Virus record (IMG/VR): IMGVR_UViG_3300014204_000137
Span: 1 to 64,000 of that record
DNA: 64,000 nt
Strand: one strand, 5' to 3'
DNA from: a virus
Lineage: Duplodnaviria; Caudoviricetes
In this document: piece by piece, positions 1 through 64,000 of the stretch
Position numbering within the stretch: the stretch's first letter is position 1
How the letters are laid out: each line of letters begins with the position of its first letter
Notes under the pieces: model-generated
The model's input: only the letters and a program-made list of their open reading frames with translations
Database searches by the model: none
What the model was told of the DNA's origin: nothing
Made by a program: the position numbers and the translations under genes

Positions 1-1
1 T

Positions 2-745
2 CAAGGTTATCAGGGTTATCAAGGAGGCACTGGTCCTTCTGGTCCTTCAGGCCCTCAAGGTTATCAAGGTATAGATGGTCCTACAGGTCCCTCCGGTGGT
101 CCTACAGGCCCTTCTGGTCCTTCAGGCCCTCAAGGTTATCAAGGTTATCAAGGAGGTACAGGTCCTGTTGGTCCTACAGGCCCCCAAGGTTATCAAGGTA
201 TAGATGGTCCTACAGGTCCCTCAGGTGGTCCTACAGGCCCTTCTGGTCCTTCAGGTCCTCAAGGTTATCAAGGTGCTACTGGTACAACAGGACAGAAGGG
301 AGCCACAGGGCCTACAGGCCCCCAAGGTTATCAAGGTATAGATGGTCCTACAGGTCCCTCAGGTGGTCCTACAGGCCCCCAAGGTTATCAAGGTTACCAA
401 GGAGATCAAGGTTACCAAGGGATTAAGGGAGACCAGGGAGCACAAGGAGCTAAAGGCGACAAGGGAGTTCAAGGAGATCAAGGTTACCAAGGAACTACCG
501 GACCTCAAGGAGTTAAAGGAGATACTGGTTCTACTGGTCCTACAGGCCCTCAAGGTGATCAAGGCGATCAAGGTATTAAGGGAGATACAGGACTTACTGG
601 TCCTACAGGTCCCCAAGGTTATCAAGGTTATCAAGGTATAGATGGTCCTACAGGTCCCTCAGGTGGTCCTACAGGCCCCACAGGTCCACAAGGAGCTAAA
701 GGAGATACTGGTCCTCAAGGTCCTACAGGTCCTGCGGGTACGGGA
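2..745 (+). repeat. Coding tandem/interspersed repeats of the collagen region
   Basis: 56-nt unit caaggttatcaaggtatagatggtcctacaggtccctc(a/c)ggtggtcctacaggccc starts at 56, 185, 323 and 623; many 9-nt caaggttat units. Confidence 0.9.
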
Positions 746-1069
746 ACAATTAGAGTTTTGACTATTGTCTCTCATGCCACGCCTACAATTAATACAGATA
801 ATTATGATGTTGTTACTATTACTGCTTTAGCAGAAGCAATAACTTCAATGACAACAAACTTATCAGGTACACCTGTAAACTTTCAAAAGTTAATTATTAG
901 AATAAAAGATGATGGTACAGCCAGAGCTATTTCGTGGGGAACAGGATTTGAAGCCAAAGGGGTAGCACTTCCAACAACTACAGTAATCTCTAAAGTTTTA
1001 ACAGTAGGTTTTATTTATGACACAGTAACATCAAAATGGGGTTGTGTAGCTTCAGCACAAGAGGCATAA
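2..1069 (+). CDS. Collagen-like (Gly-X-Y) fibre protein, 5'-truncated by the window
   Basis: Frame 2 is open from base 2 ([20 protein letters not shown]...) through the ORF-track segment 758..1069; about 245 aa of GXY repeats followed by a ~105-aa globular C-terminal domain. Confidence 0.9.
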
Positions 1070-2827
1070 ATGAGTTGGACCATTGATAGTCTAGAGTTTA
1101 ATAAAAGAAAAAAAATAACAATAAGTAAAACAAATGTAGCAAGTGGTTTATCAAACTTTCCACTACTAGTAAAGTTATTAGAAGATACTGATTTAGGCCC
1201 TGCATGTAGATCGGATGGATTTGATATACGTTTTACCTCTAGTGACGGGTCCACACTACTACCTCAAGAAAGAGAACTATTTTATAACTCCCCAGGAAAT
1301 TGTTTAATACCAAATGGAACATCTACAAAAGGTACTTTAGCACATAACTCAGCATTTGATTTAACGGGTGGAGGAACAGTTTGTGCATGGATAAAGGATA
1401 CCGGTAGTTCTGACGCGGGATATATATTATCAAAAACAGATTATGCTAGTTCTGGTGGATGGGGATTTTATTGGGAAGCAACAAGCAACGACCTTAGATT
1501 TTATGTTGGAAGCTCTACATCATATGCTTCTAGTGCCGTTTTTTCAGACACGGATTGGGTTTTTGTAGCTGTTACGTGGGATTCGAGTGGGCATATAACT
1601 TTTTATAGAAATGGAGTGACAGCAGGAACAGCAAACAAAGGTTCTGCTATCGGCACAAATTCTATAGGCCTTGTATTAGGTAATCGAACAGGAGGCACGG
1701 CCTCTGCTACTTGGCTTGGAAGTAATTTAGATCAACTAGTAGTTTTCAATCGGGTTTTATCTGCTTCTGAATTAGTTAAAATTTATAATTCTGGTAAAGG
1801 TCTTGCTTTTTCAACCAGCGTCGCACCATTTGATAGTGGTGTTGTAGCATGCTGGGATTTTAATTCGTCTGATGGAACTGATTCTTCTGGTAACGGATAT
1901 TCACTTACTATGACAGACGCAAGTTATGCTACTGGAAATGTCTCAAAGCCCAATAATAGTGCTAATTATATTGGATGGGTACAAGTTCCTTCTGTATCCT
2001 CTGCCTCAGATACAGAAATTTATATGTATTATGGAAATTCTTCTGGTACATCACAAGCTAATCCACAAAATGTTTGGGATAATAATTTTAAAGCAGTATT
2101 CCACGGTAATTCATTAACTGATTCGACAGGTAATACTACACTTACTCCTGTAGCCACATTTGCAGCAGGCTCTATTGGTAAAATTAATAAAGGATTTTTT
2201 TGTGATGGTAATAGCGATGTTGGATATGCTGCGGATGGGGGCGCTACTGATATTTATGGAGCAACTCAAAAAATAACAATTTCTGCTTGGCAAAGACGTG
2301 ATGTAGCTCAAGGAAATGAGTATATTCATTCAATAGTTGCTAAGTATGGCAATGCAACTGGTGCTAGGCAGTATCTATTACAAAGTAGAGAGTTTGATTC
2401 TGATGGAAACGCAGGTACAGCACTAGCTCTCTCTTCGGATGGTGCAACTTCTTCATATACTGTTGGTGCAACAATTCCAGCCACCGGCGCGTGGGCATAT
2501 GTTTCAGGAGTTTATAATAATTCAGATATACGAAGTTACGTAAATGGACTTTTAGATTCAAATGGCGCGAAGAACCCCAAAACATACACTGCAGGAATTT
2601 ATAATGGGGTTGCTTCCTTTTCAATAGGAGCCATGCTCTATAGTGGAGCGTGGGCCTGGTTTTTTAATGGATATATTTGCGAAGTTCGAGTATCCAATAT
2701 AGATCGTTCCGCTGATTGGGTAAAATTTGAATTCTATAATATGAACTCTGCTACGAATGAGCTAACATTTGGTAGTGAGGAAGAACCAACTGCTACTGCA
2801 ACAGGAAATTTCTTTTTATTATTTTAA
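1070..2827 (+). CDS. DUF2341 + two LamG/concanavalin-A-like domains; likely virion fibre/adhesin
   Basis: DIRFTSSDG, WVQVP..IYMYYGN (DUF2341-like); TVCAWIK, WVFVAVTWD, FYRNG, and ISAWQ..WAYVSGVY..YVNG (LamG-like). Confidence 0.75.
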   Translation: MSWTIDSLEFNKRKKITISKTNVASGLSNFPLLVKLLEDTDLGPACRSDGFDIRFTSSDGSTLLPQERELFYNSPGNCLIPNGTSTKGTLAHNSAFDLTGGGTVCAWIKDTGSSDAGYILSKTDYASSGGWGFYWEATSNDLRFYVGSSTSYASSAVFSDTDWVFVAVTWDSSGHITFYRNGVTAGTANKGSAIGTNSIGLVLGNRTGGTASATWLGSNLDQLVVFNRVLSASELVKIYNSGKGLAFSTSVAPFDSGVVACWDFNSSDGTDSSGNGYSLTMTDASYATGNVSKPNNSANYIGWVQVPSVSSASDTEIYMYYGNSSGTSQANPQNVWDNNFKAVFHGNSLTDSTGNTTLTPVATFAAGSIGKINKGFFCDGNSDVGYAADGGATDIYGATQKITISAWQRRDVAQGNEYIHSIVAKYGNATGARQYLLQSREFDSDGNAGTALALSSDGATSSYTVGATIPATGAWAYVSGVYNNSDIRSYVNGLLDSNGAKNPKTYTAGIYNGVASFSIGAMLYSGAWAWFFNGYICEVRVSNIDRSADWVKFEFYNMNSATNELTFGSEEEPTATATGNFFLLF

Positions 2828-2835
2828 GGTATACA

Positions 2836-3828
2836 ATGAAAACTCATAATCACTATCACAACATAATAGAAAAATCAAAATTCGTTCCTACTGATAGAAA
2901 TGAACTACTCTTTAGAAAGACAGTTAAGAGAATGTTTAAAGACTACGAGTACGCAATATTAAAAGGATTGAGTGAAATTAATAATAAGCAAGAAACAAAA
3001 AAGTCACTAGGAGACTTTAATCTAGGAGCAATCTTTTCAATTGCTTTAACTAAAATACAAGGATACGTAAATAAGTTTACAGCAGTAGCTTCTAACTCTG
3101 CTCAACAAGGTGCAGATAAAGCTTATCACGATATGGGTATATCTCTAGCATGGGATATTAATATGACACCCATAGTAGATTTCTACAGAGATCATTATCG
3201 TGAATGGATGAGTGACGTAGTAGGAAAAGGTGTGCAAGAAGAGATCAAAGATGTAATAGCAGAAGGAATAAGAGATGGAGAATCCATAGATGATATCTCC
3301 AAAAAAATAAAAGACTTTTTTGAACATCCAATAACAGTACCTGAACAAGTAGACGAAGAAGGACAAGTAACAAGAAAAGCTTACCAAATAGATAAAGACG
3401 TTTACGCAGAAACTGTAGCACGCTCTGAAGTTTCTGGAGCAGTTAATAACGGAAGACTTTTTGGTTATAGTGAAGGTGGTTTAGTAAAGACTGTACGTTG
3501 GTTTTCAAATCCAGGAGCTTGCGAACTATGTGTAGAAGAACATGGACAAGTTTATACAGTTGCGGAAGCTCAAGGGTTAATTCCAAAGCATCCTAACTGT
3601 AGATGTACTTGGTTGGCGGAAGAATATGGTGAGTATAAAGAGGAAGAAGATAAGCCAAATATCCTTTCGGAGCCAGAAAAAATAGTAGCAGATCCTCACG
3701 GAGTAGGAATCATGGACTTTATGAAGATGACAGAAGAACAGACGAAACAAGTAGAAAAACTTTTAGATAAAGAGCAGTACAAAGAGGCAATTAAGTTAAT
3801 GCATAAGTTTACAGGGTACAAAGGATAA
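2836..3828 (+). CDS. Head morphogenesis protein (MuF / SPP1 gp7 family)
   Basis: IAEGIRDGESID, AETVARSEV, ACELC, IPKHPNCRC motifs. Confidence 0.9.
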   Translation: MKTHNHYHNIIEKSKFVPTDRNELLFRKTVKRMFKDYEYAILKGLSEINNKQETKKSLGDFNLGAIFSIALTKIQGYVNKFTAVASNSAQQGADKAYHDMGISLAWDINMTPIVDFYRDHYREWMSDVVGKGVQEEIKDVIAEGIRDGESIDDISKKIKDFFEHPITVPEQVDEEGQVTRKAYQIDKDVYAETVARSEVSGAVNNGRLFGYSEGGLVKTVRWFSNPGACELCVEEHGQVYTVAEAQGLIPKHPNCRCTWLAEEYGEYKEEEDKPNILSEPEKIVADPHGVGIMDFMKMTEEQTKQVEKLLDKEQYKEAIKLMHKFTGYKG

Positions 3829-3830
3829 AA

Positions 3831-4127
3831 ATGAAAATTCAATATCAGATAGATCCATCTTACAATAGTGAAGAGACTCTTCAAGTAGCAGGTATTCTTT
3901 TAGGAATACTTCTCAAAACTTTTAAAGCACTTAAAGCTTCTGGTAGAAAGTTTGAATCTACTGATTTAGTATTCTGGCCCCTCAATGCTTTTCAAATAGG
4001 AAAGACAAAGAAGTTATTACTTATGTCTAGTCAAAAAGGACAAGTAGCGTTAGAATATATGGATGAGAAGTTTTTAAAAGCATTAGAGGAAGCGCAATTA
4101 AAAGTTTCCAGAGAGGTGGTTTCATGA
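3831..4127 (+). CDS. Hypothetical protein downstream of MuF
   Basis: 98-aa ORF tightly packed between neighbours; ATGA overlap with the next gene. Confidence 0.7.
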   Translation: MKIQYQIDPSYNSEETLQVAGILLGILLKTFKALKASGRKFESTDLVFWPLNAFQIGKTKKLLLMSSQKGQVALEYMDEKFLKALEEAQLKVSREVVS

Positions 4128-5773
4128 ACTATTTCCGTTGCGAGAAATGCAGTAGAGAATTTTGGAACGGTTCAGATAAACTATTCATCTGTCCAATTTG
4201 TAAAGAAAGAGATAGCGTAAAAAGACTTTCTCTTGATTTAGGAAAACCAAAGGTATCTGAAATTTTACAGAATCCAACTATCTTAAGTAAAAGTACTGAT
4301 CAAGAATTACTAGGGAGTCACAAAAAATTTCATAGACTATTTACTGTTCTAAGAAAGATGCCTCACAGAGAAGTTAATTCTTCAGTAGCATCAATTATGG
4401 AAGTTGCTAGTGCGCACACAATTCTAGTAGACGAAATGAGTAAAAGAAAACTACCTCACGTAATTAAAGATACTCTCGATAGAAGTACCAAAAGAGTTTC
4501 AAATAAAAAAGCAGACGTCAAATCAATAGAACTACTCCAAGATTGGAAAGACACTACACTAGTAGAAGATGTAGTCTCTGTTGTAGGATCTTCTTTATAC
4601 AAGGATAACCCCAAAGACGTAGACGTAGTATGCAAGTTTACCGGAGTAAAAGTTATCGAGGACGCAATTAGAAAGGTACTAGAAAAGAAACAATTACCAG
4701 TACATATCATACATGGAAAGTCTCATGGCGAGTACGTTCCCAAATACGACTTGGTACTAAGAGAGAAACCAATTGAGAAAAAACTAGCAATCAAACCTCC
4801 CAAGTACGAATACGTGCATCCACTACAATATGTGGAGAAGACAACTGATACAGAGAAATTTATAGTAGAACCCTACATCAGAGAAGCAAAGAGACTACTG
4901 ATAATTAGGAAGGATGGAAAAGTAACAATACACCTATCGGAACACAAACAACTCTTAAATGAATCCTTCATAAAGAGAATACAATTAATAGAAGAACCAA
5001 AAGACTTCATACTAGATGGACTACTATTAAAGAATGGAACAATAGTACTACAGGATATAATAGAGAAGGACCAAAACAACTTAAAAGAAGATCCATTACT
5101 AAGTAGAAAGACTTTCCTTATAAAGACAAGAATACCAAGGCAGGCAAATATTGCCTTTATTAAATTCAAACTTTGTAAATCAAAAGTAGAGTTAGCACAA
5201 ACCCTAAATGACTATAAGAGTAAGAACCGAGACGCTATTATCAAACCAGCGTATAGTAAGTATGCCTCCAGCAGTGAAAGCGCAGGATGGATGCGTATGA
5301 ATTATGCTCCTCTCGCCAAACTAGACTTGGGGTGCGGATCCCGGAAGGCGCAAGGTTTTGTTGGCTTGGATAAGAAGTCGGGAGTTGGAGTAGACGTTGT
5401 CTGCAACCTAGAGAAAGACATACCCTTCGAATCAAATAGTTGTGCAGAGATTCGCGCTAATCACTTTGTGGAGCATATTTCGAATCCGCAACATATCATG
5501 GAAGAGATCTACCGAGTTCTCATCCACAAAGGAATCGTAACCATTACAGTTCCAGAAGCAAGTACTAAAGGAGCTCAAAAACATCTCGACCACAAATCCT
5601 ATTGGAACGACTTCAGCATGGACTACTATACGGAACCTTACTTGATTAAGAAGTTCCAGACCAAAGCGTACTTCAAAATCAAGTCGTTCAAAAAGAAATC
5701 TTTCTTTACAGGATTTACAAAGCGAATACATCTCACGTGGACGTTGGAGGCGATTAAAAAATATGAATCATAA
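4124..5773 (+). CDS. Multidomain protein: Zn ribbon, His-rich helical domain, Pol-beta-type nucleotidyltransferase, degenerate ATP-dependent ligase-like domain, SAM methyltransferase
   Basis: CEKC..CPIC; VVGSS..KDVDVV; FILDG..QDIIEKD..PLLSRK (ligase-like, no KxDG); LDLGCG..GLD..IPF..HFVEHI..EIYRVL. Confidence 0.7.
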   Translation: MNYFRCEKCSREFWNGSDKLFICPICKERDSVKRLSLDLGKPKVSEILQNPTILSKSTDQELLGSHKKFHRLFTVLRKMPHREVNSSVASIMEVASAHTILVDEMSKRKLPHVIKDTLDRSTKRVSNKKADVKSIELLQDWKDTTLVEDVVSVVGSSLYKDNPKDVDVVCKFTGVKVIEDAIRKVLEKKQLPVHIIHGKSHGEYVPKYDLVLREKPIEKKLAIKPPKYEYVHPLQYVEKTTDTEKFIVEPYIREAKRLLIIRKDGKVTIHLSEHKQLLNESFIKRIQLIEEPKDFILDGLLLKNGTIVLQDIIEKDQNNLKEDPLLSRKTFLIKTRIPRQANIAFIKFKLCKSKVELAQTLNDYKSKNRDAIIKPAYSKYASSSESAGWMRMNYAPLAKLDLGCGSRKAQGFVGLDKKSGVGVDVVCNLEKDIPFESNSCAEIRANHFVEHISNPQHIMEEIYRVLIHKGIVTITVPEASTKGAQKHLDHKSYWNDFSMDYYTEPYLIKKFQTKAYFKIKSFKKKSFFTGFTKRIHLTWTLEAIKKYES

Positions 5774-8144
5774 TTTATATGATAGCGTAATCGCTAAGTC
5801 AACGTTTCATCCAGGTATAAAATTCACACCTCCCCAACCACTCTTTACGTCTGATGACTTTGAAGACGTTTGGAAGAACTGGGCAAAGAAACGAATTAAT
5901 AAAGGACATGTTATAAGTGTGGAAGAAGTATGTGAAGGACAACACTGCATACTACAATGGAATGGATTAGAAGCGTTGGTATACACGTCTGCTTCCCGGA
6001 TTAACCTAGCGAAAAACCATCCTACAGTAGTAGAAGAGTTAAAGAAAATAGGTCCTTGCATACTAGAAGTAAGTTTAAAAGGAAGTTCAATCAAAGCGTT
6101 CGACATCCTATACTACCAAGAACAGAACTTAACTGATCTATCTTTAAACAAGCGTCAAGAGTACTTAGCAAAAGCAATTCAAAATACACTCATAACTAAA
6201 GTAGAAACTCATACAGCAAACTCCAAAGACTCGCTAAAGAAATTAATTAATGGACGACGAGTTATGTTAAAAACGTTAAGCAGTAAGTTTGAATTTGAAG
6301 TTAATCAGAATTGGGTAATGCTAAAAGGTGGAGAAGGTTCAGGACGTTATCCTAAAGGAAGCGGTTCTCCAGAAGTATCAACAGGAGCTAGATTATCTGC
6401 AGATGAAGTAGCTAATTTAAAAGAGGATGCTACTACATTAGAAGTATTACACGGTACTAGTATTCAAGCGGCAGAAAAAATTATAGCAGAAGGAATTCAG
6501 AAACAAAATTATCATAATTATGGAAAAGAATTAATGTATGGAGATCGACTACAAAAAGTCTTCGTTACTCGAAGTAGAGAGTACGCTGGATTTTTTGGTC
6601 GAATGGCTTCTATTGAAGCAAATCCACCCGGGAAGAGAACCTTCGCAGTAGTTAAAGCAAGAATACCTAAATCGTATTTTACACAAAGTGCCCAACCTGA
6701 TACAGAAACTGAAAGTAAATTTAATTATATTCTTCCTGAAGTAAAAAAAGAATGGATCGTAGGTTTTGCTACTTTTCAACGTAGTTTAAGTACCATCATA
6801 TTCTATATACCTATGTCGATAGAAAATGCTCAAAAATTACAAATAGTAATGCCAAAACGAAAAATTAAATTAATAATCAAAAAAGAAAACATCCAGCAAA
6901 TAGTTTCTCTACCAGAATGGCAATCTTTAAGAACTCAACTAATAGGACAATGGAAAGAAAATCCTGCTGCTAGTGTAGGTAAATTAAGAGAGTTTTTAGG
7001 TCCTGTACGAGACGCTAGCGATAGAAAATTAAGAATCATACATAACTACTTAACAGGATCAGGTTTTAGAATTGGAGTTATTTCTCATCCAGCAATAACA
7101 GAATTACTCACTGCGGTACGAAATGAAGTAGTTCGCCGACGCAAAGAAAATAAGATTTCTAAGGGTGGAGAAGGTTCAGGACGTTATCCTAAAGGTAGTG
7201 GGGATCCTGAACCTACAAGTAGTTCATCAACTTCAGGCTTTAGTAGAGATCCATATAAGGAGATGAATACTTTAACAGGGGTAGAAATGGACAACCCAGG
7301 AAAAGTAAAAGTAAAGTTAGAAAAAGGAAAGTTTGAAACTATAAAAAATATTCGAGACATTAAAGGATCGAATCCTGGTATCAATGAAACATACTTTGTA
7401 AAAATTTCTGGAGATGGCGAAGGAGTAGTTAAACCTGGCGACTTAGATATAGTACAAAATGAGGTCACAGCAGATACTGTAGACGACGAATTAGGATTAA
7501 ATATTGTACCCCCAACTACAGCACGTGTAGTAAATATACCTGTAGGACCAGCAGGGGGAATACACGAATCTGATACTCCCGTTTCGCAGCGTAAACCAGC
7601 TACTTCTGGTGAAGAACGCGCTGCTTCTATTCAAGCAAAAGTAAATGATACACAATCATTCACTCAGTTTGAACGTACTGAGATTTGGGGTAAAATGCCT
7701 CTAGGTACGAGACCACAAGGAAAAATGGAAGTTATAGATCCTGTGGATTTTGTCAAACTAGACATTCTAGATAGGGTAATTGGAAATGAGGATAGACATG
7801 GTGGTAACTTTTTAGTAACCAATAAAAAAGATTCAAACGGATTTCATAAGTTAGTCGCAATAGATCACGGTTACTCAATCAGCCAGTTTAATAACCGTTC
7901 TCATTTAGAAGAGATTGGTAATCAAGCGTTACGTGTACCTGGTTTAAAAATAAATCGTTCAGAACTTAACCAACTAAAAGAACATGTTAGATCATTTAAC
8001 TTTGACAACTTATTAAAACGAACCTACGAAGGCAAACCAAAAAATTATTTAGTAAACGCGCGCAAACGAGTAGCTGAGATCAAAAGAGATAGATACTGGA
8101 ACCAAATAGATATTTATATAGCAGGAAAAAGGAGTGCTGCATAA
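5763..8144 (+). CDS. Multidomain protein: degenerate ligase-like domain, ADP-ribosyltransferase-like domain, helical domain, HipA/PI3-4-kinase-like domain
   Basis: AFDILYY..LTDLSLNKRQEYL; LHGTS..IIAEGI..VFVTRSREYA; GVVKP..NEV..LGLNIVPPT..DRVIGNEDRHGGNFL..AIDHGYS; two KGGEGSGRYPKGSG linkers. Confidence 0.7.
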   Translation: MNHNLYDSVIAKSTFHPGIKFTPPQPLFTSDDFEDVWKNWAKKRINKGHVISVEEVCEGQHCILQWNGLEALVYTSASRINLAKNHPTVVEELKKIGPCILEVSLKGSSIKAFDILYYQEQNLTDLSLNKRQEYLAKAIQNTLITKVETHTANSKDSLKKLINGRRVMLKTLSSKFEFEVNQNWVMLKGGEGSGRYPKGSGSPEVSTGARLSADEVANLKEDATTLEVLHGTSIQAAEKIIAEGIQKQNYHNYGKELMYGDRLQKVFVTRSREYAGFFGRMASIEANPPGKRTFAVVKARIPKSYFTQSAQPDTETESKFNYILPEVKKEWIVGFATFQRSLSTIIFYIPMSIENAQKLQIVMPKRKIKLIIKKENIQQIVSLPEWQSLRTQLIGQWKENPAASVGKLREFLGPVRDASDRKLRIIHNYLTGSGFRIGVISHPAITELLTAVRNEVVRRRKENKISKGGEGSGRYPKGSGDPEPTSSSSTSGFSRDPYKEMNTLTGVEMDNPGKVKVKLEKGKFETIKNIRDIKGSNPGINETYFVKISGDGEGVVKPGDLDIVQNEVTADTVDDELGLNIVPPTTARVVNIPVGPAGGIHESDTPVSQRKPATSGEERAASIQAKVNDTQSFTQFERTEIWGKMPLGTRPQGKMEVIDPVDFVKLDILDRVIGNEDRHGGNFLVTNKKDSNGFHKLVAIDHGYSISQFNNRSHLEEIGNQALRVPGLKINRSELNQLKEHVRSFNFDNLLKRTYEGKPKNYLVNARKRVAEIKRDRYWNQIDIYIAGKRSAA
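6327..7195 (+). repeat. Identical 32-bp direct repeat (6327-6358 and 7164-7195)
   Basis: ggtggagaaggttcaggacgttatcctaaagg at both positions, encoding the core of KGGEGSGRYPKGSG. Confidence 0.95.
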
Positions 8145-8413
8145 TGAGATATATCGACTATTACAGTTTAACCGACGACTATAAACTATTACTCATAGAT
8201 AGGATTTATGAAGAAGGTGGATTAATTGGAATGCAATTAAATCCCAAAAGCTCTTTCCTAGTTGATATTAGACGTAGATGCAAAACTCTAGAAGATGTAG
8301 TTAAGAAGATGGGAAGTAGTTATACAGTATTCGGAGTTATCAAAGAAGCACCTCTACCAAGAAAAGTACGACTGATAATACGTAAACCTTATGACCCCAA
8401 TTATAATAAATAA
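8144..8413 (+). CDS. Small protein coupled to the kinase-domain gene (candidate immunity/partner)
   Basis: TAATG stop-start overlap; 89 aa; function is inference. Confidence 0.6.
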   Translation: MRYIDYYSLTDDYKLLLIDRIYEEGGLIGMQLNPKSSFLVDIRRRCKTLEDVVKKMGSSYTVFGVIKEAPLPRKVRLIIRKPYDPNYNK

Positions 8414-8419
8414 ATACAT

Positions 8420-8452
8420 TAAATAACTAAACAGGTAAAAGTGTTTTTATAT
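8420..8452 (+). promoter_or_regulatory. Putative late promoter (TAAA...TGTTTTTATAT)
   Basis: Same bipartite motif at 11505-11536, 26415-26446 and 57686-57717, all upstream of structural/packaging genes. Confidence 0.6.
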
Positions 8453-8465
8453 CAGAGGTAATTCT

Positions 8466-9833
8466 ATGAATATGAATGTCAAGTTTAAATTCGTTACGCC
8501 TGACTTTACAAAGGCACAGAAGGACGCAGAACGCATTATAGAAGGGTACGCGTCCACTTTTGATGTTGACCGCCAGTACGAAGTAGTGACTCCAGAGGCT
8601 ATGCAAAAAGCAGTAGGAGATTTACTCACTACCAATACCACAGTATTTTATGAGCACAAGCACGAACAACTTCCTGTTGGTAGAATTTTAGACGCACGAG
8701 TTGACGATGAGGGTCTTTGGATAAAAGTACTCATCTCCCAAACAGCAAATGAAGTCTGGACGCTAATCCAAGAAGGAATTTTAAATAAGTTTTCTATTGG
8801 GGGTAAGGTAACAGGAGCATTTAAGAAATTTGATAAGAGTTTAAATCGCGATATTACGTTTATAACTGATATGGTACTTTACGAAGTTTCTGTTGTAGGA
8901 TTACCTGCAAACCAGAATGCATCATTTAAAGCAAAAAGTTTAGCGAGTGTTATGATTAAAGCTCTCGAGGGGAGAGAAAAGATCGATGAAGCTCTAAAAA
9001 TAATTCAAGGAGGTGTTAAAACAATGGATGAAAAAATTGAAAAGAAAGAGGAACCTAAGGCCGAAGAGACCAAACTCGAAAAGAAAGAGGAACCCAAGGT
9101 AGAGGCAGCAAAAGAAGAGGTTGTGGAAAAGAAAGTAGAAGATCCAAAACCAGAAGAAGTTATTGCTAAATCTGAAGTACCTGAAACTCCACCTGCAGTA
9201 GATCCAAAGGTCGAAAAGCCAGTAGAACCTGAAATGAAGAAAGAATTATCAAAAGAAGAAATCGAAGCACTAGTAGAAAAGACTAGTGACAAGAAAGAAG
9301 AAGTAGTTCCTGTTAAGGAGAAAGCAATGGACGCTCCAGCAGGTGATCCAAACGCAGACGAATCTGCTTACGTGTACGAACAGGACGCAACAGTAGTACT
9401 CGAAGCACTAACTGCTAAAGTTGACGAGATTTTAGCAATAGTAAAAGACATACAATCAAAAGCAGTTACACCAACAGCACCTGCAGCTCCAGTAGTAAAG
9501 GCGGAAGAAGTTGTAACGCCAACTACTGAAGTACCAGTTGTGAAAGCTGAAGAAGCTCCCGTAGCAAAAGTTGAGGAGCCTATTCAGAAAGCATTAACTG
9601 CAGAAGACGTTGCAGCAATAGTTAGTAAGACGTTTGACGAGAAAGTAGGAAAGATTAGATTAGTTCCTTCAAGAAAAGGAACTCTTATCAAGAGTGATTT
9701 AGAATTGAAGAGTGAAACAAATTCAGACGATCTGGATATTCTTATGGATGAGAAGAAGTTTGATAAGCTTCCAAAAGAAGAGCAGACGAAGTTAATTCGA
9801 AAAAGTTTGTTCGGAATTATTACAGGTAAATAA
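8466..9833 (+). CDS. HK97-family prohead protease fused to acidic scaffold region
   Basis: IEGYAST..VDR, FYEH, PVGRI, FSIGG, LYEVSVVGLPAN; Glu/Lys/Pro-rich C-terminal half. Confidence 0.9.
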   Translation: MNMNVKFKFVTPDFTKAQKDAERIIEGYASTFDVDRQYEVVTPEAMQKAVGDLLTTNTTVFYEHKHEQLPVGRILDARVDDEGLWIKVLISQTANEVWTLIQEGILNKFSIGGKVTGAFKKFDKSLNRDITFITDMVLYEVSVVGLPANQNASFKAKSLASVMIKALEGREKIDEALKIIQGGVKTMDEKIEKKEEPKAEETKLEKKEEPKVEAAKEEVVEKKVEDPKPEEVIAKSEVPETPPAVDPKVEKPVEPEMKKELSKEEIEALVEKTSDKKEEVVPVKEKAMDAPAGDPNADESAYVYEQDATVVLEALTAKVDEILAIVKDIQSKAVTPTAPAAPVVKAEEVVTPTTEVPVVKAEEAPVAKVEEPIQKALTAEDVAAIVSKTFDEKVGKIRLVPSRKGTLIKSDLELKSETNSDDLDILMDEKKFDKLPKEEQTKLIRKSLFGIITGK

Positions 9834-9893
9834 TAGTTCAGAGCAAGAAGTTAAAAAAGTTCTACAAAACTCAATGGAAGGAGGTAAACTTAA

Positions 9894-10919
9894 ATGGACG
9901 AAAAACTTTTAAAAGCATTAACGACAGCAGGAGATTTTAAAATCGATGATCCTAGTGGTGCAGGGTATCTACCCAAGCCCCTAGCGGATGAAATCGTTAG
10001 ATATATTACTGAGATCAACTATTGCAGACAGATTTTCCGTATGGTTCCTATGGCCAAGAAGACTCTGGATATTCCAGTGTTAACTTCTGGTCGGAATACA
10101 CCCGGGAAAGGTGTCTACTATGTTCCTTCTCAGGTCGATATTTCTGGCAAAACAGATCAGATCGGTCCGAAACTTCACGCAGTCAGATTAGAAGCTAAGA
10201 AACTTATGGCATTTGCAAACGTCGACAACGACGACATTGAAGATGCAGCAGTAGACGTAGTTGATCTACTTCTGGAATCTTTCGGTGAAGCATTTGCTGA
10301 AGCGGAAGAGCTCGCTATGATGGCAGGTGATCCTACGGATGCAGGAATCGATGCGGATGATCCTCGCAAAGCATTTACTGGTCTAGCTAAATTGGCTGAC
10401 GCAGCAACAGTCGTTGAATCCCAGGCTATTACCGAGACAGATTTGGAATGGAAAGGAATTGAAGAAACCGTTTCAAAGGCTATTAAACGTCTTGGAAAAT
10501 ATGCACGTAATAGAAAGAATCTGGTTCTTTTCATCGACACAGCTATTGCAGAGTATTGCCGTAGATCTCGTAGATTAGTTAACATCACGAACTTAGCAGG
10601 AGCACGTACTGGTGACGCCGCAATGGTAGAACCGGGACAGGCTGATACAATCTATGGTATTAAGACTTACGAGTCTTCTTATCTAGATTATCTGGGGGCT
10701 ACTCTCAAGGGAACTAAAGGTACTGGTATTCTGGTACCCGCAGACGAACCTTTGATCGGTGACCGTCGGAAGATCAAGATCGTGAAGAAAGAGCTTGAAG
10801 AGCATGACAAAATCAGATTCGTCATATCCGAAAGGATTGACTTTAACGTCAGACATCGCGCATACAATGCGGGACAGGCTGGGGTTTCTGAGGCTGTTTG
10901 CTTAATCAAGTTTAACTAA
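9894..10919 (+). CDS. Major capsid protein (HK97 fold)
   Basis: GYLPKPLADEI, L.AKKL.A, IED, FAEAEELAMMAGD; follows protease; strong RBS (ggaggt) and downstream terminator. Confidence 0.9.
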   Translation: MDEKLLKALTTAGDFKIDDPSGAGYLPKPLADEIVRYITEINYCRQIFRMVPMAKKTLDIPVLTSGRNTPGKGVYYVPSQVDISGKTDQIGPKLHAVRLEAKKLMAFANVDNDDIEDAAVDVVDLLLESFGEAFAEAEELAMMAGDPTDAGIDADDPRKAFTGLAKLADAATVVESQAITETDLEWKGIEETVSKAIKRLGKYARNRKNLVLFIDTAIAEYCRRSRRLVNITNLAGARTGDAAMVEPGQADTIYGIKTYESSYLDYLGATLKGTKGTGILVPADEPLIGDRRKIKIVKKELEEHDKIRFVISERIDFNVRHRAYNAGQAGVSEAVCLIKFN

Positions 10920-10937
10920 TTCACAGTAAAATTATAG

Positions 10938-10972
10938 GAAGGGCTAGACTAAACATCTAGCCCTTCTTTCTT
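10938..10972 (+). terminator. Intrinsic terminator after the capsid gene
   Basis: gaagggctaga-ctaaaca-tctagcccttc followed by tttctt (11-bp perfect stem). Confidence 0.85.
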
Positions 10973-11000
10973 GCAAATAAAAAGGTAAATATAAAAGAAA

Positions 11001-11507
11001 ATGAATATCAATTCTAAAGATTCAGATAAAAAATATTGTAGTAAATGTTCGATAGAATTAACTGTTGATAATTGGTTTAAATGTCATAAAGAGAGAAATA
11101 ACTATATATGTAAGAAATGTAGTAAAGACATGTCTAATATGTACTACAAAACTCACAAAGAACAAAGTTCTCAATACCACAAAGAGTACTATCAAAATAA
11201 CCGTGAAATTATTAAAGAACGTATTAGAGAATATCAAATGACTAATGGATTATACGTTGATATAGAAGGAAAACAGATTTTTATATCAGGAGTTAGAAGA
11301 GAACGTCCTTCGGATGGTTTATGCGAAATGTGTCGTAAGCGAAAGTTTGAAGACTACCACCACTGGGATAATACTAATATTAAACTAGCTATGTGGTTAT
11401 GTAGTAAATGCCATCCAATAGCTGAAATAGCTGAACGCTTTAAGAGGCATAAAGTACAAGTACGACATTATCTGAGTTTAAAGAAAATAATCATAAAAAA
11501 TCAGTAA
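11001..11507 (+). CDS. HNH-type homing endonuclease-like protein
   Basis: CSKC..CKKC N-terminal Zn motif; CEMC..YHHWD..WLCSKCH. Confidence 0.7.
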   Translation: MNINSKDSDKKYCSKCSIELTVDNWFKCHKERNNYICKKCSKDMSNMYYKTHKEQSSQYHKEYYQNNREIIKERIREYQMTNGLYVDIEGKQIFISGVRRERPSDGLCEMCRKRKFEDYHHWDNTNIKLAMWLCSKCHPIAEIAERFKRHKVQVRHYLSLKKIIIKNQ

Positions 11508-11536
11508 ATAGTTAACTGAAATTGTTGTTTTTATAT
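11505..11536 (+). promoter_or_regulatory. Putative late promoter
   Basis: TAAATA (11505) ... TGTTTTTATAT (11526-11536). Confidence 0.6.
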
Positions 11537-11581
11537 TTGAAGACGTATCGATAAATTTTTATTATTTTCAAGGAGATCTCA

Positions 11582-12184
11582 ATGGAAAGATATACCAATA
11601 AAACTTTAGTATCAAATATGATTGGAATATCAGAAGATGATGTTCAGGATGATTGGCTAGATTGGGCAACCGCTCAAGTAGATGCGCGTACTTTTCAAAC
11701 ATTTGCGGACGTTGAAGTAGTGGAGAGATACGATGGATCTGGTTGTGATGAACTCCTTTTAAATCACAGCCCCATTATATCCATTTCTAAAATAGAGTAC
11801 CTACAAGATGGGCATATGGATGTATGGCTAGAGTTTGATAAAGACTATACAGTATTCTATGCTGACGAAGGACGCCTACGTTTAGTGGAAGATGTAAATG
11901 GTCAAGAACATACTAGCTTTTATAGAGGTGTACAAAATTGGAAGATCACCTACAAGTATGGTTATAGTGAGATACCCCGTTTAGTAGAACTTCTTGCAAC
12001 CCTCCTAGTAATAGAACTATACCAGATTAAGCGTGATGGAGCATCAGGGGTAGTAGCTAGCGAGAGAATTGGAGCGTACTCTATATCGTATGCAACTTCA
12101 GGAGCAGTAGTTCCGGTCAAGAACTTAATAGAAGAATTGGTTACAAAATTACGCGTGGGAAATATAGGAGTAGTAGGACTTTAA
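11582..12184 (+). CDS. Head-tail adaptor (gp6/gp15-like)
   Basis: ERYDG, ITYKYGYSEIP, SERIGAYSISY; position after capsid. Confidence 0.8.
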   Translation: MERYTNKTLVSNMIGISEDDVQDDWLDWATAQVDARTFQTFADVEVVERYDGSGCDELLLNHSPIISISKIEYLQDGHMDVWLEFDKDYTVFYADEGRLRLVEDVNGQEHTSFYRGVQNWKITYKYGYSEIPRLVELLATLLVIELYQIKRDGASGVVASERIGAYSISYATSGAVVPVKNLIEELVTKLRVGNIGVVGL

Positions 12185-12185
12185 A

Positions 12186-12509
12186 ATGGCACTAGCAAAT
12201 TTTCTTACTATGGACGTAGAGGTATGGCGACGAGCCGCAGGTACAGAAAATGAGTATGGAGAGAAGACTGATACGTGGACTAAAGTAGCTACCATTAAAG
12301 GAGTAATTCAACCTTCTACGGGAAATACAGTTAGGGTTGAGAATGGTATTTCAGTAACGAATAGTCATACGCTATTTACTTTAGCGGGAGCTAATATTCG
12401 TGCGGGTGACAAGACTAAGTACGGAGATAATTGGTATAATGTAGTTTATGTAGGTGACGCAGCAGGTAGAGCTCATCACAACGAAGTAGAACTAAATTTG
12501 GTGTCCTAA
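12186..12509 (+). CDS. Head closure/stopper protein (SPP1 gp16-like)
   Basis: NEYGE...W, IRAGD, WYNV, HHNEV.L; synteny. Confidence 0.8.
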   Translation: MALANFLTMDVEVWRRAAGTENEYGEKTDTWTKVATIKGVIQPSTGNTVRVENGISVTNSHTLFTLAGANIRAGDKTKYGDNWYNVVYVGDAAGRAHHNEVELNLVS

Positions 12510-12886
12510 TGATACAGGCAAAAGTACACTATTCAGAAGAAGTAAAAGCAGAATTAAAGAAATACGGAATTGGCGTTATGCCTAGAATTAAATTTGGTCT
12601 CACACAATTTTTAGATAAGGTTGCAAATGTTGCTCGTACTATTGTACCAGTTAAAACAGGTCGCTTGCAATCCTCACTAAGTTATGAAGTTAATGATAAA
12701 GGAAATGGCGGAGTAGAGGGTAGAGTAGGAACAAACGTCAAATATGGTAAGTGGGTAGAATTAGGTCATCGAATTATGCGTCACGGAAAACAAGTAGGAA
12801 CTGCTAAACCTAAACCATACCTATTACCAGCATTTCAAAAAACATTACCAGAATTAGTTGATTTTATTAAAAAGGCTTTAAAATAA
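12509..12886 (+). CDS. HK97 gp10-like neck/tail completion protein
   Basis: PVKTGRLQSS, VGTNVKYG..VELG, KPYLLPA. Confidence 0.85.
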   Translation: MIQAKVHYSEEVKAELKKYGIGVMPRIKFGLTQFLDKVANVARTIVPVKTGRLQSSLSYEVNDKGNGGVEGRVGTNVKYGKWVELGHRIMRHGKQVGTAKPKPYLLPAFQKTLPELVDFIKKALK

Positions 12887-13293
12887 TGCGTTATGACATC
12901 CTTAAAAAAGTTAAGAGTGTATTAGTAGCAGACGCAACTATTCATACTTACGTAGCTGACGATATCAGAGTAAGAGATCTTCCACTACCAAAAATACCTA
13001 AGCAAATTACGATAAGAAAAACTTTTGGAACTAGTAATTCAATTATTCCAGCTTGCGATTGTACAGTCTATATTACAGTTTGGGTAAAGCAAAAAGAAGT
13101 AACAGAACCATATAAGATGACTACACAAATAACAGAACGCATAAATGATCTCTTTAATAGAAAAGGTGAATCATTAAATGAGTCTGATTTAATAGTTAAT
13201 CAGATGAAGAGAACTGACGCAGAAATTTCTTATACAGATGATCAAGAGTATTGGACCAGCACCATAATTTTAGAGTGCGTAACTAACGATTAA
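12886..13293 (+). CDS. Tail terminator protein
   Basis: Synteny between gp10-like gene and tube; size and beta pattern. Confidence 0.6.
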   Translation: MRYDILKKVKSVLVADATIHTYVADDIRVRDLPLPKIPKQITIRKTFGTSNSIIPACDCTVYITVWVKQKEVTEPYKMTTQITERINDLFNRKGESLNESDLIVNQMKRTDAEISYTDDQEYWTSTIILECVTND

Positions 13294-13307
13294 GGGAGGT
13301 GTGAGAA

Positions 13308-13565
13308 ATGGCAGTAAGAACTTATTCAAATCCAAAAGTAGTTTCGCCAAAGACAGTAACAAGTTTGAAGCAAGGGATACTTTTTGAGATGGCAGCAACA
13401 ACAGATGATACAGTAGTGGTAAATGAATTGGCAGCAGTTACAGCCGCTGTAGCTTTTAAGGCTTCTGATGCAACAGCAGTCGACGTTACAGTTTTAGGAA
13501 AGACGATTACAGTGACGGAGGAATCATTAACGAACGAAAAACTTATCGTATTAGCTTTAGGTTAA
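13308..13565 (+). CDS. Small virion structural protein (decoration-like)
   Basis: 85 aa, Ala/Val/Thr-rich, strong RBS gggaggt. Confidence 0.5.
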   Translation: MAVRTYSNPKVVSPKTVTSLKQGILFEMAATTDDTVVVNELAAVTAAVAFKASDATAVDVTVLGKTITVTEESLTNEKLIVLALG

Positions 13566-13600
13566 GCTAACGAATAAACATTAAAGGGAGGTGTTAAAAA

Positions 13601-13969
13601 ATGGCAGACTATAAATTTTCAGTAGGTAAGATTAAGATCGGAGCTAATACAGTAGCATTCTGTACTGGTATCTCAGTTAAGTATGATGGTGGTCCAGTTG
13701 AGTTCCGAGGAGGAGATTACCGCTATCCAGTTTGGTTGGAATTGGGTGGAAAGTCTCTAGAGATCACAGTAGAGTCAGCTAAGTTTGATTTGGATCCTGC
13801 AGAACTAAACAACGCGTACGTTTCTGTAGAACTTCAGACTGGCGCCGAAGGTGGTGGACTAGCAGGTACTATTGATAACATGAAGGTAGTGTCCTACGAA
13901 GTCAAGCAAGCACAAGACGCTTTCGTAGTTTCTACACTAGTATTACGCAAGGCGGCAAATCCAGCTTAA
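13601..13969 (+). CDS. Tail tube protein (minimal)
   Basis: Strong RBS; beta-rich; directly precedes the chaperone pair and tape measure. Confidence 0.65.
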   Translation: MADYKFSVGKIKIGANTVAFCTGISVKYDGGPVEFRGGDYRYPVWLELGGKSLEITVESAKFDLDPAELNNAYVSVELQTGAEGGGLAGTIDNMKVVSYEVKQAQDAFVVSTLVLRKAANPA

Positions 13970-14050
13970 TCATTTGGGAGAGGGCGAGGAGAAGGTTTCC
14001 AGAACTATCCTTCACAAAAATATAACCTCTGTCCCTCTCCCGATCATTAA
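13966..14050 (+). other. Long intergenic stem-loop between tail tube and chaperone genes
   Basis: gggagaggg (13976-13984) pairs with ccctctccc (14033-14041); inner gagg/cctc and gaagg/ccttc helices. Confidence 0.6.
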
Positions 14051-14069
14051 CACGATATAGGAGACGACA

Positions 14070-14357
14070 ATGGAAAGAATAACTCAGACGAAGAAATCAA
14101 TAACGTTAGCAGACGGTTTAGAATACGAAATTAAACCATTAACTCTAAAAGAGTCAAAAGAGATCATACCACTCTTAAAAGAATTTAATGACGTAGGTAA
14201 AACGTTGGACGATCAGTTAATTATGAAGGTAGCTGAATTATGCCAACGCATTCTTCAAAAAAGTGTTCCAAACATTACAGTTGAACGTGTAATGGAGTTA
14301 GTAGATTTAGAGACAGTTCAAAAAATTATTTTAGTAGCTTCCGGAAGGGAAGTGTAG
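14070..14357 (+). CDS. Tail assembly chaperone (gpG-like)
   Basis: YEIKPLTLKE motif; position before tape measure; ends in TAG. Confidence 0.75.
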   Translation: MERITQTKKSITLADGLEYEIKPLTLKESKEIIPLLKEFNDVGKTLDDQLIMKVAELCQRILQKSVPNITVERVMELVDLETVQKIILVASGREV

Positions 14358-14360
14358 AAC

Positions 14361-14651
14361 TTGAAAGATTCTTCGACTTTTGAATTAATAGATATTCTCG
14401 CAAGAGAGTATGGATGGACAATAGAGTACATCCAAAATCTAGGAATGGATGAACTAGAAAATATTCTATCTACCATCCTTCAAAGACGAAGAAACGAATA
14501 CCAAACGCTTTTGTTAGTTATTAATCACGCTATAGCAGGGAAGAAATTAAATTGGGAAGACACTAGTAATGAAGGACCTGCTAATGAAGAAAAACAACTT
14601 TTAGACTTAATGAGCAAACTTAAAACGAAGGTAGTAAAAAATGGTCCTTAA
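14361..14651 (+). CDS. Tail assembly chaperone extension (gpT-like), in frame with the upstream gene
   Basis: LAREYGWTIEYIQNL motif; TTG start one codon after the TAG, same frame. Confidence 0.7.
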   Translation: MKDSSTFELIDILAREYGWTIEYIQNLGMDELENILSTILQRRRNEYQTLLLVINHAIAGKKLNWEDTSNEGPANEEKQLLDLMSKLKTKVVKNGP

Positions 14652-16443
14652 AGATTTATACTTAAAAGTAACAGCAGACGCATCTGGAGTTAAAATAGCT
14701 ATGGCAGATGCTGGAAAAGCTGTAGACCAATTTAAGAAGCAAACAGAGTCTCTTCATGCAACAGGAGAAAAATTATCGTCTCTTATAACGGGAGGACTTA
14801 CCGCAGGTATATTAGCATTAGGCGCTACCATCACTGGAGCTATAATGACAACCACTAAATTTGATGATATTATAGTTAGAGCTTTTCAAGACGCTTCTGA
14901 CGGCGCTTCAATAGCTACTTCAGCCTTTAATGAATTTGCAAATGCAGCTAGAAAAATGGGAGCTGCTTCTATATTTGGTGGAAATCAAGCTGCGCAAGCA
15001 ATGAAAATTTTAGCTAGTCAAAATTTAAGTACTACGGATACTATTAAAGCAGTTGCAGAAGCTGAACTATTAGCTAGTAGTACTGGAATAGAGTTAAGTT
15101 CTGCTGCACAAGCTGTAGGAGCATCTTTACGAACGTTTGGCGATTCTGGTTTAACTGCAGGTGACGCAGCAACCTTCTTAGGAACTGCTGCAATAAAAAG
15201 CTCCTTAAATGTAGAGCAATTTTCTTCTACTCTAAGATTAGTAGGTCCCTTAGCACAAACTGCTGGATGGTCTTTTAAAGATTTAGTAGCAGCTACTGCA
15301 ACTCTTTCTGATAAAGGTATTGAGGGTATGCGTGCAATGATGGGAATGTCTACTACAATGAAAGAGTTATCGGATCCTACTTCTTCACTCACTAAACTAT
15401 TAGGCGAATGGGGAATAAAAGTAGCAGATAGTAAGGGAAAATTAAAACCACTTTCTGAAGTCATCAGCATTTTAAGTACCGCAGTATCTGGAAATGAAGA
15501 AAGATTTAGAGCATTGACTAATACTGCTGGACCAGCTTTTGCTACACTCATTAAAGGTTCTAACGACTTTGCAAAAACATTGACTGAATTAGGTAAGGGT
15601 AGAGAGACACTCCAAAAACTATCCAAAGAATATTCTGAAACACTACCGGGAGCATTTAAGAGATTTAGAGCCTCCGGAGAAGAGGCTTTATTAGGATTAG
15701 GCGACTCCATGAAAGAACCACTAATAACATTTTTAAATAATATGTCAGAAGCATTATTAAAAGTAGCAAGTTCAATAGATAAAAAAGCAATAGAGGATTT
15801 AGGAAGAGCAATGGTAGATCTAGTAGGAAATTTACCTGCACTAATCAATTTACTATCTACATTAGCAAATGGTTTGACAACAATAGTAAATGTTATTAAT
15901 TTAGCTGTAGCTGGAGTAATTAAGTTAGGAACATATTTTTCATCCCTAGGAAAATATTTATCTCAGATTGATTGGGGTTCAGTTATGACTGGTTTTGCTA
16001 CTGGAGGAGCAGGAGGTGCAATGTCTGCATTGGGAGCTCAAATAGGAAGTTTAAAGGGTGCTTGGGAAGATGCAAATGCAGCAGCAGATAAATACATTGC
16101 AAAAAATATGCAAGCAGCAGTAACTTCTGGAGTTAGCACAAACCTATCTTCAACATCTTCTGGAACTGTAGGTTATCATGCAGGAGCTAATGCAATGGTT
16201 ACTCCTGAAGGTCCTACTAAAGTAGAATTATACCAAACACGTATATCTGAAATTTTAGCTCAGTATAGAGATCAAATTGCAAATTCAAATCAAGTAAGAA
16301 TGGCAGGATTGATTAATATTATGGAAGATGTATTTAAAGTAAATGTTTCTAGCGAAGAGCAACTACAATCATTACTACGCGATAAACTTGCTGCATATAG
16401 AAAACGAGTAGAGGTTGTAAGAAGTGCTCCAACAATTGAGTAA
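14641..16443 (+). CDS. Tape measure protein (TP901-like), 600 aa
   Basis: Ala-rich helical protein; ARKMGA.S.F, LRLVGPLAQTAG, GIKVADSKGKLKPL. Confidence 0.9.
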   Translation: MVLKDLYLKVTADASGVKIAMADAGKAVDQFKKQTESLHATGEKLSSLITGGLTAGILALGATITGAIMTTTKFDDIIVRAFQDASDGASIATSAFNEFANAARKMGAASIFGGNQAAQAMKILASQNLSTTDTIKAVAEAELLASSTGIELSSAAQAVGASLRTFGDSGLTAGDAATFLGTAAIKSSLNVEQFSSTLRLVGPLAQTAGWSFKDLVAATATLSDKGIEGMRAMMGMSTTMKELSDPTSSLTKLLGEWGIKVADSKGKLKPLSEVISILSTAVSGNEERFRALTNTAGPAFATLIKGSNDFAKTLTELGKGRETLQKLSKEYSETLPGAFKRFRASGEEALLGLGDSMKEPLITFLNNMSEALLKVASSIDKKAIEDLGRAMVDLVGNLPALINLLSTLANGLTTIVNVINLAVAGVIKLGTYFSSLGKYLSQIDWGSVMTGFATGGAGGAMSALGAQIGSLKGAWEDANAAADKYIAKNMQAAVTSGVSTNLSSTSSGTVGYHAGANAMVTPEGPTKVELYQTRISEILAQYRDQIANSNQVRMAGLINIMEDVFKVNVSSEEQLQSLLRDKLAAYRKRVEVVRSAPTIE

Positions 16444-16453
16444 GGAGAAATAA

Positions 16454-17383
16454 ATGGCACTACCAAACTTTAAAATGTTTCGATCTGATACGTTAGCAGA
16501 AGTAGGTACTGACATTAATCCAATTGACTTAGGATTGTGTTTAGCGGGCGCAACTACATTCTTACCCTATCAAATACTTCTTTATAACGATAAGGATGCT
16601 CTAGTAGGAAGTGAAGATGCTAAGGAATTAGAATTAGGTCTACTTCAAATGAATTTAATTCAATCGTGGATTAGTACTGGCGGGGTAGGGCAGACATTCA
16701 CTTTAGCAGCAACTCCCTTAGTAGTTGATAGTGAAGAAGTAACTGTAAACGGAATTAAGTGGAGACGAGTAGATGCATTTGCTGGATTTGGTTCTGGAGA
16801 CGAAATTTATACTTTAGACTATTCAACGGGAGTATTGACTTTTGGAAATGGAGTTAATGGAAAAATACCTCCAACAGGAAACACTATTCAAATCAACTAT
16901 GTACCAGACCAAAATATTTATGGAAAGACAGTTTACGAAAATCTTTGGTTTCAGATTAAATCAAGTGGAGTAGTACAAAACACAATTTCTATAACTTCTG
17001 AACTAGCATCAAAATTAGACGATAGTCATATTAACGTAGTTCACTTTCCATCAGTAGTGGCAGTAGTAGGAGTATGGGATAATCCTGCTAAGACGGGTAC
17101 AAATTATTATACAGGTGGATCATTCGTTCCAGATACAGGAGCAATAATTTTAGGAACACCCATAACAGGAAGTACACCATATGTAGAATACACATATACA
17201 ATCAAGGATGATAGTGAATCTGCTATGAGTGTAATAGGAAGAGATAACGTTCACGAATGTGCAAATAGAGTTCCAAAAAATAACGCTAAGATTTTATTTT
17301 TATCAGTAACAGTACCAGCAACAGCTAGTACGGAAGGTGGAGTTTTTATTAGGGTTAGATTAAGAGTATATTATAGTTTTTAA
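16454..17383 (+). CDS. Tail tip/baseplate protein
   Basis: Follows TMP; VTVNG.KW.RV..F..DYSTG.LTFGNG.NGKIP motif. Confidence 0.6.
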   Translation: MALPNFKMFRSDTLAEVGTDINPIDLGLCLAGATTFLPYQILLYNDKDALVGSEDAKELELGLLQMNLIQSWISTGGVGQTFTLAATPLVVDSEEVTVNGIKWRRVDAFAGFGSGDEIYTLDYSTGVLTFGNGVNGKIPPTGNTIQINYVPDQNIYGKTVYENLWFQIKSSGVVQNTISITSELASKLDDSHINVVHFPSVVAVVGVWDNPAKTGTNYYTGGSFVPDTGAIILGTPITGSTPYVEYTYTIKDDSESAMSVIGRDNVHECANRVPKNNAKILFLSVTVPATASTEGGVFIRVRLRVYYSF

Positions 17384-17401
17384 TTAAGGGGGTGAATTAA
17401 T

Positions 17402-17887
17402 ATGGCAGCAACATTTACATGGAGTGAAAGTAACGGAGTAGGAGAAGCAGTAACAGATGGAATAGTAAATCTGAATGTAGGTAATACGGACGCTAAAGAA
17501 TTAGTACCAGCAGATTGGCCAATTCTAGCAGGAGAAAATTCTTACGAGAAATGGATTCGTGCTAAATTCGGAGGCACGTTTACAGAGATCTCTAATATGA
17601 AGTTATGGAAGTCAGCTGGAGCGTATAAAACTGGAGAAGCGTTAAAGTGGAACGAAACTTCAGATAACATATACCATCAACCAGTTAAAACAGCTTCTAC
17701 TCATGCGACATCTGACATTCCTACATCACTACCAGGAACTCTCAACGTTCATAGAAGTACAGGTGAGAATACTATGATCGCAGCTGGATATACACGATAT
17801 TTTGTATTCCAACTTCAATCTACAGTTTTAACACCCGCAGGAGCAGTTAATACGAAGACGATTACTTTTCAGTACGACGAAACTTAA
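17402..17887 (+). CDS. Virion structural protein (tail-associated)
   Basis: GENSYEKWIR, ITFQYDE motifs; tail module. Confidence 0.55.
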   Translation: MAATFTWSESNGVGEAVTDGIVNLNVGNTDAKELVPADWPILAGENSYEKWIRAKFGGTFTEISNMKLWKSAGAYKTGEALKWNETSDNIYHQPVKTASTHATSDIPTSLPGTLNVHRSTGENTMIAAGYTRYFVFQLQSTVLTPAGAVNTKTITFQYDET

Positions 17888-17947
17888 ACTATACACGTAA
17901 TCCAATACGTAGATATGTTTACCTACAATACAATGGAGGAAACAAAA

Positions 17948-18379
17948 ATGTTAAAATTAATTTGGAAAGCTCAATTTAGTGATGGTTCAATACTTAATCA
18001 GTTTGACGATATTGAGCAAACAAAAGAGCATCTATTTAAAGAGGTATTAGAGAAGCAATCTCAACTGCTCCTCTTTTACCTCTTTAATACTTGCACCCAA
18101 AAAATATACTCGGTCAATCTTCCTCTAGGAGTCTTATCTGTAGGACAACCCTCTGAATTCGAATCTGACCAACTTCAACCTTCAGCACAAAATAGATTAA
18201 TATACTTTAGACGAATAGTGCGTGAATTGAGTATTGGTCCCAAAACCATTACAGTTAATTTAAACGAAGGTAAATTAAAACAAATTTCTTACTTCCTAGG
18301 ATTTCAGTATACAGACGAAAAAGGAAACCACAAAAAAGTAATTCAGATTTTTGAAAACGATAACATAACAATTTACTAA
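17948..18379 (+). CDS. Hypothetical tail-module protein
   Basis: ATG at 17948 behind ggagga; RLIYFRR..YFLGFQ. Confidence 0.6.
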   Translation: MLKLIWKAQFSDGSILNQFDDIEQTKEHLFKEVLEKQSQLLLFYLFNTCTQKIYSVNLPLGVLSVGQPSEFESDQLQPSAQNRLIYFRRIVRELSIGPKTITVNLNEGKLKQISYFLGFQYTDEKGNHKKVIQIFENDNITIY

Positions 18380-18390
18380 AGGAAACTAAA

Positions 18391-19413
18391 ATGGCAAACC
18401 AAGTTGATAATGACGTAAAAGTAATAGGTAATGAAAATATATACGGATGGGGGCAACAGCATATTTTAAGCATATCTACGGGTACTAGATTGTATACTTC
18501 CTTCATCAATGAATCGAATGAAGTAGAAGTACAATATTCTGCCGATGGTGGGGGTACGTGGACACCCGATACTTCTTTTGCAGAAACATCTCCATACTTC
18601 ATCAGTATGTGTCGCTCTGAGTTAGACGACATATTTGTCTCTTACGTTGCTAACGCTACAGGTACCAGAACTATGAAAGTTAAGAAAAGAGATCATACTT
18701 CAGGAGCATGGAGTGAAGTACTTAGTGGTACACAAGGAGGCACTTACCCACCACACCCACTCATCACCTATAACAGAGTACTAAATAGACTGCATTATTT
18801 CTGGCTATATGATACAGGAGTATACGTTTTTATAGAGAACAAATATTCAGACAACTATGGTTCTACATGGACGAGTGGTACTTTACGTACTCAGCATTCT
18901 GGTTTAGTAGATCATAAACTTTATGGAATAGATACCCATCCAGTAACGGGAAAAGTATATCTATTTTTACATACTACTAACTCTCTCTATTTTGTAGTAG
19001 AAAAATTTTCACCTGTAGGAGTTTGGGAAATTAGAGATCAAGCTGGACCAGATGCCATTACAAAAGCGGGCAGCTTTGTAATTGATTCACTAGGAAATAA
19101 CATTATATTTTATTCTAGGCTACAGGGAAGTAATTACTATTTAACTATATTAAAAGCGGGTGTATCCCAATCAGAAGTAGTTTATGGATCAACAAAAACA
19201 ATTTTAGAGGGAGCATGCGCAGTTGGAATAGACGGTTCTAACAACATTTACGCCTTCTATACTAAAACAGATAACAAACTCTACTATAAGAGTACGCTTA
19301 ATGGATATGTTGAAGCTGCGTTAACTGTTAATAATGGCGTACGAGCTAGTTGCGAGCAAAGATCATTACCTGCGTCTACAAAACTTAATTACATTTTTAG
19401 TAGTAACGTATAA
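18391..19413 (+). CDS. Asp-box (BNR) beta-propeller protein, candidate receptor-binding/sialidase-like
   Basis: YSADGGGTW, YSDNYGSTW Asp-boxes. Confidence 0.65.
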   Translation: MANQVDNDVKVIGNENIYGWGQQHILSISTGTRLYTSFINESNEVEVQYSADGGGTWTPDTSFAETSPYFISMCRSELDDIFVSYVANATGTRTMKVKKRDHTSGAWSEVLSGTQGGTYPPHPLITYNRVLNRLHYFWLYDTGVYVFIENKYSDNYGSTWTSGTLRTQHSGLVDHKLYGIDTHPVTGKVYLFLHTTNSLYFVVEKFSPVGVWEIRDQAGPDAITKAGSFVIDSLGNNIIFYSRLQGSNYYLTILKAGVSQSEVVYGSTKTILEGACAVGIDGSNNIYAFYTKTDNKLYYKSTLNGYVEAALTVNNGVRASCEQRSLPASTKLNYIFSSNV

Positions 19414-19430
19414 GAGAGCGAGCGAGATTT

Positions 19431-22400
19431 ATGGCTGAAATACTTTACCAGGATTTTTTAGTAGTCGTAGAGGGAGATCATAAACTCTACTCAGATTATC
19501 TTCCACCTCCAGTAGCTCACTCTATTAATTCGGATGCTCGTATATGGTCTCAACCTACAAACAGTATATCATGTGATGCTAAAATAATAGGTAGAACTCA
19601 AGAGACTATAGATTCCGATGCTCATATTAAAGGAGTAAACAGCAATTCAATAGATATGTCTGGGCATATTTACGGAACGTATAGCCAAGATATTTCTTCG
19701 GATGCAAACATATCTAATAGACAGACTGAAGATATTGATTTGGATGCATGGATAAATAACAAATCCATAACTATGGACGCATTAATATATGTACCTACCA
19801 ACAAATCAATTAATATGGATGGAGTAATTAGTGATTGTGTAGGTGGAGAAGATTTCTTAGATGATTACGTAGAAGTAGATCCTTCTGGTAGAGTTACTCT
19901 AACTCATCAAAAAACAATTTGGGCTACAACATCAACACAAAATGAATTCGTATATAGAGATTTTGGAGTAGACTACTTTAAGGGTTGTTTCGAATTTTGG
20001 GTAGAAGCTAAAGTAGATACCAACCTCCAATATATTCAAACAACACTTGTATCTTTATCAAATACTGTCGATCATTTTAGCGATTGTATTGATGCATTAG
20101 GAGTTTATTTAGGTGCAGGAATTTCTTACAGCGGCAGTAATCCGCCTATTACAATTAAAGAACGTTACCAAGGAAAAGAATATAGTGTTACTTGGCAGAT
20201 GAATCAATCTTGGGTAGGGATACCTTACTATTACAAAATTATTAGAGATGAGAGTGTAGGATTTTACGGACAAGGACAATTAAGTTTGCAAATTTATAGC
20301 GATTATGCTATGTCAGTATTAGTACATACATTAACTTTAGATTTACATAAAGCAGTTGATTATAGATACCTTTTTAGTTTGCAACCTTATGCTAGTGCAA
20401 CTTCTGGAGGATGCAGTGGATATATAAAATGCCTTAAATTATCTCCTACAACATTATTGCCTTCAGAGCACTTACCTCAAACTGCTGGTATATGGGAAGA
20501 TGGATTAGAAGATCTTTCAACTTATTGGAAAGTAGATCCAAACAACAGATGGTATCAACATAAACTATGCGTAGAAACTTTTTATTGTCCTACTACTGAT
20601 GATTCTTACGTCTACAAAGATTTTGGAGTAGGATATTTTAGTAGTTACTCAATAGACTTCAATTTTTATATAGACGATTTATTGAGTTGTAGAAATGATT
20701 ATCCTGCATTAGGATTGTGGGCTGTTACAAATTCGCCTGGTTCTTATTCTGATATGCTAGCAGGACATATGTTGACAATTTGGTGGCCAGAAGCTGGAGT
20801 ACTACAATTAAGAGATAAGGGGACAGGCCTTTACGCTAATTCCGCTCAAGGATTTTTAACAAGTCGTACTACATATTATGTACACATGGTTCGAAATGGT
20901 TTAGCAAATTTACGCTGTTATTTATATCACTCTGCTGAAGATAGACGAAGTGGTTCAAATCTATGGTTGATGTTAGAAGTAAATGGATGTCAGACTACAT
21001 TATGGCAATATATGCAGATAGGATTTACTCCAGAAAAAGCTACTTATTCTGATCCACCTTCTCATGTTAGTATAGAGGCAGTAAAAGTAAATCCTTCTGG
21101 AAATTTTGGAACTAGATTATGGGATACCGATAGAACTTTAGTAGGGAATACCACCTTCATAGATTCTTCAAATAATATACACACTGCATATTATTCAAAA
21201 GTATTTTCTAGTACTAGTTACGATTTACGTTATGCAGTTTCTACTGATGGAGGAGTTACATTTACAAACGGTGAAGGAGGTTCTAGTGGATCTTATAAAA
21301 CACTTCTTACATCTACTCAACCTTGGTCTGCTCCTTCAATAGTAGTAGATTCTACTGGAAAGATATTTGTATTTTTTATCAATTACGCACAAGAATTGTA
21401 CTTCCTTAAAAAATCAGGTACTTGGGATGCTGCTGTAAAAATTCATAGTTCACAAAAGAAGGTAAGAGCTGAAGTTGATAGTAACGACAATATAATTGTA
21501 GCGTCTTGTGGAGATAGTGTTGGATCAAACTTTTTAGCAGTACATACTAGTTCCGATTCAGGAGCTTCTTGGGTAGAGAATATTGATAGTAGTACACAAA
21601 CAGCTTACGTAGATATGTGTCCCAGTAACGACACTAATATGTGGATATTGCATCACAATAGTTCTTCATTCGCAGTACATAAATTAAGTCGTTCTACATG
21701 GCCATATGTATGGACACTAGAGGCAGAAGAAAATACTGGAAGTGTTTACAATATAGATAGTATGGCTATTTCTTGTGATAAGACTTCAGAGACTGTTTGG
21801 TTATTTAGAGCAGTACAACTATCAGACGTTGAAGTTTGGTCACTACAATATTGTAAACGAGTCGCAGGAGTCTGGGATACTTCTTGGACTACCATAGAAG
21901 AAAACACTGATGGATATTACGAAAATCTCACCGCAGTTAGAGCAGATGATGATAGAATATTTTTGATGTTTGGAGTTAATGGAACTAATATAATCTACTA
22001 CATTCCGTACGACAATGGATCATGGCATTCTAGAAGAGAGACTCAATTAGTAGGAAATTACGGATCTATACAGCAACCCAGATTAAAAGCTCTAGCAGAG
22101 AAATGTTTTTATTCTTACGTTCACGCATACGATGAAGGTTATTACATTAATTCTTTTGATTGCAACTACCAATTGGAATCCATAACTTCGGGAGGACATA
22201 TCAAAGCGGTTGCTTCTGCTGATATTAATTCTGCCGCTAGCATATGTACTACTAGAGGAATTTACGACATAGGTATGGCAGCAATCTTAAAAGGAACTCA
22301 TATAGAATTGGTATCTCAAGATGCTTTAATTATGAGAAGAGAGCATTCTGATATTCAAAATGATTGCACGATACGCGGATGGAAAGATTTCGAAGGAAGA

Positions 22401-24329
22401 GCGCGTCTTCAAAATAGTAGTCAGCAAGACTTTGAGACTCAATTTAAAGTTGACCAACCCATTCCAATAGTTCCAACACTCCTAGAAGGAGAAGATGTAG
22501 GTACAGGTGACGCAGTTTATTTACATTGGACGGATATGAGTAATTACGGATATAACATTTATAAGAAAGTAGGAGTGACTTGGGAGAAGCAAAATACAGC
22601 AGGAATTCATAGATTATTAAATTTCACAGCAGGTTCATTAACTGAAGGAGTTCCTTATACATTCACAGTAAGAGGTTGTAACGGTGTTGGAGATGAGAGT
22701 GTAAATTCAAACGAAGTTATCATTACACCTACATTTCAAAAAGATAGAACACCCTCATACAAAATTTATATTAACGGAAGTTGGAGACAGGATGCAATTC
22801 TAAAACAAGTAGAGTTAGTATACGGTCCATCCTTTTCATCGGCCACTTTTGAGCTATTAAAACCTGTTGCAAGTGCACCTAGCGAAAGCGATACTATTTA
22901 CGTAGAGATAAACAACAAGAGAGTCTTTACGGGAACTATTGTAACAAAGGACGACACATTAGAAGCGCAAAATCAATCCATAACTTATACTGCTGTTTGC
23001 GATCTATGGAAGTATACTTGGGATGTATGTGGACGTGACTTTAATACTACAGAAGATCAAGAAGCTGGATGGTATTGGTTTACTCAAGGAATTACTAACG
23101 CCATAGGAGTTCCTGGAGCGCCTATAAATAATTTTCCAGGTTCAGTAAGCATCAAGGATTCTACTAAATTAGACGCAATGGTTACCATTTTAGGATATTG
23201 TGGCAACTATAAAATTTATACTGATCCATACGGAAATGTCAGTTATTATCATATTGGTACTGGTTCAAACAGAACCCTAGAAGTTGGAAAACAAATTTTA
23301 GCTCAAAACATACGTACAGATATTTCAGATAAGGTTGACCAGGTTACTGTAATCAGAGAATGGTCTTATAGAGACGAACACTCTTTCTTTAGAACAAATT
23401 TAGACTTGGTATTATCACCTTCCAAACCAGGATATTATTACGTGGGATCTTGTTCAGGATATAGAATTGGTGATGTACGATTAGACGCTCAAGTAAGACC
23501 AGCTCCAGTAATTGAGTATTCAAATATAGAAGTGTTGCCAGGTCATTGTAGACCAAATGCTTCTGGTTCTTCTCCACTAACTACTTGGGTTGATGGTAGT
23601 ACTACACCTAAAGCAGTTGTAAAAACTATAACACCCGCTACTGAAAATTGGCAAGGCGTAAGTGCAGAAATAGTCTACAAAAATAGAGATTTAGCAGAAG
23701 TATATATTCCTTATGGAACTCAACTAGTAACAGATAAAATTAACACGCACACATATATTGCCACATTTTATACTAAGGATGGAGTAGCGGTAGAAGAGAC
23801 TGTAGAAGTTGCTGACGATATAGGATTTAATCCAGCGTTATTAAGAGTTACATATTCTGTAGAAAATAAAGTTTATCAGCAAAATAGTTTGGGTAGTGGT
23901 CCAATAAAAAGAACCTTCCATGACGATAATATTGATTCTGATATTGCTAGTAGAGCCAACGCCGAATACGAGAAACTAAGCAAGCCTACTAGTGGTGGAG
24001 AAATTTTAATACTTGGTGACGAAACTATCGATTTAAGAACTAGAGTTAATGGATATGACGTAATGAGAGTTACTCACGACTTCGGAGAAGGATTTACTAC
24101 TAGAATTAATTTAACGAACGAACCTTACTATAGAGGCGTTTTAAATAATGCACGTCAACAAGAGCAAAACAAGACTAAAGAAAAAGCAAAAGATACTCGC
24201 ACCACTCTTTTCATACAATACTTATCTGATAAGAAAGAAAGCTTTCTTTCAGGACTGTTGGGGGAGGATCCTAATGCACCAAAGAAAAATCCTAAAGAAA
24301 ATTTAGGTACTTCTTCATATAGTGATTAA
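19431..24329 (+). CDS. Large tail-tip protein (1632 aa): short beta repeats, two lectin-like domains, Asp-box propeller, FN3, hub-like C-terminus
   Basis: SINSDARI-type repeats; duplicated VYRDFGVDYF/VYKDFGVGYF; STDGGVTF, SSDSGASW; LHW..YGYNIY..YTFTVRGCNGVGDES; RVTHDF..GFTTRI. Confidence 0.7.
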   Translation: MAEILYQDFLVVVEGDHKLYSDYLPPPVAHSINSDARIWSQPTNSISCDAKIIGRTQETIDSDAHIKGVNSNSIDMSGHIYGTYSQDISSDANISNRQTEDIDLDAWINNKSITMDALIYVPTNKSINMDGVISDCVGGEDFLDDYVEVDPSGRVTLTHQKTIWATTSTQNEFVYRDFGVDYFKGCFEFWVEAKVDTNLQYIQTTLVSLSNTVDHFSDCIDALGVYLGAGISYSGSNPPITIKERYQGKEYSVTWQMNQSWVGIPYYYKIIRDESVGFYGQGQLSLQIYSDYAMSVLVHTLTLDLHKAVDYRYLFSLQPYASATSGGCSGYIKCLKLSPTTLLPSEHLPQTAGIWEDGLEDLSTYWKVDPNNRWYQHKLCVETFYCPTTDDSYVYKDFGVGYFSSYSIDFNFYIDDLLSCRNDYPALGLWAVTNSPGSYSDMLAGHMLTIWWPEAGVLQLRDKGTGLYANSAQGFLTSRTTYYVHMVRNGLANLRCYLYHSAEDRRSGSNLWLMLEVNGCQTTLWQYMQIGFTPEKATYSDPPSHVSIEAVKVNPSGNFGTRLWDTDRTLVGNTTFIDSSNNIHTAYYSKVFSSTSYDLRYAVSTDGGVTFTNGEGGSSGSYKTLLTSTQPWSAPSIVVDSTGKIFVFFINYAQELYFLKKSGTWDAAVKIHSSQKKVRAEVDSNDNIIVASCGDSVGSNFLAVHTSSDSGASWVENIDSSTQTAYVDMCPSNDTNMWILHHNSSSFAVHKLSRSTWPYVWTLEAEENTGSVYNIDSMAISCDKTSETVWLFRAVQLSDVEVWSLQYCKRVAGVWDTSWTTIEENTDGYYENLTAVRADDDRIFLMFGVNGTNIIYYIPYDNGSWHSRRETQLVGNYGSIQQPRLKALAEKCFYSYVHAYDEGYYINSFDCNYQLESITSGGHIKAVASADINSAASICTTRGIYDIGMAAILKGTHIELVSQDALIMRREHSDIQNDCTIRGWKDFEGRARLQNSSQQDFETQFKVDQPIPIVPTLLEGEDVGTGDAVYLHWTDMSNYGYNIYKKVGVTWEKQNTAGIHRLLNFTAGSLTEGVPYTFTVRGCNGVGDESVNSNEVIITPTFQKDRTPSYKIYINGSWRQDAILKQVELVYGPSFSSATFELLKPVASAPSESDTIYVEINNKRVFTGTIVTKDDTLEAQNQSITYTAVCDLWKYTWDVCGRDFNTTEDQEAGWYWFTQGITNAIGVPGAPINNFPGSVSIKDSTKLDAMVTILGYCGNYKIYTDPYGNVSYYHIGTGSNRTLEVGKQILAQNIRTDISDKVDQVTVIREWSYRDEHSFFRTNLDLVLSPSKPGYYYVGSCSGYRIGDVRLDAQVRPAPVIEYSNIEVLPGHCRPNASGSSPLTTWVDGSTTPKAVVKTITPATENWQGVSAEIVYKNRDLAEVYIPYGTQLVTDKINTHTYIATFYTKDGVAVEETVEVADDIGFNPALLRVTYSVENKVYQQNSLGSGPIKRTFHDDNIDSDIASRANAEYEKLSKPTSGGEILILGDETIDLRTRVNGYDVMRVTHDFGEGFTTRINLTNEPYYRGVLNNARQQEQNKTKEKAKDTRTTLFIQYLSDKKESFLSGLLGEDPNAPKKNPKENLGTSSYSD

Positions 24330-24337
24330 GGAGCAGC

Positions 24338-26413
24338 ATGTCCGATAGATGTCCAATATGTCATAGCTTATTTATTAATCCAGCAACTGGTCATAGAATG
24401 TGGACGGATGATCCAATTTTAACTATTCGTGGACAAGCGGGTGCGGAGTATAAAGGAAACACACCAGTAAGGATGCTCCACTTAAATGAAGTACGCAACA
24501 GAATTAATGAACTAGAAATTAATTTAGCTCTTCCCACAACTACGTGGAAAGAAGAAATTGAAAAAACAAAACCAGTAAGATTCTACCATATATTGGAAGC
24601 AAGAAAAGCAATAGAGAATATCTTGACTGCTTCCAACATGACCCTATATGACTATTTGAATTATGACGAAGAAGGAAATAAAATTTCTGGATCTGAAAAA
24701 ACAATTTGGACAGATCCAATACTCAATAGTAGAGTACCTGTTAGAGCTATACACATAGAAGAATTAAGATGTCCCTTAAGAGTAAGCCTACCTTGCGAGA
24801 TTTGGAATAGAGGATCAGATCCAGCAAGTTCAATACAGATTACAAACCTATTAGTTGCGGGTTGGTGCGATAGAGGAACTGTCAGTTGTTTTTCTGGACA
24901 AGGGGTACCTTGGGATGTATTTATAGAGGATGATAATTGCTGCTTAAAAGGACATAAGTATAACGACATATCATATAAGGTACCCGAAAAAGGTTGGTGC
25001 TATTCATTTCACGGAGATTGCATTATTGATTATTGGAATGCTGGAAAATTTCGAAGAGGAGTTAACTGCCACGAAATTTATAGACTTAACACTACATATA
25101 GAGTGGACATATTAGTAAAACCTCTAACGTCAGTTCGAACTCAACGCCTTTTAGATATGGGAAATTTTCGAATGGTTGAATTAACTTCAGATCCTACGTT
25201 AGTAGATGAGACATACGGGTATCCATGTCTTCTTGATATTTCTGACATGTCGTATATTGCTCAACCAAAAATAAAATCAGCAGGATTTTTAGAAGATGCA
25301 ATACTTACAGGAAATAGTTGTGAATTAACTAAACTCGTTTATAGCGGAGATAAGGTAGCATGGAAAAAAACTCAAAACGCTACTACTCAGAGGTCAATAG
25401 GAATTGAGGATCACTTTCATTCTAGAAATATTGATTATTGGGGCGCGTATATTGAGCCTCCTTTAGAACCTTGTGCAGTAGAAAAAATGGGTGGAGATAA
25501 ACAATTTGTATCTTCTTCAATACAAGGAATTAAATCAACAAATTCGCATTCAATATACGTTCCTGAAGATTGGTGTCTTAAAGCTACCGATACTATAGCA
25601 CAAAGAAAACAAAAACTTAAACCACATAAAATTAGAAAAGAATTTGAGTGGACGATGACTCAAAATAATGTAAAGTGGAATGTTAATTTATCAGGTATGC
25701 AATCCATATTAGGAATACCTACTACAGTAAATGATCCTTTTGATGACGCTGATTTTCAAGTTTGGTTTGGAGCAATTCATACTTATTCTGTGGGTAAAGC
25801 GACAGAAGGACATTTTCTTTTAGCAAAGGATGATGGAGTAGAATTTGTAGCAAAAGATAAAGATACTACTACCTTAGACATATTTTTAGATACTACAAAC
25901 TTAATTGTTCCTGCTTCTGATGTTATAGATATTTCTGTTAAGTTGACAATTAATGGAATAGAGTGGTTTAGAGTAGATGATTTAACTCCTTTTTCAAATA
26001 CTGATCATGTCTTTAAATGTGTTGGTGGTGTAATTACTTTTGCTGGGGGATTATTGGGAAATAGAAAAGGAGTAGCTACAAATGCAACACTAGACTACTA
26101 TTATAATCCAGTTCCGTTTAAATTTTACGCCAGTGGAAATATAGTAGTAACAGCACCCCAAAGTACTAAAGTATATATGATGCTAAACTACTACAACGTA
26201 CCTTACTCGTATTTAGAATACAGAAGTCCTATCAACTATTATTTGATGGAATTTTTATGGCCTGATAGATACTATTTGCGTACTTTGAGATCTGTGCATA
26301 CTGGACCTGGACCCGCTCCCGGAGCTAGCGGACCATTCGATTCTCAACTTTGTCTTCCATATGTAGCAACTGCATTACGACCTATGGCTATTAAAGATGA
26401 GGAGTATTCTTAA
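24338..26413 (+). CDS. Tail/baseplate-associated protein, Cys-rich
   Basis: Three PVR..H..E.R repeats; LTING.EW.RV motif near the C-terminus. Confidence 0.55.
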   Translation: MSDRCPICHSLFINPATGHRMWTDDPILTIRGQAGAEYKGNTPVRMLHLNEVRNRINELEINLALPTTTWKEEIEKTKPVRFYHILEARKAIENILTASNMTLYDYLNYDEEGNKISGSEKTIWTDPILNSRVPVRAIHIEELRCPLRVSLPCEIWNRGSDPASSIQITNLLVAGWCDRGTVSCFSGQGVPWDVFIEDDNCCLKGHKYNDISYKVPEKGWCYSFHGDCIIDYWNAGKFRRGVNCHEIYRLNTTYRVDILVKPLTSVRTQRLLDMGNFRMVELTSDPTLVDETYGYPCLLDISDMSYIAQPKIKSAGFLEDAILTGNSCELTKLVYSGDKVAWKKTQNATTQRSIGIEDHFHSRNIDYWGAYIEPPLEPCAVEKMGGDKQFVSSSIQGIKSTNSHSIYVPEDWCLKATDTIAQRKQKLKPHKIRKEFEWTMTQNNVKWNVNLSGMQSILGIPTTVNDPFDDADFQVWFGAIHTYSVGKATEGHFLLAKDDGVEFVAKDKDTTTLDIFLDTTNLIVPASDVIDISVKLTINGIEWFRVDDLTPFSNTDHVFKCVGGVITFAGGLLGNRKGVATNATLDYYYNPVPFKFYASGNIVVTAPQSTKVYMMLNYYNVPYSYLEYRSPINYYLMEFLWPDRYYLRTLRSVHTGPGPAPGASGPFDSQLCLPYVATALRPMAIKDEEYS

Positions 26414-26414
26414 T

Positions 26415-26446
26415 TAAAGTTTTACTAATAACATCTGTTTTTATAT
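26415..26446 (+). promoter_or_regulatory. Putative late promoter
   Basis: TAAAGT (26415) ... TGTTTTTATAT (26436-26446), then RBS aggagg. Confidence 0.6.
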
Positions 26447-26459
26447 TAGGAGGAAAGAA

Positions 26460-27221
26460 ATGATTTATAAATTTTCAGTAGGAAAAGCAACTCTAACATC
26501 TCTACAAACTGGTTACGTGAAAGTAGTTGACGTAGCTACTTCCATAGAGTTTAATTATGACATGACTACTATAAAGGAAGTAGGACCCGATGGAATACCT
26601 ACTGATGAGATTAAGGATGAAGAGAAAATCACTCTTTCTTTTGAATTTACTGATGACGTAGATACTGCTTTAATCGCAGGACAGACGTATGACATAGTTT
26701 TAACTCCTGGAGTAGAAGGAGGAGGAATATCTCTATCGTTAGAGAATTGTCGTCTAACAAATTATAATGTACGTACCTCTCAAAACAATTTCGTAGCAAT
26801 ACGAGTAAGCTTTTCAAAAGTAGGTCCTATAGATTCAGGAACAGCTACAAAACAGCAAATTGCTTTTGGTGGAGTAGCCTTAGGCGATTCTGCTTATCTA
26901 GTTCCTTCATATCAAGGAAACGTTATCAATAGAATTATCCCTACTGCGTTAGGAACAATCTTTCAAACGACTGGACAAACTGGTGGAGGATTAACAACCA
27001 TAAAAGTAAAAGCCAGAGTCAAAAAATCTACCCGCTTAGAATTAGAGCAATACGTAACAAACCTATTTAGTATACTGAGTACAAGTAAAGCCAGTCTAGT
27101 AGTTTCTCAAGGAGTAACCTCTTATACTTTAACAAACTGCATTTACGTAAATGGTAGTATGCATGACATATATAAAAATTACGTAGAGATGGAATTCGAA
27201 TTCCAACGTTCTTCCTATTAA
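26460..27221 (+). CDS. Tail-tube paralog with a second beta domain (Dit/tube-initiator-like)
   Basis: N-terminal half aligns with 13601..13969 (YKFSVGK; G.EGGG; Y.V...Q..FV). Confidence 0.65.
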   Translation: MIYKFSVGKATLTSLQTGYVKVVDVATSIEFNYDMTTIKEVGPDGIPTDEIKDEEKITLSFEFTDDVDTALIAGQTYDIVLTPGVEGGGISLSLENCRLTNYNVRTSQNNFVAIRVSFSKVGPIDSGTATKQQIAFGGVALGDSAYLVPSYQGNVINRIIPTALGTIFQTTGQTGGGLTTIKVKARVKKSTRLELEQYVTNLFSILSTSKASLVVSQGVTSYTLTNCIYVNGSMHDIYKNYVEMEFEFQRSSY

Positions 27222-27336
27222 TCAGCAGTCTTCCACAGCGTTTCTATATATAAAATAACCACTTCCGCACTATATCCACATCTATAAGCAGTCCAAAATT
27301 ATCATCCTTTAAAACCAATTATTTTTATTTTTGCTC

Positions 27337-27365
27337 TTGATTTTTTGAAAGAAGTAACATATAAT
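27337..27365 (+). promoter_or_regulatory. Sigma70-type early promoter
   Basis: TTGATT-17 nt-TATAAT with T-rich UP element. Confidence 0.85.
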
Positions 27366-27405
27366 TATATTGTAGAGAAGAAAGAGTAAACAAAGGAGAA
27401 CTCAA

Positions 27406-27669
27406 ATGAACAAGCAAATTAAGAAAGAAAAAGAGAAGTCATTATACGCTTGGACGTGGGGTGGAGATGGATATAATCAGACTTACGCTTATTCGAAAGC
27501 GGAGGCGTTAGCAAATGCAAAAAAATGTAGTGAGGAATTGTTTCCTACTATAGCAAATTTTAGGAAGGTAGGAGTGAGTGGATCTAAAGCAGTGGAAACG
27601 TTTTGGAAACAATATCCAATAATGGTTTGTCTGGTATGCGAAGGGAAAGAACTACATAGAACTTACTAG
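27406..27669 (+). CDS. Hypothetical early protein
   Basis: RBS aggag; first gene after the promoter. Confidence 0.7.
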   Translation: MNKQIKKEKEKSLYAWTWGGDGYNQTYAYSKAEALANAKKCSEELFPTIANFRKVGVSGSKAVETFWKQYPIMVCLVCEGKELHRTY

Positions 27670-27790
27670 AAAGTTTAGGTTCTATTGGTTTTACGATCAG
27701 TGGAATAATTTAGAGGTTGCAGTCGGCTTTCTCCGAGCAGGAATTGGTAGCAAGACTTTAAAAGAAGCAAAAGAGATAGTGGGGTGGTAA

Positions 27791-27961
27791 ATGAAGTGTC
27801 AATTTGAGCATCACGAAGAGTACGGAAAAGAACTTACGTGTGAAAAATGTAGAGGTCCGTTAACGTGTGGACCATTTATGCATTCTTGTGAAAAATGCAA
27901 TCCAGAGGATTTTAAACCTTGTAGAGTATGCGGTGCACGAGTAATAGATTGCTGTTGCTGA
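27791..27961 (+). CDS. Small Cys-rich (Zn-finger) protein, not in the ORF track
   Basis: MKCQFEHHEEYGKELTCEKCRGP...CEKC...CRVC...DCCC, 56 aa. Confidence 0.6.
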   Translation: MKCQFEHHEEYGKELTCEKCRGPLTCGPFMHSCEKCNPEDFKPCRVCGARVIDCCC

Positions 27962-27969
27962 GTGATAAT
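27960..27969 (+). promoter_or_regulatory. GAGN(T/G)ATAAT motif, putative middle promoter (first of 8 copies)
   Basis: Copies at 27960, 31129, 35406, 41899, 45195, 45635, 52373, 62826, all at gene boundaries. Confidence 0.55.
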
Positions 27970-27987
27970 TTATAAGAGGAGTCATAA

Positions 27988-28332
27988 TTGAGCAGGCATC
28001 AAAATATAACGAATCTCGCTATCAAAAAAGCTAAGCAAAGCGATTGTAGATATAAAGTATCTGCAATTGGCTTTAACCATAAAGGCGATTTGATAGGAAC
28101 TGCAGTAAACCAACATAGAATATCCAAACCTGGATGCAGTATACACGCAGAAATAGCTTTAATCAAAAAGTGCGGAAGAAAACTACGTACCATCATTATT
28201 TGTAGAACAAATAAAAGTGGAGACATTCTACCTATTCATGCTTGTAGGACTTGTTCAATGATGGCAGAACGTTACGGGATACGCATTTACCCCTTAGAAA
28301 TAAAGGAGACTGAAAATGAAAGGCACTTGTAA
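27988..28332 (+). CDS. Zn-dependent cytidine/deoxycytidylate deaminase-fold protein
   Basis: SIHAEIA and HACRTC motifs. Confidence 0.75.
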   Translation: MSRHQNITNLAIKKAKQSDCRYKVSAIGFNHKGDLIGTAVNQHRISKPGCSIHAEIALIKKCGRKLRTIIICRTNKSGDILPIHACRTCSMMAERYGIRIYPLEIKETENERHL

Positions 28333-28495
28333 AACTTGCTTAGAAATGCAGAAGACACTAAAAGATTATTGCTGTCCAATATGCTCATTAGGAATTAAAT
28401 TATCAGACGACAACGTAATTGTGGATCCTTTTACAAAAACAGTACATATAGATTTATCAGATCCCAATCACCCTTTTTGGACGGGCAAAAAATAA
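28316..28495 (+). CDS. Small Cys-rich hypothetical protein, not in the ORF track
   Basis: RBS aaggag; MKGTCKTC...CCPIC..., 59 aa. Confidence 0.55.
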   Translation: MKGTCKTCLEMQKTLKDYCCPICSLGIKLSDDNVIVDPFTKTVHIDLSDPNHPFWTGKK

Positions 28496-28508
28496 TTTTA
28501 TTTTCCTC

Positions 28509-28537
28509 TTGATTTTTTAAGGTTTGTAACATATAAT
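28509..28537 (+). promoter_or_regulatory. Sigma70-type early promoter
   Basis: TTGATT-17-TATAAT. Confidence 0.85.
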
Positions 28538-28566
28538 TATATTGAGGAAGAAATAAGGAGACTACA

Positions 28567-28944
28567 ATGAGAGTACACGTAGATAATATATCAGGTGACT
28601 TTAGAGTAGTAGCAGACGCAGGAGAAGATATTCAAGATTTAGCGGCTGCTGTATTACTATCAAGTTATTTTGATTGTAGTCACGTAGGGATTAATAGACT
28701 ACGTTTACAAGGATACGGAAGTAAGATTACCAAAGAAGTGATGTTAAAACTTTTGGATGTAGAAAACAACATAGTCTACTTAGATTACATATTTGACTTT
28801 AAATGCACTACGCGATTAGAAGTTAAAGATGATGAGATAGTAGGAAATATTTCTCCAGAGAGATTACCAATAGGAATTTTATCATACTCTCAAAATTTTG
28901 TAGAGAAATTAAAGGATTTCGAGATAACTGTGACAGGAGTATAA
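28567..28944 (+). CDS. Hypothetical early protein
   Basis: RBS aaggag; follows the promoter. Confidence 0.7.
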   Translation: MRVHVDNISGDFRVVADAGEDIQDLAAAVLLSSYFDCSHVGINRLRLQGYGSKITKEVMLKLLDVENNIVYLDYIFDFKCTTRLEVKDDEIVGNISPERLPIGILSYSQNFVEKLKDFEITVTGV

Positions 28945-29017
28945 AAAATAATTTTGATGGTATTGTTAACTATAGTTATTTCAACAGGTTATAATAAAAA
29001 ATATTTTTGTAACCCAC

Positions 29018-29046
29018 TTGTATTTTCTCCTAAAGTATCATATAAT
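29018..29046 (+). promoter_or_regulatory. Sigma70-type early promoter
   Basis: TTGTAT-17-TATAAT. Confidence 0.75.
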
Positions 29047-29077
29047 ATATATGAGGAAGAGAAAAGGAGAAACTAAA

Positions 29078-29548
29078 ATGAACCTATACGAAGCAGAGTT
29101 AAAAATCAAGTCGTTAATGATTAAACATAACTTAACGGGTTGGAGATTTCATTTTGATATAGCTAGAAGTAGATTTGGAAGGTGTAACTACTATACTAAG
29201 ACTATTACGCTTTCAAAATACTTGACAGAGCTAAACGATGAAGAAAGAGTTACTGATACTATGCTTCACGAGATTGCTCACGCGTTAGTACATACTAGAT
29301 ATGGAACGAGAGGACATAGTCATACTTGGAAAGCTGTCTGTAATGAAATAGGTTGTTCAGGTAGACGAACGTATAATTTAACTAACACTCTCACACCCCC
29401 TTCACGATACGTATTTGAGTGTCCCAAGTGCTTAAGAACAGTACACGTAAATAGATTTCTCAATTCTGCTTGTGGAAAATGTTGTAGAGATTACAATGGT
29501 GGGAAGTTTACTTCAGAGTACAAATTTCGAGTAAAGGAACGCAATTAA
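29078..29548 (+). CDS. SprT-like zinc metalloprotease
   Basis: FGRC, TMLHEIAHAL, GH..TWK, CPKC; start moved to ATG 29078 behind aggag. Confidence 0.9.
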   Translation: MNLYEAELKIKSLMIKHNLTGWRFHFDIARSRFGRCNYYTKTITLSKYLTELNDEERVTDTMLHEIAHALVHTRYGTRGHSHTWKAVCNEIGCSGRRTYNLTNTLTPPSRYVFECPKCLRTVHVNRFLNSACGKCCRDYNGGKFTSEYKFRVKERN

Positions 29549-29568
29549 AATACTATCTAGGAGAGAGT

Positions 29569-30486
29569 ATGAAACAAATTAGACCTATGTCTGCAAATGC
29601 AACTCCCAAAAACAAACTAGAGGAACTTTATTTGGATCCTAATTATATAGGAGAGCGTAAGTTTGATGGTTCTCGATACGCACTGCAAATTGCTGACGAT
29701 GGAATCTTCTTTACTAGTAGGAAGGAATCAGTTAAAGGAGGAATGGTAGACAAAACAAAAAACGTTCCTCAAATAGTAGAGGAGATGAAAAAGCTTCCAG
29801 TAGGAACTATTCTAGATGGAGAAGTAGATGTAAGAGAAAACGTTCGCAATTTTAAATTTGTACAGTCAGTAATGGGTTCCTTGCCAGAGAGAGCACTACA
29901 ATTACAAGAAGCAAAAGAGAAGTTAGTATATAAGGTTTTCGATATTTTAGAGTTTGCAGGAGAAAATTTACGGGATAAAACGTTATTAGAACGACGATCG
30001 ATTCTCGAGCAACATATTTCTAAGGACAAATTTTGCTATTTAGTTCTAGTAGAGCAGTTTATAAATAAAAAAGAATTATATAATGAGGAGATAAGTAGAG
30101 GACAAGAAGGCATAATGTTAAAGAACCTTCAGTCTATTTACGTAGAAGATAAGTCGCCTTGCAAAACGTGGTATAAGGTTAAAGCTCATGAGACTTACGA
30201 TGGAGTTGTATTAGGATACAAATTTGGAACTCTTGGAAGTAAGTACGAAAAAGATTTAGGTACTCTGACTGTACACCAATACGTAGACGGTCAATTAATT
30301 CACGTTTCTGACGTAGGAGGTTTAACAGTACAAGAACGTAAAGAGTTTAAAGAGCGATTAGATCGAGGAGAAAAATTCATAGTTGAGTTTGACGCGTATG
30401 GTAAGTTTGAAGACACACATAGATACAGACATCCAAGTTTTGTAAGAGAACGAACTGATAAAAATGAAAAAGATTGTAAGTATTAA
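29569..30486 (+). CDS. lig: ATP-dependent DNA ligase
   Basis: ERKFDGSR, ILDGEV, VFDIL, EGIMLK, WYKVK, RHPSF. Confidence 0.95.
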   Translation: MKQIRPMSANATPKNKLEELYLDPNYIGERKFDGSRYALQIADDGIFFTSRKESVKGGMVDKTKNVPQIVEEMKKLPVGTILDGEVDVRENVRNFKFVQSVMGSLPERALQLQEAKEKLVYKVFDILEFAGENLRDKTLLERRSILEQHISKDKFCYLVLVEQFINKKELYNEEISRGQEGIMLKNLQSIYVEDKSPCKTWYKVKAHETYDGVVLGYKFGTLGSKYEKDLGTLTVHQYVDGQLIHVSDVGGLTVQERKEFKERLDRGEKFIVEFDAYGKFEDTHRYRHPSFVRERTDKNEKDCKY

Positions 30487-30504
30487 TTTATTTTAAAATC
30501 ACCC

Positions 30505-30533
30505 TTGATTTTTTAGCAATTGTAACATATAAT
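30505..30533 (+). promoter_or_regulatory. Sigma70-type early promoter
   Basis: TTGATT-17-TATAAT. Confidence 0.85.
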
Positions 30534-30554
30534 TATATTGAGGAGATAAAAGAG

Positions 30555-30842
30555 ATGTCAAACTTATATGAACACCGCTGTAAAGTTTGCGACGCAATAG
30601 CACCCGAAGGACAAGAACTTTGTACCTTCTGCCAAGCACTAAAAGATCAACCTTCAAAAAAGGAAGTGAAAAAGAAAGTAGTTAAGAAAAAGGAATCTTT
30701 ACCCAACACTATAAAATTAACGTGTACTGTATGTAAGAAGGAGTACGAGGTGAGAGCTTCTCACAAGGAACTCTATACGGAAGAAGTAAAAGCAAAATGG
30801 GTATGCATTAGATGCTCATTTAAGAAAGAGGATCACAAATGA
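30555..30842 (+). CDS. Zn-finger hypothetical protein
   Basis: Four CxxC pairs. Confidence 0.7.
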   Translation: MSNLYEHRCKVCDAIAPEGQELCTFCQALKDQPSKKEVKKKVVKKKESLPNTIKLTCTVCKKEYEVRASHKELYTEEVKAKWVCIRCSFKKEDHK

Positions 30843-31126
30843 ATACGTTAATAGAGACGATTAAGGATAGTGTACGCAAAAAGTTAACGACTCAAAATTT
30901 ATCGGGAGCACTTTTACATCTCGATGAGTTAATGCATACTCACAGAATTACAACCACCCAACATAAAGAGTTACAGGATTGGGTTTTAACAATTAAGGAT
31001 AAAAAGTTTGAGTTTTTAATGAGTGTAGGAGGAATACGTAAGTACAAATGTTTTGGATGTGGTCACGTAATTAATATTCCCCAATACCAGTTAATGGTAA
31101 AGTGTATGTATTGTGGACACTGCTAA
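30839..31126 (+). CDS. Hypothetical protein with C-terminal Zn ribbon
   Basis: CFGC..CMYC. Confidence 0.65.
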   Translation: MNTLIETIKDSVRKKLTTQNLSGALLHLDELMHTHRITTTQHKELQDWVLTIKDKKFEFLMSVGGIRKYKCFGCGHVINIPQYQLMVKCMYCGHC

Positions 31127-31154
31127 TTGAGAGATAATATAAAAAGGAGATACT

Positions 31155-31769
31155 GTGAGTACTCAAGCTTTAGCACTTCAGACGTTAGTACTTAAATATA
31201 AGGAAACGCAAAATCACATCTTAAAGGGTGAAATAATTAAGATGTTGAAACCGTTCATAATGAAGCATTCTGTACGTCTCTCTAAACTTTTACCTTTAGA
31301 GTTTGACGATATTCAGCAAGAAGTAGTTATTGCAATTCTGAAGAGATTGGAGACGTACAATACTCCAAAAGGAAGTTTTCTTTCATATTTAATAAACACT
31401 TTCAAAGGAGATCCCACTGATACACTTCAAACGTTCGTATGTAAGAAACGTGGTGGAGATGGAAAGAATCACTATATGATTCCACAATCGTTACAAGAAG
31501 TTCTCAACGGAAGTGAGGATTCAGAAACAACTCTAGAAGATACAATTGAAGATAGTAGTGACACTAGTGCATCAATCAACTACTCATTAATGGCGGATCT
31601 ACGTAAAGGACTTACTGAAGGAGATGAGCAGAAAATATTTGATCTCATCTATGAAAACCCTAATATCAGTACACAGAAAATTTCTAGTATTCTTCATTTA
31701 GCAGTGGAGAGAGTAGACGTCATTAGACAGCAGATAAAAGAGAAATGCAAAAAGATGATGGGAATGTAA
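31155..31769 (+). CDS. Phage RNA polymerase sigma factor (sigma70 family, alternative type)
   Basis: FDDIQQE, Y...KGSFLSY, SL..TLEDTIED, C-terminal HTH. Confidence 0.8.
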   Translation: MSTQALALQTLVLKYKETQNHILKGEIIKMLKPFIMKHSVRLSKLLPLEFDDIQQEVVIAILKRLETYNTPKGSFLSYLINTFKGDPTDTLQTFVCKKRGGDGKNHYMIPQSLQEVLNGSEDSETTLEDTIEDSSDTSASINYSLMADLRKGLTEGDEQKIFDLIYENPNISTQKISSILHLAVERVDVIRQQIKEKCKKMMGM

Positions 31770-31778
31770 AGGAGAAAA

Positions 31779-32102
31779 ATGTCATACGAATCTAAGCACG
31801 CAAATGCAAAAGCGAAGTTGGATAAGATGTATAGTGAACTAGATGAGCGCTGTGGTTTTAAGGATGCAGTAAAAAAGAAAGAACTTGAGGAGAAAAAGAA
31901 CTCTCAGCATCAACCTCAAATACCCACCATATGTAAGACTTGCAATTGCCGCGCGTATAGATGTTGGAATGGATATAAGAGTAAAGGAATCTGTAGAGAG
32001 TTATCGTGTCAAGTTTATAGTGAAGATACAGCAGAAAAGAAAAGGTTGGAAGAGATTGCTGCCACGTTAAATAAGTTAGCAGGAATCGAACCTACAGAGT
32101 AA
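31779..32102 (+). CDS. Hypothetical protein
   Basis: ORF with RBS ggag; Cys cluster. Confidence 0.65.
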   Translation: MSYESKHANAKAKLDKMYSELDERCGFKDAVKKKELEEKKNSQHQPQIPTICKTCNCRAYRCWNGYKSKGICRELSCQVYSEDTAEKKRLEEIAATLNKLAGIEPTE

Positions 32103-32845
32103 TGAACAAAATAATTTTTGCGTTGAGTATTTTAGGCCTAGAAAAAACTGAGCATCACGTATGCAACCTTTTATTGGATTTGGTTACCAATGTACAATAT
32201 GGAGAAGTTCCTGGCAAAAATTTAAGGGGACTACTCGAATTAACAAAAGAGAAATTATTCGATGCTCTTGAAAAATTACAGACCTTAAATGTGATTAAGT
32301 ACGTCAGAGAACCTCTTCCAGATTCGGTATACATTAAAGCGGGCGAGGGCTTTTACATGTTTAATAGTCAATATAAAACGTGGAGACCGACAGAATCTTC
32401 TCTATTTTATAAAATTTGCAAACAATTGGGACATAGATTTACTGAAGAGAGCTATTTATATATTTTAGACAACTATAATATACGAGATGCAGTAGAAGCA
32501 CAAAAAAGTAATACAGAGGAAAGATTGATTCCATACCAACTATATGATATATTTTGCGAAAGATATAAAACAACCTTCCACAGAGAGTATCGCTCTACAA
32601 ACACCAATAGAGATCTGGCGTACATGAAGAAAGTATTATTTGAATGCAGCATGAAGAATTTAAAAGATTCTCAGATAAGAGAGTTTTTAGATTGGTCGTT
32701 CAGAGTAAAGACTAGAGATTTTAAGGGAGAGTTTTTGGTAGGTTTTCTTCCTCTATGCTTGAAGGATTATTTAGCTAGCACTCTAGTTGAAAAAACGAAT
32801 TCAAAATTTATTAAAGATGAGGATGGGAGACTTAAACTAAAATGA
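32102..32845 (+). CDS. Putative replication initiator/HTH protein
   Basis: N-terminal wHTH-like segment; coupled to primase-helicase. Confidence 0.45.
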   Translation: MNKIIFALSILGLEKTEHHVCNLLLDLVTNVQYGEVPGKNLRGLLELTKEKLFDALEKLQTLNVIKYVREPLPDSVYIKAGEGFYMFNSQYKTWRPTESSLFYKICKQLGHRFTEESYLYILDNYNIRDAVEAQKSNTEERLIPYQLYDIFCERYKTTFHREYRSTNTNRDLAYMKKVLFECSMKNLKDSQIREFLDWSFRVKTRDFKGEFLVGFLPLCLKDYLASTLVEKTNSKFIKDEDGRLKLK

Positions 32846-35064
32846 GAGTAAAAAATCTCAACGTAGTAGTAGAAGCATTAAAACTAAAATTACGTGACTA
32901 CTTAGAAGAACATGGTACCCAATTTTCTAGAACTCACTTTACGTGTCCTAACAGACGCATGCATAAGAATGGAGATAATAAACCTTCATGCGGATTCTAT
33001 CCAGACGATCAGCACTTTCATTGCTTCACATGTAATTCTTCTGGTGACATATTTAACGCGGCTTCTTACTTAGAAGGCATGTCTATAGAAGGACCCGAAT
33101 TTATAGATGCTGTAGTAGAATTAGCTAAGCGTTACGAGATTCCAGTAGAGGTAGAAGAAGATGTAATGGACGCAGAAAATAGAAAACTTCATAAAATGCT
33201 CGAGTTAATTCGAGACGTCTGCCATAAGACATATCAGTCCACAGAAGCAGCAAAAAATTATGTAGCAGCTAGAAAATTAACTGAAGTAGAAGAAATAGCA
33301 AAATTTGGATATTGTAATTACGATAAATTAAAAGGATTTTTAGCAAGTAAAGGATATGATGAAAAAGATTTAGAACAGGCGGGATTATTCAATTTATTAA
33401 TGAACGAGCGTTTACTCATACCTATTTATAATGAACACAACAAGTTAGTAGCTTTCTGCAGCAGACGCATAGCAGAAGATTCTACTGAGAGATATTACAA
33501 CTCTTCTACGTGTCAAATTTATAAAAAACAACTAGTACTCTATAATTTGAATATTGCGAAACAATACGAAACTGTCATGATAGTTGAAGGACATATGAAT
33601 GTATTGACGTTACTTAAACATAAAGTGAATAATGTAGTGGCGTTAGGGGGAACCTCCATATCTGAGGACCATATTAGACAGTTAGTCAAGTATGGTGTTA
33701 AAAGAGTAGTTTTATGTTTGGACAGTGATGATGCAGGAAAACAGGCTCAAAAAGAACTTATAAAATTGTTAACCCCCATTACAGAAATTACCACTACATT
33801 AATAGAATTAGTTGATGCTAAAGATCCTGATGAGTTTATTAATAAATTTGGTATAGAAAAATTTAATGAATTGAAAGTCAAGAACGTCTTTGATTTTAAG
33901 CTAGAAAGATATATTTCTTCTTCTGGGGATAAAGATTTAAAAGAGGATTTATTAGAGTATATTGCATCTGAACCCAGTTTTATGGAAAAAGAGCAAATGT
34001 GTAAAAAGTTAGCAAAAGCAGCTAACGTTCGTCAGGAAACAGCTTTCAATGAAGTTGAGATTATAGAGAAGAAAAAATTAGGTGACTGCGAAGTTACTAC
34101 TTCCGACATAGTATCTGAAACAGGTGCTTTATTAAAAGAAGTTTTAATGTTTGAGAATTGGGCTTGGAGTAGGGGAAAACTTTTGGGATTAAATGTAGCA
34201 CAATATCCAATTATGACTGAAAAGTTAGATGGGATTCAAAATAAACTCTACGTAATTGCTGCAGAAGAAAATACAGGTAAATCTGCGTTAGCCGGTTCGT
34301 TGATGTTAAACCTTGCTATATCTAACCCAAGAGATTGTTTCGTATTATACTTCGGTTTAGACGTTGATAATAAGACGTTAGTAGCGCGTATGGGATCAAG
34401 TTTATCTGGACTACCAATTAATACTTTTAGCAATCCAAAATATAAGATTACTGAAAACGAAGGATGCTACAATAAAGATGAACTACTCAAAAAGAGAGAA
34501 GACGCTATAAATATTTTAAGAGGTCTTTCTGATTCGCTAGCAATTAAGGATGAAAAAACAGTACGTTCAGTAGAAGATATGGAACGAATGATTAAATTAT
34601 ATCAACGAAAGTATCCAGAGAAGCAGTTAGTAATATTCGTAGATAGTTTAAATCAGATGCATACGAACGTCAAAAAAGAAACCAGAGATATCTACATGTA
34701 TATTTCTGGAAAATTAAAAGAGTGGACAATTAAATTTGACGTTCCAGTTATTGCAATATCTGAGTTGAGAAAACTTAATCATCCCGGAGCGCGTCCTACG
34801 AATGATGATATTAAAGAAGTATCCGATTTAAAATATGACGCCGATGCAACCATACTAATTTATAACGAATTGCACTCTCGTAGAGAAACTACTGAACGAA
34901 CATTTACTGGACCAAATAATATGATTTACCCCATAGTTGAACTCATATTTTTTAAGAATAAAACTAGCGGATTTAAAGGAAACTTCTACTACAAGTTTTA
35001 TACTGATATTGGGAAGTTCGAAGAATGCACTTTAGACGAAATGCGAAGGTATTGGAACCAATGA
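32842..35064 (+). CDS. DnaG-type primase / DnaB-type helicase fusion
   Basis: CP..H..FHCFTC Zn finger; IVEG, LCLDSDDAG, KDPDE (TOPRIM); ENTGKS, IFVDSL, KYDAD, KNK (helicase). Confidence 0.95.
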   Translation: MRVKNLNVVVEALKLKLRDYLEEHGTQFSRTHFTCPNRRMHKNGDNKPSCGFYPDDQHFHCFTCNSSGDIFNAASYLEGMSIEGPEFIDAVVELAKRYEIPVEVEEDVMDAENRKLHKMLELIRDVCHKTYQSTEAAKNYVAARKLTEVEEIAKFGYCNYDKLKGFLASKGYDEKDLEQAGLFNLLMNERLLIPIYNEHNKLVAFCSRRIAEDSTERYYNSSTCQIYKKQLVLYNLNIAKQYETVMIVEGHMNVLTLLKHKVNNVVALGGTSISEDHIRQLVKYGVKRVVLCLDSDDAGKQAQKELIKLLTPITEITTTLIELVDAKDPDEFINKFGIEKFNELKVKNVFDFKLERYISSSGDKDLKEDLLEYIASEPSFMEKEQMCKKLAKAANVRQETAFNEVEIIEKKKLGDCEVTTSDIVSETGALLKEVLMFENWAWSRGKLLGLNVAQYPIMTEKLDGIQNKLYVIAAEENTGKSALAGSLMLNLAISNPRDCFVLYFGLDVDNKTLVARMGSSLSGLPINTFSNPKYKITENEGCYNKDELLKKREDAINILRGLSDSLAIKDEKTVRSVEDMERMIKLYQRKYPEKQLVIFVDSLNQMHTNVKKETRDIYMYISGKLKEWTIKFDVPVIAISELRKLNHPGARPTNDDIKEVSDLKYDADATILIYNELHSRRETTERTFTGPNNMIYPIVELIFFKNKTSGFKGNFYYKFYTDIGKFEECTLDEMRRYWNQ

Positions 35065-35405
35065 AGATAGTAATAGGAATAGTGATCGTTTTAATTGTTG
35101 GAGTAGCTTTCCTTATTCCAAAATTATTTACGCGAGAAGAGCCTAAAGATAATTTTGATAAACCTCACTCAGAATATCCATATGTACTAAAAGGAGTACT
35201 TTATACAAAAACAACCCAGATTAGTATGAGTATTATAGAATATGTAGAACTGGTCCAATCAAAATATGAGAGATACATAATCATCCACTATCAATATAGC
35301 GACAGTAAATTTCATTCAGGAATGCTTACAATGACTGAAGAGAATTACTTAAAGGTCAGACAAGAATTTTTATCTAGAAATATTGCCGAAGTAAAGACGG
35401 CATAA
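35061..35405 (+). CDS. Membrane-anchored hypothetical protein
   Basis: N-terminal hydrophobic helix; ATGA overlap at 35061. Confidence 0.6.
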   Translation: MKIVIGIVIVLIVGVAFLIPKLFTREEPKDNFDKPHSEYPYVLKGVLYTKTTQISMSIIEYVELVQSKYERYIIIHYQYSDSKFHSGMLTMTEENYLKVRQEFLSRNIAEVKTA

Positions 35406-35435
35406 GAGTTATAATATTAGTAGGAGGAAGTTAAG

Positions 35436-35762
35436 ATGGAATGTCCACGAAAAGATATGGAAAGCGATTATCCAGTAGAAAATTTTAGCGAACACGGAAG
35501 TGAGTGTAAACGCTGTACTAGTTATAGAAATTGCTTATTCTATAGTCAAAAAGCAGAAGAGGAGAAAATCGTGGATTCTGAAAAGAGAATACCTATTTAT
35601 AAAACTGCTGAGTATCAGGAAAGACAAACAACTTTCTTTAGAAGTCCCAAACTTACAGCAGATGACGTAGCTGATTTTAAGATCGATTTAAACACCAAGA
35701 ACATCATAAAGGAGTTAGAGAATGAAAATTCACACAGAAATAAAAATCGACGCAGCTCATAA
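35436..35762 (+). CDS. Hypothetical protein
   Basis: RBS ggagg; follows a GAGTTATAAT motif. Confidence 0.65.
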   Translation: MECPRKDMESDYPVENFSEHGSECKRCTSYRNCLFYSQKAEEEKIVDSEKRIPIYKTAEYQERQTTFFRSPKLTADDVADFKIDLNTKNIIKELENENSHRNKNRRSS

Positions 35763-36093
35763 ACTTCCCAACTACGTAGGTAAGTGTCATAACCTACATG
35801 GACACACTTGGAAGATTGTAGTAGAAATCGATGCAGACGAGTTAGACAAAAACGAGTTTGTAGTAGACTTCACCAAAGTGAAAGAAGTCGTTAACCAACT
35901 CGACCACGCATACATAAATGACTTCGTGGAGAATCCTACTGCAGAAAATATTGCTGTTTACCTAGCTAATCAAATCAAAAAGTTAGGTGACGTCTGGGAA
36001 GAATCTACTCCAGATAAAATAGTGAATAGGTTTAATTCGGTCACTATTAAAGTTTACGAAGCAGCAGAAAGTTTCGCTGAAGTAACTATTTGA
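35722..36093 (+). CDS. queD: 6-carboxy-5,6,7,8-tetrahydropterin synthase
   Basis: DAAHKL, GKCHNLHGHTW, VVDF, LDH, NPTAENIA. Confidence 0.95.
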   Translation: MKIHTEIKIDAAHKLPNYVGKCHNLHGHTWKIVVEIDADELDKNEFVVDFTKVKEVVNQLDHAYINDFVENPTAENIAVYLANQIKKLGDVWEESTPDKIVNRFNSVTIKVYEAAESFAEVTI

Positions 36094-36179
36094 CAGGAAA
36101 AACTCAGACCAGTTAGGTCACTCAAATAAACGTTCCTTCAGCTCAAAGGTTATTCAGCGAATATATTTAGGAGGGAATA

Positions 36180-36620
36180 GTGCGAGGTAGATATAGTTGG
36201 AGGCAGTTCGAAGAAGACTGCAAAGTACTTACAAAGAAGATCAAACGTAGTAAGTTTCAGCCAAAAACTATAGTTGCATTAGCTCGTGGTGGATTAACAT
36301 TAGGAGTAAAACTTTCGCACAGTTTACATACTCCATTAATGATAGTCTCTGCAAAAACATATAATGGTGAAAAACAATCTTTAAATACAGTACTTTTAAA
36401 TTCAAGTTATACTGTACCTCTTCAATCTCCAATCCTTATTCTAGATGAAATAGCCGATAGTGGAAAAACTTTAGCTGTAGTAATGGACCATTTTAAGAGT
36501 TTGGGAGTAATAGTAAAAACAGCTACAATACTCTATAAGAAGCATTCAGTAACAAAGCCAGACTATTATATAAAGGAAGTAGAAAACGAGAAGTGGATTG
36601 AGTTTCCCTGGGAGGCTTAA
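36180..36620 (+). CDS. Purine phosphoribosyltransferase (Gpt/XGPRT-like)
   Basis: ALARGG, ILDEIADSGKTL (PRPP-binding), PDYY, WIEFPWE. Confidence 0.9.
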   Translation: MRGRYSWRQFEEDCKVLTKKIKRSKFQPKTIVALARGGLTLGVKLSHSLHTPLMIVSAKTYNGEKQSLNTVLLNSSYTVPLQSPILILDEIADSGKTLAVVMDHFKSLGVIVKTATILYKKHSVTKPDYYIKEVENEKWIEFPWEA

Positions 36621-36967
36621 TGAATAAAAATACCCTGGTAGAAGAATTTTTAAAGTTAGATGAAGAATTAGAAAAAGAATCTAAAGAAGATATCCAACAT
36701 GATGACGTAAAACTTCATAGATTCTTTAATCTAATAGGTACTCCAGAAGTTCAAAATTATTTAGGAGATGAGTATCATAAAGATGGAGGACAATTTTATA
36801 TAGGAGATAAAGTACGTTCCATTAAAATTCACCAAACAGGTTGGGAAGAAGCAATCGTAGTTAAATACTCCGGACGTCCTCTTATTATTGTTAAACCATT
36901 TAATTATTTTACAGATCCAAACTCTACCTGTGTAGCAAATGAAGAAGAAATAGAAAGAGTAAAATGA
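36620..36967 (+). CDS. Hypothetical protein
   Basis: Translationally coupled ORF; F.IGDKV (SH3/KOW-like). Confidence 0.6.
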   Translation: MNKNTLVEEFLKLDEELEKESKEDIQHDDVKLHRFFNLIGTPEVQNYLGDEYHKDGGQFYIGDKVRSIKIHQTGWEEAIVVKYSGRPLIIVKPFNYFTDPNSTCVANEEEIERVK

Positions 36968-37221
36968 AAAATTATCAAATAGTAACTGATCCAATTCTTT
37001 TGAAGGGAAAATATTTTGAAATAATAGATGGAAAATTTTTCGATAGATGTGCTATGATTACGCATGCCTTTTTTGCATATTCCAATCCTAAAATGCTAGT
37101 TATTAGGTGCTACCCAGATAGATTAATAATGGAGTATGATCTATTACCGAATGAAGAGGGAAAATATAACTTAGAGAGGGTACATGAACATATCAGAGAT
37201 TTTTGTAGCTCTTCAAGGTGA
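36964..37221 (+). CDS. Hypothetical protein
   Basis: Coupled ORF, 85 aa. Confidence 0.55.
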   Translation: MKNYQIVTDPILLKGKYFEIIDGKFFDRCAMITHAFFAYSNPKMLVIRCYPDRLIMEYDLLPNEEGKYNLERVHEHIRDFCSSSR

Positions 37222-37828
37222 GGGAAGATTTCAAGGAACTCCTGTACTTTTTATAAGAACGTCAGGATGTACAAGAGCTTGTTCGTGGTGTGATACAAAA
37301 TATCATACGGAAGGAAAAGAGATTAGCATAGTAGAATTAAAAAGCACTATCAAGAGAATAGTCTGTACAGGAACTACTACAGTTGTATGGACAGGTGGTG
37401 AACCTCTAATGCAACTAAAAGAAATTTTAGAAGTTATGAAAAGACTTCCAACAGATATTAAATGGCATTTAGAAACGAATGGTGATTTAATAACTGACGA
37501 TCACGTTTACAGAACACTATCGAAACATTTTAATTATATTGCAATAAGTCCCAAATGTCTTAAAACTGGTTCAGCAGTTTATAATCTTCGACAAAGGTAC
37601 GTACCAAATAATGAAGATGCCCTAGTAGATATTAAAGTAGTGACTGATCTAGAAAAAATAAATACGGAGTTAGTATTTTTTGCTACATCTCTAATGCCTT
37701 ATACTACATATAATAGAGAAGTAGACGACGAAGTACGTAAGAAAGTTTGGATGTATTGTGTAGAACATAATCTACATTATAGTGCGCGTCTTCATACTCT
37801 TAATTTTGGTAACAAGAGAGGTGTATAA
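37184..37828 (+). CDS. queE: 7-carboxy-7-deazaguanine synthase (radical SAM)
   Basis: EIF..LQGEG, GCTRACSWCDT, TGGEP, LETNG, ISPK, RLH. Confidence 0.95.
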   Translation: MNISEIFVALQGEGRFQGTPVLFIRTSGCTRACSWCDTKYHTEGKEISIVELKSTIKRIVCTGTTTVVWTGGEPLMQLKEILEVMKRLPTDIKWHLETNGDLITDDHVYRTLSKHFNYIAISPKCLKTGSAVYNLRQRYVPNNEDALVDIKVVTDLEKINTELVFFATSLMPYTTYNREVDDEVRKKVWMYCVEHNLHYSARLHTLNFGNKRGV

Positions 37829-38142
37829 TGATATGTAGAGTGTGTGATCAAGAAATAACTGAGAACGGAACAAAAAAATTAAACATAGACGTTCATGAAG
37901 GTTGCAAAGATTTTGTAGTTTATTATGAAAATAAATCTGATATGGATTACGTTCGATGTCACGGAAACGTAATTGATCTTGTTCCATCATTTATTAATGG
38001 ATGGCTAAAAGGAGTAGGAAAATGTCCTAAGTGTGGAAAATTATATGTAACTGATAGATTTCCAGATAACCCTAAACCACGTAAACTTAAATTGCCAGAT
38101 CCACCATCGGCAGAAAAGAGATCATCAAATGCAATACAATAA
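37828..38142 (+). CDS. Hypothetical Zn-binding protein
   Basis: CRVC..H.GC, CPKCG. Confidence 0.6.
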   Translation: MICRVCDQEITENGTKKLNIDVHEGCKDFVVYYENKSDMDYVRCHGNVIDLVPSFINGWLKGVGKCPKCGKLYVTDRFPDNPKPRKLKLPDPPSAEKRSSNAIQ

Positions 38143-39019
38143 AGGAAAATTACCAGACGTTCAAAAAACGAAAATCAAAGATACTGCTATCTCCAGCGTA
38201 GGAGAAGAGAATATTGATTTTCAATTTAAGGTGTATAGAAAAAATCGAAAAGATTTTGTAGCAACCGCAGCTAAAGTAGACGTGTATCATTGGCTACAAG
38301 GAAATCGAAAAGGCACCAACATGTCTAGAATTATGGAAGTACTAATGGCTGGAAGAGAAAAGCCACTCGATAAGAAAAATTTAAAATTACTATTAATGGA
38401 CATGATTACTAGTTTAGAGAGAAAAGAACCAAAAGAGCCTAAAGTTCTAGTAAAGGACGTCTACATAGCTATTCGATTTACATACTTTATGGAGAAGGAG
38501 GCACCATATTCAAAAAAGGTAGGATTATTGGGATATGATTGTGCATTTTATGGTAAGTTAATGCGTACTAATAGTCCAGATAAGTTTTTATTTACACATG
38601 CTATTGAAGTAAATGTTCCAGTAACTTCTCTGTGTCCATGCTCTAAAGAGATTTCAAAATATGGTGCTCATAACCAAAGGAGTAAAATATCTGTAACTGT
38701 ACAACTTAAACCAGATCGTACTCTATGGCTAGAAGATCTGATACAGTTAATAGAAAAGCAAGGATCTTGCGAAATCTACTCTCTTCTGAAAAGGGACGAT
38801 GAGAGAGTAGTTACTGAACGCGCATACGAAAATCCAAACTTCGTAGAAGATATGGTTAGAAAAGCTCGTAGAGCATGCGAAACTTTAAATGAAGTTAAAG
38901 CTTTTAAGGTAGGTGTAGTAAATTATGAGAGTATTCATACTCATAACGCTGTAGCACATATGAAACGAATAAGAAAAGGACGTATATGGATATCACCATA
39001 CAAAAAGGATATACTCTAA
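38129..39019 (+). CDS. folE2: GTP cyclohydrolase I type IB
   Basis: LPDVQ, KGTNMSR, TSLCPCSKEIS..GAHNQRS, LLKRDDE, NPNFVED, ESIH.HNA. Confidence 0.95.
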   Translation: MQYNKGKLPDVQKTKIKDTAISSVGEENIDFQFKVYRKNRKDFVATAAKVDVYHWLQGNRKGTNMSRIMEVLMAGREKPLDKKNLKLLLMDMITSLERKEPKEPKVLVKDVYIAIRFTYFMEKEAPYSKKVGLLGYDCAFYGKLMRTNSPDKFLFTHAIEVNVPVTSLCPCSKEISKYGAHNQRSKISVTVQLKPDRTLWLEDLIQLIEKQGSCEIYSLLKRDDERVVTERAYENPNFVEDMVRKARRACETLNEVKAFKVGVVNYESIHTHNAVAHMKRIRKGRIWISPYKKDIL

Positions 39020-39483
39020 TGCAGCCCAAACTCATCAATAAGATTTACTTAGCAGGACCTCTTGAAGGGAGAACTGCAAAAGAAAGATTTGCGTGGAGAG
39101 ATTACGCAACAGATTACTTGAAGGATTATGGTATTGAAACATATATTCCTGGAGAAGATCTAACTCTAAATGACGCTCATTCAATCACAATTTTAGACTA
39201 TGCCATGATTGATAATTCAGAAGCGTTGTTAGTTAATTTAACTTGTCTTGGTGAGAATACTCCTACCAATACAGGTACACTTATTGAAATAGGTTATGCG
39301 AAGAAAGCAGGAAAACTCATTATTGCATACACCAATAGCGAGTGGCAGAGAGAGAACAGATTCTTAAAAGGAACTGTGGATATGATTTTTAATAAATCAT
39401 TCTTTAATGGAGATCCACTTCAATCTGCATTAGATTACATAGCAAGTTTTAACAAACGAAGGAGGAACGAAAGTGAAGTATAA
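39019..39483 (+). CDS. Nucleoside 2-deoxyribosyltransferase / dNMP N-glycosidase family
   Basis: KIYLAGP, D..MID.SE, GTLIEIGYA. Confidence 0.85.
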   Translation: MQPKLINKIYLAGPLEGRTAKERFAWRDYATDYLKDYGIETYIPGEDLTLNDAHSITILDYAMIDNSEALLVNLTCLGENTPTNTGTLIEIGYAKKAGKLIIAYTNSEWQRENRFLKGTVDMIFNKSFFNGDPLQSALDYIASFNKRRRNESEV

Positions 39484-39739
39484 ACATCAGAAAGATTTCA
39501 AAAAGTTTATTGGAATGATGCAAACAGGATTAGAGCATGGACAAGAGAAATATGGTGATACTGGACTATTTGGTGACTCTCAACTAGAGATGATTGAAGA
39601 AGAATTGCGCGATGTAGCTTCATACGCATATTTACTTTTCTTGAAGATACAGATGCTAAAAAGACGTATGGTTAAGATAACTGACCTAAAAGAGATAACA
39701 GGAAAGATCAGTAAAAACAAATTCAAAAAAGGAGTTTAG
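39473..39739 (+). CDS. MazG-like all-alpha NTP pyrophosphatase (putative)
   Basis: GQEKYG...EEELRD...Y. Confidence 0.5.
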   Translation: MKYKHQKDFKKFIGMMQTGLEHGQEKYGDTGLFGDSQLEMIEEELRDVASYAYLLFLKIQMLKRRMVKITDLKEITGKISKNKFKKGV

Positions 39740-39740
39740 G

Positions 39741-40187
39741 ATGCGTATCCGAATGGTGTTTGGTGGAATTCTAAAGTTCAAAAAATTAGTTAAGGAAGCA
39801 AAGATAACTTATCCAGTAATGCAAAGTGATGTTGGATATGACATGTGCTCAATAGAAGATAAAGTTATTAAACCAAGTACCAGTGAAATAGTTCATACAG
39901 GACTGGCTTTTGAGATTCCAGAAGATTATTATGCTCTTGTTAGAACACGTTCTGGATACGGAGTCAAAAACTCTCTTCAACTACATCATGGACTAATTGA
40001 TCCCGGGTACAGAAACGAAATTACTGTGTGCATTTATAATCATAGTGCGACTGAGTACAGAGTTTCTAAAGGAGATAAAGTTGCTCAACTAGTTATTCTA
40101 CCACGTATAGTACTACCCCTAAAAGAAGTTTCAGAGTTACATCCTTCAGAACGAAATCTTAAAGGACTAGGATCTACAGGTAGGTAA
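39741..40187 (+). CDS. dut: Trimeric dUTPase
   Basis: GYD, RSG, GLIDPGYRNEI, GDKVAQ, R..KGLGSTG. Confidence 0.95.
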   Translation: MRIRMVFGGILKFKKLVKEAKITYPVMQSDVGYDMCSIEDKVIKPSTSEIVHTGLAFEIPEDYYALVRTRSGYGVKNSLQLHHGLIDPGYRNEITVCIYNHSATEYRVSKGDKVAQLVILPRIVLPLKEVSELHPSERNLKGLGSTGR

Positions 40188-40188
40188 T

Positions 40189-41352
40189 ATGAAATCTAAT
40201 AAGAAGCTATTTTGGATTTTTGCTTTATCTGCCTCCGTATATTTCACTCAGGGCATAGAGGGTCTCCCAGGACAAGCATTTTTCTACTACCTTAAAGAAA
40301 CTCTAAAATTTAGTCCATCCACAATCATGTATTTAGGTACCATAACTGGTATCGCTTGGTTGATAAAACCAATTTGGGGATATGTGATGGACGTCTTCAA
40401 ACTTAAAAAACGTACCTGGATTTTACTAGCACTAGCACTAGACCTTATTATTGCCGCGTTTATAGGTTTATGGGCAATACCAGTAGCTATAATAATTGCA
40501 TTGATGACTATAAAATCTACTAACGCAGCATTTAGGGATGTAGCCGTTGACGGTATAATGGTAGTAGAAGGACAGAAAAATAATTGCTGTGGACGCATCC
40601 AATCAATTCAATGGATGGCAATTTCAATAGCTAGCATTTTAACTGGTATTACAGGAGGATATATTGCTGAGAAGTTTAATTATCAGTTAGGATACCTTCT
40701 TCTTATACCCATATTTATTTTAGTCGCAATTCCAGCACTATTCTATAAAGAAAAACCCAAGACTAGAGAAAAATTTAAAGTTGAGAAGATCAAAAAGTTG
40801 TTTAAAGATAAGAGGTATTTAATAGGGGGTATATTATTTATGTTCTTTTACTGCTACAGTCCTAGTTTTGGAACACCTCTCCTATTTATACAGAGGGATG
40901 AGTTTCATTGGTCTAAACTATTTATAGGAGTATTAGGCACAGTATTATCCGCGTTAGAAATTTTAGGTGCAATTGTTTACTATAAATTTAGCAAGAAGTT
41001 GAATGTACGAAAGTGGTTATTGTTTTCAGTTTTTCTAGGAGCCTCTACTACAATGTGTTATCTTTACTACACACCATTCACTGCAATCGTATACGCGGTA
41101 GTATTCTGCATAGTAGGTATGTTTATCCACCTCATTCTCTTAGATTATGTTGCTAGAATATGTCCTAAAGGATTAGAGACAACAGCATTCGCGTTGTTAT
41201 GTAGCGTGATGAATATCGCAGGAACAGTCTCTAGCTTAACAGGAGCAGCTCTTCTTCCAATAGTAGGATTAAAGCCTCTTATAGTAATTTCAGCTCTTAC
41301 GAGCTTTTTATGTTTGGCGTTCATTAAATACGTTAAGGTGGAGACTACATAA
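40189..41352 (+). CDS. MFS transporter, folate-biopterin (BT1/FBT)-like
   Basis: About 12 hydrophobic helices; YFTQG, YYLKE.L, W.IKP.WG...D, DVAVDG..V, QS..W, CPKGLE.T.FALL. Confidence 0.8.
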   Translation: MKSNKKLFWIFALSASVYFTQGIEGLPGQAFFYYLKETLKFSPSTIMYLGTITGIAWLIKPIWGYVMDVFKLKKRTWILLALALDLIIAAFIGLWAIPVAIIIALMTIKSTNAAFRDVAVDGIMVVEGQKNNCCGRIQSIQWMAISIASILTGITGGYIAEKFNYQLGYLLLIPIFILVAIPALFYKEKPKTREKFKVEKIKKLFKDKRYLIGGILFMFFYCYSPSFGTPLLFIQRDEFHWSKLFIGVLGTVLSALEILGAIVYYKFSKKLNVRKWLLFSVFLGASTTMCYLYYTPFTAIVYAVVFCIVGMFIHLILLDYVARICPKGLETTAFALLCSVMNIAGTVSSLTGAALLPIVGLKPLIVISALTSFLCLAFIKYVKVETT

Positions 41353-41907
41353 ATGGGTCCCATAGAGCAAAAAGCCAGAGAGATTTTAAAAGATTTCGAA
41401 GATAAAATAGACCAACCTGCATCCTTATCTGGATTATACCATAAGGGAGAGTCTATGCGGGATCATCTAGAAATGACTACTAGTATTATGAAGCACTTAT
41501 GCGACGCTTATAACATTAAACCAGAAGAACGAGATATGTTAATAGCTTGTTGCCTTTTACATGACATAGGTAAATTTCCCATATCCAGAAAAGGATTTAT
41601 TGAAGGACAAATAAAAGAAGGATGGCTGTATTATGAAGCAACAGGTTGGAGCAGAATAGAAAAACGTATGAAAGAGCATCCAACTCTTTCGGCAGAAATT
41701 ATAGAGAAGTACGGCATACCTAGAAAAGAAGAGATCAAGAGAATCGTGAGTAGACATATGGCTCATTGGTATAAGAATTCTCCACAACCAGAAATGATGT
41801 ACGATTATATGCTGGTAACAGCTGATTATTTAAGTACTCGCCAAGAAGACCTCTATAAGTATGTAGAACGTACTAGCGAGTTTATTAAGAAACCTTCTGA
41901 GGGATAA
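41353..41907 (+). CDS. HD-domain phosphohydrolase
   Basis: H..., LLHDIGK, HP, HM, ADY.S. Confidence 0.85.
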   Translation: MGPIEQKAREILKDFEDKIDQPASLSGLYHKGESMRDHLEMTTSIMKHLCDAYNIKPEERDMLIACCLLHDIGKFPISRKGFIEGQIKEGWLYYEATGWSRIEKRMKEHPTLSAEIIEKYGIPRKEEIKRIVSRHMAHWYKNSPQPEMMYDYMLVTADYLSTRQEDLYKYVERTSEFIKKPSEG

Positions 41908-41915
41908 TATAATTA

Positions 41916-44522
41916 ATGGAAACCACAAAACCTGAGAATTGTATAAAGTGTAAGTTGCATCTAACTAGTTGTGTAACGTCTAGTTTGAACGGACCTACTA
42001 GCGCATACAAGGTAATGGGTACTGGATCAACTACTGCAAAAATTATGTTGATAGGAGAAGCACTAGGTCAACAAGAAGCGTTAACTGGAATACCTTTTAC
42101 AGGATCTGCGGGAAAGCTTTTAAATGATGCATTAGAAAAAGCAGGTCTTACTAGAAACGAATGCTATTTAACAAATGTGATTAAATGTCGCCCACCTGAG
42201 AATAGATCTCCATCAAAAGCAGAATGTAAATTATGCTTACCATTCCTTCTAGAAGAGATAAAAACAGTTAAACCAAAAGTAATAGGATTATTAGGTAGCA
42301 CTTCCTTGGAGATAATTGCAAAACTAAAAGGAATATCTAGAATTCGTGGAAACGTATTTGATATAGATATAGAAGGAGTCATTTATAAAATTATCCCTAT
42401 TTGGCATCCAGCGTATGTTTTAAGATTTCCAGAATTGACAAATTTAAAAGACGAATTGGTGAAGGACTTAAAACTTGCAAAAGAGGTTAGCGAAAAAGAG
42501 AATTACGTAAAAACAAAAACACCAGTTAGATATGAATTAGTGGAAGATGAAAAAGACGTAGAGAAGGTATTTGCATATCTAGAAAAGATTAAACTTAAGA
42601 AAATTGTATCATACGATATCGAGACAACAGGTTTTAATTTTCTGAAAGATGAAATTCTTAGTATAGCGTTGAGTTGTGAGGAAAACGAAGGAATATGCAT
42701 GACTGGCAGTATTTATTATAATTTAGTTTTACCTAAATTAAAATCGATACTAGAATCTCCAGAGATACTAAAAATAGCGCACAATTTAAAATTTGATAAT
42801 AAATTTTTAAAGACTAGTGGAATAAACGTAAAACTGCCATTATCAGATACTATGTTGAGTCACTATTTATTGGATGAGAATAGTACCCACGGACTAAAAG
42901 AACTCGCTTGGAAATATACAGATATGGGTGGATACGATGATGGAGTAGATTACAAAGAGTTTACCCACGAAAAGTTTTATAGTGATGCTGAATTTAGAAA
43001 AAAGATTATGACTTATAACGTTAGCGATACTGATTGTACGTTACGACTATATTCAATATTTAAACCAGAACTTATAAAAGAAAAGTTGGATAAGGTTAAC
43101 GAGTGTATTTTGATTCCACTCTCTCAAGTATTTTTAGAGACTGAGTATGATGGTGTACCATTAGATATTGAGTACATGGATAAATTAGAAAAAGAAATTG
43201 ACGCTAAAATTGCCGATATAGAATTTCGTATGCTAAATTCAATAGAGATTAAAACTTCTGAAAAACTTATTAATACTGTTGACATCAAAGTAGATAATGT
43301 AGTAGTAGAACGTAAAATTATACCGCCCGAAGATAAAAAGTACAAAAAATTTAACTTAAAGTCTACTCACGATTTACAAGTATTACTGTATAAGGTATTA
43401 AATTTGCACGCACTCAAACAAACAAAAACAGGATATTCTACTGATAAAGAATCTATGGATTACTTGCAGGGTAAACATCCTTTCGTAGATTTATTGTTAC
43501 AGTATCGTGGAATTACACACGACAAGTCTGCGTACATAGTTCAGATGAGAAACAATTTGGATAGTAGGGGTAGAGTGCATACTGATTATGGTTTACACAA
43601 AGCAGTTACGGGTAGACCTCAATCCGCTGAACCTAATCTTCAAAATATTCCGCGTACATCACATATCAAGAGACTTTTTATAGCTGAACCTGGATGCCTA
43701 CTTTTATCTGCAGATTATAAACAGATCGAATATCGAGTATGGATAAATTTTGCAAATTCCAAAAAAGGGTTAGAAGATATAGCTAGAGGATTGGACATCC
43801 ATTCAGAAGTATGTTGTATGGTCTGGCCACAGCTATATAAAAAGGTATCAGAAGGACAGTATCAAGTAGTAGCCACAGGAGACATACTTAAAAAGATCGA
43901 TGGCAGAGATGATACTGCAATTCACGAACATCGTGTTAGTGCGAAGAACGTAGTGTTCGGAGTAATCTACGGAAGAGGAATTAAGAGTTTAATGGCTGAA
44001 TACAAATTATCTGAAGCTGAATGCAATAAGATTTGGACAAATTTTTTCGCTATGTATCCAGAAGCAGAACAGTGGTTAGAAAATCAAAAGAAGTTTGTAA
44101 AAAAATATAAGTATGTCAAAAATATGTTTGGTAGGATACGGCGACTTCCTGAAATAGATAGTAATGAAGAGGAGTTTAGAGCAACTGCTATTAGACAATC
44201 ATGCAACACTCCTGTCCAATCTTCTGCTAGTGATATCCTATCTACTGGTACTATCAGAATATTTAATTTGATAAAAAATAATAATATGAAGTCAAAATTG
44301 TTCTTTTCAATTCACGACGCTTTAAAATATAACGTACCATTGAGTGAGTTAGATATGGCAATACAAGTTATAACAAAAGGGATGGGAGATCCAATTCCTG
44401 GAGTAAACTTTCCTCTAGAGGTAGAATTTGAAATAGGTCCTTCGTGGGGAGAGATGATTGGATTAGAGGAGTTCAACGAAGACAGAGAGAAATATTTAAA
44501 ATTATGGAGGATATGCAAATGA
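41916..44522 (+). CDS. polA: Family A DNA polymerase with N-terminal family-4 uracil-DNA glycosylase domain and 3'-5' exonuclease
   Basis: CIKC, GEALG, KCRPPENR, HPAY (UDG); DIETTG, HNLKFD; PNLQNIPR, ADYKQIE, AKNVVFGVIYG, HDA. Confidence 0.95.
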   Translation: METTKPENCIKCKLHLTSCVTSSLNGPTSAYKVMGTGSTTAKIMLIGEALGQQEALTGIPFTGSAGKLLNDALEKAGLTRNECYLTNVIKCRPPENRSPSKAECKLCLPFLLEEIKTVKPKVIGLLGSTSLEIIAKLKGISRIRGNVFDIDIEGVIYKIIPIWHPAYVLRFPELTNLKDELVKDLKLAKEVSEKENYVKTKTPVRYELVEDEKDVEKVFAYLEKIKLKKIVSYDIETTGFNFLKDEILSIALSCEENEGICMTGSIYYNLVLPKLKSILESPEILKIAHNLKFDNKFLKTSGINVKLPLSDTMLSHYLLDENSTHGLKELAWKYTDMGGYDDGVDYKEFTHEKFYSDAEFRKKIMTYNVSDTDCTLRLYSIFKPELIKEKLDKVNECILIPLSQVFLETEYDGVPLDIEYMDKLEKEIDAKIADIEFRMLNSIEIKTSEKLINTVDIKVDNVVVERKIIPPEDKKYKKFNLKSTHDLQVLLYKVLNLHALKQTKTGYSTDKESMDYLQGKHPFVDLLLQYRGITHDKSAYIVQMRNNLDSRGRVHTDYGLHKAVTGRPQSAEPNLQNIPRTSHIKRLFIAEPGCLLLSADYKQIEYRVWINFANSKKGLEDIARGLDIHSEVCCMVWPQLYKKVSEGQYQVVATGDILKKIDGRDDTAIHEHRVSAKNVVFGVIYGRGIKSLMAEYKLSEAECNKIWTNFFAMYPEAEQWLENQKKFVKKYKYVKNMFGRIRRLPEIDSNEEEFRATAIRQSCNTPVQSSASDILSTGTIRIFNLIKNNNMKSKLFFSIHDALKYNVPLSELDMAIQVITKGMGDPIPGVNFPLEVEFEIGPSWGEMIGLEEFNEDREKYLKLWRICK

Positions 44523-45196
44523 AAAAAATAGTTGGAATAGTGAGTGGTGGTTTAGACAGCGTAGCTTTTGCAGCATCTAGAGTACAGCCAGGAGATGAAC
44601 TTTACGTACTAACTTTTAATTACGGTCAAAAAGCTAGCGCAGAAATTTTAGCAGCTCAAGAAGCATTAAAAGGAGTAGCTAAAGAATTTAAAGTACTAGA
44701 TATAACTTTCATGAAAAAGTTGTGGCCTAGAACACAATTAACTGATGACACAGTTAAAGTAGAAGATGGATACACCTCATCAGTAGTAGTCCCTATTAGG
44801 AATGCTGTATTTATTACAATTGGTACTGCATTTGGATATTCTATTGACGCAGACGAAGTTGTAACTGGTTCTCACTTAAGTGATTGTACGATAGATAATG
44901 GAGAACCTATGTATCCAGATTGTAGTCCAGAATTTACGGAAGCTATTCAAACAGCATTGCATTTAGGACACTTTAGAAAACATAGAAAAATTAAAATCCT
45001 TAATCCTGCTGTTTTAGGAATGTCAAAGGCAGATATAGTTAGAGCAGGGTATCCTGTATTAGGCGATAGTATATTCAAAACTTGGAGTTGTTACTCCACT
45101 GGAGAAAAACAATGCGGTCATTGCGAAAGCTGTAATAATAGAAAAACAGCTTTTAGATTAGCGCAAGTAGTAGATAAGACTCATTATCAGAGTTGA
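44519..45196 (+). CDS. queC: 7-cyano-7-deazaguanine (preQ0) synthase
   Basis: SGGLDS, YGQ, VPIRN, YPDC, TWSCY, CGHCESC; start at ATG 44519 overlapping the polA stop. Confidence 0.95.
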   Translation: MKKIVGIVSGGLDSVAFAASRVQPGDELYVLTFNYGQKASAEILAAQEALKGVAKEFKVLDITFMKKLWPRTQLTDDTVKVEDGYTSSVVVPIRNAVFITIGTAFGYSIDADEVVTGSHLSDCTIDNGEPMYPDCSPEFTEAIQTALHLGHFRKHRKIKILNPAVLGMSKADIVRAGYPVLGDSIFKTWSCYSTGEKQCGHCESCNNRKTAFRLAQVVDKTHYQS

Positions 45197-45224
45197 GGTA
45201 TAATATTTAGTACAGGAGGAACAC

Positions 45225-45629
45225 ATGGAAGAATATTCGATACCAGATCAGTGGTTAGAAGTAACGAAGCAGATTGACAATATAGGTGGCATCTTAAGAT
45301 CTGATGCTATTTCAAAAAACTTCAATCCTACAGCAGAGTATAGACGATTGTTAAATGTTCTGACTGGAAGTTATATGTATTTAGTTCCTCTCTTTAAACA
45401 GTATCGTGCAGTTAAAGAGAATAACGAAGTTGCAAAATATGTGCAACTCAAAAACGAACAAACAGTTAAGTTCGTTAGTGCAGCAGCAGAACGCGAAGCG
45501 AGTTCATTTGTTGGTAAGGAAAGATACCTAAGAGATTTCTTAGAAGGTTGGATGTTGGCGGCGGAGAGCGGAATCTATACTTGTAAAAAACATATCGATT
45601 CTGATACCAAAGAAGAGCGACTAGCATAG
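45225..45629 (+). CDS. Hypothetical helical protein (possible recombination mediator)
   Basis: RBS aggagg; coiled-coil character. Confidence 0.55.
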   Translation: MEEYSIPDQWLEVTKQIDNIGGILRSDAISKNFNPTAEYRRLLNVLTGSYMYLVPLFKQYRAVKENNEVAKYVQLKNEQTVKFVSAAAEREASSFVGKERYLRDFLEGWMLAAESGIYTCKKHIDSDTKEERLA

Positions 45630-45664
45630 TTGATGAGTTATAATTTTATTAACGGAGGATAACA

Positions 45665-46441
45665 ATGGACGAATTATGGAATTATAACGTCGAGTTGAAG
45701 CAATTAAAAGTAGTTGACGATCACGGAAATATCCTTAGCAATCGTTTAGCTACTGTCGAACCAGAAACTGGAAGAGTTATAGGAATCGTGACTCCTCGCT
45801 TTAAACTTATTCAAAATAAAACCCTCTACGATGTGATGCAGCAAGTAGGAGAACGTTTAGGGTTGAAATTGAATACAGTTCACGTCTGTCGCAATAAAGC
45901 CCTTACCAGTTTTAGATATGGATTCGCAAAACAAGAAGTAGCTGTTGAGAGTGGAGAGAAAGATGATGTAGTACGATTTGGGGTTGACGTCATCAACACT
46001 TTTGACGGAGGATTGTTTTCGAAACGTATTCAATTTACTGCCGATAGGTTAGCATGTTTAAATGGAATGACCCTACCAAGAGAAATAGGTCGTATCTCCT
46101 TAAATAACCTTTCAGTAGACGAAGGTAGTTTCGCGCGTGTAGTAGAAGGACGAATCAAACCAGTTCTTGAAACTGCACACGTATGGAACGAATGGGCAAA
46201 GTTTACTCCCAACAGATTAAAGGTTGGAGAGTTTATTAGCAAGAAGTTGCCCTCAAAGGTCAGCGCGGATCTTTTAAATAGGTTCGATGCAGGAAGAGAT
46301 AGAACACTTTGGGGATTGTACAATTTAGTAACGTTTTACGCAACACACGAACTTAAGACACGTACACCTGAAAATTTAAGGTTACGTCAAATGGAGTTGG
46401 CGTCAGTAGAGAACTCTTTTTATAATACTGATTTTAAATAA
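45665..46441 (+). CDS. DUF932-family protein
   Basis: GIVT..F.LIQN, NTFDG, RLACLNG, TLWGLYN.VT. Confidence 0.8.
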   Translation: MDELWNYNVELKQLKVVDDHGNILSNRLATVEPETGRVIGIVTPRFKLIQNKTLYDVMQQVGERLGLKLNTVHVCRNKALTSFRYGFAKQEVAVESGEKDDVVRFGVDVINTFDGGLFSKRIQFTADRLACLNGMTLPREIGRISLNNLSVDEGSFARVVEGRIKPVLETAHVWNEWAKFTPNRLKVGEFISKKLPSKVSADLLNRFDAGRDRTLWGLYNLVTFYATHELKTRTPENLRLRQMELASVENSFYNTDFK

Positions 46442-46449
46442 AGGAGGTA

Positions 46450-47064
46450 GTGAAAATGGACCACAGTTGGAAAGATAGTAGTAATGAGAAAGAAATTTTT
46501 AGCAAGGAAGGCTATTCGGAAATAAAACGCCTTGCTATGAAAGAAGGAGAATACACTATTCGTATTCTGGTGGCACCTAAGTTGTTTAGGTTTCACTGGA
46601 TTGATGAAGTCAATCGATCAATCAATTGCGGACCCGATTGCGAACTTTGCGCTTCTGGAGAACGTGGTCAACTAAGGTACGCTGTCACCATTATTGATCG
46701 GGCTGATGGAGCAATTAAGATTTGGGAGTTTGGTCGCAGAGTAAAAACTTCCATTGCTAATATTGCTGACAAGTACGGAGATCCTACGAATTATGACCTA
46801 ACGATTATTCGTAAGGGTATGAAGGCAGAAGATACAGTGTACACAGTAATTCCAGCACGCGAAGAAAAAGCTTTAACGGACGCAGAGAAAAAGCTTCCTT
46901 TGTACGATCTGGAAAAATTGTACGCAGTAACTCCTAAAGAAGTAGTTGCATCATACCTTAAAGGAATCGTTCCTGAAAGGTCAAAAGAGAAGGCAGAAGC
47001 GAAGGATCGTGGTGGAGATAAGATTGTCGAGAAGGGCACCGACGATTTACCTACGCTTTCGTAA
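46450..47064 (+). CDS. Single-stranded DNA-binding protein (gp32-like)
   Basis: IRIL, HW, C..C.LC, YDLTIIRKG, acidic tail DDLP. Confidence 0.75.
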   Translation: MKMDHSWKDSSNEKEIFSKEGYSEIKRLAMKEGEYTIRILVAPKLFRFHWIDEVNRSINCGPDCELCASGERGQLRYAVTIIDRADGAIKIWEFGRRVKTSIANIADKYGDPTNYDLTIIRKGMKAEDTVYTVIPAREEKALTDAEKKLPLYDLEKLYAVTPKEVVASYLKGIVPERSKEKAEAKDRGGDKIVEKGTDDLPTLS

Positions 47065-47074
47065 GGAGTAACGC

Positions 47075-47542
47075 ATGTTTGCAGGTACTTTATTGGGTCT
47101 CGACCTATCTAGCACCGAGACGGGTTGGTGTCTTGCTAAAAACGGTAAAATAGTTAAATACGGTACTATTAAACCTGGTTCAGATTTAGACTCAATTGAG
47201 AAACTTATCTACGTAGCAGAAGAATGCCAAAAGTTAATTATTAAGCATCGCGTAGAAGAGTTAGTCATAGAGGACATTTATTGTGGATGGGTGCAAGCAT
47301 TCTTGATTCTAGCACGACTTCAAGGAGCTATCATCCACATGTGGTATAAAATGAAGTTAAGGGGTCCTGTTATCATCAGAACTGTAACTGCTCGTAAGGC
47401 AATTGGAGCTCCTCCAACAGGAAAGAAGAAAGCTGTAATGGCTGTCGTAAATGCAATCCTCAACAAGGATATTAAGAACGATAATATTAGTGATGCATGC
47501 GTACTAATATTGGCGTATCTAAAAGAAGAGGATCCTAAATGA
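47075..47542 (+). CDS. ruvC: RuvC-like Holliday junction resolvase
   Basis: LGLDLSSTETGW, VIED, DNISDA. Confidence 0.85.
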   Translation: MFAGTLLGLDLSSTETGWCLAKNGKIVKYGTIKPGSDLDSIEKLIYVAEECQKLIIKHRVEELVIEDIYCGWVQAFLILARLQGAIIHMWYKMKLRGPVIIRTVTARKAIGAPPTGKKKAVMAVVNAILNKDIKNDNISDACVLILAYLKEEDPK

Positions 47543-48573
47543 GTGATGAAAAGTTAACACAAGCAGCAACTGAACTTAATAAGTATTTCAAAAAGATGAT
47601 CATTGCTCCCGCATCTTTAATGATAGGATCAGAAATTCCTAGGATCTCTTCAGGCAGCATTGCATTAAATATAGAAATAGGCGGAGGATTTCCTAGAGGA
47701 AGGTTGATTGAAATTTTTGGTAGAGAGAGTTCAGGTAAAACGTACATTACTTTAAAGACTATGGCAGAGGCGCAAAAATTAGGTAAGGGATTATGGATTG
47801 ATGCTGAAGGCGTTTTTGATCCTGCTTGGAGTAAGTTAGTAGGAGTAGATTTAGATAAACTTGATTTAGCTGTTCCTGAAACTGGAGAACAAGCTGGTAC
47901 AATTTTAGACACAGCAGTTAGATCAAACGAATACTCTCTAATAGTTTTAGACTCAGTAGCATCTCTACTTCCAACAGAAGATTTAGAAAAAGCGATGAAC
48001 GAATCAGAACGCATTGGTAATAGAGCGATGATGATGAATCGTATCGTAAGAAAAATTCAATCTGGATTAAATACGAGAGTTGACGGAAAACCAAACCAAA
48101 CCTGCATCATATTTATTAATCAGATTAGAGAAAACATTGGAGTAACTTATGGAAACGCTGATGACACTCCTGGAGGATTAGGAGTTAGATTTGGTGCTTC
48201 AATGAGATTGCTTATGTGGAGAGCTGATTTAATAAAAGAGAAACCAGAAGAAGGAGATACAGGTGCATTATCAGATGGAAAAATAATTACGGGTATTACT
48301 ATCAAGTTTAAGACAGTTAAAAATAAAACCTTTACACCACTCAAGTCAGGACAATTCATTTTATATACTGAAGGGGAGAGAGGAGCGCAGATAGATAAGA
48401 CTGACGAAATTATGCGATATGGAATTGTGTCGGGAGTTATAAAACAGAGTGGACCCAGTTACGCTTATGCAGGACATAAATTTTTAGGTAAAGAAGCAGT
48501 AGCAAACTTCTTAAAAGAAAATCCAAAAGAGATAGATATTATATACGAAGAAATCAAAAAGGTATATAGATGA
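47539..48573 (+). CDS. recA: RecA recombinase
   Basis: GGGFPRGR, GRESSGKT, IDAE, VLDSVA, FINQIRE, TPGG, VKNK. Confidence 0.95.
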   Translation: MSDEKLTQAATELNKYFKKMIIAPASLMIGSEIPRISSGSIALNIEIGGGFPRGRLIEIFGRESSGKTYITLKTMAEAQKLGKGLWIDAEGVFDPAWSKLVGVDLDKLDLAVPETGEQAGTILDTAVRSNEYSLIVLDSVASLLPTEDLEKAMNESERIGNRAMMMNRIVRKIQSGLNTRVDGKPNQTCIIFINQIRENIGVTYGNADDTPGGLGVRFGASMRLLMWRADLIKEKPEEGDTGALSDGKIITGITIKFKTVKNKTFTPLKSGQFILYTEGERGAQIDKTDEIMRYGIVSGVIKQSGPSYAYAGHKFLGKEAVANFLKENPKEIDIIYEEIKKVYR

Positions 48574-48872
48574 GTCTTCCAGGATATCTTCAACCAGAGA
48601 CTAATAGACATCGTTCAATAAGACAAGAGAAAAGAGTTCAACGTCAATTAGCTTCAGGTGCACTATGGCAACACAAAGGCGATCTAATCGACGATCTAGC
48701 AATGTATGAGTGTAAAATAGGAAAGAAACAAGTAACAGTAACATACGACATGCTTAAAAAGATCTTTGAAGAGGCTGGTAAAGAAGGTAAACAGCCAGTA
48801 TTGATTATTGAAATTGGAGATAAGCAATTTACTGGATTGGTCACTCACAATAAGAGAGGTGATATATGTTGA
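48570..48872 (+). CDS. PD-(D/E)XK nuclease (Hjc-like)
   Basis: QE, SGA...KGD, YECK. Confidence 0.7.
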   Translation: MSLPGYLQPETNRHRSIRQEKRVQRQLASGALWQHKGDLIDDLAMYECKIGKKQVTVTYDMLKKIFEEAGKEGKQPVLIIEIGDKQFTGLVTHNKRGDIC

Positions 48873-49612
48873 GAAAGATTGCAAGTTTTTTGAATCAATC
48901 GTTACGAATTTCAATTCGCGTTGTAACTCTAGCTGTTCTTTTATATGGATTCGCATTCGTCGCTTCTGTGAATAGCGTTTTACTTGAGCAAGATCAAAAA
49001 ACAGACGTAATTTGCGAAGCTATTAAGAACGCTCGATTATTAGCTATCTCGCGACAGACGCCCAATTTTGAAAATTTATTGAAGACGAATGTAGTAATTT
49101 ATAATTTAACAAAAGAGTGTGCGGGTTCGGGAGTAGTTTTAGATGTATACGGTAAAACGTATATTTTATCTGCAGCTCATCTAGATGATCCTACTGATCT
49201 ATTCTATATGGATGAGGACAACACGCCTATTAAATTAAAAATTGTAAAGACTGATAAGGTAAAAGATCTACTACTATTTGAAGCAGAGGCACTTCCCGCT
49301 ACTCTTCATACGTCAAGTCTAGCGTCAACTGAACCAAATATAGGAGAACGCGTTTGGGCAGTAGGTAATCCTGCAATGTTAGAAGACGCTATTACTTCTG
49401 GAGAAATTATGCAGAAAGAAAGAGACTCCTATTATTCGAACTGCTTAATTTATATGGGAAATAGTGGTGGAGGAATGTTTAATAAAAATGGTCAATTAGT
49501 AGGAATTAATGTGGGATTAAAATTTAGACCACCCCACTATGGAGTTAGCGTTTCAGTAAGACTTAAAGCAATTCTAGCATTCTTAGAAGAATTCAAAAAC
49601 GAGGTCAAGTGA
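48866..49612 (+). CDS. Membrane-anchored trypsin-like serine protease
   Basis: GSGV, SAAH, DLLL, VGNP, GNSGGG; N-terminal TM helix. Confidence 0.9.
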   Translation: MLRKIASFLNQSLRISIRVVTLAVLLYGFAFVASVNSVLLEQDQKTDVICEAIKNARLLAISRQTPNFENLLKTNVVIYNLTKECAGSGVVLDVYGKTYILSAAHLDDPTDLFYMDEDNTPIKLKIVKTDKVKDLLLFEAEALPATLHTSSLASTEPNIGERVWAVGNPAMLEDAITSGEIMQKERDSYYSNCLIYMGNSGGGMFNKNGQLVGINVGLKFRPPHYGVSVSVRLKAILAFLEEFKNEVK

Positions 49613-50565
49613 TAACATTTATTGCAGATTTACATCTCTCTATCAATAACAGGCTAGACGATTTTAAGAAGGTGTTGATAGAGCAAATAGTACCAGAGGC
49701 GAACAAATCGAAGAAGTTCTATATACTTGGAGACATCTACCACGATAGGAGACCCCACCCGCTTGAAATGAATGTATTCAGAGATTTCTTATTACTACTT
49801 AAGATTCCTACACTTATAATAGTGGGTAACCACGATAAGAATTTAACATCGAGCACCATAGATGAAATTCTAAAGTGGAACCTTCCAAATCTAACAGTAC
49901 AGTATCCACCATATGTAGATGAATGCGAAGGATTGACTCTATATTTAGATCATGATATGATCGAAGGAGCTAAATTAGGTCCTTCTAATATTAGCTTGGA
50001 TGTGAAGGGTGCTCGAAAGGTCTCTCAACTCCCGAAAACATTCGAGGGGCATGATGGAATTAAAAAAATAGATTTTTATCTGTTTGGACATATTCATAAA
50101 GCTCAAATAATTAATAAAGAGCCTCTTGTATTATACGTGGGGAGTATTGACCACATAGATTTTGCAGAACGCAATGAAGATAAATTTTTATTTCAAATAG
50201 ATGAGACTACAAAAAAGTATGGGTATAAAAAGTTAATTACTCGACCTATGATTCAGATCGAATTAGATTTAGGAAAAGAAGAATATATGTTTACAGCCGA
50301 TACAACAGACGCAATAGTTAAAGTAGTGGTGACAGGTACTAAAGCTCAAATAGGAAAGTTTAATGAAGGTCCTATAAGAGAAGCTTGCAAAAATTCGCTT
50401 AGATATTCTCTATTATATAGAATAATAAGAGAGAACATAATAAGGAGTGAATCTGTAAATGAGAGCAAGAATTCTAAGGAGTGCTTCAAAGAGTACGCAA
50501 AATTAAATCAATTTTCAGAAGAAGAAGTTAGAAGAGGAATGGAGATTTTAGGTGAACATCCTTAG
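49609..50565 (+). CDS. sbcD: Mre11/SbcD-like nuclease
   Basis: ADLH, GDIYH, GNHD, GHIH, Y.GS...DFAE. Confidence 0.9.
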   Translation: MITFIADLHLSINNRLDDFKKVLIEQIVPEANKSKKFYILGDIYHDRRPHPLEMNVFRDFLLLLKIPTLIIVGNHDKNLTSSTIDEILKWNLPNLTVQYPPYVDECEGLTLYLDHDMIEGAKLGPSNISLDVKGARKVSQLPKTFEGHDGIKKIDFYLFGHIHKAQIINKEPLVLYVGSIDHIDFAERNEDKFLFQIDETTKKYGYKKLITRPMIQIELDLGKEEYMFTADTTDAIVKVVVTGTKAQIGKFNEGPIREACKNSLRYSLLYRIIRENIIRSESVNESKNSKECFKEYAKLNQFSEEEVRRGMEILGEHP

Positions 50566-50869
50566 AGTAACTCTTCACAACTTCATGTCCTACAAGCATA
50601 TAGAGATAGACTTTAAGGAATCGGGAGTTTATAATTTAATAGGCTTAACTGGCTCAGGAAAGTCGGCAATACGCGATGCAATTACTTGGTGTTATTTTGG
50701 GAAGAGTAGAGTATCAGGAGCAGGTGACGAACTCATACATAACGGAGAAACTTTTATGTATGTGGTAGTTAACGCACTAATCAATAAAAAAGTTTATAGC
50801 GTAACTAGATCTAAAGAATTAAAGCAAACTACGAAATTAGAAGTAGAGGAACAAGTATGTTCGGAATAA
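50552..50869 (+). CDS. Rad50/SbcC ATPase, N-terminal fragment
   Basis: L.NFMSY, GLTGSGKS (Walker A), DAI.W..FG; stops after 105 aa. Confidence 0.85.
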   Translation: MNILRVTLHNFMSYKHIEIDFKESGVYNLIGLTGSGKSAIRDAITWCYFGKSRVSGAGDELIHNGETFMYVVVNALINKKVYSVTRSKELKQTTKLEVEEQVCSE

Positions 50870-51159
50870 AAATTCTTAAAGAAATTTTGGATAAGTTGAA
50901 CATCATTCTATCATATACTATGGTCGACACTAATACTTCACTTATGGATGTATATAATCACGTAGTCGATGAGCAACAGATTAGGGAGTTAAAAAATAAA
51001 AAACCTCCACGGTTATCAGAAGACGAAGAAAACACACTTATTATATTTGCACAACGTACTGGCAAGTTTAAAATAGATCAAGAACGAGGAGTGATGATAG
51101 TTGAGAAGGATGGATTCAACTATGAAATTCCAAAATCGAGATTACTGCACAATGAATAA
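50857..51159 (+). CDS. Hypothetical protein inserted between the Rad50 fragments
   Basis: 100-aa ORF with RBS gagga, overlapping both fragments. Confidence 0.7.
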   Translation: MFGIKILKEILDKLNIILSYTMVDTNTSLMDVYNHVVDEQQIRELKNKKPPRLSEDEENTLIIFAQRTGKFKIDQERGVMIVEKDGFNYEIPKSRLLHNE

Positions 51160-52381
51160 AACTGGTAACACACTTAGAGAGACACAAGAAGTTTTGGTAA
51201 ACTTATTAGGGTTCGATTATGATGTTTTCAAAACAACTAGCTGTTTTGAGCAAAATAATTCTGATGCGTTCTCTCAACTTAATCCTACAGAAGCAAAACA
51301 ATTAATAATGAAGCTACTCCAATTAGAGGAGTATTCTAGTTACGAGCAACTTGCTAGAGAAAAAGCAAATCTCTTTGAGAGCGAGCTTCAAGTAGCCAGC
51401 ATTACTCGTAACACATTAGCAACTGAATCTCAAAAACAAGTAGTAGATTTAGACAAGATTCAAAAAGAGATGAGTATTAATAAATTAAAAATTGAGACGT
51501 TAGAAGCAAAAAGAACTCTAATAAAAACTACCATAGAGATAGAGCAAAAATTGAAAGAACTGAAGCAAAGTAAATTAAAGTTTGATAGTATGGACAAATG
51601 CCCAACATGTTTACAAAAAGTACAACCCGAACATAAAAGTCAAATAGCTTCTAAATACGATCTAAAAATATCTGAACTAGAAAATTCGTTACCTAAGGAC
51701 ATAAAAACAACTGAACTTCGAGAAGTAGACGAAACTATTAGCAATCTCAAGCAAGCAAACTTAGAAGGTAAATTCTTAGTAGAGAGCCAAATTAAAAAAT
51801 CACAGACTGACGCTAATAACTTAGAAGAAGTAGATAAAAAGATTTTTAACCTAAAAGAAGAAATTGCTATCTATAAAAAACTAGCTACCGCTTTTGGGAG
51901 AAATGGTATACCTGCATTCATAATAGAGAATTCTATTCCCGAAATTGAGAGTAACGCAAACGAACTTCTAGATGAGTTGGAAATTAATATGCAGTTAAAA
52001 TTAGAACTTCAAAAAGAACTTAAGGGGGGAGGTACTTCTGAGACTCTAGATATTCAAGTATGTAGAGATAAGTGGCAGATGTCGTACTTCAACTTCTCCG
52101 GAGGAGAGAGATTCCTAATAGATTTAGTTTTGCGCATATCTCTAAGTGTTTTATTATTGCGTCGCAAGGGGTGCAATAATAGCACTCTTATTATAGATGA
52201 AGGATTTGGTAATTTGGATAGTGAAAATAGGATGAAGGCTTTAAAACTAGTATCAATAGTAAAGGAAAAGTATAACTTTCAAAAAATTATTATCATTTCA
52301 CATATTTCTGAGATACAAGATAGTATAGGTAATAAAATTAAAATAGTAAAACGCGGAACTGAAAGTTTTGTAGAGTTATAA
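51152..52381 (+). CDS. Rad50/SbcC ATPase, C-terminal fragment
   Basis: LLG.DYD.F....FEQ (Q-loop), CPTC hook, FSGGE, LIIDEGFGNLD, ISH. Confidence 0.9.
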   Translation: MNKTGNTLRETQEVLVNLLGFDYDVFKTTSCFEQNNSDAFSQLNPTEAKQLIMKLLQLEEYSSYEQLAREKANLFESELQVASITRNTLATESQKQVVDLDKIQKEMSINKLKIETLEAKRTLIKTTIEIEQKLKELKQSKLKFDSMDKCPTCLQKVQPEHKSQIASKYDLKISELENSLPKDIKTTELREVDETISNLKQANLEGKFLVESQIKKSQTDANNLEEVDKKIFNLKEEIAIYKKLATAFGRNGIPAFIIENSIPEIESNANELLDELEINMQLKLELQKELKGGGTSETLDIQVCRDKWQMSYFNFSGGERFLIDLVLRISLSVLLLRRKGCNNSTLIIDEGFGNLDSENRMKALKLVSIVKEKYNFQKIIIISHISEIQDSIGNKIKIVKRGTESFVEL

Positions 52382-52401
52382 TATAATTGAGGAGAATCAA
52401 T

Positions 52402-53373
52402 ATGCGCTCGAACAAGAGACTATCTAAAAAAGTAGTAGAGTTAGTAAATTCAGAACAATGGGAAAGAGCCGCAAGTAAAGTAGTTCCCATCCTCAGAAAA
52501 AATATTTTCGACATTTCTACTCCTAAAATAATTAAACAATCTCACGAAGAAGAAGCGGTATTACTTCTTTCTGACATCCACACGGGAATGATTAATAGAC
52601 ATCCTCTTACTGGAGAGGTAACGTACAACGACGAAATTAGATCAAAAGAATACGTCTACTTGCGAGATTCGATCAGTAGTGTAAAAGGTTTATTAGATAA
52701 ATCATTTAATATGAGGAACTTGCATATCTTCTGTTTAGGAGATATTGTTACCAACGATAGAATATTCGAGGGACAAAAATTTGAAATTAGTTGTGGTATC
52801 GGGGAGCAGATCTGGGTAGCAGTGAGAGACTTAACAAACTTTATAGGAGAAATGAAAAAGCTATTTATTACGGTTCACTTCGAGGGAGTGATAGGAAATC
52901 ATGGTAGAACGTTTCCAGATTATCAGACTGAACCTGTTCAAAATAATTTCGAATACCACCTATATAGAATTTTGCAAATGGTATTTGCAAATGATAAGCG
53001 AGTAAAGATAACTGTTCCCGAAACAGCTACTCATTCTGTAGATATCAGAGGACACAAGTATTATATGTCTCACGGAAATAACATTCGTGGATTGTCTAGA
53101 AATGCTTTAGAGAGATCCGTCAAAGACATCTTAGTAGCGTTACCAGAAGGATTTGACATTTATACGATTGGGCACCTCCACCGTTGTGAGAATATGGACC
53201 TTAATGAGAACTCAATGCTTTTAATTAATGGCTGTTGGATTAAAGCAGATTGCTTCGGATATGAAGTTTTCAAACAATTTAGCAATCCTCGTCAATGGTT
53301 TTTTGGAGTCAGTGATAAACGTCCAATAACTTGGTGGTATAGATTAGGATTACAGGCACCGGAGAAAAAATGA
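52402..53373 (+). CDS. Calcineurin-like metallophosphoesterase
   Basis: SDIH, GDIV, GNHGR, HGN, GHLH. Confidence 0.85.
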   Translation: MRSNKRLSKKVVELVNSEQWERAASKVVPILRKNIFDISTPKIIKQSHEEEAVLLLSDIHTGMINRHPLTGEVTYNDEIRSKEYVYLRDSISSVKGLLDKSFNMRNLHIFCLGDIVTNDRIFEGQKFEISCGIGEQIWVAVRDLTNFIGEMKKLFITVHFEGVIGNHGRTFPDYQTEPVQNNFEYHLYRILQMVFANDKRVKITVPETATHSVDIRGHKYYMSHGNNIRGLSRNALERSVKDILVALPEGFDIYTIGHLHRCENMDLNENSMLLINGCWIKADCFGYEVFKQFSNPRQWFFGVSDKRPITWWYRLGLQAPEKK

Positions 53374-53517
53374 AAAAGACTACTGTTGGGACCGTACCGG
53401 AACAGAAATGCGCGCATAAAATCCAAACGGTGACAGCTAGGAGAGACTGCACAATATCAGAAGCAGAGTTAGATAGAGAATTTTCAAGAGGTTTACCAGG
53501 AATGAGGGAGAGTGATT

Positions 53518-54168
53518 ATGATTAATTCGTACTTAGATTACACTGATCTTAATCTAGCGAAGCCATCTAAAGAAGTAATGGAATCAGTTAAGGATGCCAT
53601 CTTCTTGAACTGTTATGGCTTTTGTACATATATTAGCAACCACTTCTTAGTAGATAAGGTAGTAACTAGAGCGAATAGTCAGATCAAAAAGATTTATGTG
53701 GTGGGATTTCCGCAGGGAACCATGCGAGAGTATAGACGAGATCTCTCTCATATTGAATATTGTAACGCAGATGAGATTGATGTCGTATTACCAGCATACT
53801 TTCATTTTGACAAACTTATTAGAGCATCAAAGATGTTAAGTGCAGTACGAAAGTTAACTAAAGGAAAGGTTTTGAAAGTAATTATCGAGACCACTCTTTT
53901 AGACGAGAAGGGTATTTTTTCAGCAGTACGTTTAGTAGAAGATGTTGGAGGAGATTATATCAAAACCAATACGGGATTCATCCACACTAGAAGAACTCGT
54001 ACATTAGTGGAGGATGTTAAATTAATCAAGGAGTATACCAAACTACCTATTAAAGCGTCAGGGGGTATCCGCGATTATTCTCTAGCTAAAGAATTAGTAG
54101 ACGCAGGAGTTTCTAGAATAGGTACATCCTCAGCAAGACAAATCATTGATGGGGAGAAAGCGAGTTAA
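53518..54168 (+). CDS. deoC: Deoxyribose-phosphate aldolase
   Basis: VGFP.G, ADEID.V, KVIIET, IKTNTGF, KASGGIR, RIGTSS. Confidence 0.9.
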   Translation: MINSYLDYTDLNLAKPSKEVMESVKDAIFLNCYGFCTYISNHFLVDKVVTRANSQIKKIYVVGFPQGTMREYRRDLSHIEYCNADEIDVVLPAYFHFDKLIRASKMLSAVRKLTKGKVLKVIIETTLLDEKGIFSAVRLVEDVGGDYIKTNTGFIHTRRTRTLVEDVKLIKEYTKLPIKASGGIRDYSLAKELVDAGVSRIGTSSARQIIDGEKAS

Positions 54169-54170
54169 CA

Positions 54171-54713
54171 ATGTTGGAGAAGATGGCTGTAAGAGATAAA
54201 GTTGTGACGTATCTCGCCGGACCCATGGAAGGTGTTACAGCAGATAACGCAGTTGAGTGGAGAGATAGAATTACCCCAAAACTAAAAGAGTTTTTTGGCG
54301 ACAACATTATAACTGTAGATCCATGCAAGACAGAATCTGCTAAGTTAGAAGGACTAGTAGAAGAAGGGATGGACTTAAAGGATTCAAAAAAGATCATGAA
54401 GGGATGGAAAGATACTGGTAAGTGGCGTCAGTTTGATACTGCTATGAAACGAATTAGAGAAGCAGATTTAAAAGCAGTTAGAGATTCCGACTTCATCATA
54501 GTCTACTTAGATTTCAAAATCATTATGGGTGGAACTATTTCTGAAGTAGAACACGCATACGATTGGGGAATTCCAATCTACGCAGTCATCAAAGAACCCT
54601 CTGCTGCTAATAGTTGGGTGCTAGGTACAGTTCGACAAGGTGGAAGATATTTTCCAAACTTCACTCAATTACTAGAAGCGGTAACGAAAGATTATGTGAG
54701 GTTCAAAAAATGA
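54171..54713 (+). CDS. Second nucleoside 2-deoxyribosyltransferase / N-glycosidase family protein
   Basis: YLAGPM, DLKAVRDSD, GGTISEVEHA. Confidence 0.8.
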   Translation: MLEKMAVRDKVVTYLAGPMEGVTADNAVEWRDRITPKLKEFFGDNIITVDPCKTESAKLEGLVEEGMDLKDSKKIMKGWKDTGKWRQFDTAMKRIREADLKAVRDSDFIIVYLDFKIIMGGTISEVEHAYDWGIPIYAVIKEPSAANSWVLGTVRQGGRYFPNFTQLLEAVTKDYVRFKK

Positions 54714-55093
54714 ACTTGAAAATTACTATTCTTAGAGAAGGCGATGATGGACGAGGAAATATCATTACACCCGATGCTTGCAAAAGTTTAGTAGAACGAT
54801 TTAACAAAACTCCCGAGAAGATGTTTATCAAGTTAGGAGGAACCCCAATTAAGTTCGGCACTGTTAATTCATTGCAGCATGATGAAGAGAAGAGAGAAGT
54901 AGTAGGAGAAGTAGACCTTCATCTAGACTTTTCTATAGGAGGTAGAGTAGTATCTGATATTCAACTACCTCACGGAAGAAGCATTGTTGATTGCGAGTTA
55001 AAAGGTATCATAGCAACACTTACAGGAGGAACATTCCAAAATGGACAAGCAAGCGACGATTCAAAAAATAACAAAGATAGTGGAGGAGTTTAA
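54710..55093 (+). CDS. Degenerate prohead-protease-fold protein (putative)
   Basis: IITPDA, FSIGGRV and I.D.EL resemble 8466..9833; lacks the FYEH histidine. Confidence 0.45.
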   Translation: MNLKITILREGDDGRGNIITPDACKSLVERFNKTPEKMFIKLGGTPIKFGTVNSLQHDEEKREVVGEVDLHLDFSIGGRVVSDIQLPHGRSIVDCELKGIIATLTGGTFQNGQASDDSKNNKDSGGV

Positions 55094-55418
55094 AGGACAT
55101 CCTGAGTTTCTCAACATCGTAGTTGAAATGCTTGAGCTGCATAGCAGAAAGTCTAACGACTACGCCTCTGAAGAAAGTCCCTTTTCAAATATAGAACTTT
55201 GTGAACGAGCAAAATTTGACGCGTGGAAAGGAGTCATCATACGTTTAGGAGATAAGTACTCCAGACTACTAAATGCTCTAGCGGGTAAACTATTTAAGTG
55301 CGAAGGGGTAGAGGACGCTTTCCTAGATAACGCTTGCTACTCCATCATAGGACTTATTGAGTATAGAAAAGCACAACAGCAAAAAATAACTGGAGCTACT
55401 GGTCCAGCAAAGAGGTAA
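55041..55418 (+). CDS. Nucleotide-modification-associated domain (DUF1599/Nmad1-like)
   Basis: KSNDY, GVIIRLGDKYSRL, EDAFLD.ACY.II. Confidence 0.8.
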   Translation: MDKQATIQKITKIVEEFKGHPEFLNIVVEMLELHSRKSNDYASEESPFSNIELCERAKFDAWKGVIIRLGDKYSRLLNALAGKLFKCEGVEDAFLDNACYSIIGLIEYRKAQQQKITGATGPAKR

Positions 55419-55420
55419 GT

Positions 55421-55678
55421 ATGGAACTACTAATTAAGATTTGCGATATTTTAGCATGCGTAACTACAGTTTCTGGACTACTACTAGTTACGAGGCACTA
55501 TAAGTGGTGGATACTTTATACGTCTTCTAACCTCTTCTACTTAGTAGTTACACTTCATTCTAAACTACCAGGACTTACGTTACTAGGAGTAATCTTATTT
55601 TTTGTTGGAATAAAGAATTACTTTACTGAGAAGAAGAAATTCGAGAGGAGTAACCAAAATGGAATACTTAACAGCTAA
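55421..55678 (+). CDS. Small 3-TM membrane protein (PnuC-half-like)
   Basis: G..L......WW.L...SN pattern; three hydrophobic helices. Confidence 0.5.
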   Translation: MELLIKICDILACVTTVSGLLLVTRHYKWWILYTSSNLFYLVVTLHSKLPGLTLLGVILFFVGIKNYFTEKKKFERSNQNGILNS

Positions 55679-56027
55679 GAACATAGTAGGAATCCTAGTA
55701 GTCATCACTGGAATATTGGACGCTATAAAATATTGGATACAAGCAAACAAGATTAAACGATTGCGATCTGCAAAAGGAATGTCGCGTAGATTTATTAACT
55801 TTGCAATTCTTAGCGATTTAACTAAAATAGCGTACTCATTTCTTATACGAGACATCTACATCTTTTCTATTAGCGCACTCGCGTGTGTATGCATGTTTTA
55901 TATGTTTTACGAAATTTACCTTTACTATCCATATAGGAATAGAAAAAGAGACTACTTCAAAAGGCCCAGTCTAATCATCTATACTATTAATAGTTTACTA
56001 CCAAACAAACTTAGAAAGCACTTATAA
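55659..56027 (+). CDS. PQ-loop/SemiSWEET-like membrane protein
   Basis: Q..KI.R.RSAKGMS; three TM helices. Confidence 0.6.
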   Translation: MEYLTAKNIVGILVVITGILDAIKYWIQANKIKRLRSAKGMSRRFINFAILSDLTKIAYSFLIRDIYIFSISALACVCMFYMFYEIYLYYPYRNRKRDYFKRPSLIIYTINSLLPNKLRKHL

Positions 56028-56038
56028 GGAATTGGCGT

Positions 56039-56377
56039 ATGCTTACACCAACAAACATTTATCTATTGACTGGACTGTTCTTTGCAGTAGGTTTCTTAGA
56101 AATGTTATTTTGGAGTCTTCAAACAAAATCGCTAGTTAAAGATAGAATATTGAATACTTCCATCTTTACGGGTATATCTGTATTGATTTGGTATTATGTA
56201 GTTGATAACATTGCAAAAAATATGGGTAGTTGGTCATTAATGGTTGCATACGTAGTAGGATGCATTTTAGGAAATATAGTGACTATTAAGTTAGATTCGT
56301 ATATAGATAAGTTAGCAAGAGTGAGATTATGGAAAAAGAAGAAGAAAAGAAAACAACGAACCCTCAAGAAGAAATAA
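56039..56377 (+). CDS. Small 3-TM membrane protein (DUF5698-like)
   Basis: AYVVGC.LG motif; basic C-terminal tail. Confidence 0.5.
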   Translation: MLTPTNIYLLTGLFFAVGFLEMLFWSLQTKSLVKDRILNTSIFTGISVLIWYYVVDNIAKNMGSWSLMVAYVVGCILGNIVTIKLDSYIDKLARVRLWKKKKKRKQRTLKKK

Positions 56378-56592
56378 AGTTATTGACATACAATCCAGTT
56401 ACTGCTCCTGGTGAAGTATTGAAGATTGATCAAGTTCAAGTACCCATACCCATTGAAGTACCGAAAGGAGGTAGTGAAAAAAGAGAGTTAGAATGGTGGG
56501 AAGAAGTTTTATTAACGTTATTTGGAGGTCAGTACGAGCCTGAAATTAAAGAGAACCATAAGGAGTCAAACGATGCCAAGACTAGAGAATGA
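56329..56592 (+). CDS. Hypothetical protein
   Basis: 87-aa ORF. Confidence 0.5.
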   Translation: MEKEEEKKTTNPQEEIKLLTYNPVTAPGEVLKIDQVQVPIPIEVPKGGSEKRELEWWEEVLLTLFGGQYEPEIKENHKESNDAKTRE

Positions 56593-57163
56593 GTGTGGCG
56601 AAGAAAAACGTCGAGGTAAAAAATTTAGATTCAACCTTAAGAAATCACGCGAGTTATATTTATTCACAGAAATATCTAACGAAAGTATACAAGAACTAGT
56701 GGAGGATATTAGAGAACTTGATGCTGTCAAAAAGAAAAGTCCAATCCATTTATTTATTCATTCACCTGGAGGAGATATGGCTTCTGGGTTTGCTTTAATA
56801 GATGTAATACAAGGATGCAAGTGTCCTGTATATACATACGCCTTAGGTGAGATTTGTTCTATGGCACCTGCAATTTTTGTAGCTGGTACGAAAAGATTCA
56901 TCTCAAGACATACATACGTAATGCTTCATCCTGTCAGTTGTGGAGCGATTGATTACGTAGAGTTTGCCAAGAGTAGAATCCGTAACGCCGAGGCAGCAGA
57001 GAAGATGTACGATTCATACTTCAAAGAGCGAACAAAACTTCCTCGAAAGTTGTATGAAAAAGCAAAGTACACAGAATTGTGGCTCACTGCAGAAGAAGCA
57101 ATAAAGTATAAAATCGCCGACGGATACTACGAGGGCAAACATGACAATCGAACAACTGCTTGA
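56573..57163 (+). CDS. clpP: ClpP-family protease
   Basis: IHSPGG, ICSMA, MLHP, WLTAEEA..Y.IAD; start 56573 behind aaggag. Confidence 0.9.
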   Translation: MPRLENECGEEKRRGKKFRFNLKKSRELYLFTEISNESIQELVEDIRELDAVKKKSPIHLFIHSPGGDMASGFALIDVIQGCKCPVYTYALGEICSMAPAIFVAGTKRFISRHTYVMLHPVSCGAIDYVEFAKSRIRNAEAAEKMYDSYFKERTKLPRKLYEKAKYTELWLTAEEAIKYKIADGYYEGKHDNRTTA

Positions 57164-57422
57164 TTCTTTAAAAGATCAAATCACGTATCTTGCCAACTCT
57201 ACTAAAATACCAGGCATGGATAGAGCAGACGTTAAGCAAGAGATTATCTTAAACATTATCATCGACTTCAACAAACTTCCAGAAGCTGATAGAGACAAGT
57301 ATAAAGAGGGATGGTGGTTTAAACGTATGAAGTGGTTTGTAACGAATCTAGCTATCAAAGAAAGTAAGGAGCCCGTCAACCGCTCAATACGATTGGAGAG
57401 TTTAGGAGATGCAGGAAAGTAG
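57141..57422 (+). CDS. Sigma-factor region-2-like fragment
   Basis: IPGMDRADVKQE...WF..M. Confidence 0.55.
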   Translation: MTIEQLLDSLKDQITYLANSTKIPGMDRADVKQEIILNIIIDFNKLPEADRDKYKEGWWFKRMKWFVTNLAIKESKEPVNRSIRLESLGDAGK

Positions 57423-57696
57423 AGAAGACTCACCAGTTAGAGATTTAACTGCTGAGGACATATTATCATGCTTATCTAAAAGTGGCGGGATACACGAGAA
57501 AATGGATCTCGAATTTATGGTAGATGAGATCAGTAAAAAATTAACTCGTAGACAAGCTATCATATTGAGATTATTACTGATAGAAGAAGTTACCCAAACT
57601 GAAGTAGGTAAGATGTTGGGATTTAGTGCTCCCACAATATGTTTAGAGATGAAGAAGATTAGGGAAATCATCACAAGTATAATAGTAAATAAATAA
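57409..57696 (+). CDS. Sigma-factor region-4-like HTH fragment
   Basis: LTRRQAIILRL..EEVTQTEVGKMLGFS..TI. Confidence 0.7.
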   Translation: MQESREDSPVRDLTAEDILSCLSKSGGIHEKMDLEFMVDEISKKLTRRQAIILRLLLIEEVTQTEVGKMLGFSAPTICLEMKKIREIITSIIVNK

Positions 57697-57717
57697 GACA
57701 TTACTATGTTTTTACTT
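57686..57717 (+). promoter_or_regulatory. Putative late promoter
   Basis: TAAATA (57686) ... TGTTTTTAC (57707). Confidence 0.55.
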
Positions 57718-57733
57718 AGAGAGGAATCTAAGT

Positions 57734-58312
57734 ATGAGTGATTTACGAGATTTAAAAGCGATCGAAAGAAGAAAACAAGTCCGAAAATATATACGTCAAA
57801 GATTGACGCAAGTCGAGATGGCTGAGAAACTTCAAGTAGATGTTACTACTATCTCAGATGATGTAGCAGTTATTCGTAGAGAAAATATTTATAACATACT
57901 ATCTAATAAAGAATTAATAGAAAAAGACACCAAGAGTATCCTAGAGTCTATCAACCAATTAAATGAAATAGACGCAGAATGCTGGAAAATTTACTATGGC
58001 GGTTTTATTATAAAAAAGAAAGATGAAAAAGGTAACCCTATAGACGTAGAAATTCCGCTAGATCCAAAAACAAAATTAGACGCATTATCTCACATAGAGG
58101 CTAATTTAAAACGACGTTGCGAACTCTTGAAATTAATAAGTCCTCAACAGATTACTATAGAGAAGATGGTATACGTAGAAAAAATGATTCCTATTGTAAT
58201 GCAAAAGTATACAGAAATAGTTTTAGAATACGTACCTAAAGAGAAGCAAGTAGAACTTTTAGACAAGTTAATGACAATTGATATTGAAGGAATGACCCTC
58301 GATGGAAAATAA
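57734..58312 (+). CDS. Terminase small subunit (putative)
   Basis: N-terminal HTH (RR..V, TQVEMAEKLQVDVTTISDD); upstream of the large subunit. Confidence 0.65.
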   Translation: MSDLRDLKAIERRKQVRKYIRQRLTQVEMAEKLQVDVTTISDDVAVIRRENIYNILSNKELIEKDTKSILESINQLNEIDAECWKIYYGGFIIKKKDEKGNPIDVEIPLDPKTKLDALSHIEANLKRRCELLKLISPQQITIEKMVYVEKMIPIVMQKYTEIVLEYVPKEKQVELLDKLMTIDIEGMTLDGK

Positions 58313-58976
58313 AGAATTAAGTGATGTACAAGATCAAATAGTTGAACTCAAAAAGAAAGAAGCAGAATTGCTTAAGACTACTAAGGAAAAGTTTTCTGTA
58401 AAAAAGGCTTTAAGTTCTTTTAACATCTTAGATCCAATTGCTTGGATGAAATGGTTTTCGGGAGCATTTAGAACAGTAATAGTTTTAGCTTTAGTAGTAG
58501 CTTTAATATTCAGTGCAGGATACTTTAAGGGAGTAGGAGATAAACCAATTAATGTAGGATATAAAGATTTTACTGCTCAAGTAAAAGCAAAGGATGGTAC
58601 TGTTCATACTGTTTCAGTTAAAGGAGGAATACTTTACTTTGATAAGCAAGTTGTGCATGGACATGATGTTAAAGAGTTGGAACAGTTTGGAATTAAAATA
58701 CGTCCCAAAGTATTTTTTGGAATGGGTACTGCTTTAGAACCAGAAATAGGGGCGGGATTTCAATTACTCAAGTATCAGAAATTTAATTTAGATCTCTTTG
58801 GAACTCAAAAGGCTTTATATGTAGGAGTTTCTTACGACTTAGATTTTAGTGGTACTGCAGGTACGCTTATTCAAAATTCTAGTGTAGGTATTGCTGTAGG
58901 AAAGTCTTGGAACAGCATGTTCGGAGATGACACCAACGACAACAGAGTTTTATTGTATTGGTCAGTAAAGTTTTAG
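58302..58976 (+). CDS. Membrane protein: TM helix plus amphipathic beta-strand C-terminus ending in Phe
   Basis: VIVLALVVALIFSAGY; ...YVGVSYD...VGIAVG...VLLYWSVKF. Confidence 0.6.
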   Translation: MENKELSDVQDQIVELKKKEAELLKTTKEKFSVKKALSSFNILDPIAWMKWFSGAFRTVIVLALVVALIFSAGYFKGVGDKPINVGYKDFTAQVKAKDGTVHTVSVKGGILYFDKQVVHGHDVKELEQFGIKIRPKVFFGMGTALEPEIGAGFQLLKYQKFNLDLFGTQKALYVGVSYDLDFSGTAGTLIQNSSVGIAVGKSWNSMFGDDTNDNRVLLYWSVKF

Positions 58977-58979
58977 GAG

Positions 58980-59537
58980 ATGAGTATGTTTAATAAAAAT
59001 GGTAAGGAGTATGATCAAGAGAAAATTATAGAATTGACGATCAGAAATTTAGAAGCAGCTATACACCTGTACGAGTACTCACACAGTCTTCTTATGTTAA
59101 CTAGCAGCAATGCGTCAATTTCTACTCTACTCTTGGCAGATTACGCTACCATATATCTTTATCAAATTTTAGGAATGGCTCCAGATAAAATTAATAAAAT
59201 AAGAGTAGTATTGGAACGAGAGCACGATCAAATCATTAATAACCTCTCTCAAGGAAAGAAAGTAGATCCTACACCATTATCTGGAAAGTTTGAAGAATCG
59301 AAAGAAGAGTTAAAGAGATTAGGTATTAACTTTGATCTTCAGATGGGTGATTACTTTACTAATAAGGAGAAGGAAGATTCAAAATCTCCAACTAAAGATC
59401 CAACAATGCCTAAATTAACAAAAGCACAAATAGATAAAATTATATCGGATAACGCCGACAAAGCCTTAGATGAATACCTTAGAAAGAAAAAGGAGAGAGA
59501 AAATGGATCTCACGGATCCCAAAGCACTCAAAGTTAG
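58980..59537 (+). CDS. Hypothetical protein
   Basis: 185-aa ORF. Confidence 0.65.
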   Translation: MSMFNKNGKEYDQEKIIELTIRNLEAAIHLYEYSHSLLMLTSSNASISTLLLADYATIYLYQILGMAPDKINKIRVVLEREHDQIINNLSQGKKVDPTPLSGKFEESKEELKRLGINFDLQMGDYFTNKEKEDSKSPTKDPTMPKLTKAQIDKIISDNADKALDEYLRKKKERENGSHGSQSTQS

Positions 59538-60069
59538 TAGGACCTTTTCTTTTGACGAGTTTAAACAGAAGTTAGATGCAAAAGAGAAATGGTCTAGCGA
59601 ACATCCCATTCAAGCATTTATCATAGATCTTCCTTGGAAAGTATATAGAGGTTGGCATGAGTACGTAGTACTACTACCGAGAAAGATCAAATGGTTTATT
59701 CAAAGAGGACGTAGAGGTTATTGCGATTGCGATGTATGGAATATGAACAACCACATCTGCGATGTTATTATAGGAATGGTAAAGAAACTTCAAAAAAATA
59801 AGATGGGTTGGCCTAGTTGTCTTGGAACAGAAGACGAAGGACAACAGAAGTGGAACTCAATCTTAGAGAAAATACTTAAGGGATTCGAGTTAAAGAGAGA
59901 TGTAATCAATATGGATGCAATACCCTTCATAGAAGGAGATTCAAATAATGAAGCGTATAGAAAGTCTATGGAAGGTTATGGAGTAAGATTCATATCAAAG
60001 GAAGAGACAGCAGAGATGAACGAAGGATTAAAACTCTTCATAGAATACTTAGATGCACTATGTGACTAA
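59503..60069 (+). CDS. Hypothetical protein
   Basis: WFIQRGRRGY...DVWN; start 59503 behind aggag. Confidence 0.65.
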   Translation: MDLTDPKALKVSRTFSFDEFKQKLDAKEKWSSEHPIQAFIIDLPWKVYRGWHEYVVLLPRKIKWFIQRGRRGYCDCDVWNMNNHICDVIIGMVKKLQKNKMGWPSCLGTEDEGQQKWNSILEKILKGFELKRDVINMDAIPFIEGDSNNEAYRKSMEGYGVRFISKEETAEMNEGLKLFIEYLDALCD

Positions 60070-60403
60070 TAGAATGAGAAACAATAAGAATTTACAAAGA
60101 TACGAGAAACCATTTAAGGAAGAGACTTGCAAGAATTGTGGAAAGTGTTGCCACTACAAGATAAGGTTTATGGGAAAGGTCTACATCGACTTAAGCAAGC
60201 CTTGTGAGTACCTAGATACAAAAACAAATAAGTGTACAGTTTATGAGAGACGATTAGAGACACAACCACTATGTCTACCACTAAGAGTAGCAATAGATAA
60301 TGAGGTAATGCCGAAGGATTGCGGATACATAGTAGAATGGAAAGAAGCTGGCCTACCATATAAAGACCCTATTATAGTAGATAAGATGGAATTTCGTCCC
60401 TAA
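60053..60403 (+). CDS. YkgJ/CxxCxxCC cysteine-cluster protein
   Basis: CKNCGKCC, CEYLD...KCTVYE.R, C. Confidence 0.8.
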   Translation: MHYVTNRMRNNKNLQRYEKPFKEETCKNCGKCCHYKIRFMGKVYIDLSKPCEYLDTKTNKCTVYERRLETQPLCLPLRVAIDNEVMPKDCGYIVEWKEAGLPYKDPIIVDKMEFRP

Positions 60404-60442
60404 ACGCATGGATATATTAATATTTATATATAAGAGGAAGAG

Positions 60443-62236
60443 ATGAACAAAGAAGGCAGTAATCCGAAGATAGACCATCCAACGAATCTATTCAGAGATA
60501 GCCTACTAAAGCTACGTAACGAGCTCACAGACACCAGCCTATGGATAAGAGAAGATGAGAATACTGCGCCCGTAGCGCCTCCTATGCCTAGTGTCTTCTT
60601 CGAGAAATGGTTAGGCACTCCTGCATCACCTATACAGGCAGAGGCAATAGATACGATATTGGTGGAAAGCGACGGGAAAGGAGAACCGCAGTGGCGCTTC
60701 GATAAATTTAATGAAGCGTATCTACTATGGGGAGAGGGATCAGGAAAGGACTGGACCAGCAGTCGTCTAATGTGTTACGCACTAGTATGGCTAACCCATT
60801 TGAAGAACCCCCAAGCATACTTCGGCCTGACAGATCCAAAGGCTCCTATCGAAATGGTTAACGTATCCTTCGACGAGGATCAAGCTTTGTATGTATATTT
60901 TAAAGAGTTAAAGAAAGCGATGGCATCTACGATAGATCCACGAGATGGGAAGAACTGGTTTGAGAAGAGAGGTGTGAAGGTAAAGGAATCATCCAAACAG
61001 CAAGTAATTGAGTTACCCCACTTCATCACATGCTACTCACTAAACAGTAGGGAACACAAGATTGAAGGTAAAGGTACACTACTAGCAGTCTTTGACGAAA
61101 TGGCAGTATTCAAAACAGACAAGGCAAAGGACCTCTTCGACAACGTTATATCAAACCAGCGCACCAGATTTGCAAGAGCGCACAAATTTATAGCACTATC
61201 TTATAAGAGAGACGACTACGACTACATGATGGTAAGGTGGGACGAGACTAAGGACGACCCTAGCGTGTACAGAAGTCAGAAGTGTACTTGGGAAGTAAAT
61301 CCTAGAGTCAAGAGAGAAGACTTGCAGAAGAGTTATGATGAGAACCCCGAGGAAGCAGAGAGAAGGTTTGAATGTAAGGGATCAACATCCAAGACAGGAT
61401 ACTTCAAGTACAAAGAGAAGATTAAGGAGAACGTCAACAAGAAGAGGATCAGCCCAGTAGTAGAGGAAACAATTCCTATTAGAGATATCTTAGGGATCAA
61501 GTTTCATGAATGGTTTGTAGGTAATGAGAACTACTCCTACAAGGCTCATATCGATTTAGCTAAAGGTAAAGATACTCAAGGTGAGAAAGCTGACTGTGCT
61601 GGATTTGTTATGGGTCACGTAGAAGGAACAGAAGATGAAGACAAACCTAAGGTAGTAGTTGATCTGATGATGCAATTGAAGGCACCCCCAGGTAAGGAAA
61701 TCATCTTCGAAGACATTAGAGCACTCATCTATAGTTTACAGCAGCACAACAAGTTTATGATTGAGGAAGTAACTCTTGACGGATACCAGTCAACCGACTT
61801 TATGCAAATACTTAGGAACAAAGGAATAGCAAGTGAACTACTCTCAGTAGACAAAGACGTAAGTGCATACGATACCATGAAGTCTCTCATATATAATAAT
61901 CGGCTAGATTACTATTGGTACCCAGTATACATTCGTGAATGTGAAGAGTTGCAATTGATAAATGGTAAAGTAGACCACCCTGAGATATCTAGACGGAGAG
62001 CTTTAGAAGAGAAAGACGATAAAGGAAGTAAGGACGTGAGTGATGGAGTTGCTGCCTTATGCCAAAGTCTACTAACTCGTAAGGGAGCAAACAAACCTAG
62101 AATGAAATGGATGCCTCTTGAAGGTGGTACTGGATTTGGAGGCAAACCTAACATACTTACTAGGGATCCAAATGCAAGAGAATATGGATCAGCCTACGAT
62201 ACAAAAGATACAGGAGTAGAAGACGATGACGATTAG
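60443..62236 (+). CDS. terL: Terminase large subunit
   Basis: WGEGSGKD (Walker A), AVFDE (Walker B), TWEVNP, HIDLA, DGYQS, KVDHP, KDVSDG. Confidence 0.9.
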   Translation: MNKEGSNPKIDHPTNLFRDSLLKLRNELTDTSLWIREDENTAPVAPPMPSVFFEKWLGTPASPIQAEAIDTILVESDGKGEPQWRFDKFNEAYLLWGEGSGKDWTSSRLMCYALVWLTHLKNPQAYFGLTDPKAPIEMVNVSFDEDQALYVYFKELKKAMASTIDPRDGKNWFEKRGVKVKESSKQQVIELPHFITCYSLNSREHKIEGKGTLLAVFDEMAVFKTDKAKDLFDNVISNQRTRFARAHKFIALSYKRDDYDYMMVRWDETKDDPSVYRSQKCTWEVNPRVKREDLQKSYDENPEEAERRFECKGSTSKTGYFKYKEKIKENVNKKRISPVVEETIPIRDILGIKFHEWFVGNENYSYKAHIDLAKGKDTQGEKADCAGFVMGHVEGTEDEDKPKVVVDLMMQLKAPPGKEIIFEDIRALIYSLQQHNKFMIEEVTLDGYQSTDFMQILRNKGIASELLSVDKDVSAYDTMKSLIYNNRLDYYWYPVYIRECEELQLINGKVDHPEISRRRALEEKDDKGSKDVSDGVAALCQSLLTRKGANKPRMKWMPLEGGTGFGGKPNILTRDPNAREYGSAYDTKDTGVEDDDD

Positions 62237-62465
62237 AATAAAATGTGAGAGACTTACTCAATCTCAATGGAACGATCCACTAGACTTTAAAGGTTGTGGT
62301 AAGTATAGGAAACACAGAAATCATAAAGTACGTACAGTTAAGAGTCATCAATGTGATGAAGGAGAAGGACGCTGTATAGATACCTTCGACGTAATCAGCG
62401 ATGGAAACGTTTCTAGAAGGTTAAGTGAGTACAGAGATATGATGGGAGAAGGAAATGATAGTTGA
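62226..62465 (+). CDS. Hypothetical protein
   Basis: 79-aa coupled ORF. Confidence 0.5.
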   Translation: MTIRIKCERLTQSQWNDPLDFKGCGKYRKHRNHKVRTVKSHQCDEGEGRCIDTFDVISDGNVSRRLSEYRDMMGEGNDS

Positions 62466-62841
62466 GAAGTTAAAATTATTTATTCCTTACATACTCATAC
62501 GATCTAAATACATCTATGATGGGAGTTGCGAATTATATAAAGTTCCTCTACATAGCGATGGTTTCTATAGTCCAGGTAAATTTTCTTGTGAATTACGTAG
62601 CGTAATCTTAATAAGAAAAGAATTATCAAAATGGAAGAAATACTACACTATATTTCATGAATTGGGTCATCACCTAATATGGATAGTAGGGGGAAGAAGT
62701 AAAATCATGTACATATTTCATATCATATGGGATCTAATAGGAGTAGTATTTAAGGCAGTATTAGAAATGATTCTGACGATAATTCGAAACACTAAAGAAT
62801 ATTTTGTAGTCTATAAAAAGTTATTGAGGTATAATAATTAA
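62455..62841 (+). CDS. HExxH metallopeptidase-like protein (ImmA/IrrE-like)
   Basis: GFY, TIFHELGH. Confidence 0.6.
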   Translation: MIVEKLKLFIPYILIRSKYIYDGSCELYKVPLHSDGFYSPGKFSCELRSVILIRKELSKWKKYYTIFHELGHHLIWIVGGRSKIMYIFHIIWDLIGVVFKAVLEMILTIIRNTKEYFVVYKKLLRYNN

Positions 62842-62881
62842 TGTCTAGTACATATATGAGTAAACGATCGGTTGTAGATAG

Positions 62882-62933
62882 TAAGGTAACTCTAGCACAT
62901 CCAGCTTTCCCAGTTGGGTGTGCTAGTACCTTA
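62882..62933 (+). other. Long intergenic hairpin
   Basis: taaggta/tacctta plus ctagcacatccagct/agttgggtgtgctag (G-U allowed), ttccc loop. Confidence 0.65.
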
Positions 62934-62946
62934 ATGGAGAAACGAC

Positions 62947-63168
62947 GTGGGAATATTTCGCTGTCATAAATGTCATACAGACATTTTAATGTTTGATGAG
63001 AAAGCTATAAGAGAAGACAACTCAGGGATATTAAGATCGCAGTGGTTCAAGTCTATCCAAAGTAACACTCCAGACCCAAAACCGCAAACCAAACCTGAAT
63101 GTCCAATCTGCAAAACTAATTTATATTTAGCTTTGTGCGAACTCTGTAAAATCCTACGCTTAAAATAA
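62947..63168 (+). CDS. Zn-ribbon hypothetical protein
   Basis: CHKC..CPIC. Confidence 0.6.
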   Translation: MGIFRCHKCHTDILMFDEKAIREDNSGILRSQWFKSIQSNTPDPKPQTKPECPICKTNLYLALCELCKILRLK

Positions 63169-63182
63169 TTTTTATTTTGCTC

Positions 63183-63211
63183 TTGATTTTTCTGCAATTG
63201 TAACATATAAT
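63183..63211 (+). promoter_or_regulatory. Sigma70-type early promoter
   Basis: TTGATT-17-TATAAT; 63200-63232 is identical to 27354-27386. Confidence 0.85.
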
Positions 63212-63243
63212 TATATTGTAGAGAAGAAAGAGGAGAAGAGAAA

Positions 63244-63438
63244 ATGAAAAATTACGATATAAGGTTCGAAGAGCAAAAGAAAGCGATTGCGATCTACTTA
63301 AGTAGGTGTGCAGTGGGAGAAGTAGATAGTGCAGTCAAGCTAGGAACTTATAAAGTACTCTACGATGGAAAGGTTTATAAGTTCGGAAGAGACAATTCGA
63401 TAGTGAGAACATTTCACGCTGATACGCTAGTTAAATAA
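63244..63438 (+). CDS. Small early protein
   Basis: RBS aggag; follows the promoter. Confidence 0.65.
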   Translation: MKNYDIRFEEQKKAIAIYLSRCAVGEVDSAVKLGTYKVLYDGKVYKFGRDNSIVRTFHADTLVK

Positions 63439-63450
63439 AAGGAAACTCAC

Positions 63451-63618
63451 ATGAGTCAGATGACTAGAGAAGAGATGGTAGTAGCACTACTAGTAAATGT
63501 CCTTCGCCAAAATTCTCATAGGAAGGATGCTTACAAGATAGTCTATGAAGAGAAGGAACGCCTTGAAAAGAAATCAACACTAGAACTTCAGAATATGCTG
63601 TTGATCAACTGTTTCTAA
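63451..63618 (+). CDS. Small early protein, not in the ORF track
   Basis: MSQMTREEMVV..., 55 aa, RBS aagga. Confidence 0.55.
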   Translation: MSQMTREEMVVALLVNVLRQNSHRKDAYKIVYEEKERLEKKSTLELQNMLLINCF

Positions 63619-63628
63619 GGAGATACAT

Positions 63629-63841
63629 ATGACGACCTTCAAAACAAAAGCTAGTAGGAGTTGTGAAGTCAACTTGGGAGAAGAGACATTCCAAGGATGG
63701 ATCAAAAAGGGGCAAATCTCAATCCACTTCGCAATCATGAGTGGAGGAAAAGAAATCGACTTGAGTGTTTGGTCTCCGATAGGATCAAAAGTGAAGAAGA
63801 AGGTTTACAAGTATAGGTCGTTCCAAAACAGGGAGATATAA
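63629..63841 (+). CDS. Small early protein
   Basis: RBS aaggag. Confidence 0.6.
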   Translation: MTTFKTKASRSCEVNLGEETFQGWIKKGQISIHFAIMSGGKEIDLSVWSPIGSKVKKKVYKYRSFQNREI

Positions 63842-64000
63842 ATGAAGAGAATGACTCTAGTAGAGTTCAAGAAGGAGTTGGAAGTAATAAAAGAGTACTC
63901 ACAAAAGAAGATAGACGAGTTTACAGCTAGATTTAAAGAACATCAAGTCTACGCTATGACTTGGAGCGACAGTCTTTTCGAAGCGGTAACAAGAAAGAGT
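63842..64000 (+). CDS. Small early protein, 3'-truncated
   Basis: ATG 63842 behind gggag; frame open to the window end. Confidence 0.55.
   Translation, partial: MKRMTLVEFKKELEVIKEYSQKKIDEFTARFKEHQVYAMTWSDSLFEAVTRKS

Follow-up and report, generated by a model that had tools for sequence, protein, structure and literature searches.

The closest described systems are the polyvalent proteins of phages and conjugative elements (Iyer, Burroughs, Anand, de Souza and Aravind 2017, PMC5512222), multi-chemistry polypeptides encoded by late virion genes beside MuF, whose protein-modifying domains are ADP-ribosyltransferases (ARTs), kinases (including a Ser/Thr kinase clade that lacks the C-lobe), GNATs and Pol-beta nucleotidyltransferases (NTases). 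DNA methylases and MuF fusions are likewise described there, and ligases are mentioned only as RNA ligases, in the section on 2H phosphoesterases. In the MuF polymorphic toxins described from temperate phages (Jamet et al. 2017, PMC5576092), the MuF domain is N-terminal and the toxin to which it is fused is C-terminal, and in many cases an immunity gene comes next; these toxins similarly place a variable MuF-linked enzymatic effector in the head module, with delivery by the virion envisaged. A functional analogue is Alt of phage T4, an ART that is made late, packaged into the head and injected, and which modifies host proteins.

The locus considered here belongs to an uncultured 99-kb phage (Caudoviricetes; IMG/VR record IMGVR_UViG_3300014204_000137), of which positions 1-64,000 form the window analysed; no cultured relative of this phage could be found. 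Five coupled genes, all on the + strand, occupy positions 2836-8413, adjoining with overlaps of 4, 11 and 1 nt or with a 2-nt gap. The original prediction regarded the combination of domains in the two largest, ORF1 and ORF2, as unrecognised; this was overstated, as the concept is that of the published polyvalent-protein class. Both are best explained, with fair confidence, as phage polyvalent effectors, in which unrelated enzyme cassettes are arranged in series and encoded inside the head-morphogenesis operon. The features of the locus are as follows:

2836..3828, +, MuF-like minor head protein, 330 aa (PF04233 3.6e-10, TIGR01641 1.8e-10, phrog_115 1.2e-19)
3831..4127, +, conserved 98-aa protein (synteny in L002, L003, L005 and L006, 34-52% identity)
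4124-5773, +, ORF1, 549 aa (ORF map)
4124..4228, +, ORF1 residues 1-35, CxxC...CxxC zinc ribbon (sequence; AF2 pLDDT ~80, three strands; weak Zn-ribbon Pfam matches)
4250..4789, +, ORF1 residues 43-222, helical region and Pol-beta-NTase-like module (motif, BLASTP to P0028)
4790..5311, +, ORF1 residues 223-396, DNA-ligase adenylation (nucleotidyltransferase) fold (VIA Z 16.0, Foldseek 3.7e-9)
5312..5770, +, ORF1 residues 397-549, class I SAM-dependent methyltransferase (PF08241 1.2e-6, phrog_6636 2e-9)
5763-8144, +, ORF2, 793 aa (ORF map)
5763..6323, +, ORF2 residues 1-187, ligase adenylation-like domain (PF01068 2.1e-7)
6324..6374, +, linker 1, Gly-rich, peptide KGGEGSGRYPKGSG (repeat comparison)
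6405..6848, +, ORF2 residues ~215-362, ART-superfamily domain (profile, AF2 model, VIA, Foldseek)
6849..6887, +, basic strand element PKRKIKLIIKK, a cassette boundary (pattern search)
6888..7157, +, domain C of ORF2, ~90 aa, helical, EWQ..LR..L.G.W ... NYLTGSGFR (family of stand-alone proteins)
7158..7208, +, linker 2, second copy of the same peptide (repeat comparison)
7260..8141, +, ORF2 residues ~500-793, PI4K-type-II/Fam20-like kinase (PF00454 1.6e-6)
8144..8413, +, 89-aa ORF, its C-terminal end being the basic strand element (ORF map, pattern search)
8466..9833, +, prohead serine protease S78 with a long C-terminal extension (PF04586 1.8e-17, phrog_80 4.6e-26)

Head operon context and related loci

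The five genes and the S78 protease gene follow one another in the order listed and are succeeded by an HK97-type capsid gene (PF05065); within 2836-8413, promoter- and terminator-like sites do not exceed what shuffled sequence gives. The portal gene is not adjacent to the locus: on the permuted map it is located approximately 9 kb upstream (G000 91612-92616), with collagen/LamG fibre-like genes in the interval. The MuF protein is not fused to any effector, and its N-terminal peptide YHNIIEKS is similar to the N-terminus of ORF2. The 98-aa protein, for which no Pfam, PHROG or NCBIfam match was found, follows MuF in all five loci compared.

The backbone of MuF, 98-aa protein and ORF1 is kept in four related metagenomic loci (L002, L003, L005 and L006), with protease and capsid genes downstream wherever the contig reaches, and the loci differ from one another by gain, loss or fusion of cassettes at the linkers. 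In L002, which is missing the 89-aa ORF, ORF2 comprises the ligase-like domain, an extra domain, the ART and a helical tail; L003 has this architecture minus the ART; in L005, ORF1 is joined via a linker to further cassettes; and in L006 the ligase domain is missing from a 224-aa ORF2, and an HNH homing endonuclease is present in addition. The suggestion that relatives might swap domains at this locus is borne out.

The two linkers of ORF2 share an identical 32-nt run (P ~2e-4 for identical codons), and no Gly-rich linker is present within ORF1. Multiple copies of the linker peptide are found in the polyvalent proteins P0007-P0010, of which P0008 begins with a MuF domain. Only two occurrences of the basic strand element pattern were found in the + frames of the window, in ORF2 and at the end of the 89-aa ORF; in relatives, the element is located before linkers or at protein ends (P0006, P0029, P0014 and P0177). 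Thirty-six long proteins contain ORF2 domains or linkers, including six with MuF, five with an XkdF prohead protease domain, three with ART-PolyVal and one with minor capsid protein 2, and others have Acb1-like/2H, SAM lyase, RelA-SpoT or GNAT domains. Relatives of the ART, the kinase and domain C are found joined to MuF or XkdF prohead protease in giant proteins, beside domains of anti-defence type (Acb1-like, SAM lyase). Because the same domain families and linker peptide are joined elsewhere to MuF, to XkdF and to minor capsid protein 2, packaging in the head is strongly supported by context, and ORF1 and ORF2 are probably carried in the virion and injected.

These fusions bear directly on the alternative that both are late enzymes which are not injected but work in the producing cell, modifying virion proteins or phage DNA either ahead of packaging or as it proceeds. 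Location in the head operon implies that ORF1 and ORF2 are present during the assembly of capsid and DNA, and the unfused state of MuF also fits such a role, which might take the form of capsid phosphorylation or ADP-ribosylation, or of phage DNA methylation. However, in other phages members of the ART, kinase and domain C families are joined covalently to MuF, to minor capsid protein 2 or to prohead protease, their combination with anti-defence-type domains suggests that they act in the next host, and the methyltransferase is not of DNA-methylase type; hence this alternative appears unlikely.

Domains of ORF1 and ORF2

Every motif named in the original prediction is present, and four of its five domain calls gain further support. 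A ligase-like domain was predicted in each ORF, and both are recovered. Residues 223-396 of ORF1 match Lig3 with an rmsd of 3.1 over 167 residues (VIA Z 16.0), while residues 1-187 of ORF2 match the phage's own intact ligase, a separate gene retained at 29569-30486 (hhalign prob 94.8, E 4.9e-8, ERKFDGSR paired with EEVCEGQH), and P0160 (BLASTP 1e-13, KYDGNR paired with CEGQH). In ORF1, motif I reads E-P-Y where E-x-K is expected, the family alignment having EP[YL] and never K; in ORF2 it reads E-E-V-C-E-G-Q-H (K to V), and motif III DGE has gone. The motif I lysine position is not conserved across either family. Having lost the adenylatable lysine, and in the ORF2 copy motif III too, these domains therefore appear to be non-catalytic modules rather than ligases, consistent with the scaffold role proposed for them. 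Both probably derive from an intact phage multidomain ligase, and could serve as a scaffold or as a nucleic-acid or nucleotide binder without ligase activity. The m3G-cap-binding domain of snurportin-1, a structural neighbour of ORF1 223-396 (Z 12.7), shows that a ligase/capping-enzyme nucleotidyltransferase fold can give up catalysis and serve as a nucleotide-binding module; this domain comes from eukaryotes and is evolutionarily unrelated to the phage locus.

The preceding module of ORF1, residues 43-222, has a homologue at the N-terminus of P0028, an intact multidomain ligase (BLASTP 32% identity, 196 columns, 5e-16). Of the nucleotidyltransferase predicted here, the motif stands (GS 155-156, DVD 165-167 and YDLVL 208-212, with GS..DxD kept in most family members; alignment A1), and a Pol-beta NTase fold is weakly supported by the models, with AF2 pLDDT <50 and weak ESM-Atlas structural neighbours that are Pol-beta NTases at TM 0.27-0.48. 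The predicted methyltransferase is upheld by residues 397-549 (VIA Z ~11 against small-molecule/tRNA methyltransferases of Methyltransf_11 type), in which DLGCG occupies 401-405 and D401, G403, C404, G405 and D416 are invariant in the family alignment; it resembles small-molecule, sugar and tRNA methyltransferases.

The ART fold of ORF2 is supported by the match of its family profile to Tpt1/KptA (5.2e-5) and by the AF2 model (pLDDT 82; Foldseek 1.7e-4), for which the 50 VIA matches listed are mostly ART-superfamily enzymes. The best of these is KptA, an RNA 2'-phosphotransferase (Z 10.7, rmsd 2.4 over 92 residues), with which the HGT motif is common; however, only the C-terminal NAD+-binding lobe is matched (chain residues 85-180), the N-terminal RNA-binding lobe being missing from the phage domain. 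The conserved residues are H230-G-T (HGTS at 230-233), R262, F267, D313 and E330, the strand-2 aromatic being Phe rather than Tyr. T4 Alt, invoked as a precedent, holds as a functional analogy but not for the type of ART, as Alt is an R-S-E enzyme with an N-terminal capsid-targeting sequence cut by gp21, whereas the ORF2 domain is H-type and Tpt1-like.

The predicted kinase is likewise supported, with a family profile (A5) that matches PI4K2A at 1.7e-20 and Fam20 at ~1e-14, and in which the catalytic columns are invariant. It corresponds to most of the core of the type II PI4-kinases and the secretory-pathway kinases Fam20, keeping the ATP-binding Lys and Glu (K557, E567), the DxxxxNxDRHxxN loop (D670, N675, D677-R-H, N682; DRH..N at 677-682) and the metal-binding IDHG motif (700-703, including D701), but is without the lipid-kinase accessory regions. 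Domain C has no Pfam, PHROG or PDB match; its relatives form a large family of stand-alone phage proteins of ~100 aa, one of them in Synechococcus phage Ssp-JY38 amid a cluster of small, unannotated genes, and five other proteins contain it on the N-terminal side of an XkdF prohead protease domain.

Each of the five domain types has an RNA-repair counterpart, and the locus could conceivably encode a nucleic-acid end-repair toolkit like Pnkp/Hen1 plus KptA that heals tRNA or DNA after cleavage by host defence nucleases. The ART is closest to Tpt1/KptA, Pnkp-C is among the structural neighbours (Z 10.5), and the ligase folds probably derive from intact multidomain end-processing ligases, P0028 (a ligase and OB-like region with, by eye, a putative LigD-phosphoesterase-like tail) and P0160 (in which an intact ligase is accompanied by an MBL-fold domain, PF12706, and an NTase-like motif). 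Such a function is nevertheless very improbable given the loss of the motif I lysine from both ligase folds, the absence of the KptA RNA-binding lobe, a kinase fold that is not that of P-loop polynucleotide kinases, the absence of Hen1 from the methyltransferase matches and the retention of a separate intact ligase. Slightly more doubtful still is a largely decayed internal head cargo of pseudo-enzymes kept as bulk or structural proteins, for although two domains seem, from their lost catalytic residues, to be dead as ligases, and that of ORF2 evolves faster than any other part of the module (34% identity, where the capsid protein has 81%), the kinase, methyltransferase and ART families retain invariant cofactor and catalytic residues in distant members, and the ART is 69% identical to its L002 copy, exceeding MuF and the protease.

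Comparison with polyvalent proteins and proposed mode of action

The interpretation of ORF1 and ORF2 as polyvalent effectors accords with the published class (PMC5512222) in repertoire (ART, kinase, Pol-beta NTase, methylase and uncharacterised domains), in domains common to giant MuF-fused proteins and in cassette-like variability. The kinase here matches PI3_PI4_kinase/Fam20. Differences are that the effectors are free-standing ORFs, that DNA-ligase adenylation domains without the lysine form the constant modules, that the ART has no match to the curated ART-PolyVal model (PF18760) and that the zincin-like MPTase is absent, the prohead protease being the only nearby peptidase. By comparison with the MuF polymorphic toxins (PMC5576092), MuF stands on its own here as a 330-aa protein, and an immunity gene that co-varies is not observed. 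Counted against the effector interpretation are the separation of MuF, unlike the classic examples, and the lack of a linker in ORF1, together with the unmatched ART-PolyVal model, the weakly supported NTase fold and the type of the methyltransferase. Relative to the known class, the free-standing format and the dead-ligase modules are new.

As effectors, ORF1 and ORF2 would be made late and enter the procapsid alongside MuF and the protease/scaffold. The neighbouring S78 prohead protease is a candidate processing enzyme for both, and may cut these proteins at the Gly-rich linkers, with release into the next host along with the DNA. Domain C, a small stand-alone protein in other phages, would thereby be delivered pre-made, and the H-type, Tpt1-like ART, the kinase, the methyltransferase and perhaps a minimal nucleotidyltransferase would modify host or defence components before phage gene expression.

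Gene order between the MuF and prohead protease genes

The window comprises the initial 64 kb of an IMG/VR virus record of 98.6 kb, whose completeness is estimated at 72%, and all genes lie on its plus strand. Collagen-like and LamG fibre-type genes precede the gene for the MuF-type minor head protein, with the portal gene about 9 kb further upstream on the permuted map (G000, 91612-92616). MuF is the first of five closely packed ORFs, which lead into a gene for an S78 prohead protease, whose C-terminal extension is long, and then one for an HK97-type capsid protein:

2836-3828, plus strand, MuF/SPP1-gp7-type minor head protein, 330 aa (PF04233, 3.6e-10; phrog_115, 1.2e-19)
3831-4127, plus strand, 98-aa gene
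4124-5773, plus strand, ORF1, 549 aa
5763-8144, plus strand, ORF2, 793 aa
8144-8413, plus strand, 89-aa ORF
8466-9833, plus strand, S78 prohead protease

No promoter-like or terminator-like sites above the shuffled expectation were found within the five-ORF region, and a GGAGG sequence is positioned 12 nt upstream of the ORF2 start, so the region reads as one late operon. Just past the stop codon of the capsid gene (10919) lies a 12-bp G+C-rich hairpin (10938-10966, listed on the minus strand), which may be a terminator or attenuator.

Domains of the two large ORFs

The following domains were distinguished in ORF1 and ORF2:

ORF1 residues 1-35, CxxC...CxxC zinc ribbon
ORF1 residues 43-222, in order: helical stretch, GS...DxD motif (G155-S156, D165-V-D167) and conserved YDLVL strand
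ORF1 residues 223-396, DNA-ligase adenylation fold (VIA match to Lig3 with Z 16.0 and rmsd 3.1 over 167 residues; Foldseek 3.7e-9)
ORF1 residues 397-549, class I SAM methyltransferase (PF08241, 1.2e-6; VIA Z about 11)
ORF2 residues 1-187, second ligase adenylation-like domain (PF01068, 2.1e-7)
ORF2 residues about 215-362, ADP-ribosyltransferase (ART) domain (family profile to Tpt1/KptA, 5.2e-5)
ORF2 residues 376-465, helical domain of about 90 aa (domain C)
ORF2 residues about 500-793, kinase (PF00454, 1.6e-6)

Nucleotidyltransferases of the Pol-beta superfamily carry an hG[GS]x8-13DhD motif on a minimal alpha/beta fold. The original prediction of such an enzyme in ORF1 stands as regards the motif, which is present and kept in seven of nine ORF1 homologues. 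The fold is a putative one: the AF2 model of residues 43-222 has a pLDDT below 50, and Pol-beta nucleotidyltransferases account for five of the first six ESM-Atlas neighbours, with TM-scores of only 0.27-0.48. This segment shares 32% identity (E 5e-16) with the N-terminal part of P0028, a homologous protein, and helical or nucleotidyltransferase-like segments are absent from some ORF1 homologues. The methyltransferase domain has the motif I (D/E)xGxG, acidic strand-2 end and Rossmann-like fold of the class I SAM enzymes, with D401, G403, C404, G405 and D416 invariant in its family. It is not of the DNA-methylase type; its structural matches are Methyltransf_11-type small-molecule and tRNA methyltransferases, and its nearest relatives by sequence are domains fused to GT2 glycosyltransferases. 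One related metagenomic locus (L003, 3264-4502) has a gene for a GT2 glycosyltransferase with a Methyltransf_11 domain, of the type nearest to that of ORF1, among its LamG/fibre genes.

The ART domain of ORF2 was the only part of that protein modelled with AF2 (alignment A7), giving a pLDDT of 82 and a Foldseek match to Tpt1 at 1.7e-4. The 50 VIA matches listed for this model are predominantly ART-superfamily enzymes, KptA being the best among them (Z 10.7, rmsd 2.4 over 92 residues). Both the ART fold and the strand-1 histidine of the HGT NAD+-binding motif are found; an alignment of 22 sequences shows no variation at H230, F267 and D313 and very little at G231, T232, R262 and E330. Tpt1/KptA enzymes consist of two lobes, the N-terminal, RNA-binding one bearing the catalytic Arg and His. 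This lobe is not matched by ORF2: the alignment spans only chain residues 85-180, the NAD+ lobe, and the residues ahead of the ORF2 ART core are linker. The ART-PolyVal model (PF18760) gave no match to ORF2 and nine family members at E up to 5; it does match the protein P0055, at 9e-41, but in a different region. The two families may be distantly related, by way of a configuration of histidine, aromatic residue and aspartate. Membership of the T4 Alt group was rejected, as the ORF2 domain is of the H type, not R-S-E.

The kinase has the DRHxxN loop, DxG-type aspartate and ATP-binding lysine and glutamate of PI3/PI4-kinase-like enzymes. In an alignment of 21 sequences the catalytic loop (D670...N675-x-D677-R-H...N682) is conserved, and K557, E567, D677-R-H, N682 and D701 are invariant or nearly so; the profile matches type II PI4-kinase (PI4K2A) at 1.7e-20 and Fam20 kinases at about 1e-14. 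HipA family models produce weak HipA_2 or HipT matches in some relatives only. Composite MAFFT alignments (A2, A3, A6), in which ORF2 was combined with stand-alone homologues of each of its domains, misplaced the ART and kinase homologues and were discarded. Domain C has no Pfam, PHROG or PDB-profile match, and the Atlas yields small viral hypothetical proteins only. Many of its homologues are stand-alone phage proteins of about 100 aa, none annotated; in Synechococcus phage Ssp-JY38 it is a protein of 99 aa, encoded within a series of small genes that lack annotation.

Cassette exchange, linkers and the packaged-effector reading

Four related metagenomic loci (L002, L003, L005 and L006) keep MuF, a gene of about 100 aa and the ORF1 backbone. 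Next comes the protease gene in three of them (L002, L005 and L006), followed in two (L002 and L006) by the capsid gene, while L003 ends before both. The content of the region varies as follows:

Window, MuF to protease: 98 aa; ORF1, 549 aa; ORF2, 793 aa (ligase-like, ART, domain C, kinase); 89 aa
L002, MuF to protease: 98 aa; ORF1, 464 aa; ORF2, 656 aa (ligase-like, small Cys/His domain, ART, helical tail)
L003, from MuF: 98 aa; ORF1, 464 aa; ORF2, 469 aa (L002 layout minus the ART)
L005, MuF to protease: 102 aa; ORF1 joined via the linker KYGTSEGA..AWDTRGRG to further cassettes (811 aa); no separate ORF2
L006, MuF to protease: 104 aa; HNH homing endonuclease; ORF1, 537 aa; ORF2, 224 aa, with no ligase domain

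Domain swapping at this locus among relatives, on which the original prediction could be checked, is thus borne out by the differing MuF-to-protease content of the four loci. The ART of L002, absent in L003, is bracketed by two copies of the same KYGTSEGA..AWDTRGRG linker, which is used in both loci. The homing endonuclease (NUMOD3 plus HNH; L006 3413-3973), situated between the gene of about 100 aa and ORF1, points to mobile-element traffic. When the region was compared with 50,697 phage records, megablast found no match, and tblastn of ORF1 and ORF2 only partial ones, to the methyltransferase and domain C, so no cultured relative or virion proteome was usable.

ORF2 contains a different Gly-rich linker, KGGEGSGRYPKGSG, at residues 188-201 and again at 467-480, and the two copies enclose the ART domain, a short basic strand (PKRKIKLIIKK) and domain C. 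The copies share a 32-nt identical run, for which the probability of identical codons, given the peptide and the codon usage of the phage, is about 2e-4; the linker DNA has therefore been shared recently, in keeping with recombination at the linkers. A search with KGGEGSGRYPKGSG alone retrieves proteins made up of many linker-separated cassettes, one of them starting with MuF. Searching the literature for the linker peptides gave no hits. The basic strand, [KR][KR][IV][KR]hx[IV][KR][KR], marks cassette ends: it occurs in the window at 6855-6884, behind the ORF2 ART domain, and at 8360-8386, at the end of the 89-aa ORF, and in four relatives (P0006, P0029, P0014 and P0177) it precedes linkers or ends proteins. 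MuF and ORF2 also have similar start peptides at residues 6-14 (YHNIIEKS, window 2854-2877, and YDSVIAKS, 5778-5801), and ORF2 relatives retain this peptide (YEKYIEKA), even those without a ligase domain such as the 224-aa ORF of L006. The strict pattern, derived post hoc, has no other occurrence in the six frames of the window, and the peptide could be a capsid- or portal-targeting signal.

Among 36 long proteins that share ORF2 domains or linkers, six have MuF, five an XkdF-type prohead protease, three ART-PolyVal and one minor capsid protein 2, and others have Acb1-like/2H, SAM lyase, RelA-SpoT or GNAT domains; five of the 36 have domain C and, downstream of it on one chain, a prohead protease domain. 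The Tpt1-like ART is found combined with MuF and a 2H/Acb1-like domain (P0173) and with SAM lyase (P0097). The kinase family occurs in P0058, a 1249-aa MuF protein with a Hint/intein domain inside its MuF domain (PF05203, 2e-9). By eye, the C-terminus of the protein P0015 resembles an R-S-ExE ART (YRG, SFT, QKE), for which Pfam and PDB phmmer searches gave no confirmation.

This pattern is the one described for polyvalent proteins (PMC5512222; PMC9503650), so that a domain combination originally considered unrecognised belongs to a known class. At least two disparate activities are combined in ORF1 (ligase fold, methyltransferase, nucleotidyltransferase-like motif) and in ORF2 (ligase fold, ART fold, unknown domain, kinase). 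The context is that of late virion genes near MuF, the order from MuF to protease and capsid being kept where the contigs of relatives extend, and the ART, kinase, domain C and linker recur in proteins of 1000-3200 aa that bear MuF, ART-PolyVal, GNAT, 2H and RelA-SpoT domains. The best reading of ORF1 and ORF2 is as packaged effectors, which would be incorporated into the virion, cleaved at the linkers by the neighbouring S78 protease, and injected to act on their targets. Alternatively, they may be late-acting enzymes at work in the producer cell.

What is new relative to the known class is the free-standing format. In MuF polymorphic toxins an N-terminal MuF domain is fused to a C-terminal toxin, whereas here MuF is a separate 330-aa ORF with its own stop codon (3826-3828), and the effector ORFs are two and three genes downstream. 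Also new are two lysine-less ligase adenylation domains as constant modules, and Tpt1-like ART and PI4K-II/Fam20-like kinase families that fall outside the curated polyvalent-protein models.

Lysine-less ligase modules and their possible role

ATP-dependent DNA ligases use the lysine of the motif I KxDG as nucleophile, and have an OB-fold domain behind the adenylation domain. ORF1 and ORF2 have the adenylation fold and lack both the KxDG lysine and the OB-fold. In the alignment of the ORF1 family, E-P-[Y/L] stands throughout in place of E-x-K-x-D-G, and the methyltransferase begins at residue 397, right behind motif V; in ORF2, residue 188 is already the first of the linker. The phage separately encodes a complete enzyme:

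29569-30486, plus strand, intact ATP-dependent DNA ligase, motif I ERKFDGSR (PF01068, 1.4e-26)

ORF2 residues 1-187 align with this ligase (hhalign probability 94.8, E 4.9e-8; 28% identity over 92 columns), ERKFDGSR pairing with EEVCEGQH. In a BLASTP alignment with the homologue P0160, KYDGNR pairs with CEGQH and the motif III DGE is lost in ORF2. Six aligned members of the ORF2 ligase-like family have V, K, K, E, N and N at the lysine position; this family is not under selection to adenylate. Its domain is the fastest-evolving part of the module, with 34% identity to L002 compared with 81% for the capsid protein, and a search of IMG/VR with the ORF2 N-terminal alignment for related loci gave no match.

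The ligase of P0028 is canonical, with KVDGFR as motif I (PF01068, 9.5e-14), and a helical and Pol-beta-nucleotidyltransferase-like module lies in front of it; P0160 combines an MBL-fold domain, a nucleotidyltransferase-like domain and an intact ligase. These phage multidomain ligases, possible enzymes of end processing and sealing, are the apparent ancestors of both dead-ligase modules. By eye, the C-terminal part of P0028 has an OB-like region and a LigD-phosphoesterase-like tail.

With this ancestry, and with repair counterparts for ligase, kinase, KptA-like domain, methyltransferase and nucleotidyltransferase alike, it is tempting to view the locus as an RNA/DNA end-repair toolkit. However, both ligase modules have lost the lysine, the kinase fold is that of PI4K/Fam20 enzymes and not of a P-loop polynucleotide kinase, the ART domain lacks the RNA lobe of KptA, the methyltransferase has no Hen1 match and a separate intact ligase is present in the phage; RNA repair of the Hen1/Pnkp type was accordingly rejected as the main reading. 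The kinase, methyltransferase and ART domains keep conserved catalytic residues, which makes pure pseudo-enzyme cargo unlikely.

Within the packaged-effector reading, a speculative and on balance doubtful proposal is that the lysine-less ligase domains form a new delivery module. They would be dead nick- or DNA-end-binders from the ligase lineage of the phage, anchoring free-standing trains of effectors on the packaged genome, or on MuF or the portal via the shared N-terminal peptide, so that cargo is encapsidated and co-ejected with no MuF fusion; the Gly-rich linkers would serve as prohead-protease sites and recombination handles. The cap-binding domain of snurportin, a dead member of the ligase adenylation fold, offers a precedent for a binding role. 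The dead-ligase modules also illustrate how an essential replication-type enzyme is reused as a non-catalytic module.

Polyvalent virion-delivered effectors were predicted computationally in 2017 (PMC5512222). The Tpt1-like ART and PI4K/Fam20-like kinase families described here are widespread in uncultured phages and unannotated. To our knowledge, polyvalent effectors have gone almost untested since that prediction. This locus is compact and cleanly delimited, and its natural variants differ by single cassettes, making it good material for asking how effectors not fused to MuF are packaged, whether the conserved Gly-rich linkers are cleavage sites, and what roles these ART and kinase families play. 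Polyvalent effectors are candidate sources of anti-defence and host-takeover enzymes.

Follow-up and report, generated by a model that had tools for sequence, protein, structure and literature searches.

How could a phage that encodes the whole route from GTP to preQ0 place the base in its DNA when no DpdA transglycosylase accompanies the pathway? Cui et al. (2023, PMC10516641) proposed that every 7-deazaguanine DNA system is marked by DpdA, and a modified-dGTP route has already been proposed for phages that lack it (PMC6884629). The question is raised by an uncultured phage known from sequence alone (IMG/VR IMGVR_UViG_3300014204_000137; here the study phage), of whose 98,585-bp record the first 64,000 nucleotides (the window) were read initially.

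Pfam matches and ORF positions delineate a single tightly coupled operon at 35.7-45.2 kb, in which preQ0 genes, nucleotide genes and a UDG-exonuclease-PolA gene overlap or abut their neighbours (Table 1). The original prediction that queD, queE, folE2 and queC are interleaved with genes for a PRTase, an NDT-family protein, dUTPase, a transporter, an HD protein and PolA was confirmed by Pfam throughout, and neither QueF nor Gat-QueC was seen among the ORFs scanned, again as predicted. The anticipated overlap of the PolA stop with the queC start was borne out by the sequence ATGA at 44519-44522. Since QueC begins MKKIVGIVSGGLDS at this overlap, the true gene is the ORF listed in Table 1 and not a longer GTG ORF. 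All four genes of the GTP-to-preQ0 pathway (FolE2, QueD, QueE, QueC) are present and intact, and their translation is coupled to that of PolA. QueD is 69% identical to its orthologue in a relative (L007), and FolE2 is rare among cultured phages (3 of 50,697 records). The closest cultured relatives of PolA are SP-10/SPO1-like Bacillus phage polymerases (~31-33%). The BT1 transporter has an orthologue at 49% identity in relative L103, and the BT1-HD-PolA gene order is also found in relative L104.

Table 1 Annotated features of the study phage, in window positions
Feature	Position	Strand	Basis
Ligase-sigma interval (site of DpdA3 and DCD-like genes in sisters)	30487..31154	+	synteny with L007, L004
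QueD (6-carboxytetrahydropterin synthase, PTPS family)	35722..36093	+	Pfam PF01242, 2e-25
Small type-I purine PRTase, 146 aa, XGPRT/archaeal Gpt type	36180..36620	+	PF00156, 4e-21
Two small ORFs, 115 and 85 aa	36620..37221	+	no Pfam or PHROG match
QueE (7-carboxy-7-deazaguanine synthase, radical SAM)	37184..37828	+	PF04055, PF13353
104-aa ORF	37828..38142	+	no significant match
FolE2 (GTP cyclohydrolase IB)	38129..39019	+	PF02649, 3e-73
NDT-family protein (nucleoside 2'-deoxyribosyltransferase or dNMP N-glycosidase)	38986..39483	+	PF05014, 1e-11
Conserved 88-aa ORF, motif GQKKYGD...EEExRD	39473..39739	+	alignment among relatives
dUTPase	39741..40187	+	PF00692, 1e-24
Folate-biopterin (BT1)/MFS transporter	40189..41352	+	PF03092, 7e-30
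HD-domain phosphohydrolase (putative), rare family	41353..41907	+	PF01966
DNA polymerase A with N-terminal UDG and 3'-5' exonuclease domains	41916..44522	+	PF03167, PF01612, PF00476
QueC (preQ0 synthase)	44519..45196	+	PF06508, 4e-46
DERA (deoxyribose-phosphate aldolase), then second NDT-like gene	53512..54713	+	

Profiles that matched their positive controls found no DpdA1, DpdA2, DpdA3 or DpdA4 anywhere in the 98,585-bp record; the absence of a DpdA/TGT gene first noted in the window thus holds, and extends to the full record and to all four phage DpdA subfamilies known. With phrog_887, phrog_7068 and phrog_10773 the controls were matched and the study phage was not, and the same was true of PF20314, which matched HVTV-1. 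DpdA3 HMM, alignment and orthologue searches recovered phiST, L004, L006, L007 and L009 and not the study phage. Pfam TGT (PF01702) missed phiST DpdA3, 9g DpdA1, nt-1 DpdA2 and Erebus DpdA in both genome search and hmmscan, and its negative result therefore carries no weight; hhalign of single study-phage ORFs against the DpdA3 profile was powerless, the DpdA1, DpdA2 and DpdA4 controls failing too. The ligase-sigma interval, which holds DpdA3 and a DCD-like gene in sister phages, contains only two 95-aa ORFs in the study phage, and tblastn detected no remnant of either gene. None of the large ORFs of no assigned function that were examined resembles a TIM-barrel transglycosylase. Individual candidates for a hidden DpdA were rejected as tail-tube-like (26460-27221), beta-rich (58302-58976), a genuine DERA (53512-54168), kept in DpdA3-bearing relatives and unlike DpdA3 or PDB chains (32102-32845), or a DUF932 protein common to DpdA3-bearing relatives (45665-46441). 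A 230-270-aa protein in the clusters of relatives, absent from the study phage, was also rejected as a transglycosylase, as it carries a Trm1-like DLDPYG methyltransferase motif and an HTH.

One alternative is that the base is inserted after replication by a transglycosylase that escaped recognition, whether a fifth, very divergent DpdA-like or NDT-fold enzyme, the product of an unassembled gene or a host DpdA, with the PRTase merely recycling guanine from base exchange or degraded host DNA through GMP to GTP for FolE2. We consider this possible but doubtful. In phages once called DpdA-less, very distant DpdA3 and DpdA4 later emerged, only by HHpred (PMC10516641), and the failure of Pfam TGT on every phage control shows how divergent DpdAs are. 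The searches reported here, however, were negative with working controls, and no DpdA-sized ORF without assigned function is specific to the study phage. Consistent with salvage, 28 of the 29 large que-positive loci in IMG/VR have a member of the PRTase family next to DpdA1, DpdA2 or DpdA3. A CheckV completeness of 72% would leave room for an unassembled gene, but the record ends, which carry similar repeats, fall within the head module. Together with the positions of the portal gene (91.4 kb), the MuF, protease and capsid genes (2.8-10.9 kb) and a terminase-like ORF (60.4 kb, with a weak match to Terminase_6N), these repeats suggest that the record is probably nearly whole. Because dpd islands are uncommon in bacteria, an entire lineage of phages would be ill served by relying on a host DpdA.

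Comparison with relatives suggested how the locus arose. The PolA tree places L004/L007, which bear DpdA3, as sisters of the study phage (100/100); PolA of the sister phages is 57-58% identical. The sisters share a conserved core of PRTase, NDT, 88-aa ORF, dUTPase and PolA, whereas QueC, a full-length HD gene and the BT1 transporter are present in the study phage and none was seen in the DpdA3-bearing sisters. Across the clade, QueC or Gat-QueC occurs without DpdA3, usually with the HD gene and sometimes with BT1, and elsewhere DpdA3 occurs without QueC. Four further lineages, all diverged (L104; L105; L008/L102/L103; the P0013 contig), have QueC or Gat-QueC without DpdA3 in the DNA seen, a recurrence that speaks for a functional arrangement under selection. 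The Gat-QueC is that of L008; in phages this protein is otherwise known only from DNA dG+ systems (PMC6884629). No relatives emerged when IMG/VR was searched with PolA or NDT, and a metagenome scan returned short fragments only.

We hypothesize, with a probability of roughly 0.4, that the locus is a DpdA3-lineage module from which DpdA3 was lost and in which preQ0 is still delivered at the nucleotide level. The clade otherwise uses DpdA3; the study phage would have lost this gene with its DCD-like neighbour and kept the preQ0 genes, co-translated with the replicative polymerase. From there we infer a route in which the XGPRT-like PRTase would join preQ0 to PRPP, as TubE does with CDG, or, alternatively, an NDT enzyme would place preQ0 on deoxyribose by base exchange. 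The product would be raised to a dNTP by host kinases and reductase and incorporated by the phage PolA, and in this way the base would reach phage DNA. The NDT-like enzymes, DERA and the PRTase would meanwhile break down dG nucleotides and return them to GTP, which feeds the pathway. In its full form, a DpdA-free 7-deazaguanine DNA in which a TubE-like PRTase and/or NDT makes the preQ0 nucleotide, PolA polymerises it and dG is recycled, the proposal is a tentative one. The dNTP-pool route of the original prediction is partly supported, in that the cluster is complete, coupled to PolA and free of DpdA; among the points that count against it, the PRTase/NDT core is shared with DpdA3-bearing sisters.

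The best PDB matches of the PRTase are P. horikoshii purine PRT (1vdm, 1e-19), Sulfolobus GpT-1/2 and E. coli XGPRT, and its family (phrog_8995) includes Cellulophaga phiST CGPG_00045 and is also present in Flavobacterium immuto phages. It is a candidate 7-deazaguanine or guanine PRTase, for which TubE, a PF00156 PRTase able to ribosylate 7-deazaguanine, is a biochemical precedent (PMC6112128). Co-occurrence of que, PRTase and NDT genes in DpdA-less phages had been suggested as a check; in large que-positive loci the PRTase nearly always lies beside DpdA, and the DpdA-less IMG/VR loci with PRTase and que genes are uninformative, being 2-48%-complete fragments of large phages. Because PRTase and NDT coexist with DpdA3 in the sisters, they are no evidence for a DpdA substitute, and with the large loci taken into account the core is no general DpdA replacement. 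The core might just as well form a branch that recycles guanine. Phage deazaguanine clusters frequently include the small XGPRT-like PRTase, which neither PMC10516641 nor PMC6884629 mentions. The NDT protein matches true NDTs in the PDB weakly, retains the GTxxExG nucleophile motif and is kept in all clade members; Aminobacter phage Erebus also has an NDT gene within its que cluster. DERA (PDB 1mzh, 1e-22) has both Lys motifs, and the second NDT-like gene beside it matches PF05014 below the cut-off (2e-5). The pair is kept in relatives and may represent a dNMP base-stripping branch.

Depletion of dGTP by HD and MazG enzymes had also been predicted and is unsupported in the study phage, because the HD protein is YhaM-like and no MazG was verified. 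The HD family is small (82 matches among 1.84 billion representatives), with invariant residues H30, H38, H70, D71, H135 and D158. In sequence and in structure (AF2 model, pLDDT 93) the YhaM HD domain is nearest and dNTPases match weakly, so that a DatZ-like dNTPase or dGTPase assignment is unsupported. The "MazG-like protein" placed in the operon was not confirmed. Its likeliest candidate, the 88-aa ORF, is modelled as a low-confidence two-helix hairpin without a fold match, reaches an hhalign probability of 0.6% against the bona fide MazZ-like protein of a relative and has no significant similarity to phiST MazG or any PDB chain. Comparisons with MazG-type proteins gave no support to a 134-aa ORF either, ORF 55041-55418 is not significantly MazG-like, and PF18909 (MazZ-like) has no match across the study phage genome. 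A true MazZ-like gene (PF18909), for a dATP/dGTP diphosphohydrolase, does occur in a relative (L103:11678-12118), beside an HD gene, a point in favour of the proposed route. The study phage genome has neither a nucleoside or nucleotide kinase nor an RNR, and no dGTPase or MazG could be verified in it. The predicted lack of a kinase or reductase held overall, with the exception of one AAA_33 kinase (84546-85022), which adjoins an RNA ligase, looks like a polynucleotide kinase and was rejected as a nucleoside kinase.

It is unlikely, in our estimate, that the DNA is unmodified and that the pathway came to serve another purpose once DpdA3 was lost, either boosting host queuosine-tRNA or making a free 7-deazapurine base or nucleotide, toyocamycin/tubercidin-like, moved by BT1, with PRTase, NDT and DERA as ordinary nucleotide salvage. 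Hutinet et al. (2019) proposed queuosine boosting for phages with preQ0 genes and no DpdA (PMC6884629), yet here a replication operon holds the genes and couples them to PolA, the phage lineage arose from, and is interspersed among, DpdA3 phages that modify DNA, and a relative has Gat-QueC, which is without a known bacterial tRNA role. A DpdA-free locus in which FolE/QueD/QueE/QueC stand with a phosphohydrolase, an MFS transporter and a PF00156 PRTase carries the signature by which deazapurine secondary-metabolite clusters are called, but Pfam scans found no ToyE/F/G- or TubD/F-like tailoring enzymes. No GMP reductase, adenylosuccinate synthetase/lyase or UbiD decarboxylase was among the Pfam matches of the ORFs scanned across the record.

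While not proof, the study phage is a natural test case for the putative nucleotide-pool route. Its clade offers matched natural comparisons, since the study phage and its sisters differ in DpdA3 versus QueC, the full-length HD gene and BT1. The PRTase would be inexpensive to test: if it accepted preQ0 or CDG, a branch at the nucleotide level would be established, and if it accepted guanine alone, a salvage loop. By extension of the tentative proposal, the PRTase family, which is present in the phages with 100% G replacement, may be the actual route of entry where replacement is complete.

Among known systems, those with DpdA3 (Cellulophaga phiST, Campylobacter CP220, Flavobacterium immuto 2-6A; PMC10516641) likewise have FolE/QueD/QueE adjoining the polymerase, and the small PRTase family is common to phiST, the immuto phages and the study phage. 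The latter lacks DpdA3 and has QueC, so that its product would be preQ0 rather than the CDG-derived base of DpdA3 systems; it also has FolE2 in place of FolE, together with NDT, the BT1 transporter and the HD gene. The DpdA1/DpdA2 preQ0 and dG+ systems (9g, CAjan, nt-1; PMC6884629) share the complete preQ0 pathway including QueC, with Gat-QueC in 9g as in L008, but all three encode DpdA beside the cluster, whereas none is detectable in the study phage with matching profiles. As in Z-genome (2-aminoadenine) phages with PurZ, DatZ (HD), MazZ and DpoZ, base-biosynthesis genes stand with a dedicated PolA and an HD gene, a likeness that the MazZ-like neighbour of the HD gene extends in L103; in the study phage, however, the HD protein is closer to YhaM than to DatZ, MazZ is absent and the maker of a modified dNMP is represented by candidates only. 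With the tubercidin and toyocamycin clusters (TubE/ToyH PRTase; PMC6112128) it shares a GTP-to-CDG/preQ0 pathway, a PF00156 PRTase, a phosphohydrolase and an MFS transporter without DpdA, but here these genes are set in a phage replication operon.

The genes between 35.7 and 45.2 kb form an unbroken plus-strand run whose ends overlap or abut. The run opens with QueD, a 146-aa phosphoribosyltransferase (PRTase, PF00156), two small ORFs of unknown function, QueE and one further such ORF, and continues with FolE2, an NDT-family protein (PF05014), a conserved 88-aa ORF, dUTPase, a BT1/MFS transporter, an HD protein, a UDG/3'-5'-exonuclease/PolA polymerase and QueC. Upstream lie a ligase, a sigma factor, a conserved 247-aa protein and a primase-helicase, and downstream DUF932, SSB, RuvC, RecA, an SbcCD-like pair, a deoxyribose-phosphate aldolase (DERA) and a second NDT-like gene (NDT2). 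The predicted preQ0 gene set beside the polymerase was borne out by these family assignments and by the ATGA overlap of PolA and QueC. FolE2 (GTP cyclohydrolase IB) is present throughout the polymerase clade and has homologues in just 3 of 50,697 cultured-phage records.

The original prediction had also recognised no DpdA, the TGT-like DNA transglycosylase that inserts the 7-deazaguanine base. Because the Pfam TGT profile misses known phage DpdAs (phiST DpdA3, 9g DpdA1, nt-1 DpdA2 and Erebus DpdA), we employed profiles specific to the individual DpdA families and checked every one against a positive control. The whole record gave no match to PHROGs 887 and 7068, which detect the DpdA1 of 9g and Erebus, to phrog_10773, which detects the DpdA2 of nt-1, or to PF20314, which detects the DpdA4 of HVTV-1. 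For DpdA3, an HMM built from 120 homologues of phiST CGPG_00065 was used to search six-frame ORFs, as were the orthologues of close relatives; controls ranged from 1e-27 to 1e-122, and the best score in the record was 0.18. No DpdA3 remnants were found in the record by tblastn, and no transglycosylase-like protein was seen among nearly all of its remaining ORFs of at least about 190 aa, a few head/tail-module ORFs excepted. The initial observation was largely confirmed, and partly strengthened because the absence of DpdA1-4 was now properly tested over the whole record with working controls.

The record is 98,585 bp long, the window being its first 64 kb, with a CheckV completeness of 72%. Its head module spans the record ends, running from the portal at 91.4 kb to MuF, prohead protease and capsid at 2.8-10.9 kb; a terminase-like ORF lies at 60.4 kb (weak Terminase_6N match), and similar short repeats near both ends are 77-100% identical. 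Based on these features the record is probably close to complete, and the end repeats suggest a circularly permuted genome whose assembly was interrupted within a repeat.

PolA homologues of 47-58% identity form a well-supported clade. The sister group (sequences L004 and L007) shares with the record QueD, PRTase, QueE, FolE2, NDT, the 88-aa ORF, dUTPase and PolA; it has neither QueC nor the BT1 transporter, and no HD gene of full length. Between the ligase and sigma factor genes, where the record has just two 95-aa ORFs, it carries DpdA3 together with a DCD-like gene. DpdA3 is also present in the relative L006 and the outgroup L009. L104 has the dUTPase...BT1-HD-PolA...QueC order of the record, L105 and the P0013 contig each combine an HD gene with QueC, and the L008-type phage has Gat-QueC, a BT1 orthologue and a MazZ-like PF18909 gene beside its HD gene; none of DpdA1-4 was found in these relatives within the 12-38 kb seen. 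Together these gene contents give a pattern that holds over long divergence, with QueC or Gat-QueC occurring without DpdA3 (usually with HD, and with BT1 in three lineages) and DpdA3 without QueC.

Several relatives encode within their deazaguanine clusters a protein of 230-270 aa that combines an HTH at its N terminus with a methyltransferase motif of the Trm1 (N2-guanine) type (ILDVYAG...DLDPYG). This protein is absent from the record, L004 and L007, and in L006 it lies directly 3' of DpdA3; it could modify G or deazaguanine further. An orthologue of the AAA_33 kinase from the RNA-repair-like set of the record is directly 5' of PolA in L006. GT1 glycosyltransferases and PF12224 amidoligases, each present in the record, are enzyme types found in phage DNA-hypermodification pathways. 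Matches among the small ORFs of the record were to a dCMP deaminase, a YAcAr/SLOG-family protein, a pyrimidine-dimer DNA glycosylase and two methyltransferases.

Locations of features in the record and its relatives (positions without a prefix are those of the record; L002 and L003 are later stretches of it, other L numbers are relatives' sequences)
Feature	Location	Remark
End repeats	390-573 and 98426-98585	
PRTase	36180-36620	
FolE2	38129-39019	
NDT	38986-39483	
88-aa ORF	39473-39739	
ATGA	44519-44522	common to PolA stop and QueC start
DERA and NDT2	53512-54713	NDT2 at 54171-54713
GT1 glycosyltransferase and PF12224 amidoligase	72146-73297 and 89833-90495 (L002:8146-9297; L003:8833-9495)	small-ORF region
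RNA-repair-like set	84546-87090 (L003:3546-6090)	AAA_33 polynucleotide-kinase-like protein, RNA ligase, metallophosphatase
PF18909 dATP/dGTP diphosphohydrolase and HD gene	L103:11678-12693	L008-type; diphosphohydrolase MazZ-like (solid match, 1e-21), directly 5' of HD gene
HD gene, truncated or split	L004:15100-15580	105 aa + 72 aa; after RuvC, not before PolA
PolA with intein in its UDG domain	L006:10001-13588	further intein/LAGLIDADG ORF upstream
HTH/Trm1-like protein	L105:5917-6708; L008:3369-4184; L006:4296-5042; L104:1746-2444; L099; L100	position in cluster varies

PRTase homologues were present in just 13 of the 50,697 cultured-phage records, namely the Cellulophaga phiST group and Flavobacterium immuto phages (DpdA3 phages with 100% replacement), Synechococcus phage BUCT-ZZ01 (order QueE-PRTase-x-QueD-FolE), two Brevundimonas phages, in which FolE-PRTase adjoins RNR and a dNMP kinase, and one faecal contig. 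Of the best 80 PRTase loci in IMG/VR, que genes lie within 10 kb in 45, and DpdA1, 2 or 3 is present in 40; 41 of these 80 loci are at least 16 kb long, and DpdA was found in 28 of the 29 that have que genes. Aminobacter phage Erebus likewise has an NDT gene within its own que cluster, alongside DpdA1. The word "phosphoribosyl" appears nowhere in the text of PMC6884629 or PMC10516641. In such neighbourhoods PRTase and NDT are accessory genes that normally act beside DpdA, and their presence cannot be taken as its replacement.

The PRTase is of the small 6-oxopurine type (closest solved structures P. horikoshii purine PRT, Sulfolobus GpT-1/2 and E. coli XGPRT), and the GTxxExG nucleophile motif is retained in the NDT, which resembles true NDTs only weakly. 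The HD family is rare (82 matches among 1.84 billion representatives), with invariant H...HD...H...D residues. Both profile and a confident predicted model (pLDDT 93) gave the HD domain of the YhaM exonuclease, not DatZ or a dGTPase, as the best match. The "MazG-like" gene was not verified by tests on the record, which leaves the proposed depletion of dGTP by HD and MazG enzymes unsupported here. The dNTP-pool interpretation is only partly supported: the cluster is intact, PolA-coupled and without DpdA, but the supposed substitutes PRTase and NDT coexist with DpdA3 in the sister phages and the dGTP-depleting enzymes are unconfirmed. The DERA is genuine and the NDT2 that follows it is weakly NDT-like; conservation of this pair across the clade suggests a branch that would remove the base from dNMPs and then degrade deoxyribose-5-phosphate.

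Our leading, tentative reading (probability about 0.4) is that the base still enters DNA, at the nucleotide level. That the module works without DpdA3 is argued from an operon that is intact and PolA-coupled, and from other diverged lineages in which the absence of DpdA3 recurs; a modified-dGTP route has already been proposed for phages without DpdA (PMC6884629), and TubE, which couples CDG with PRPP, is a chemical precedent for the PRTase step (PMC6112128). The NDT-like enzymes, DERA and PRTase could break down dG nucleotides and recycle their guanine to GTP, and host enzymes would be needed because a scan of the record found no encoded nucleoside or nucleotide kinase, RNR or verified dGTPase. 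We consider it somewhat less likely that a transglycosylase went unrecognised, is host-supplied or lies in an unassembled part, with the PRTase serving guanine salvage alone, while noting that HHpred alone revealed DpdA3 and DpdA4 (PMC10516641), which calls for caution. Less likely still is that the DNA is unmodified and the pathway raises queuosine or yields a free deazapurine metabolite moved by the BT1 transporter; the gene set resembles the rule for calling deazapurine secondary-metabolite clusters.

The clade is a natural setting of closely matched comparisons in which the existence of a route independent of DpdA could be tested. Among its members, L103, which also carries Gat-QueC and BT1 and showed no DpdA, has a PF18909-HD pair reminiscent of MazZ and DatZ in Z-genome phages.
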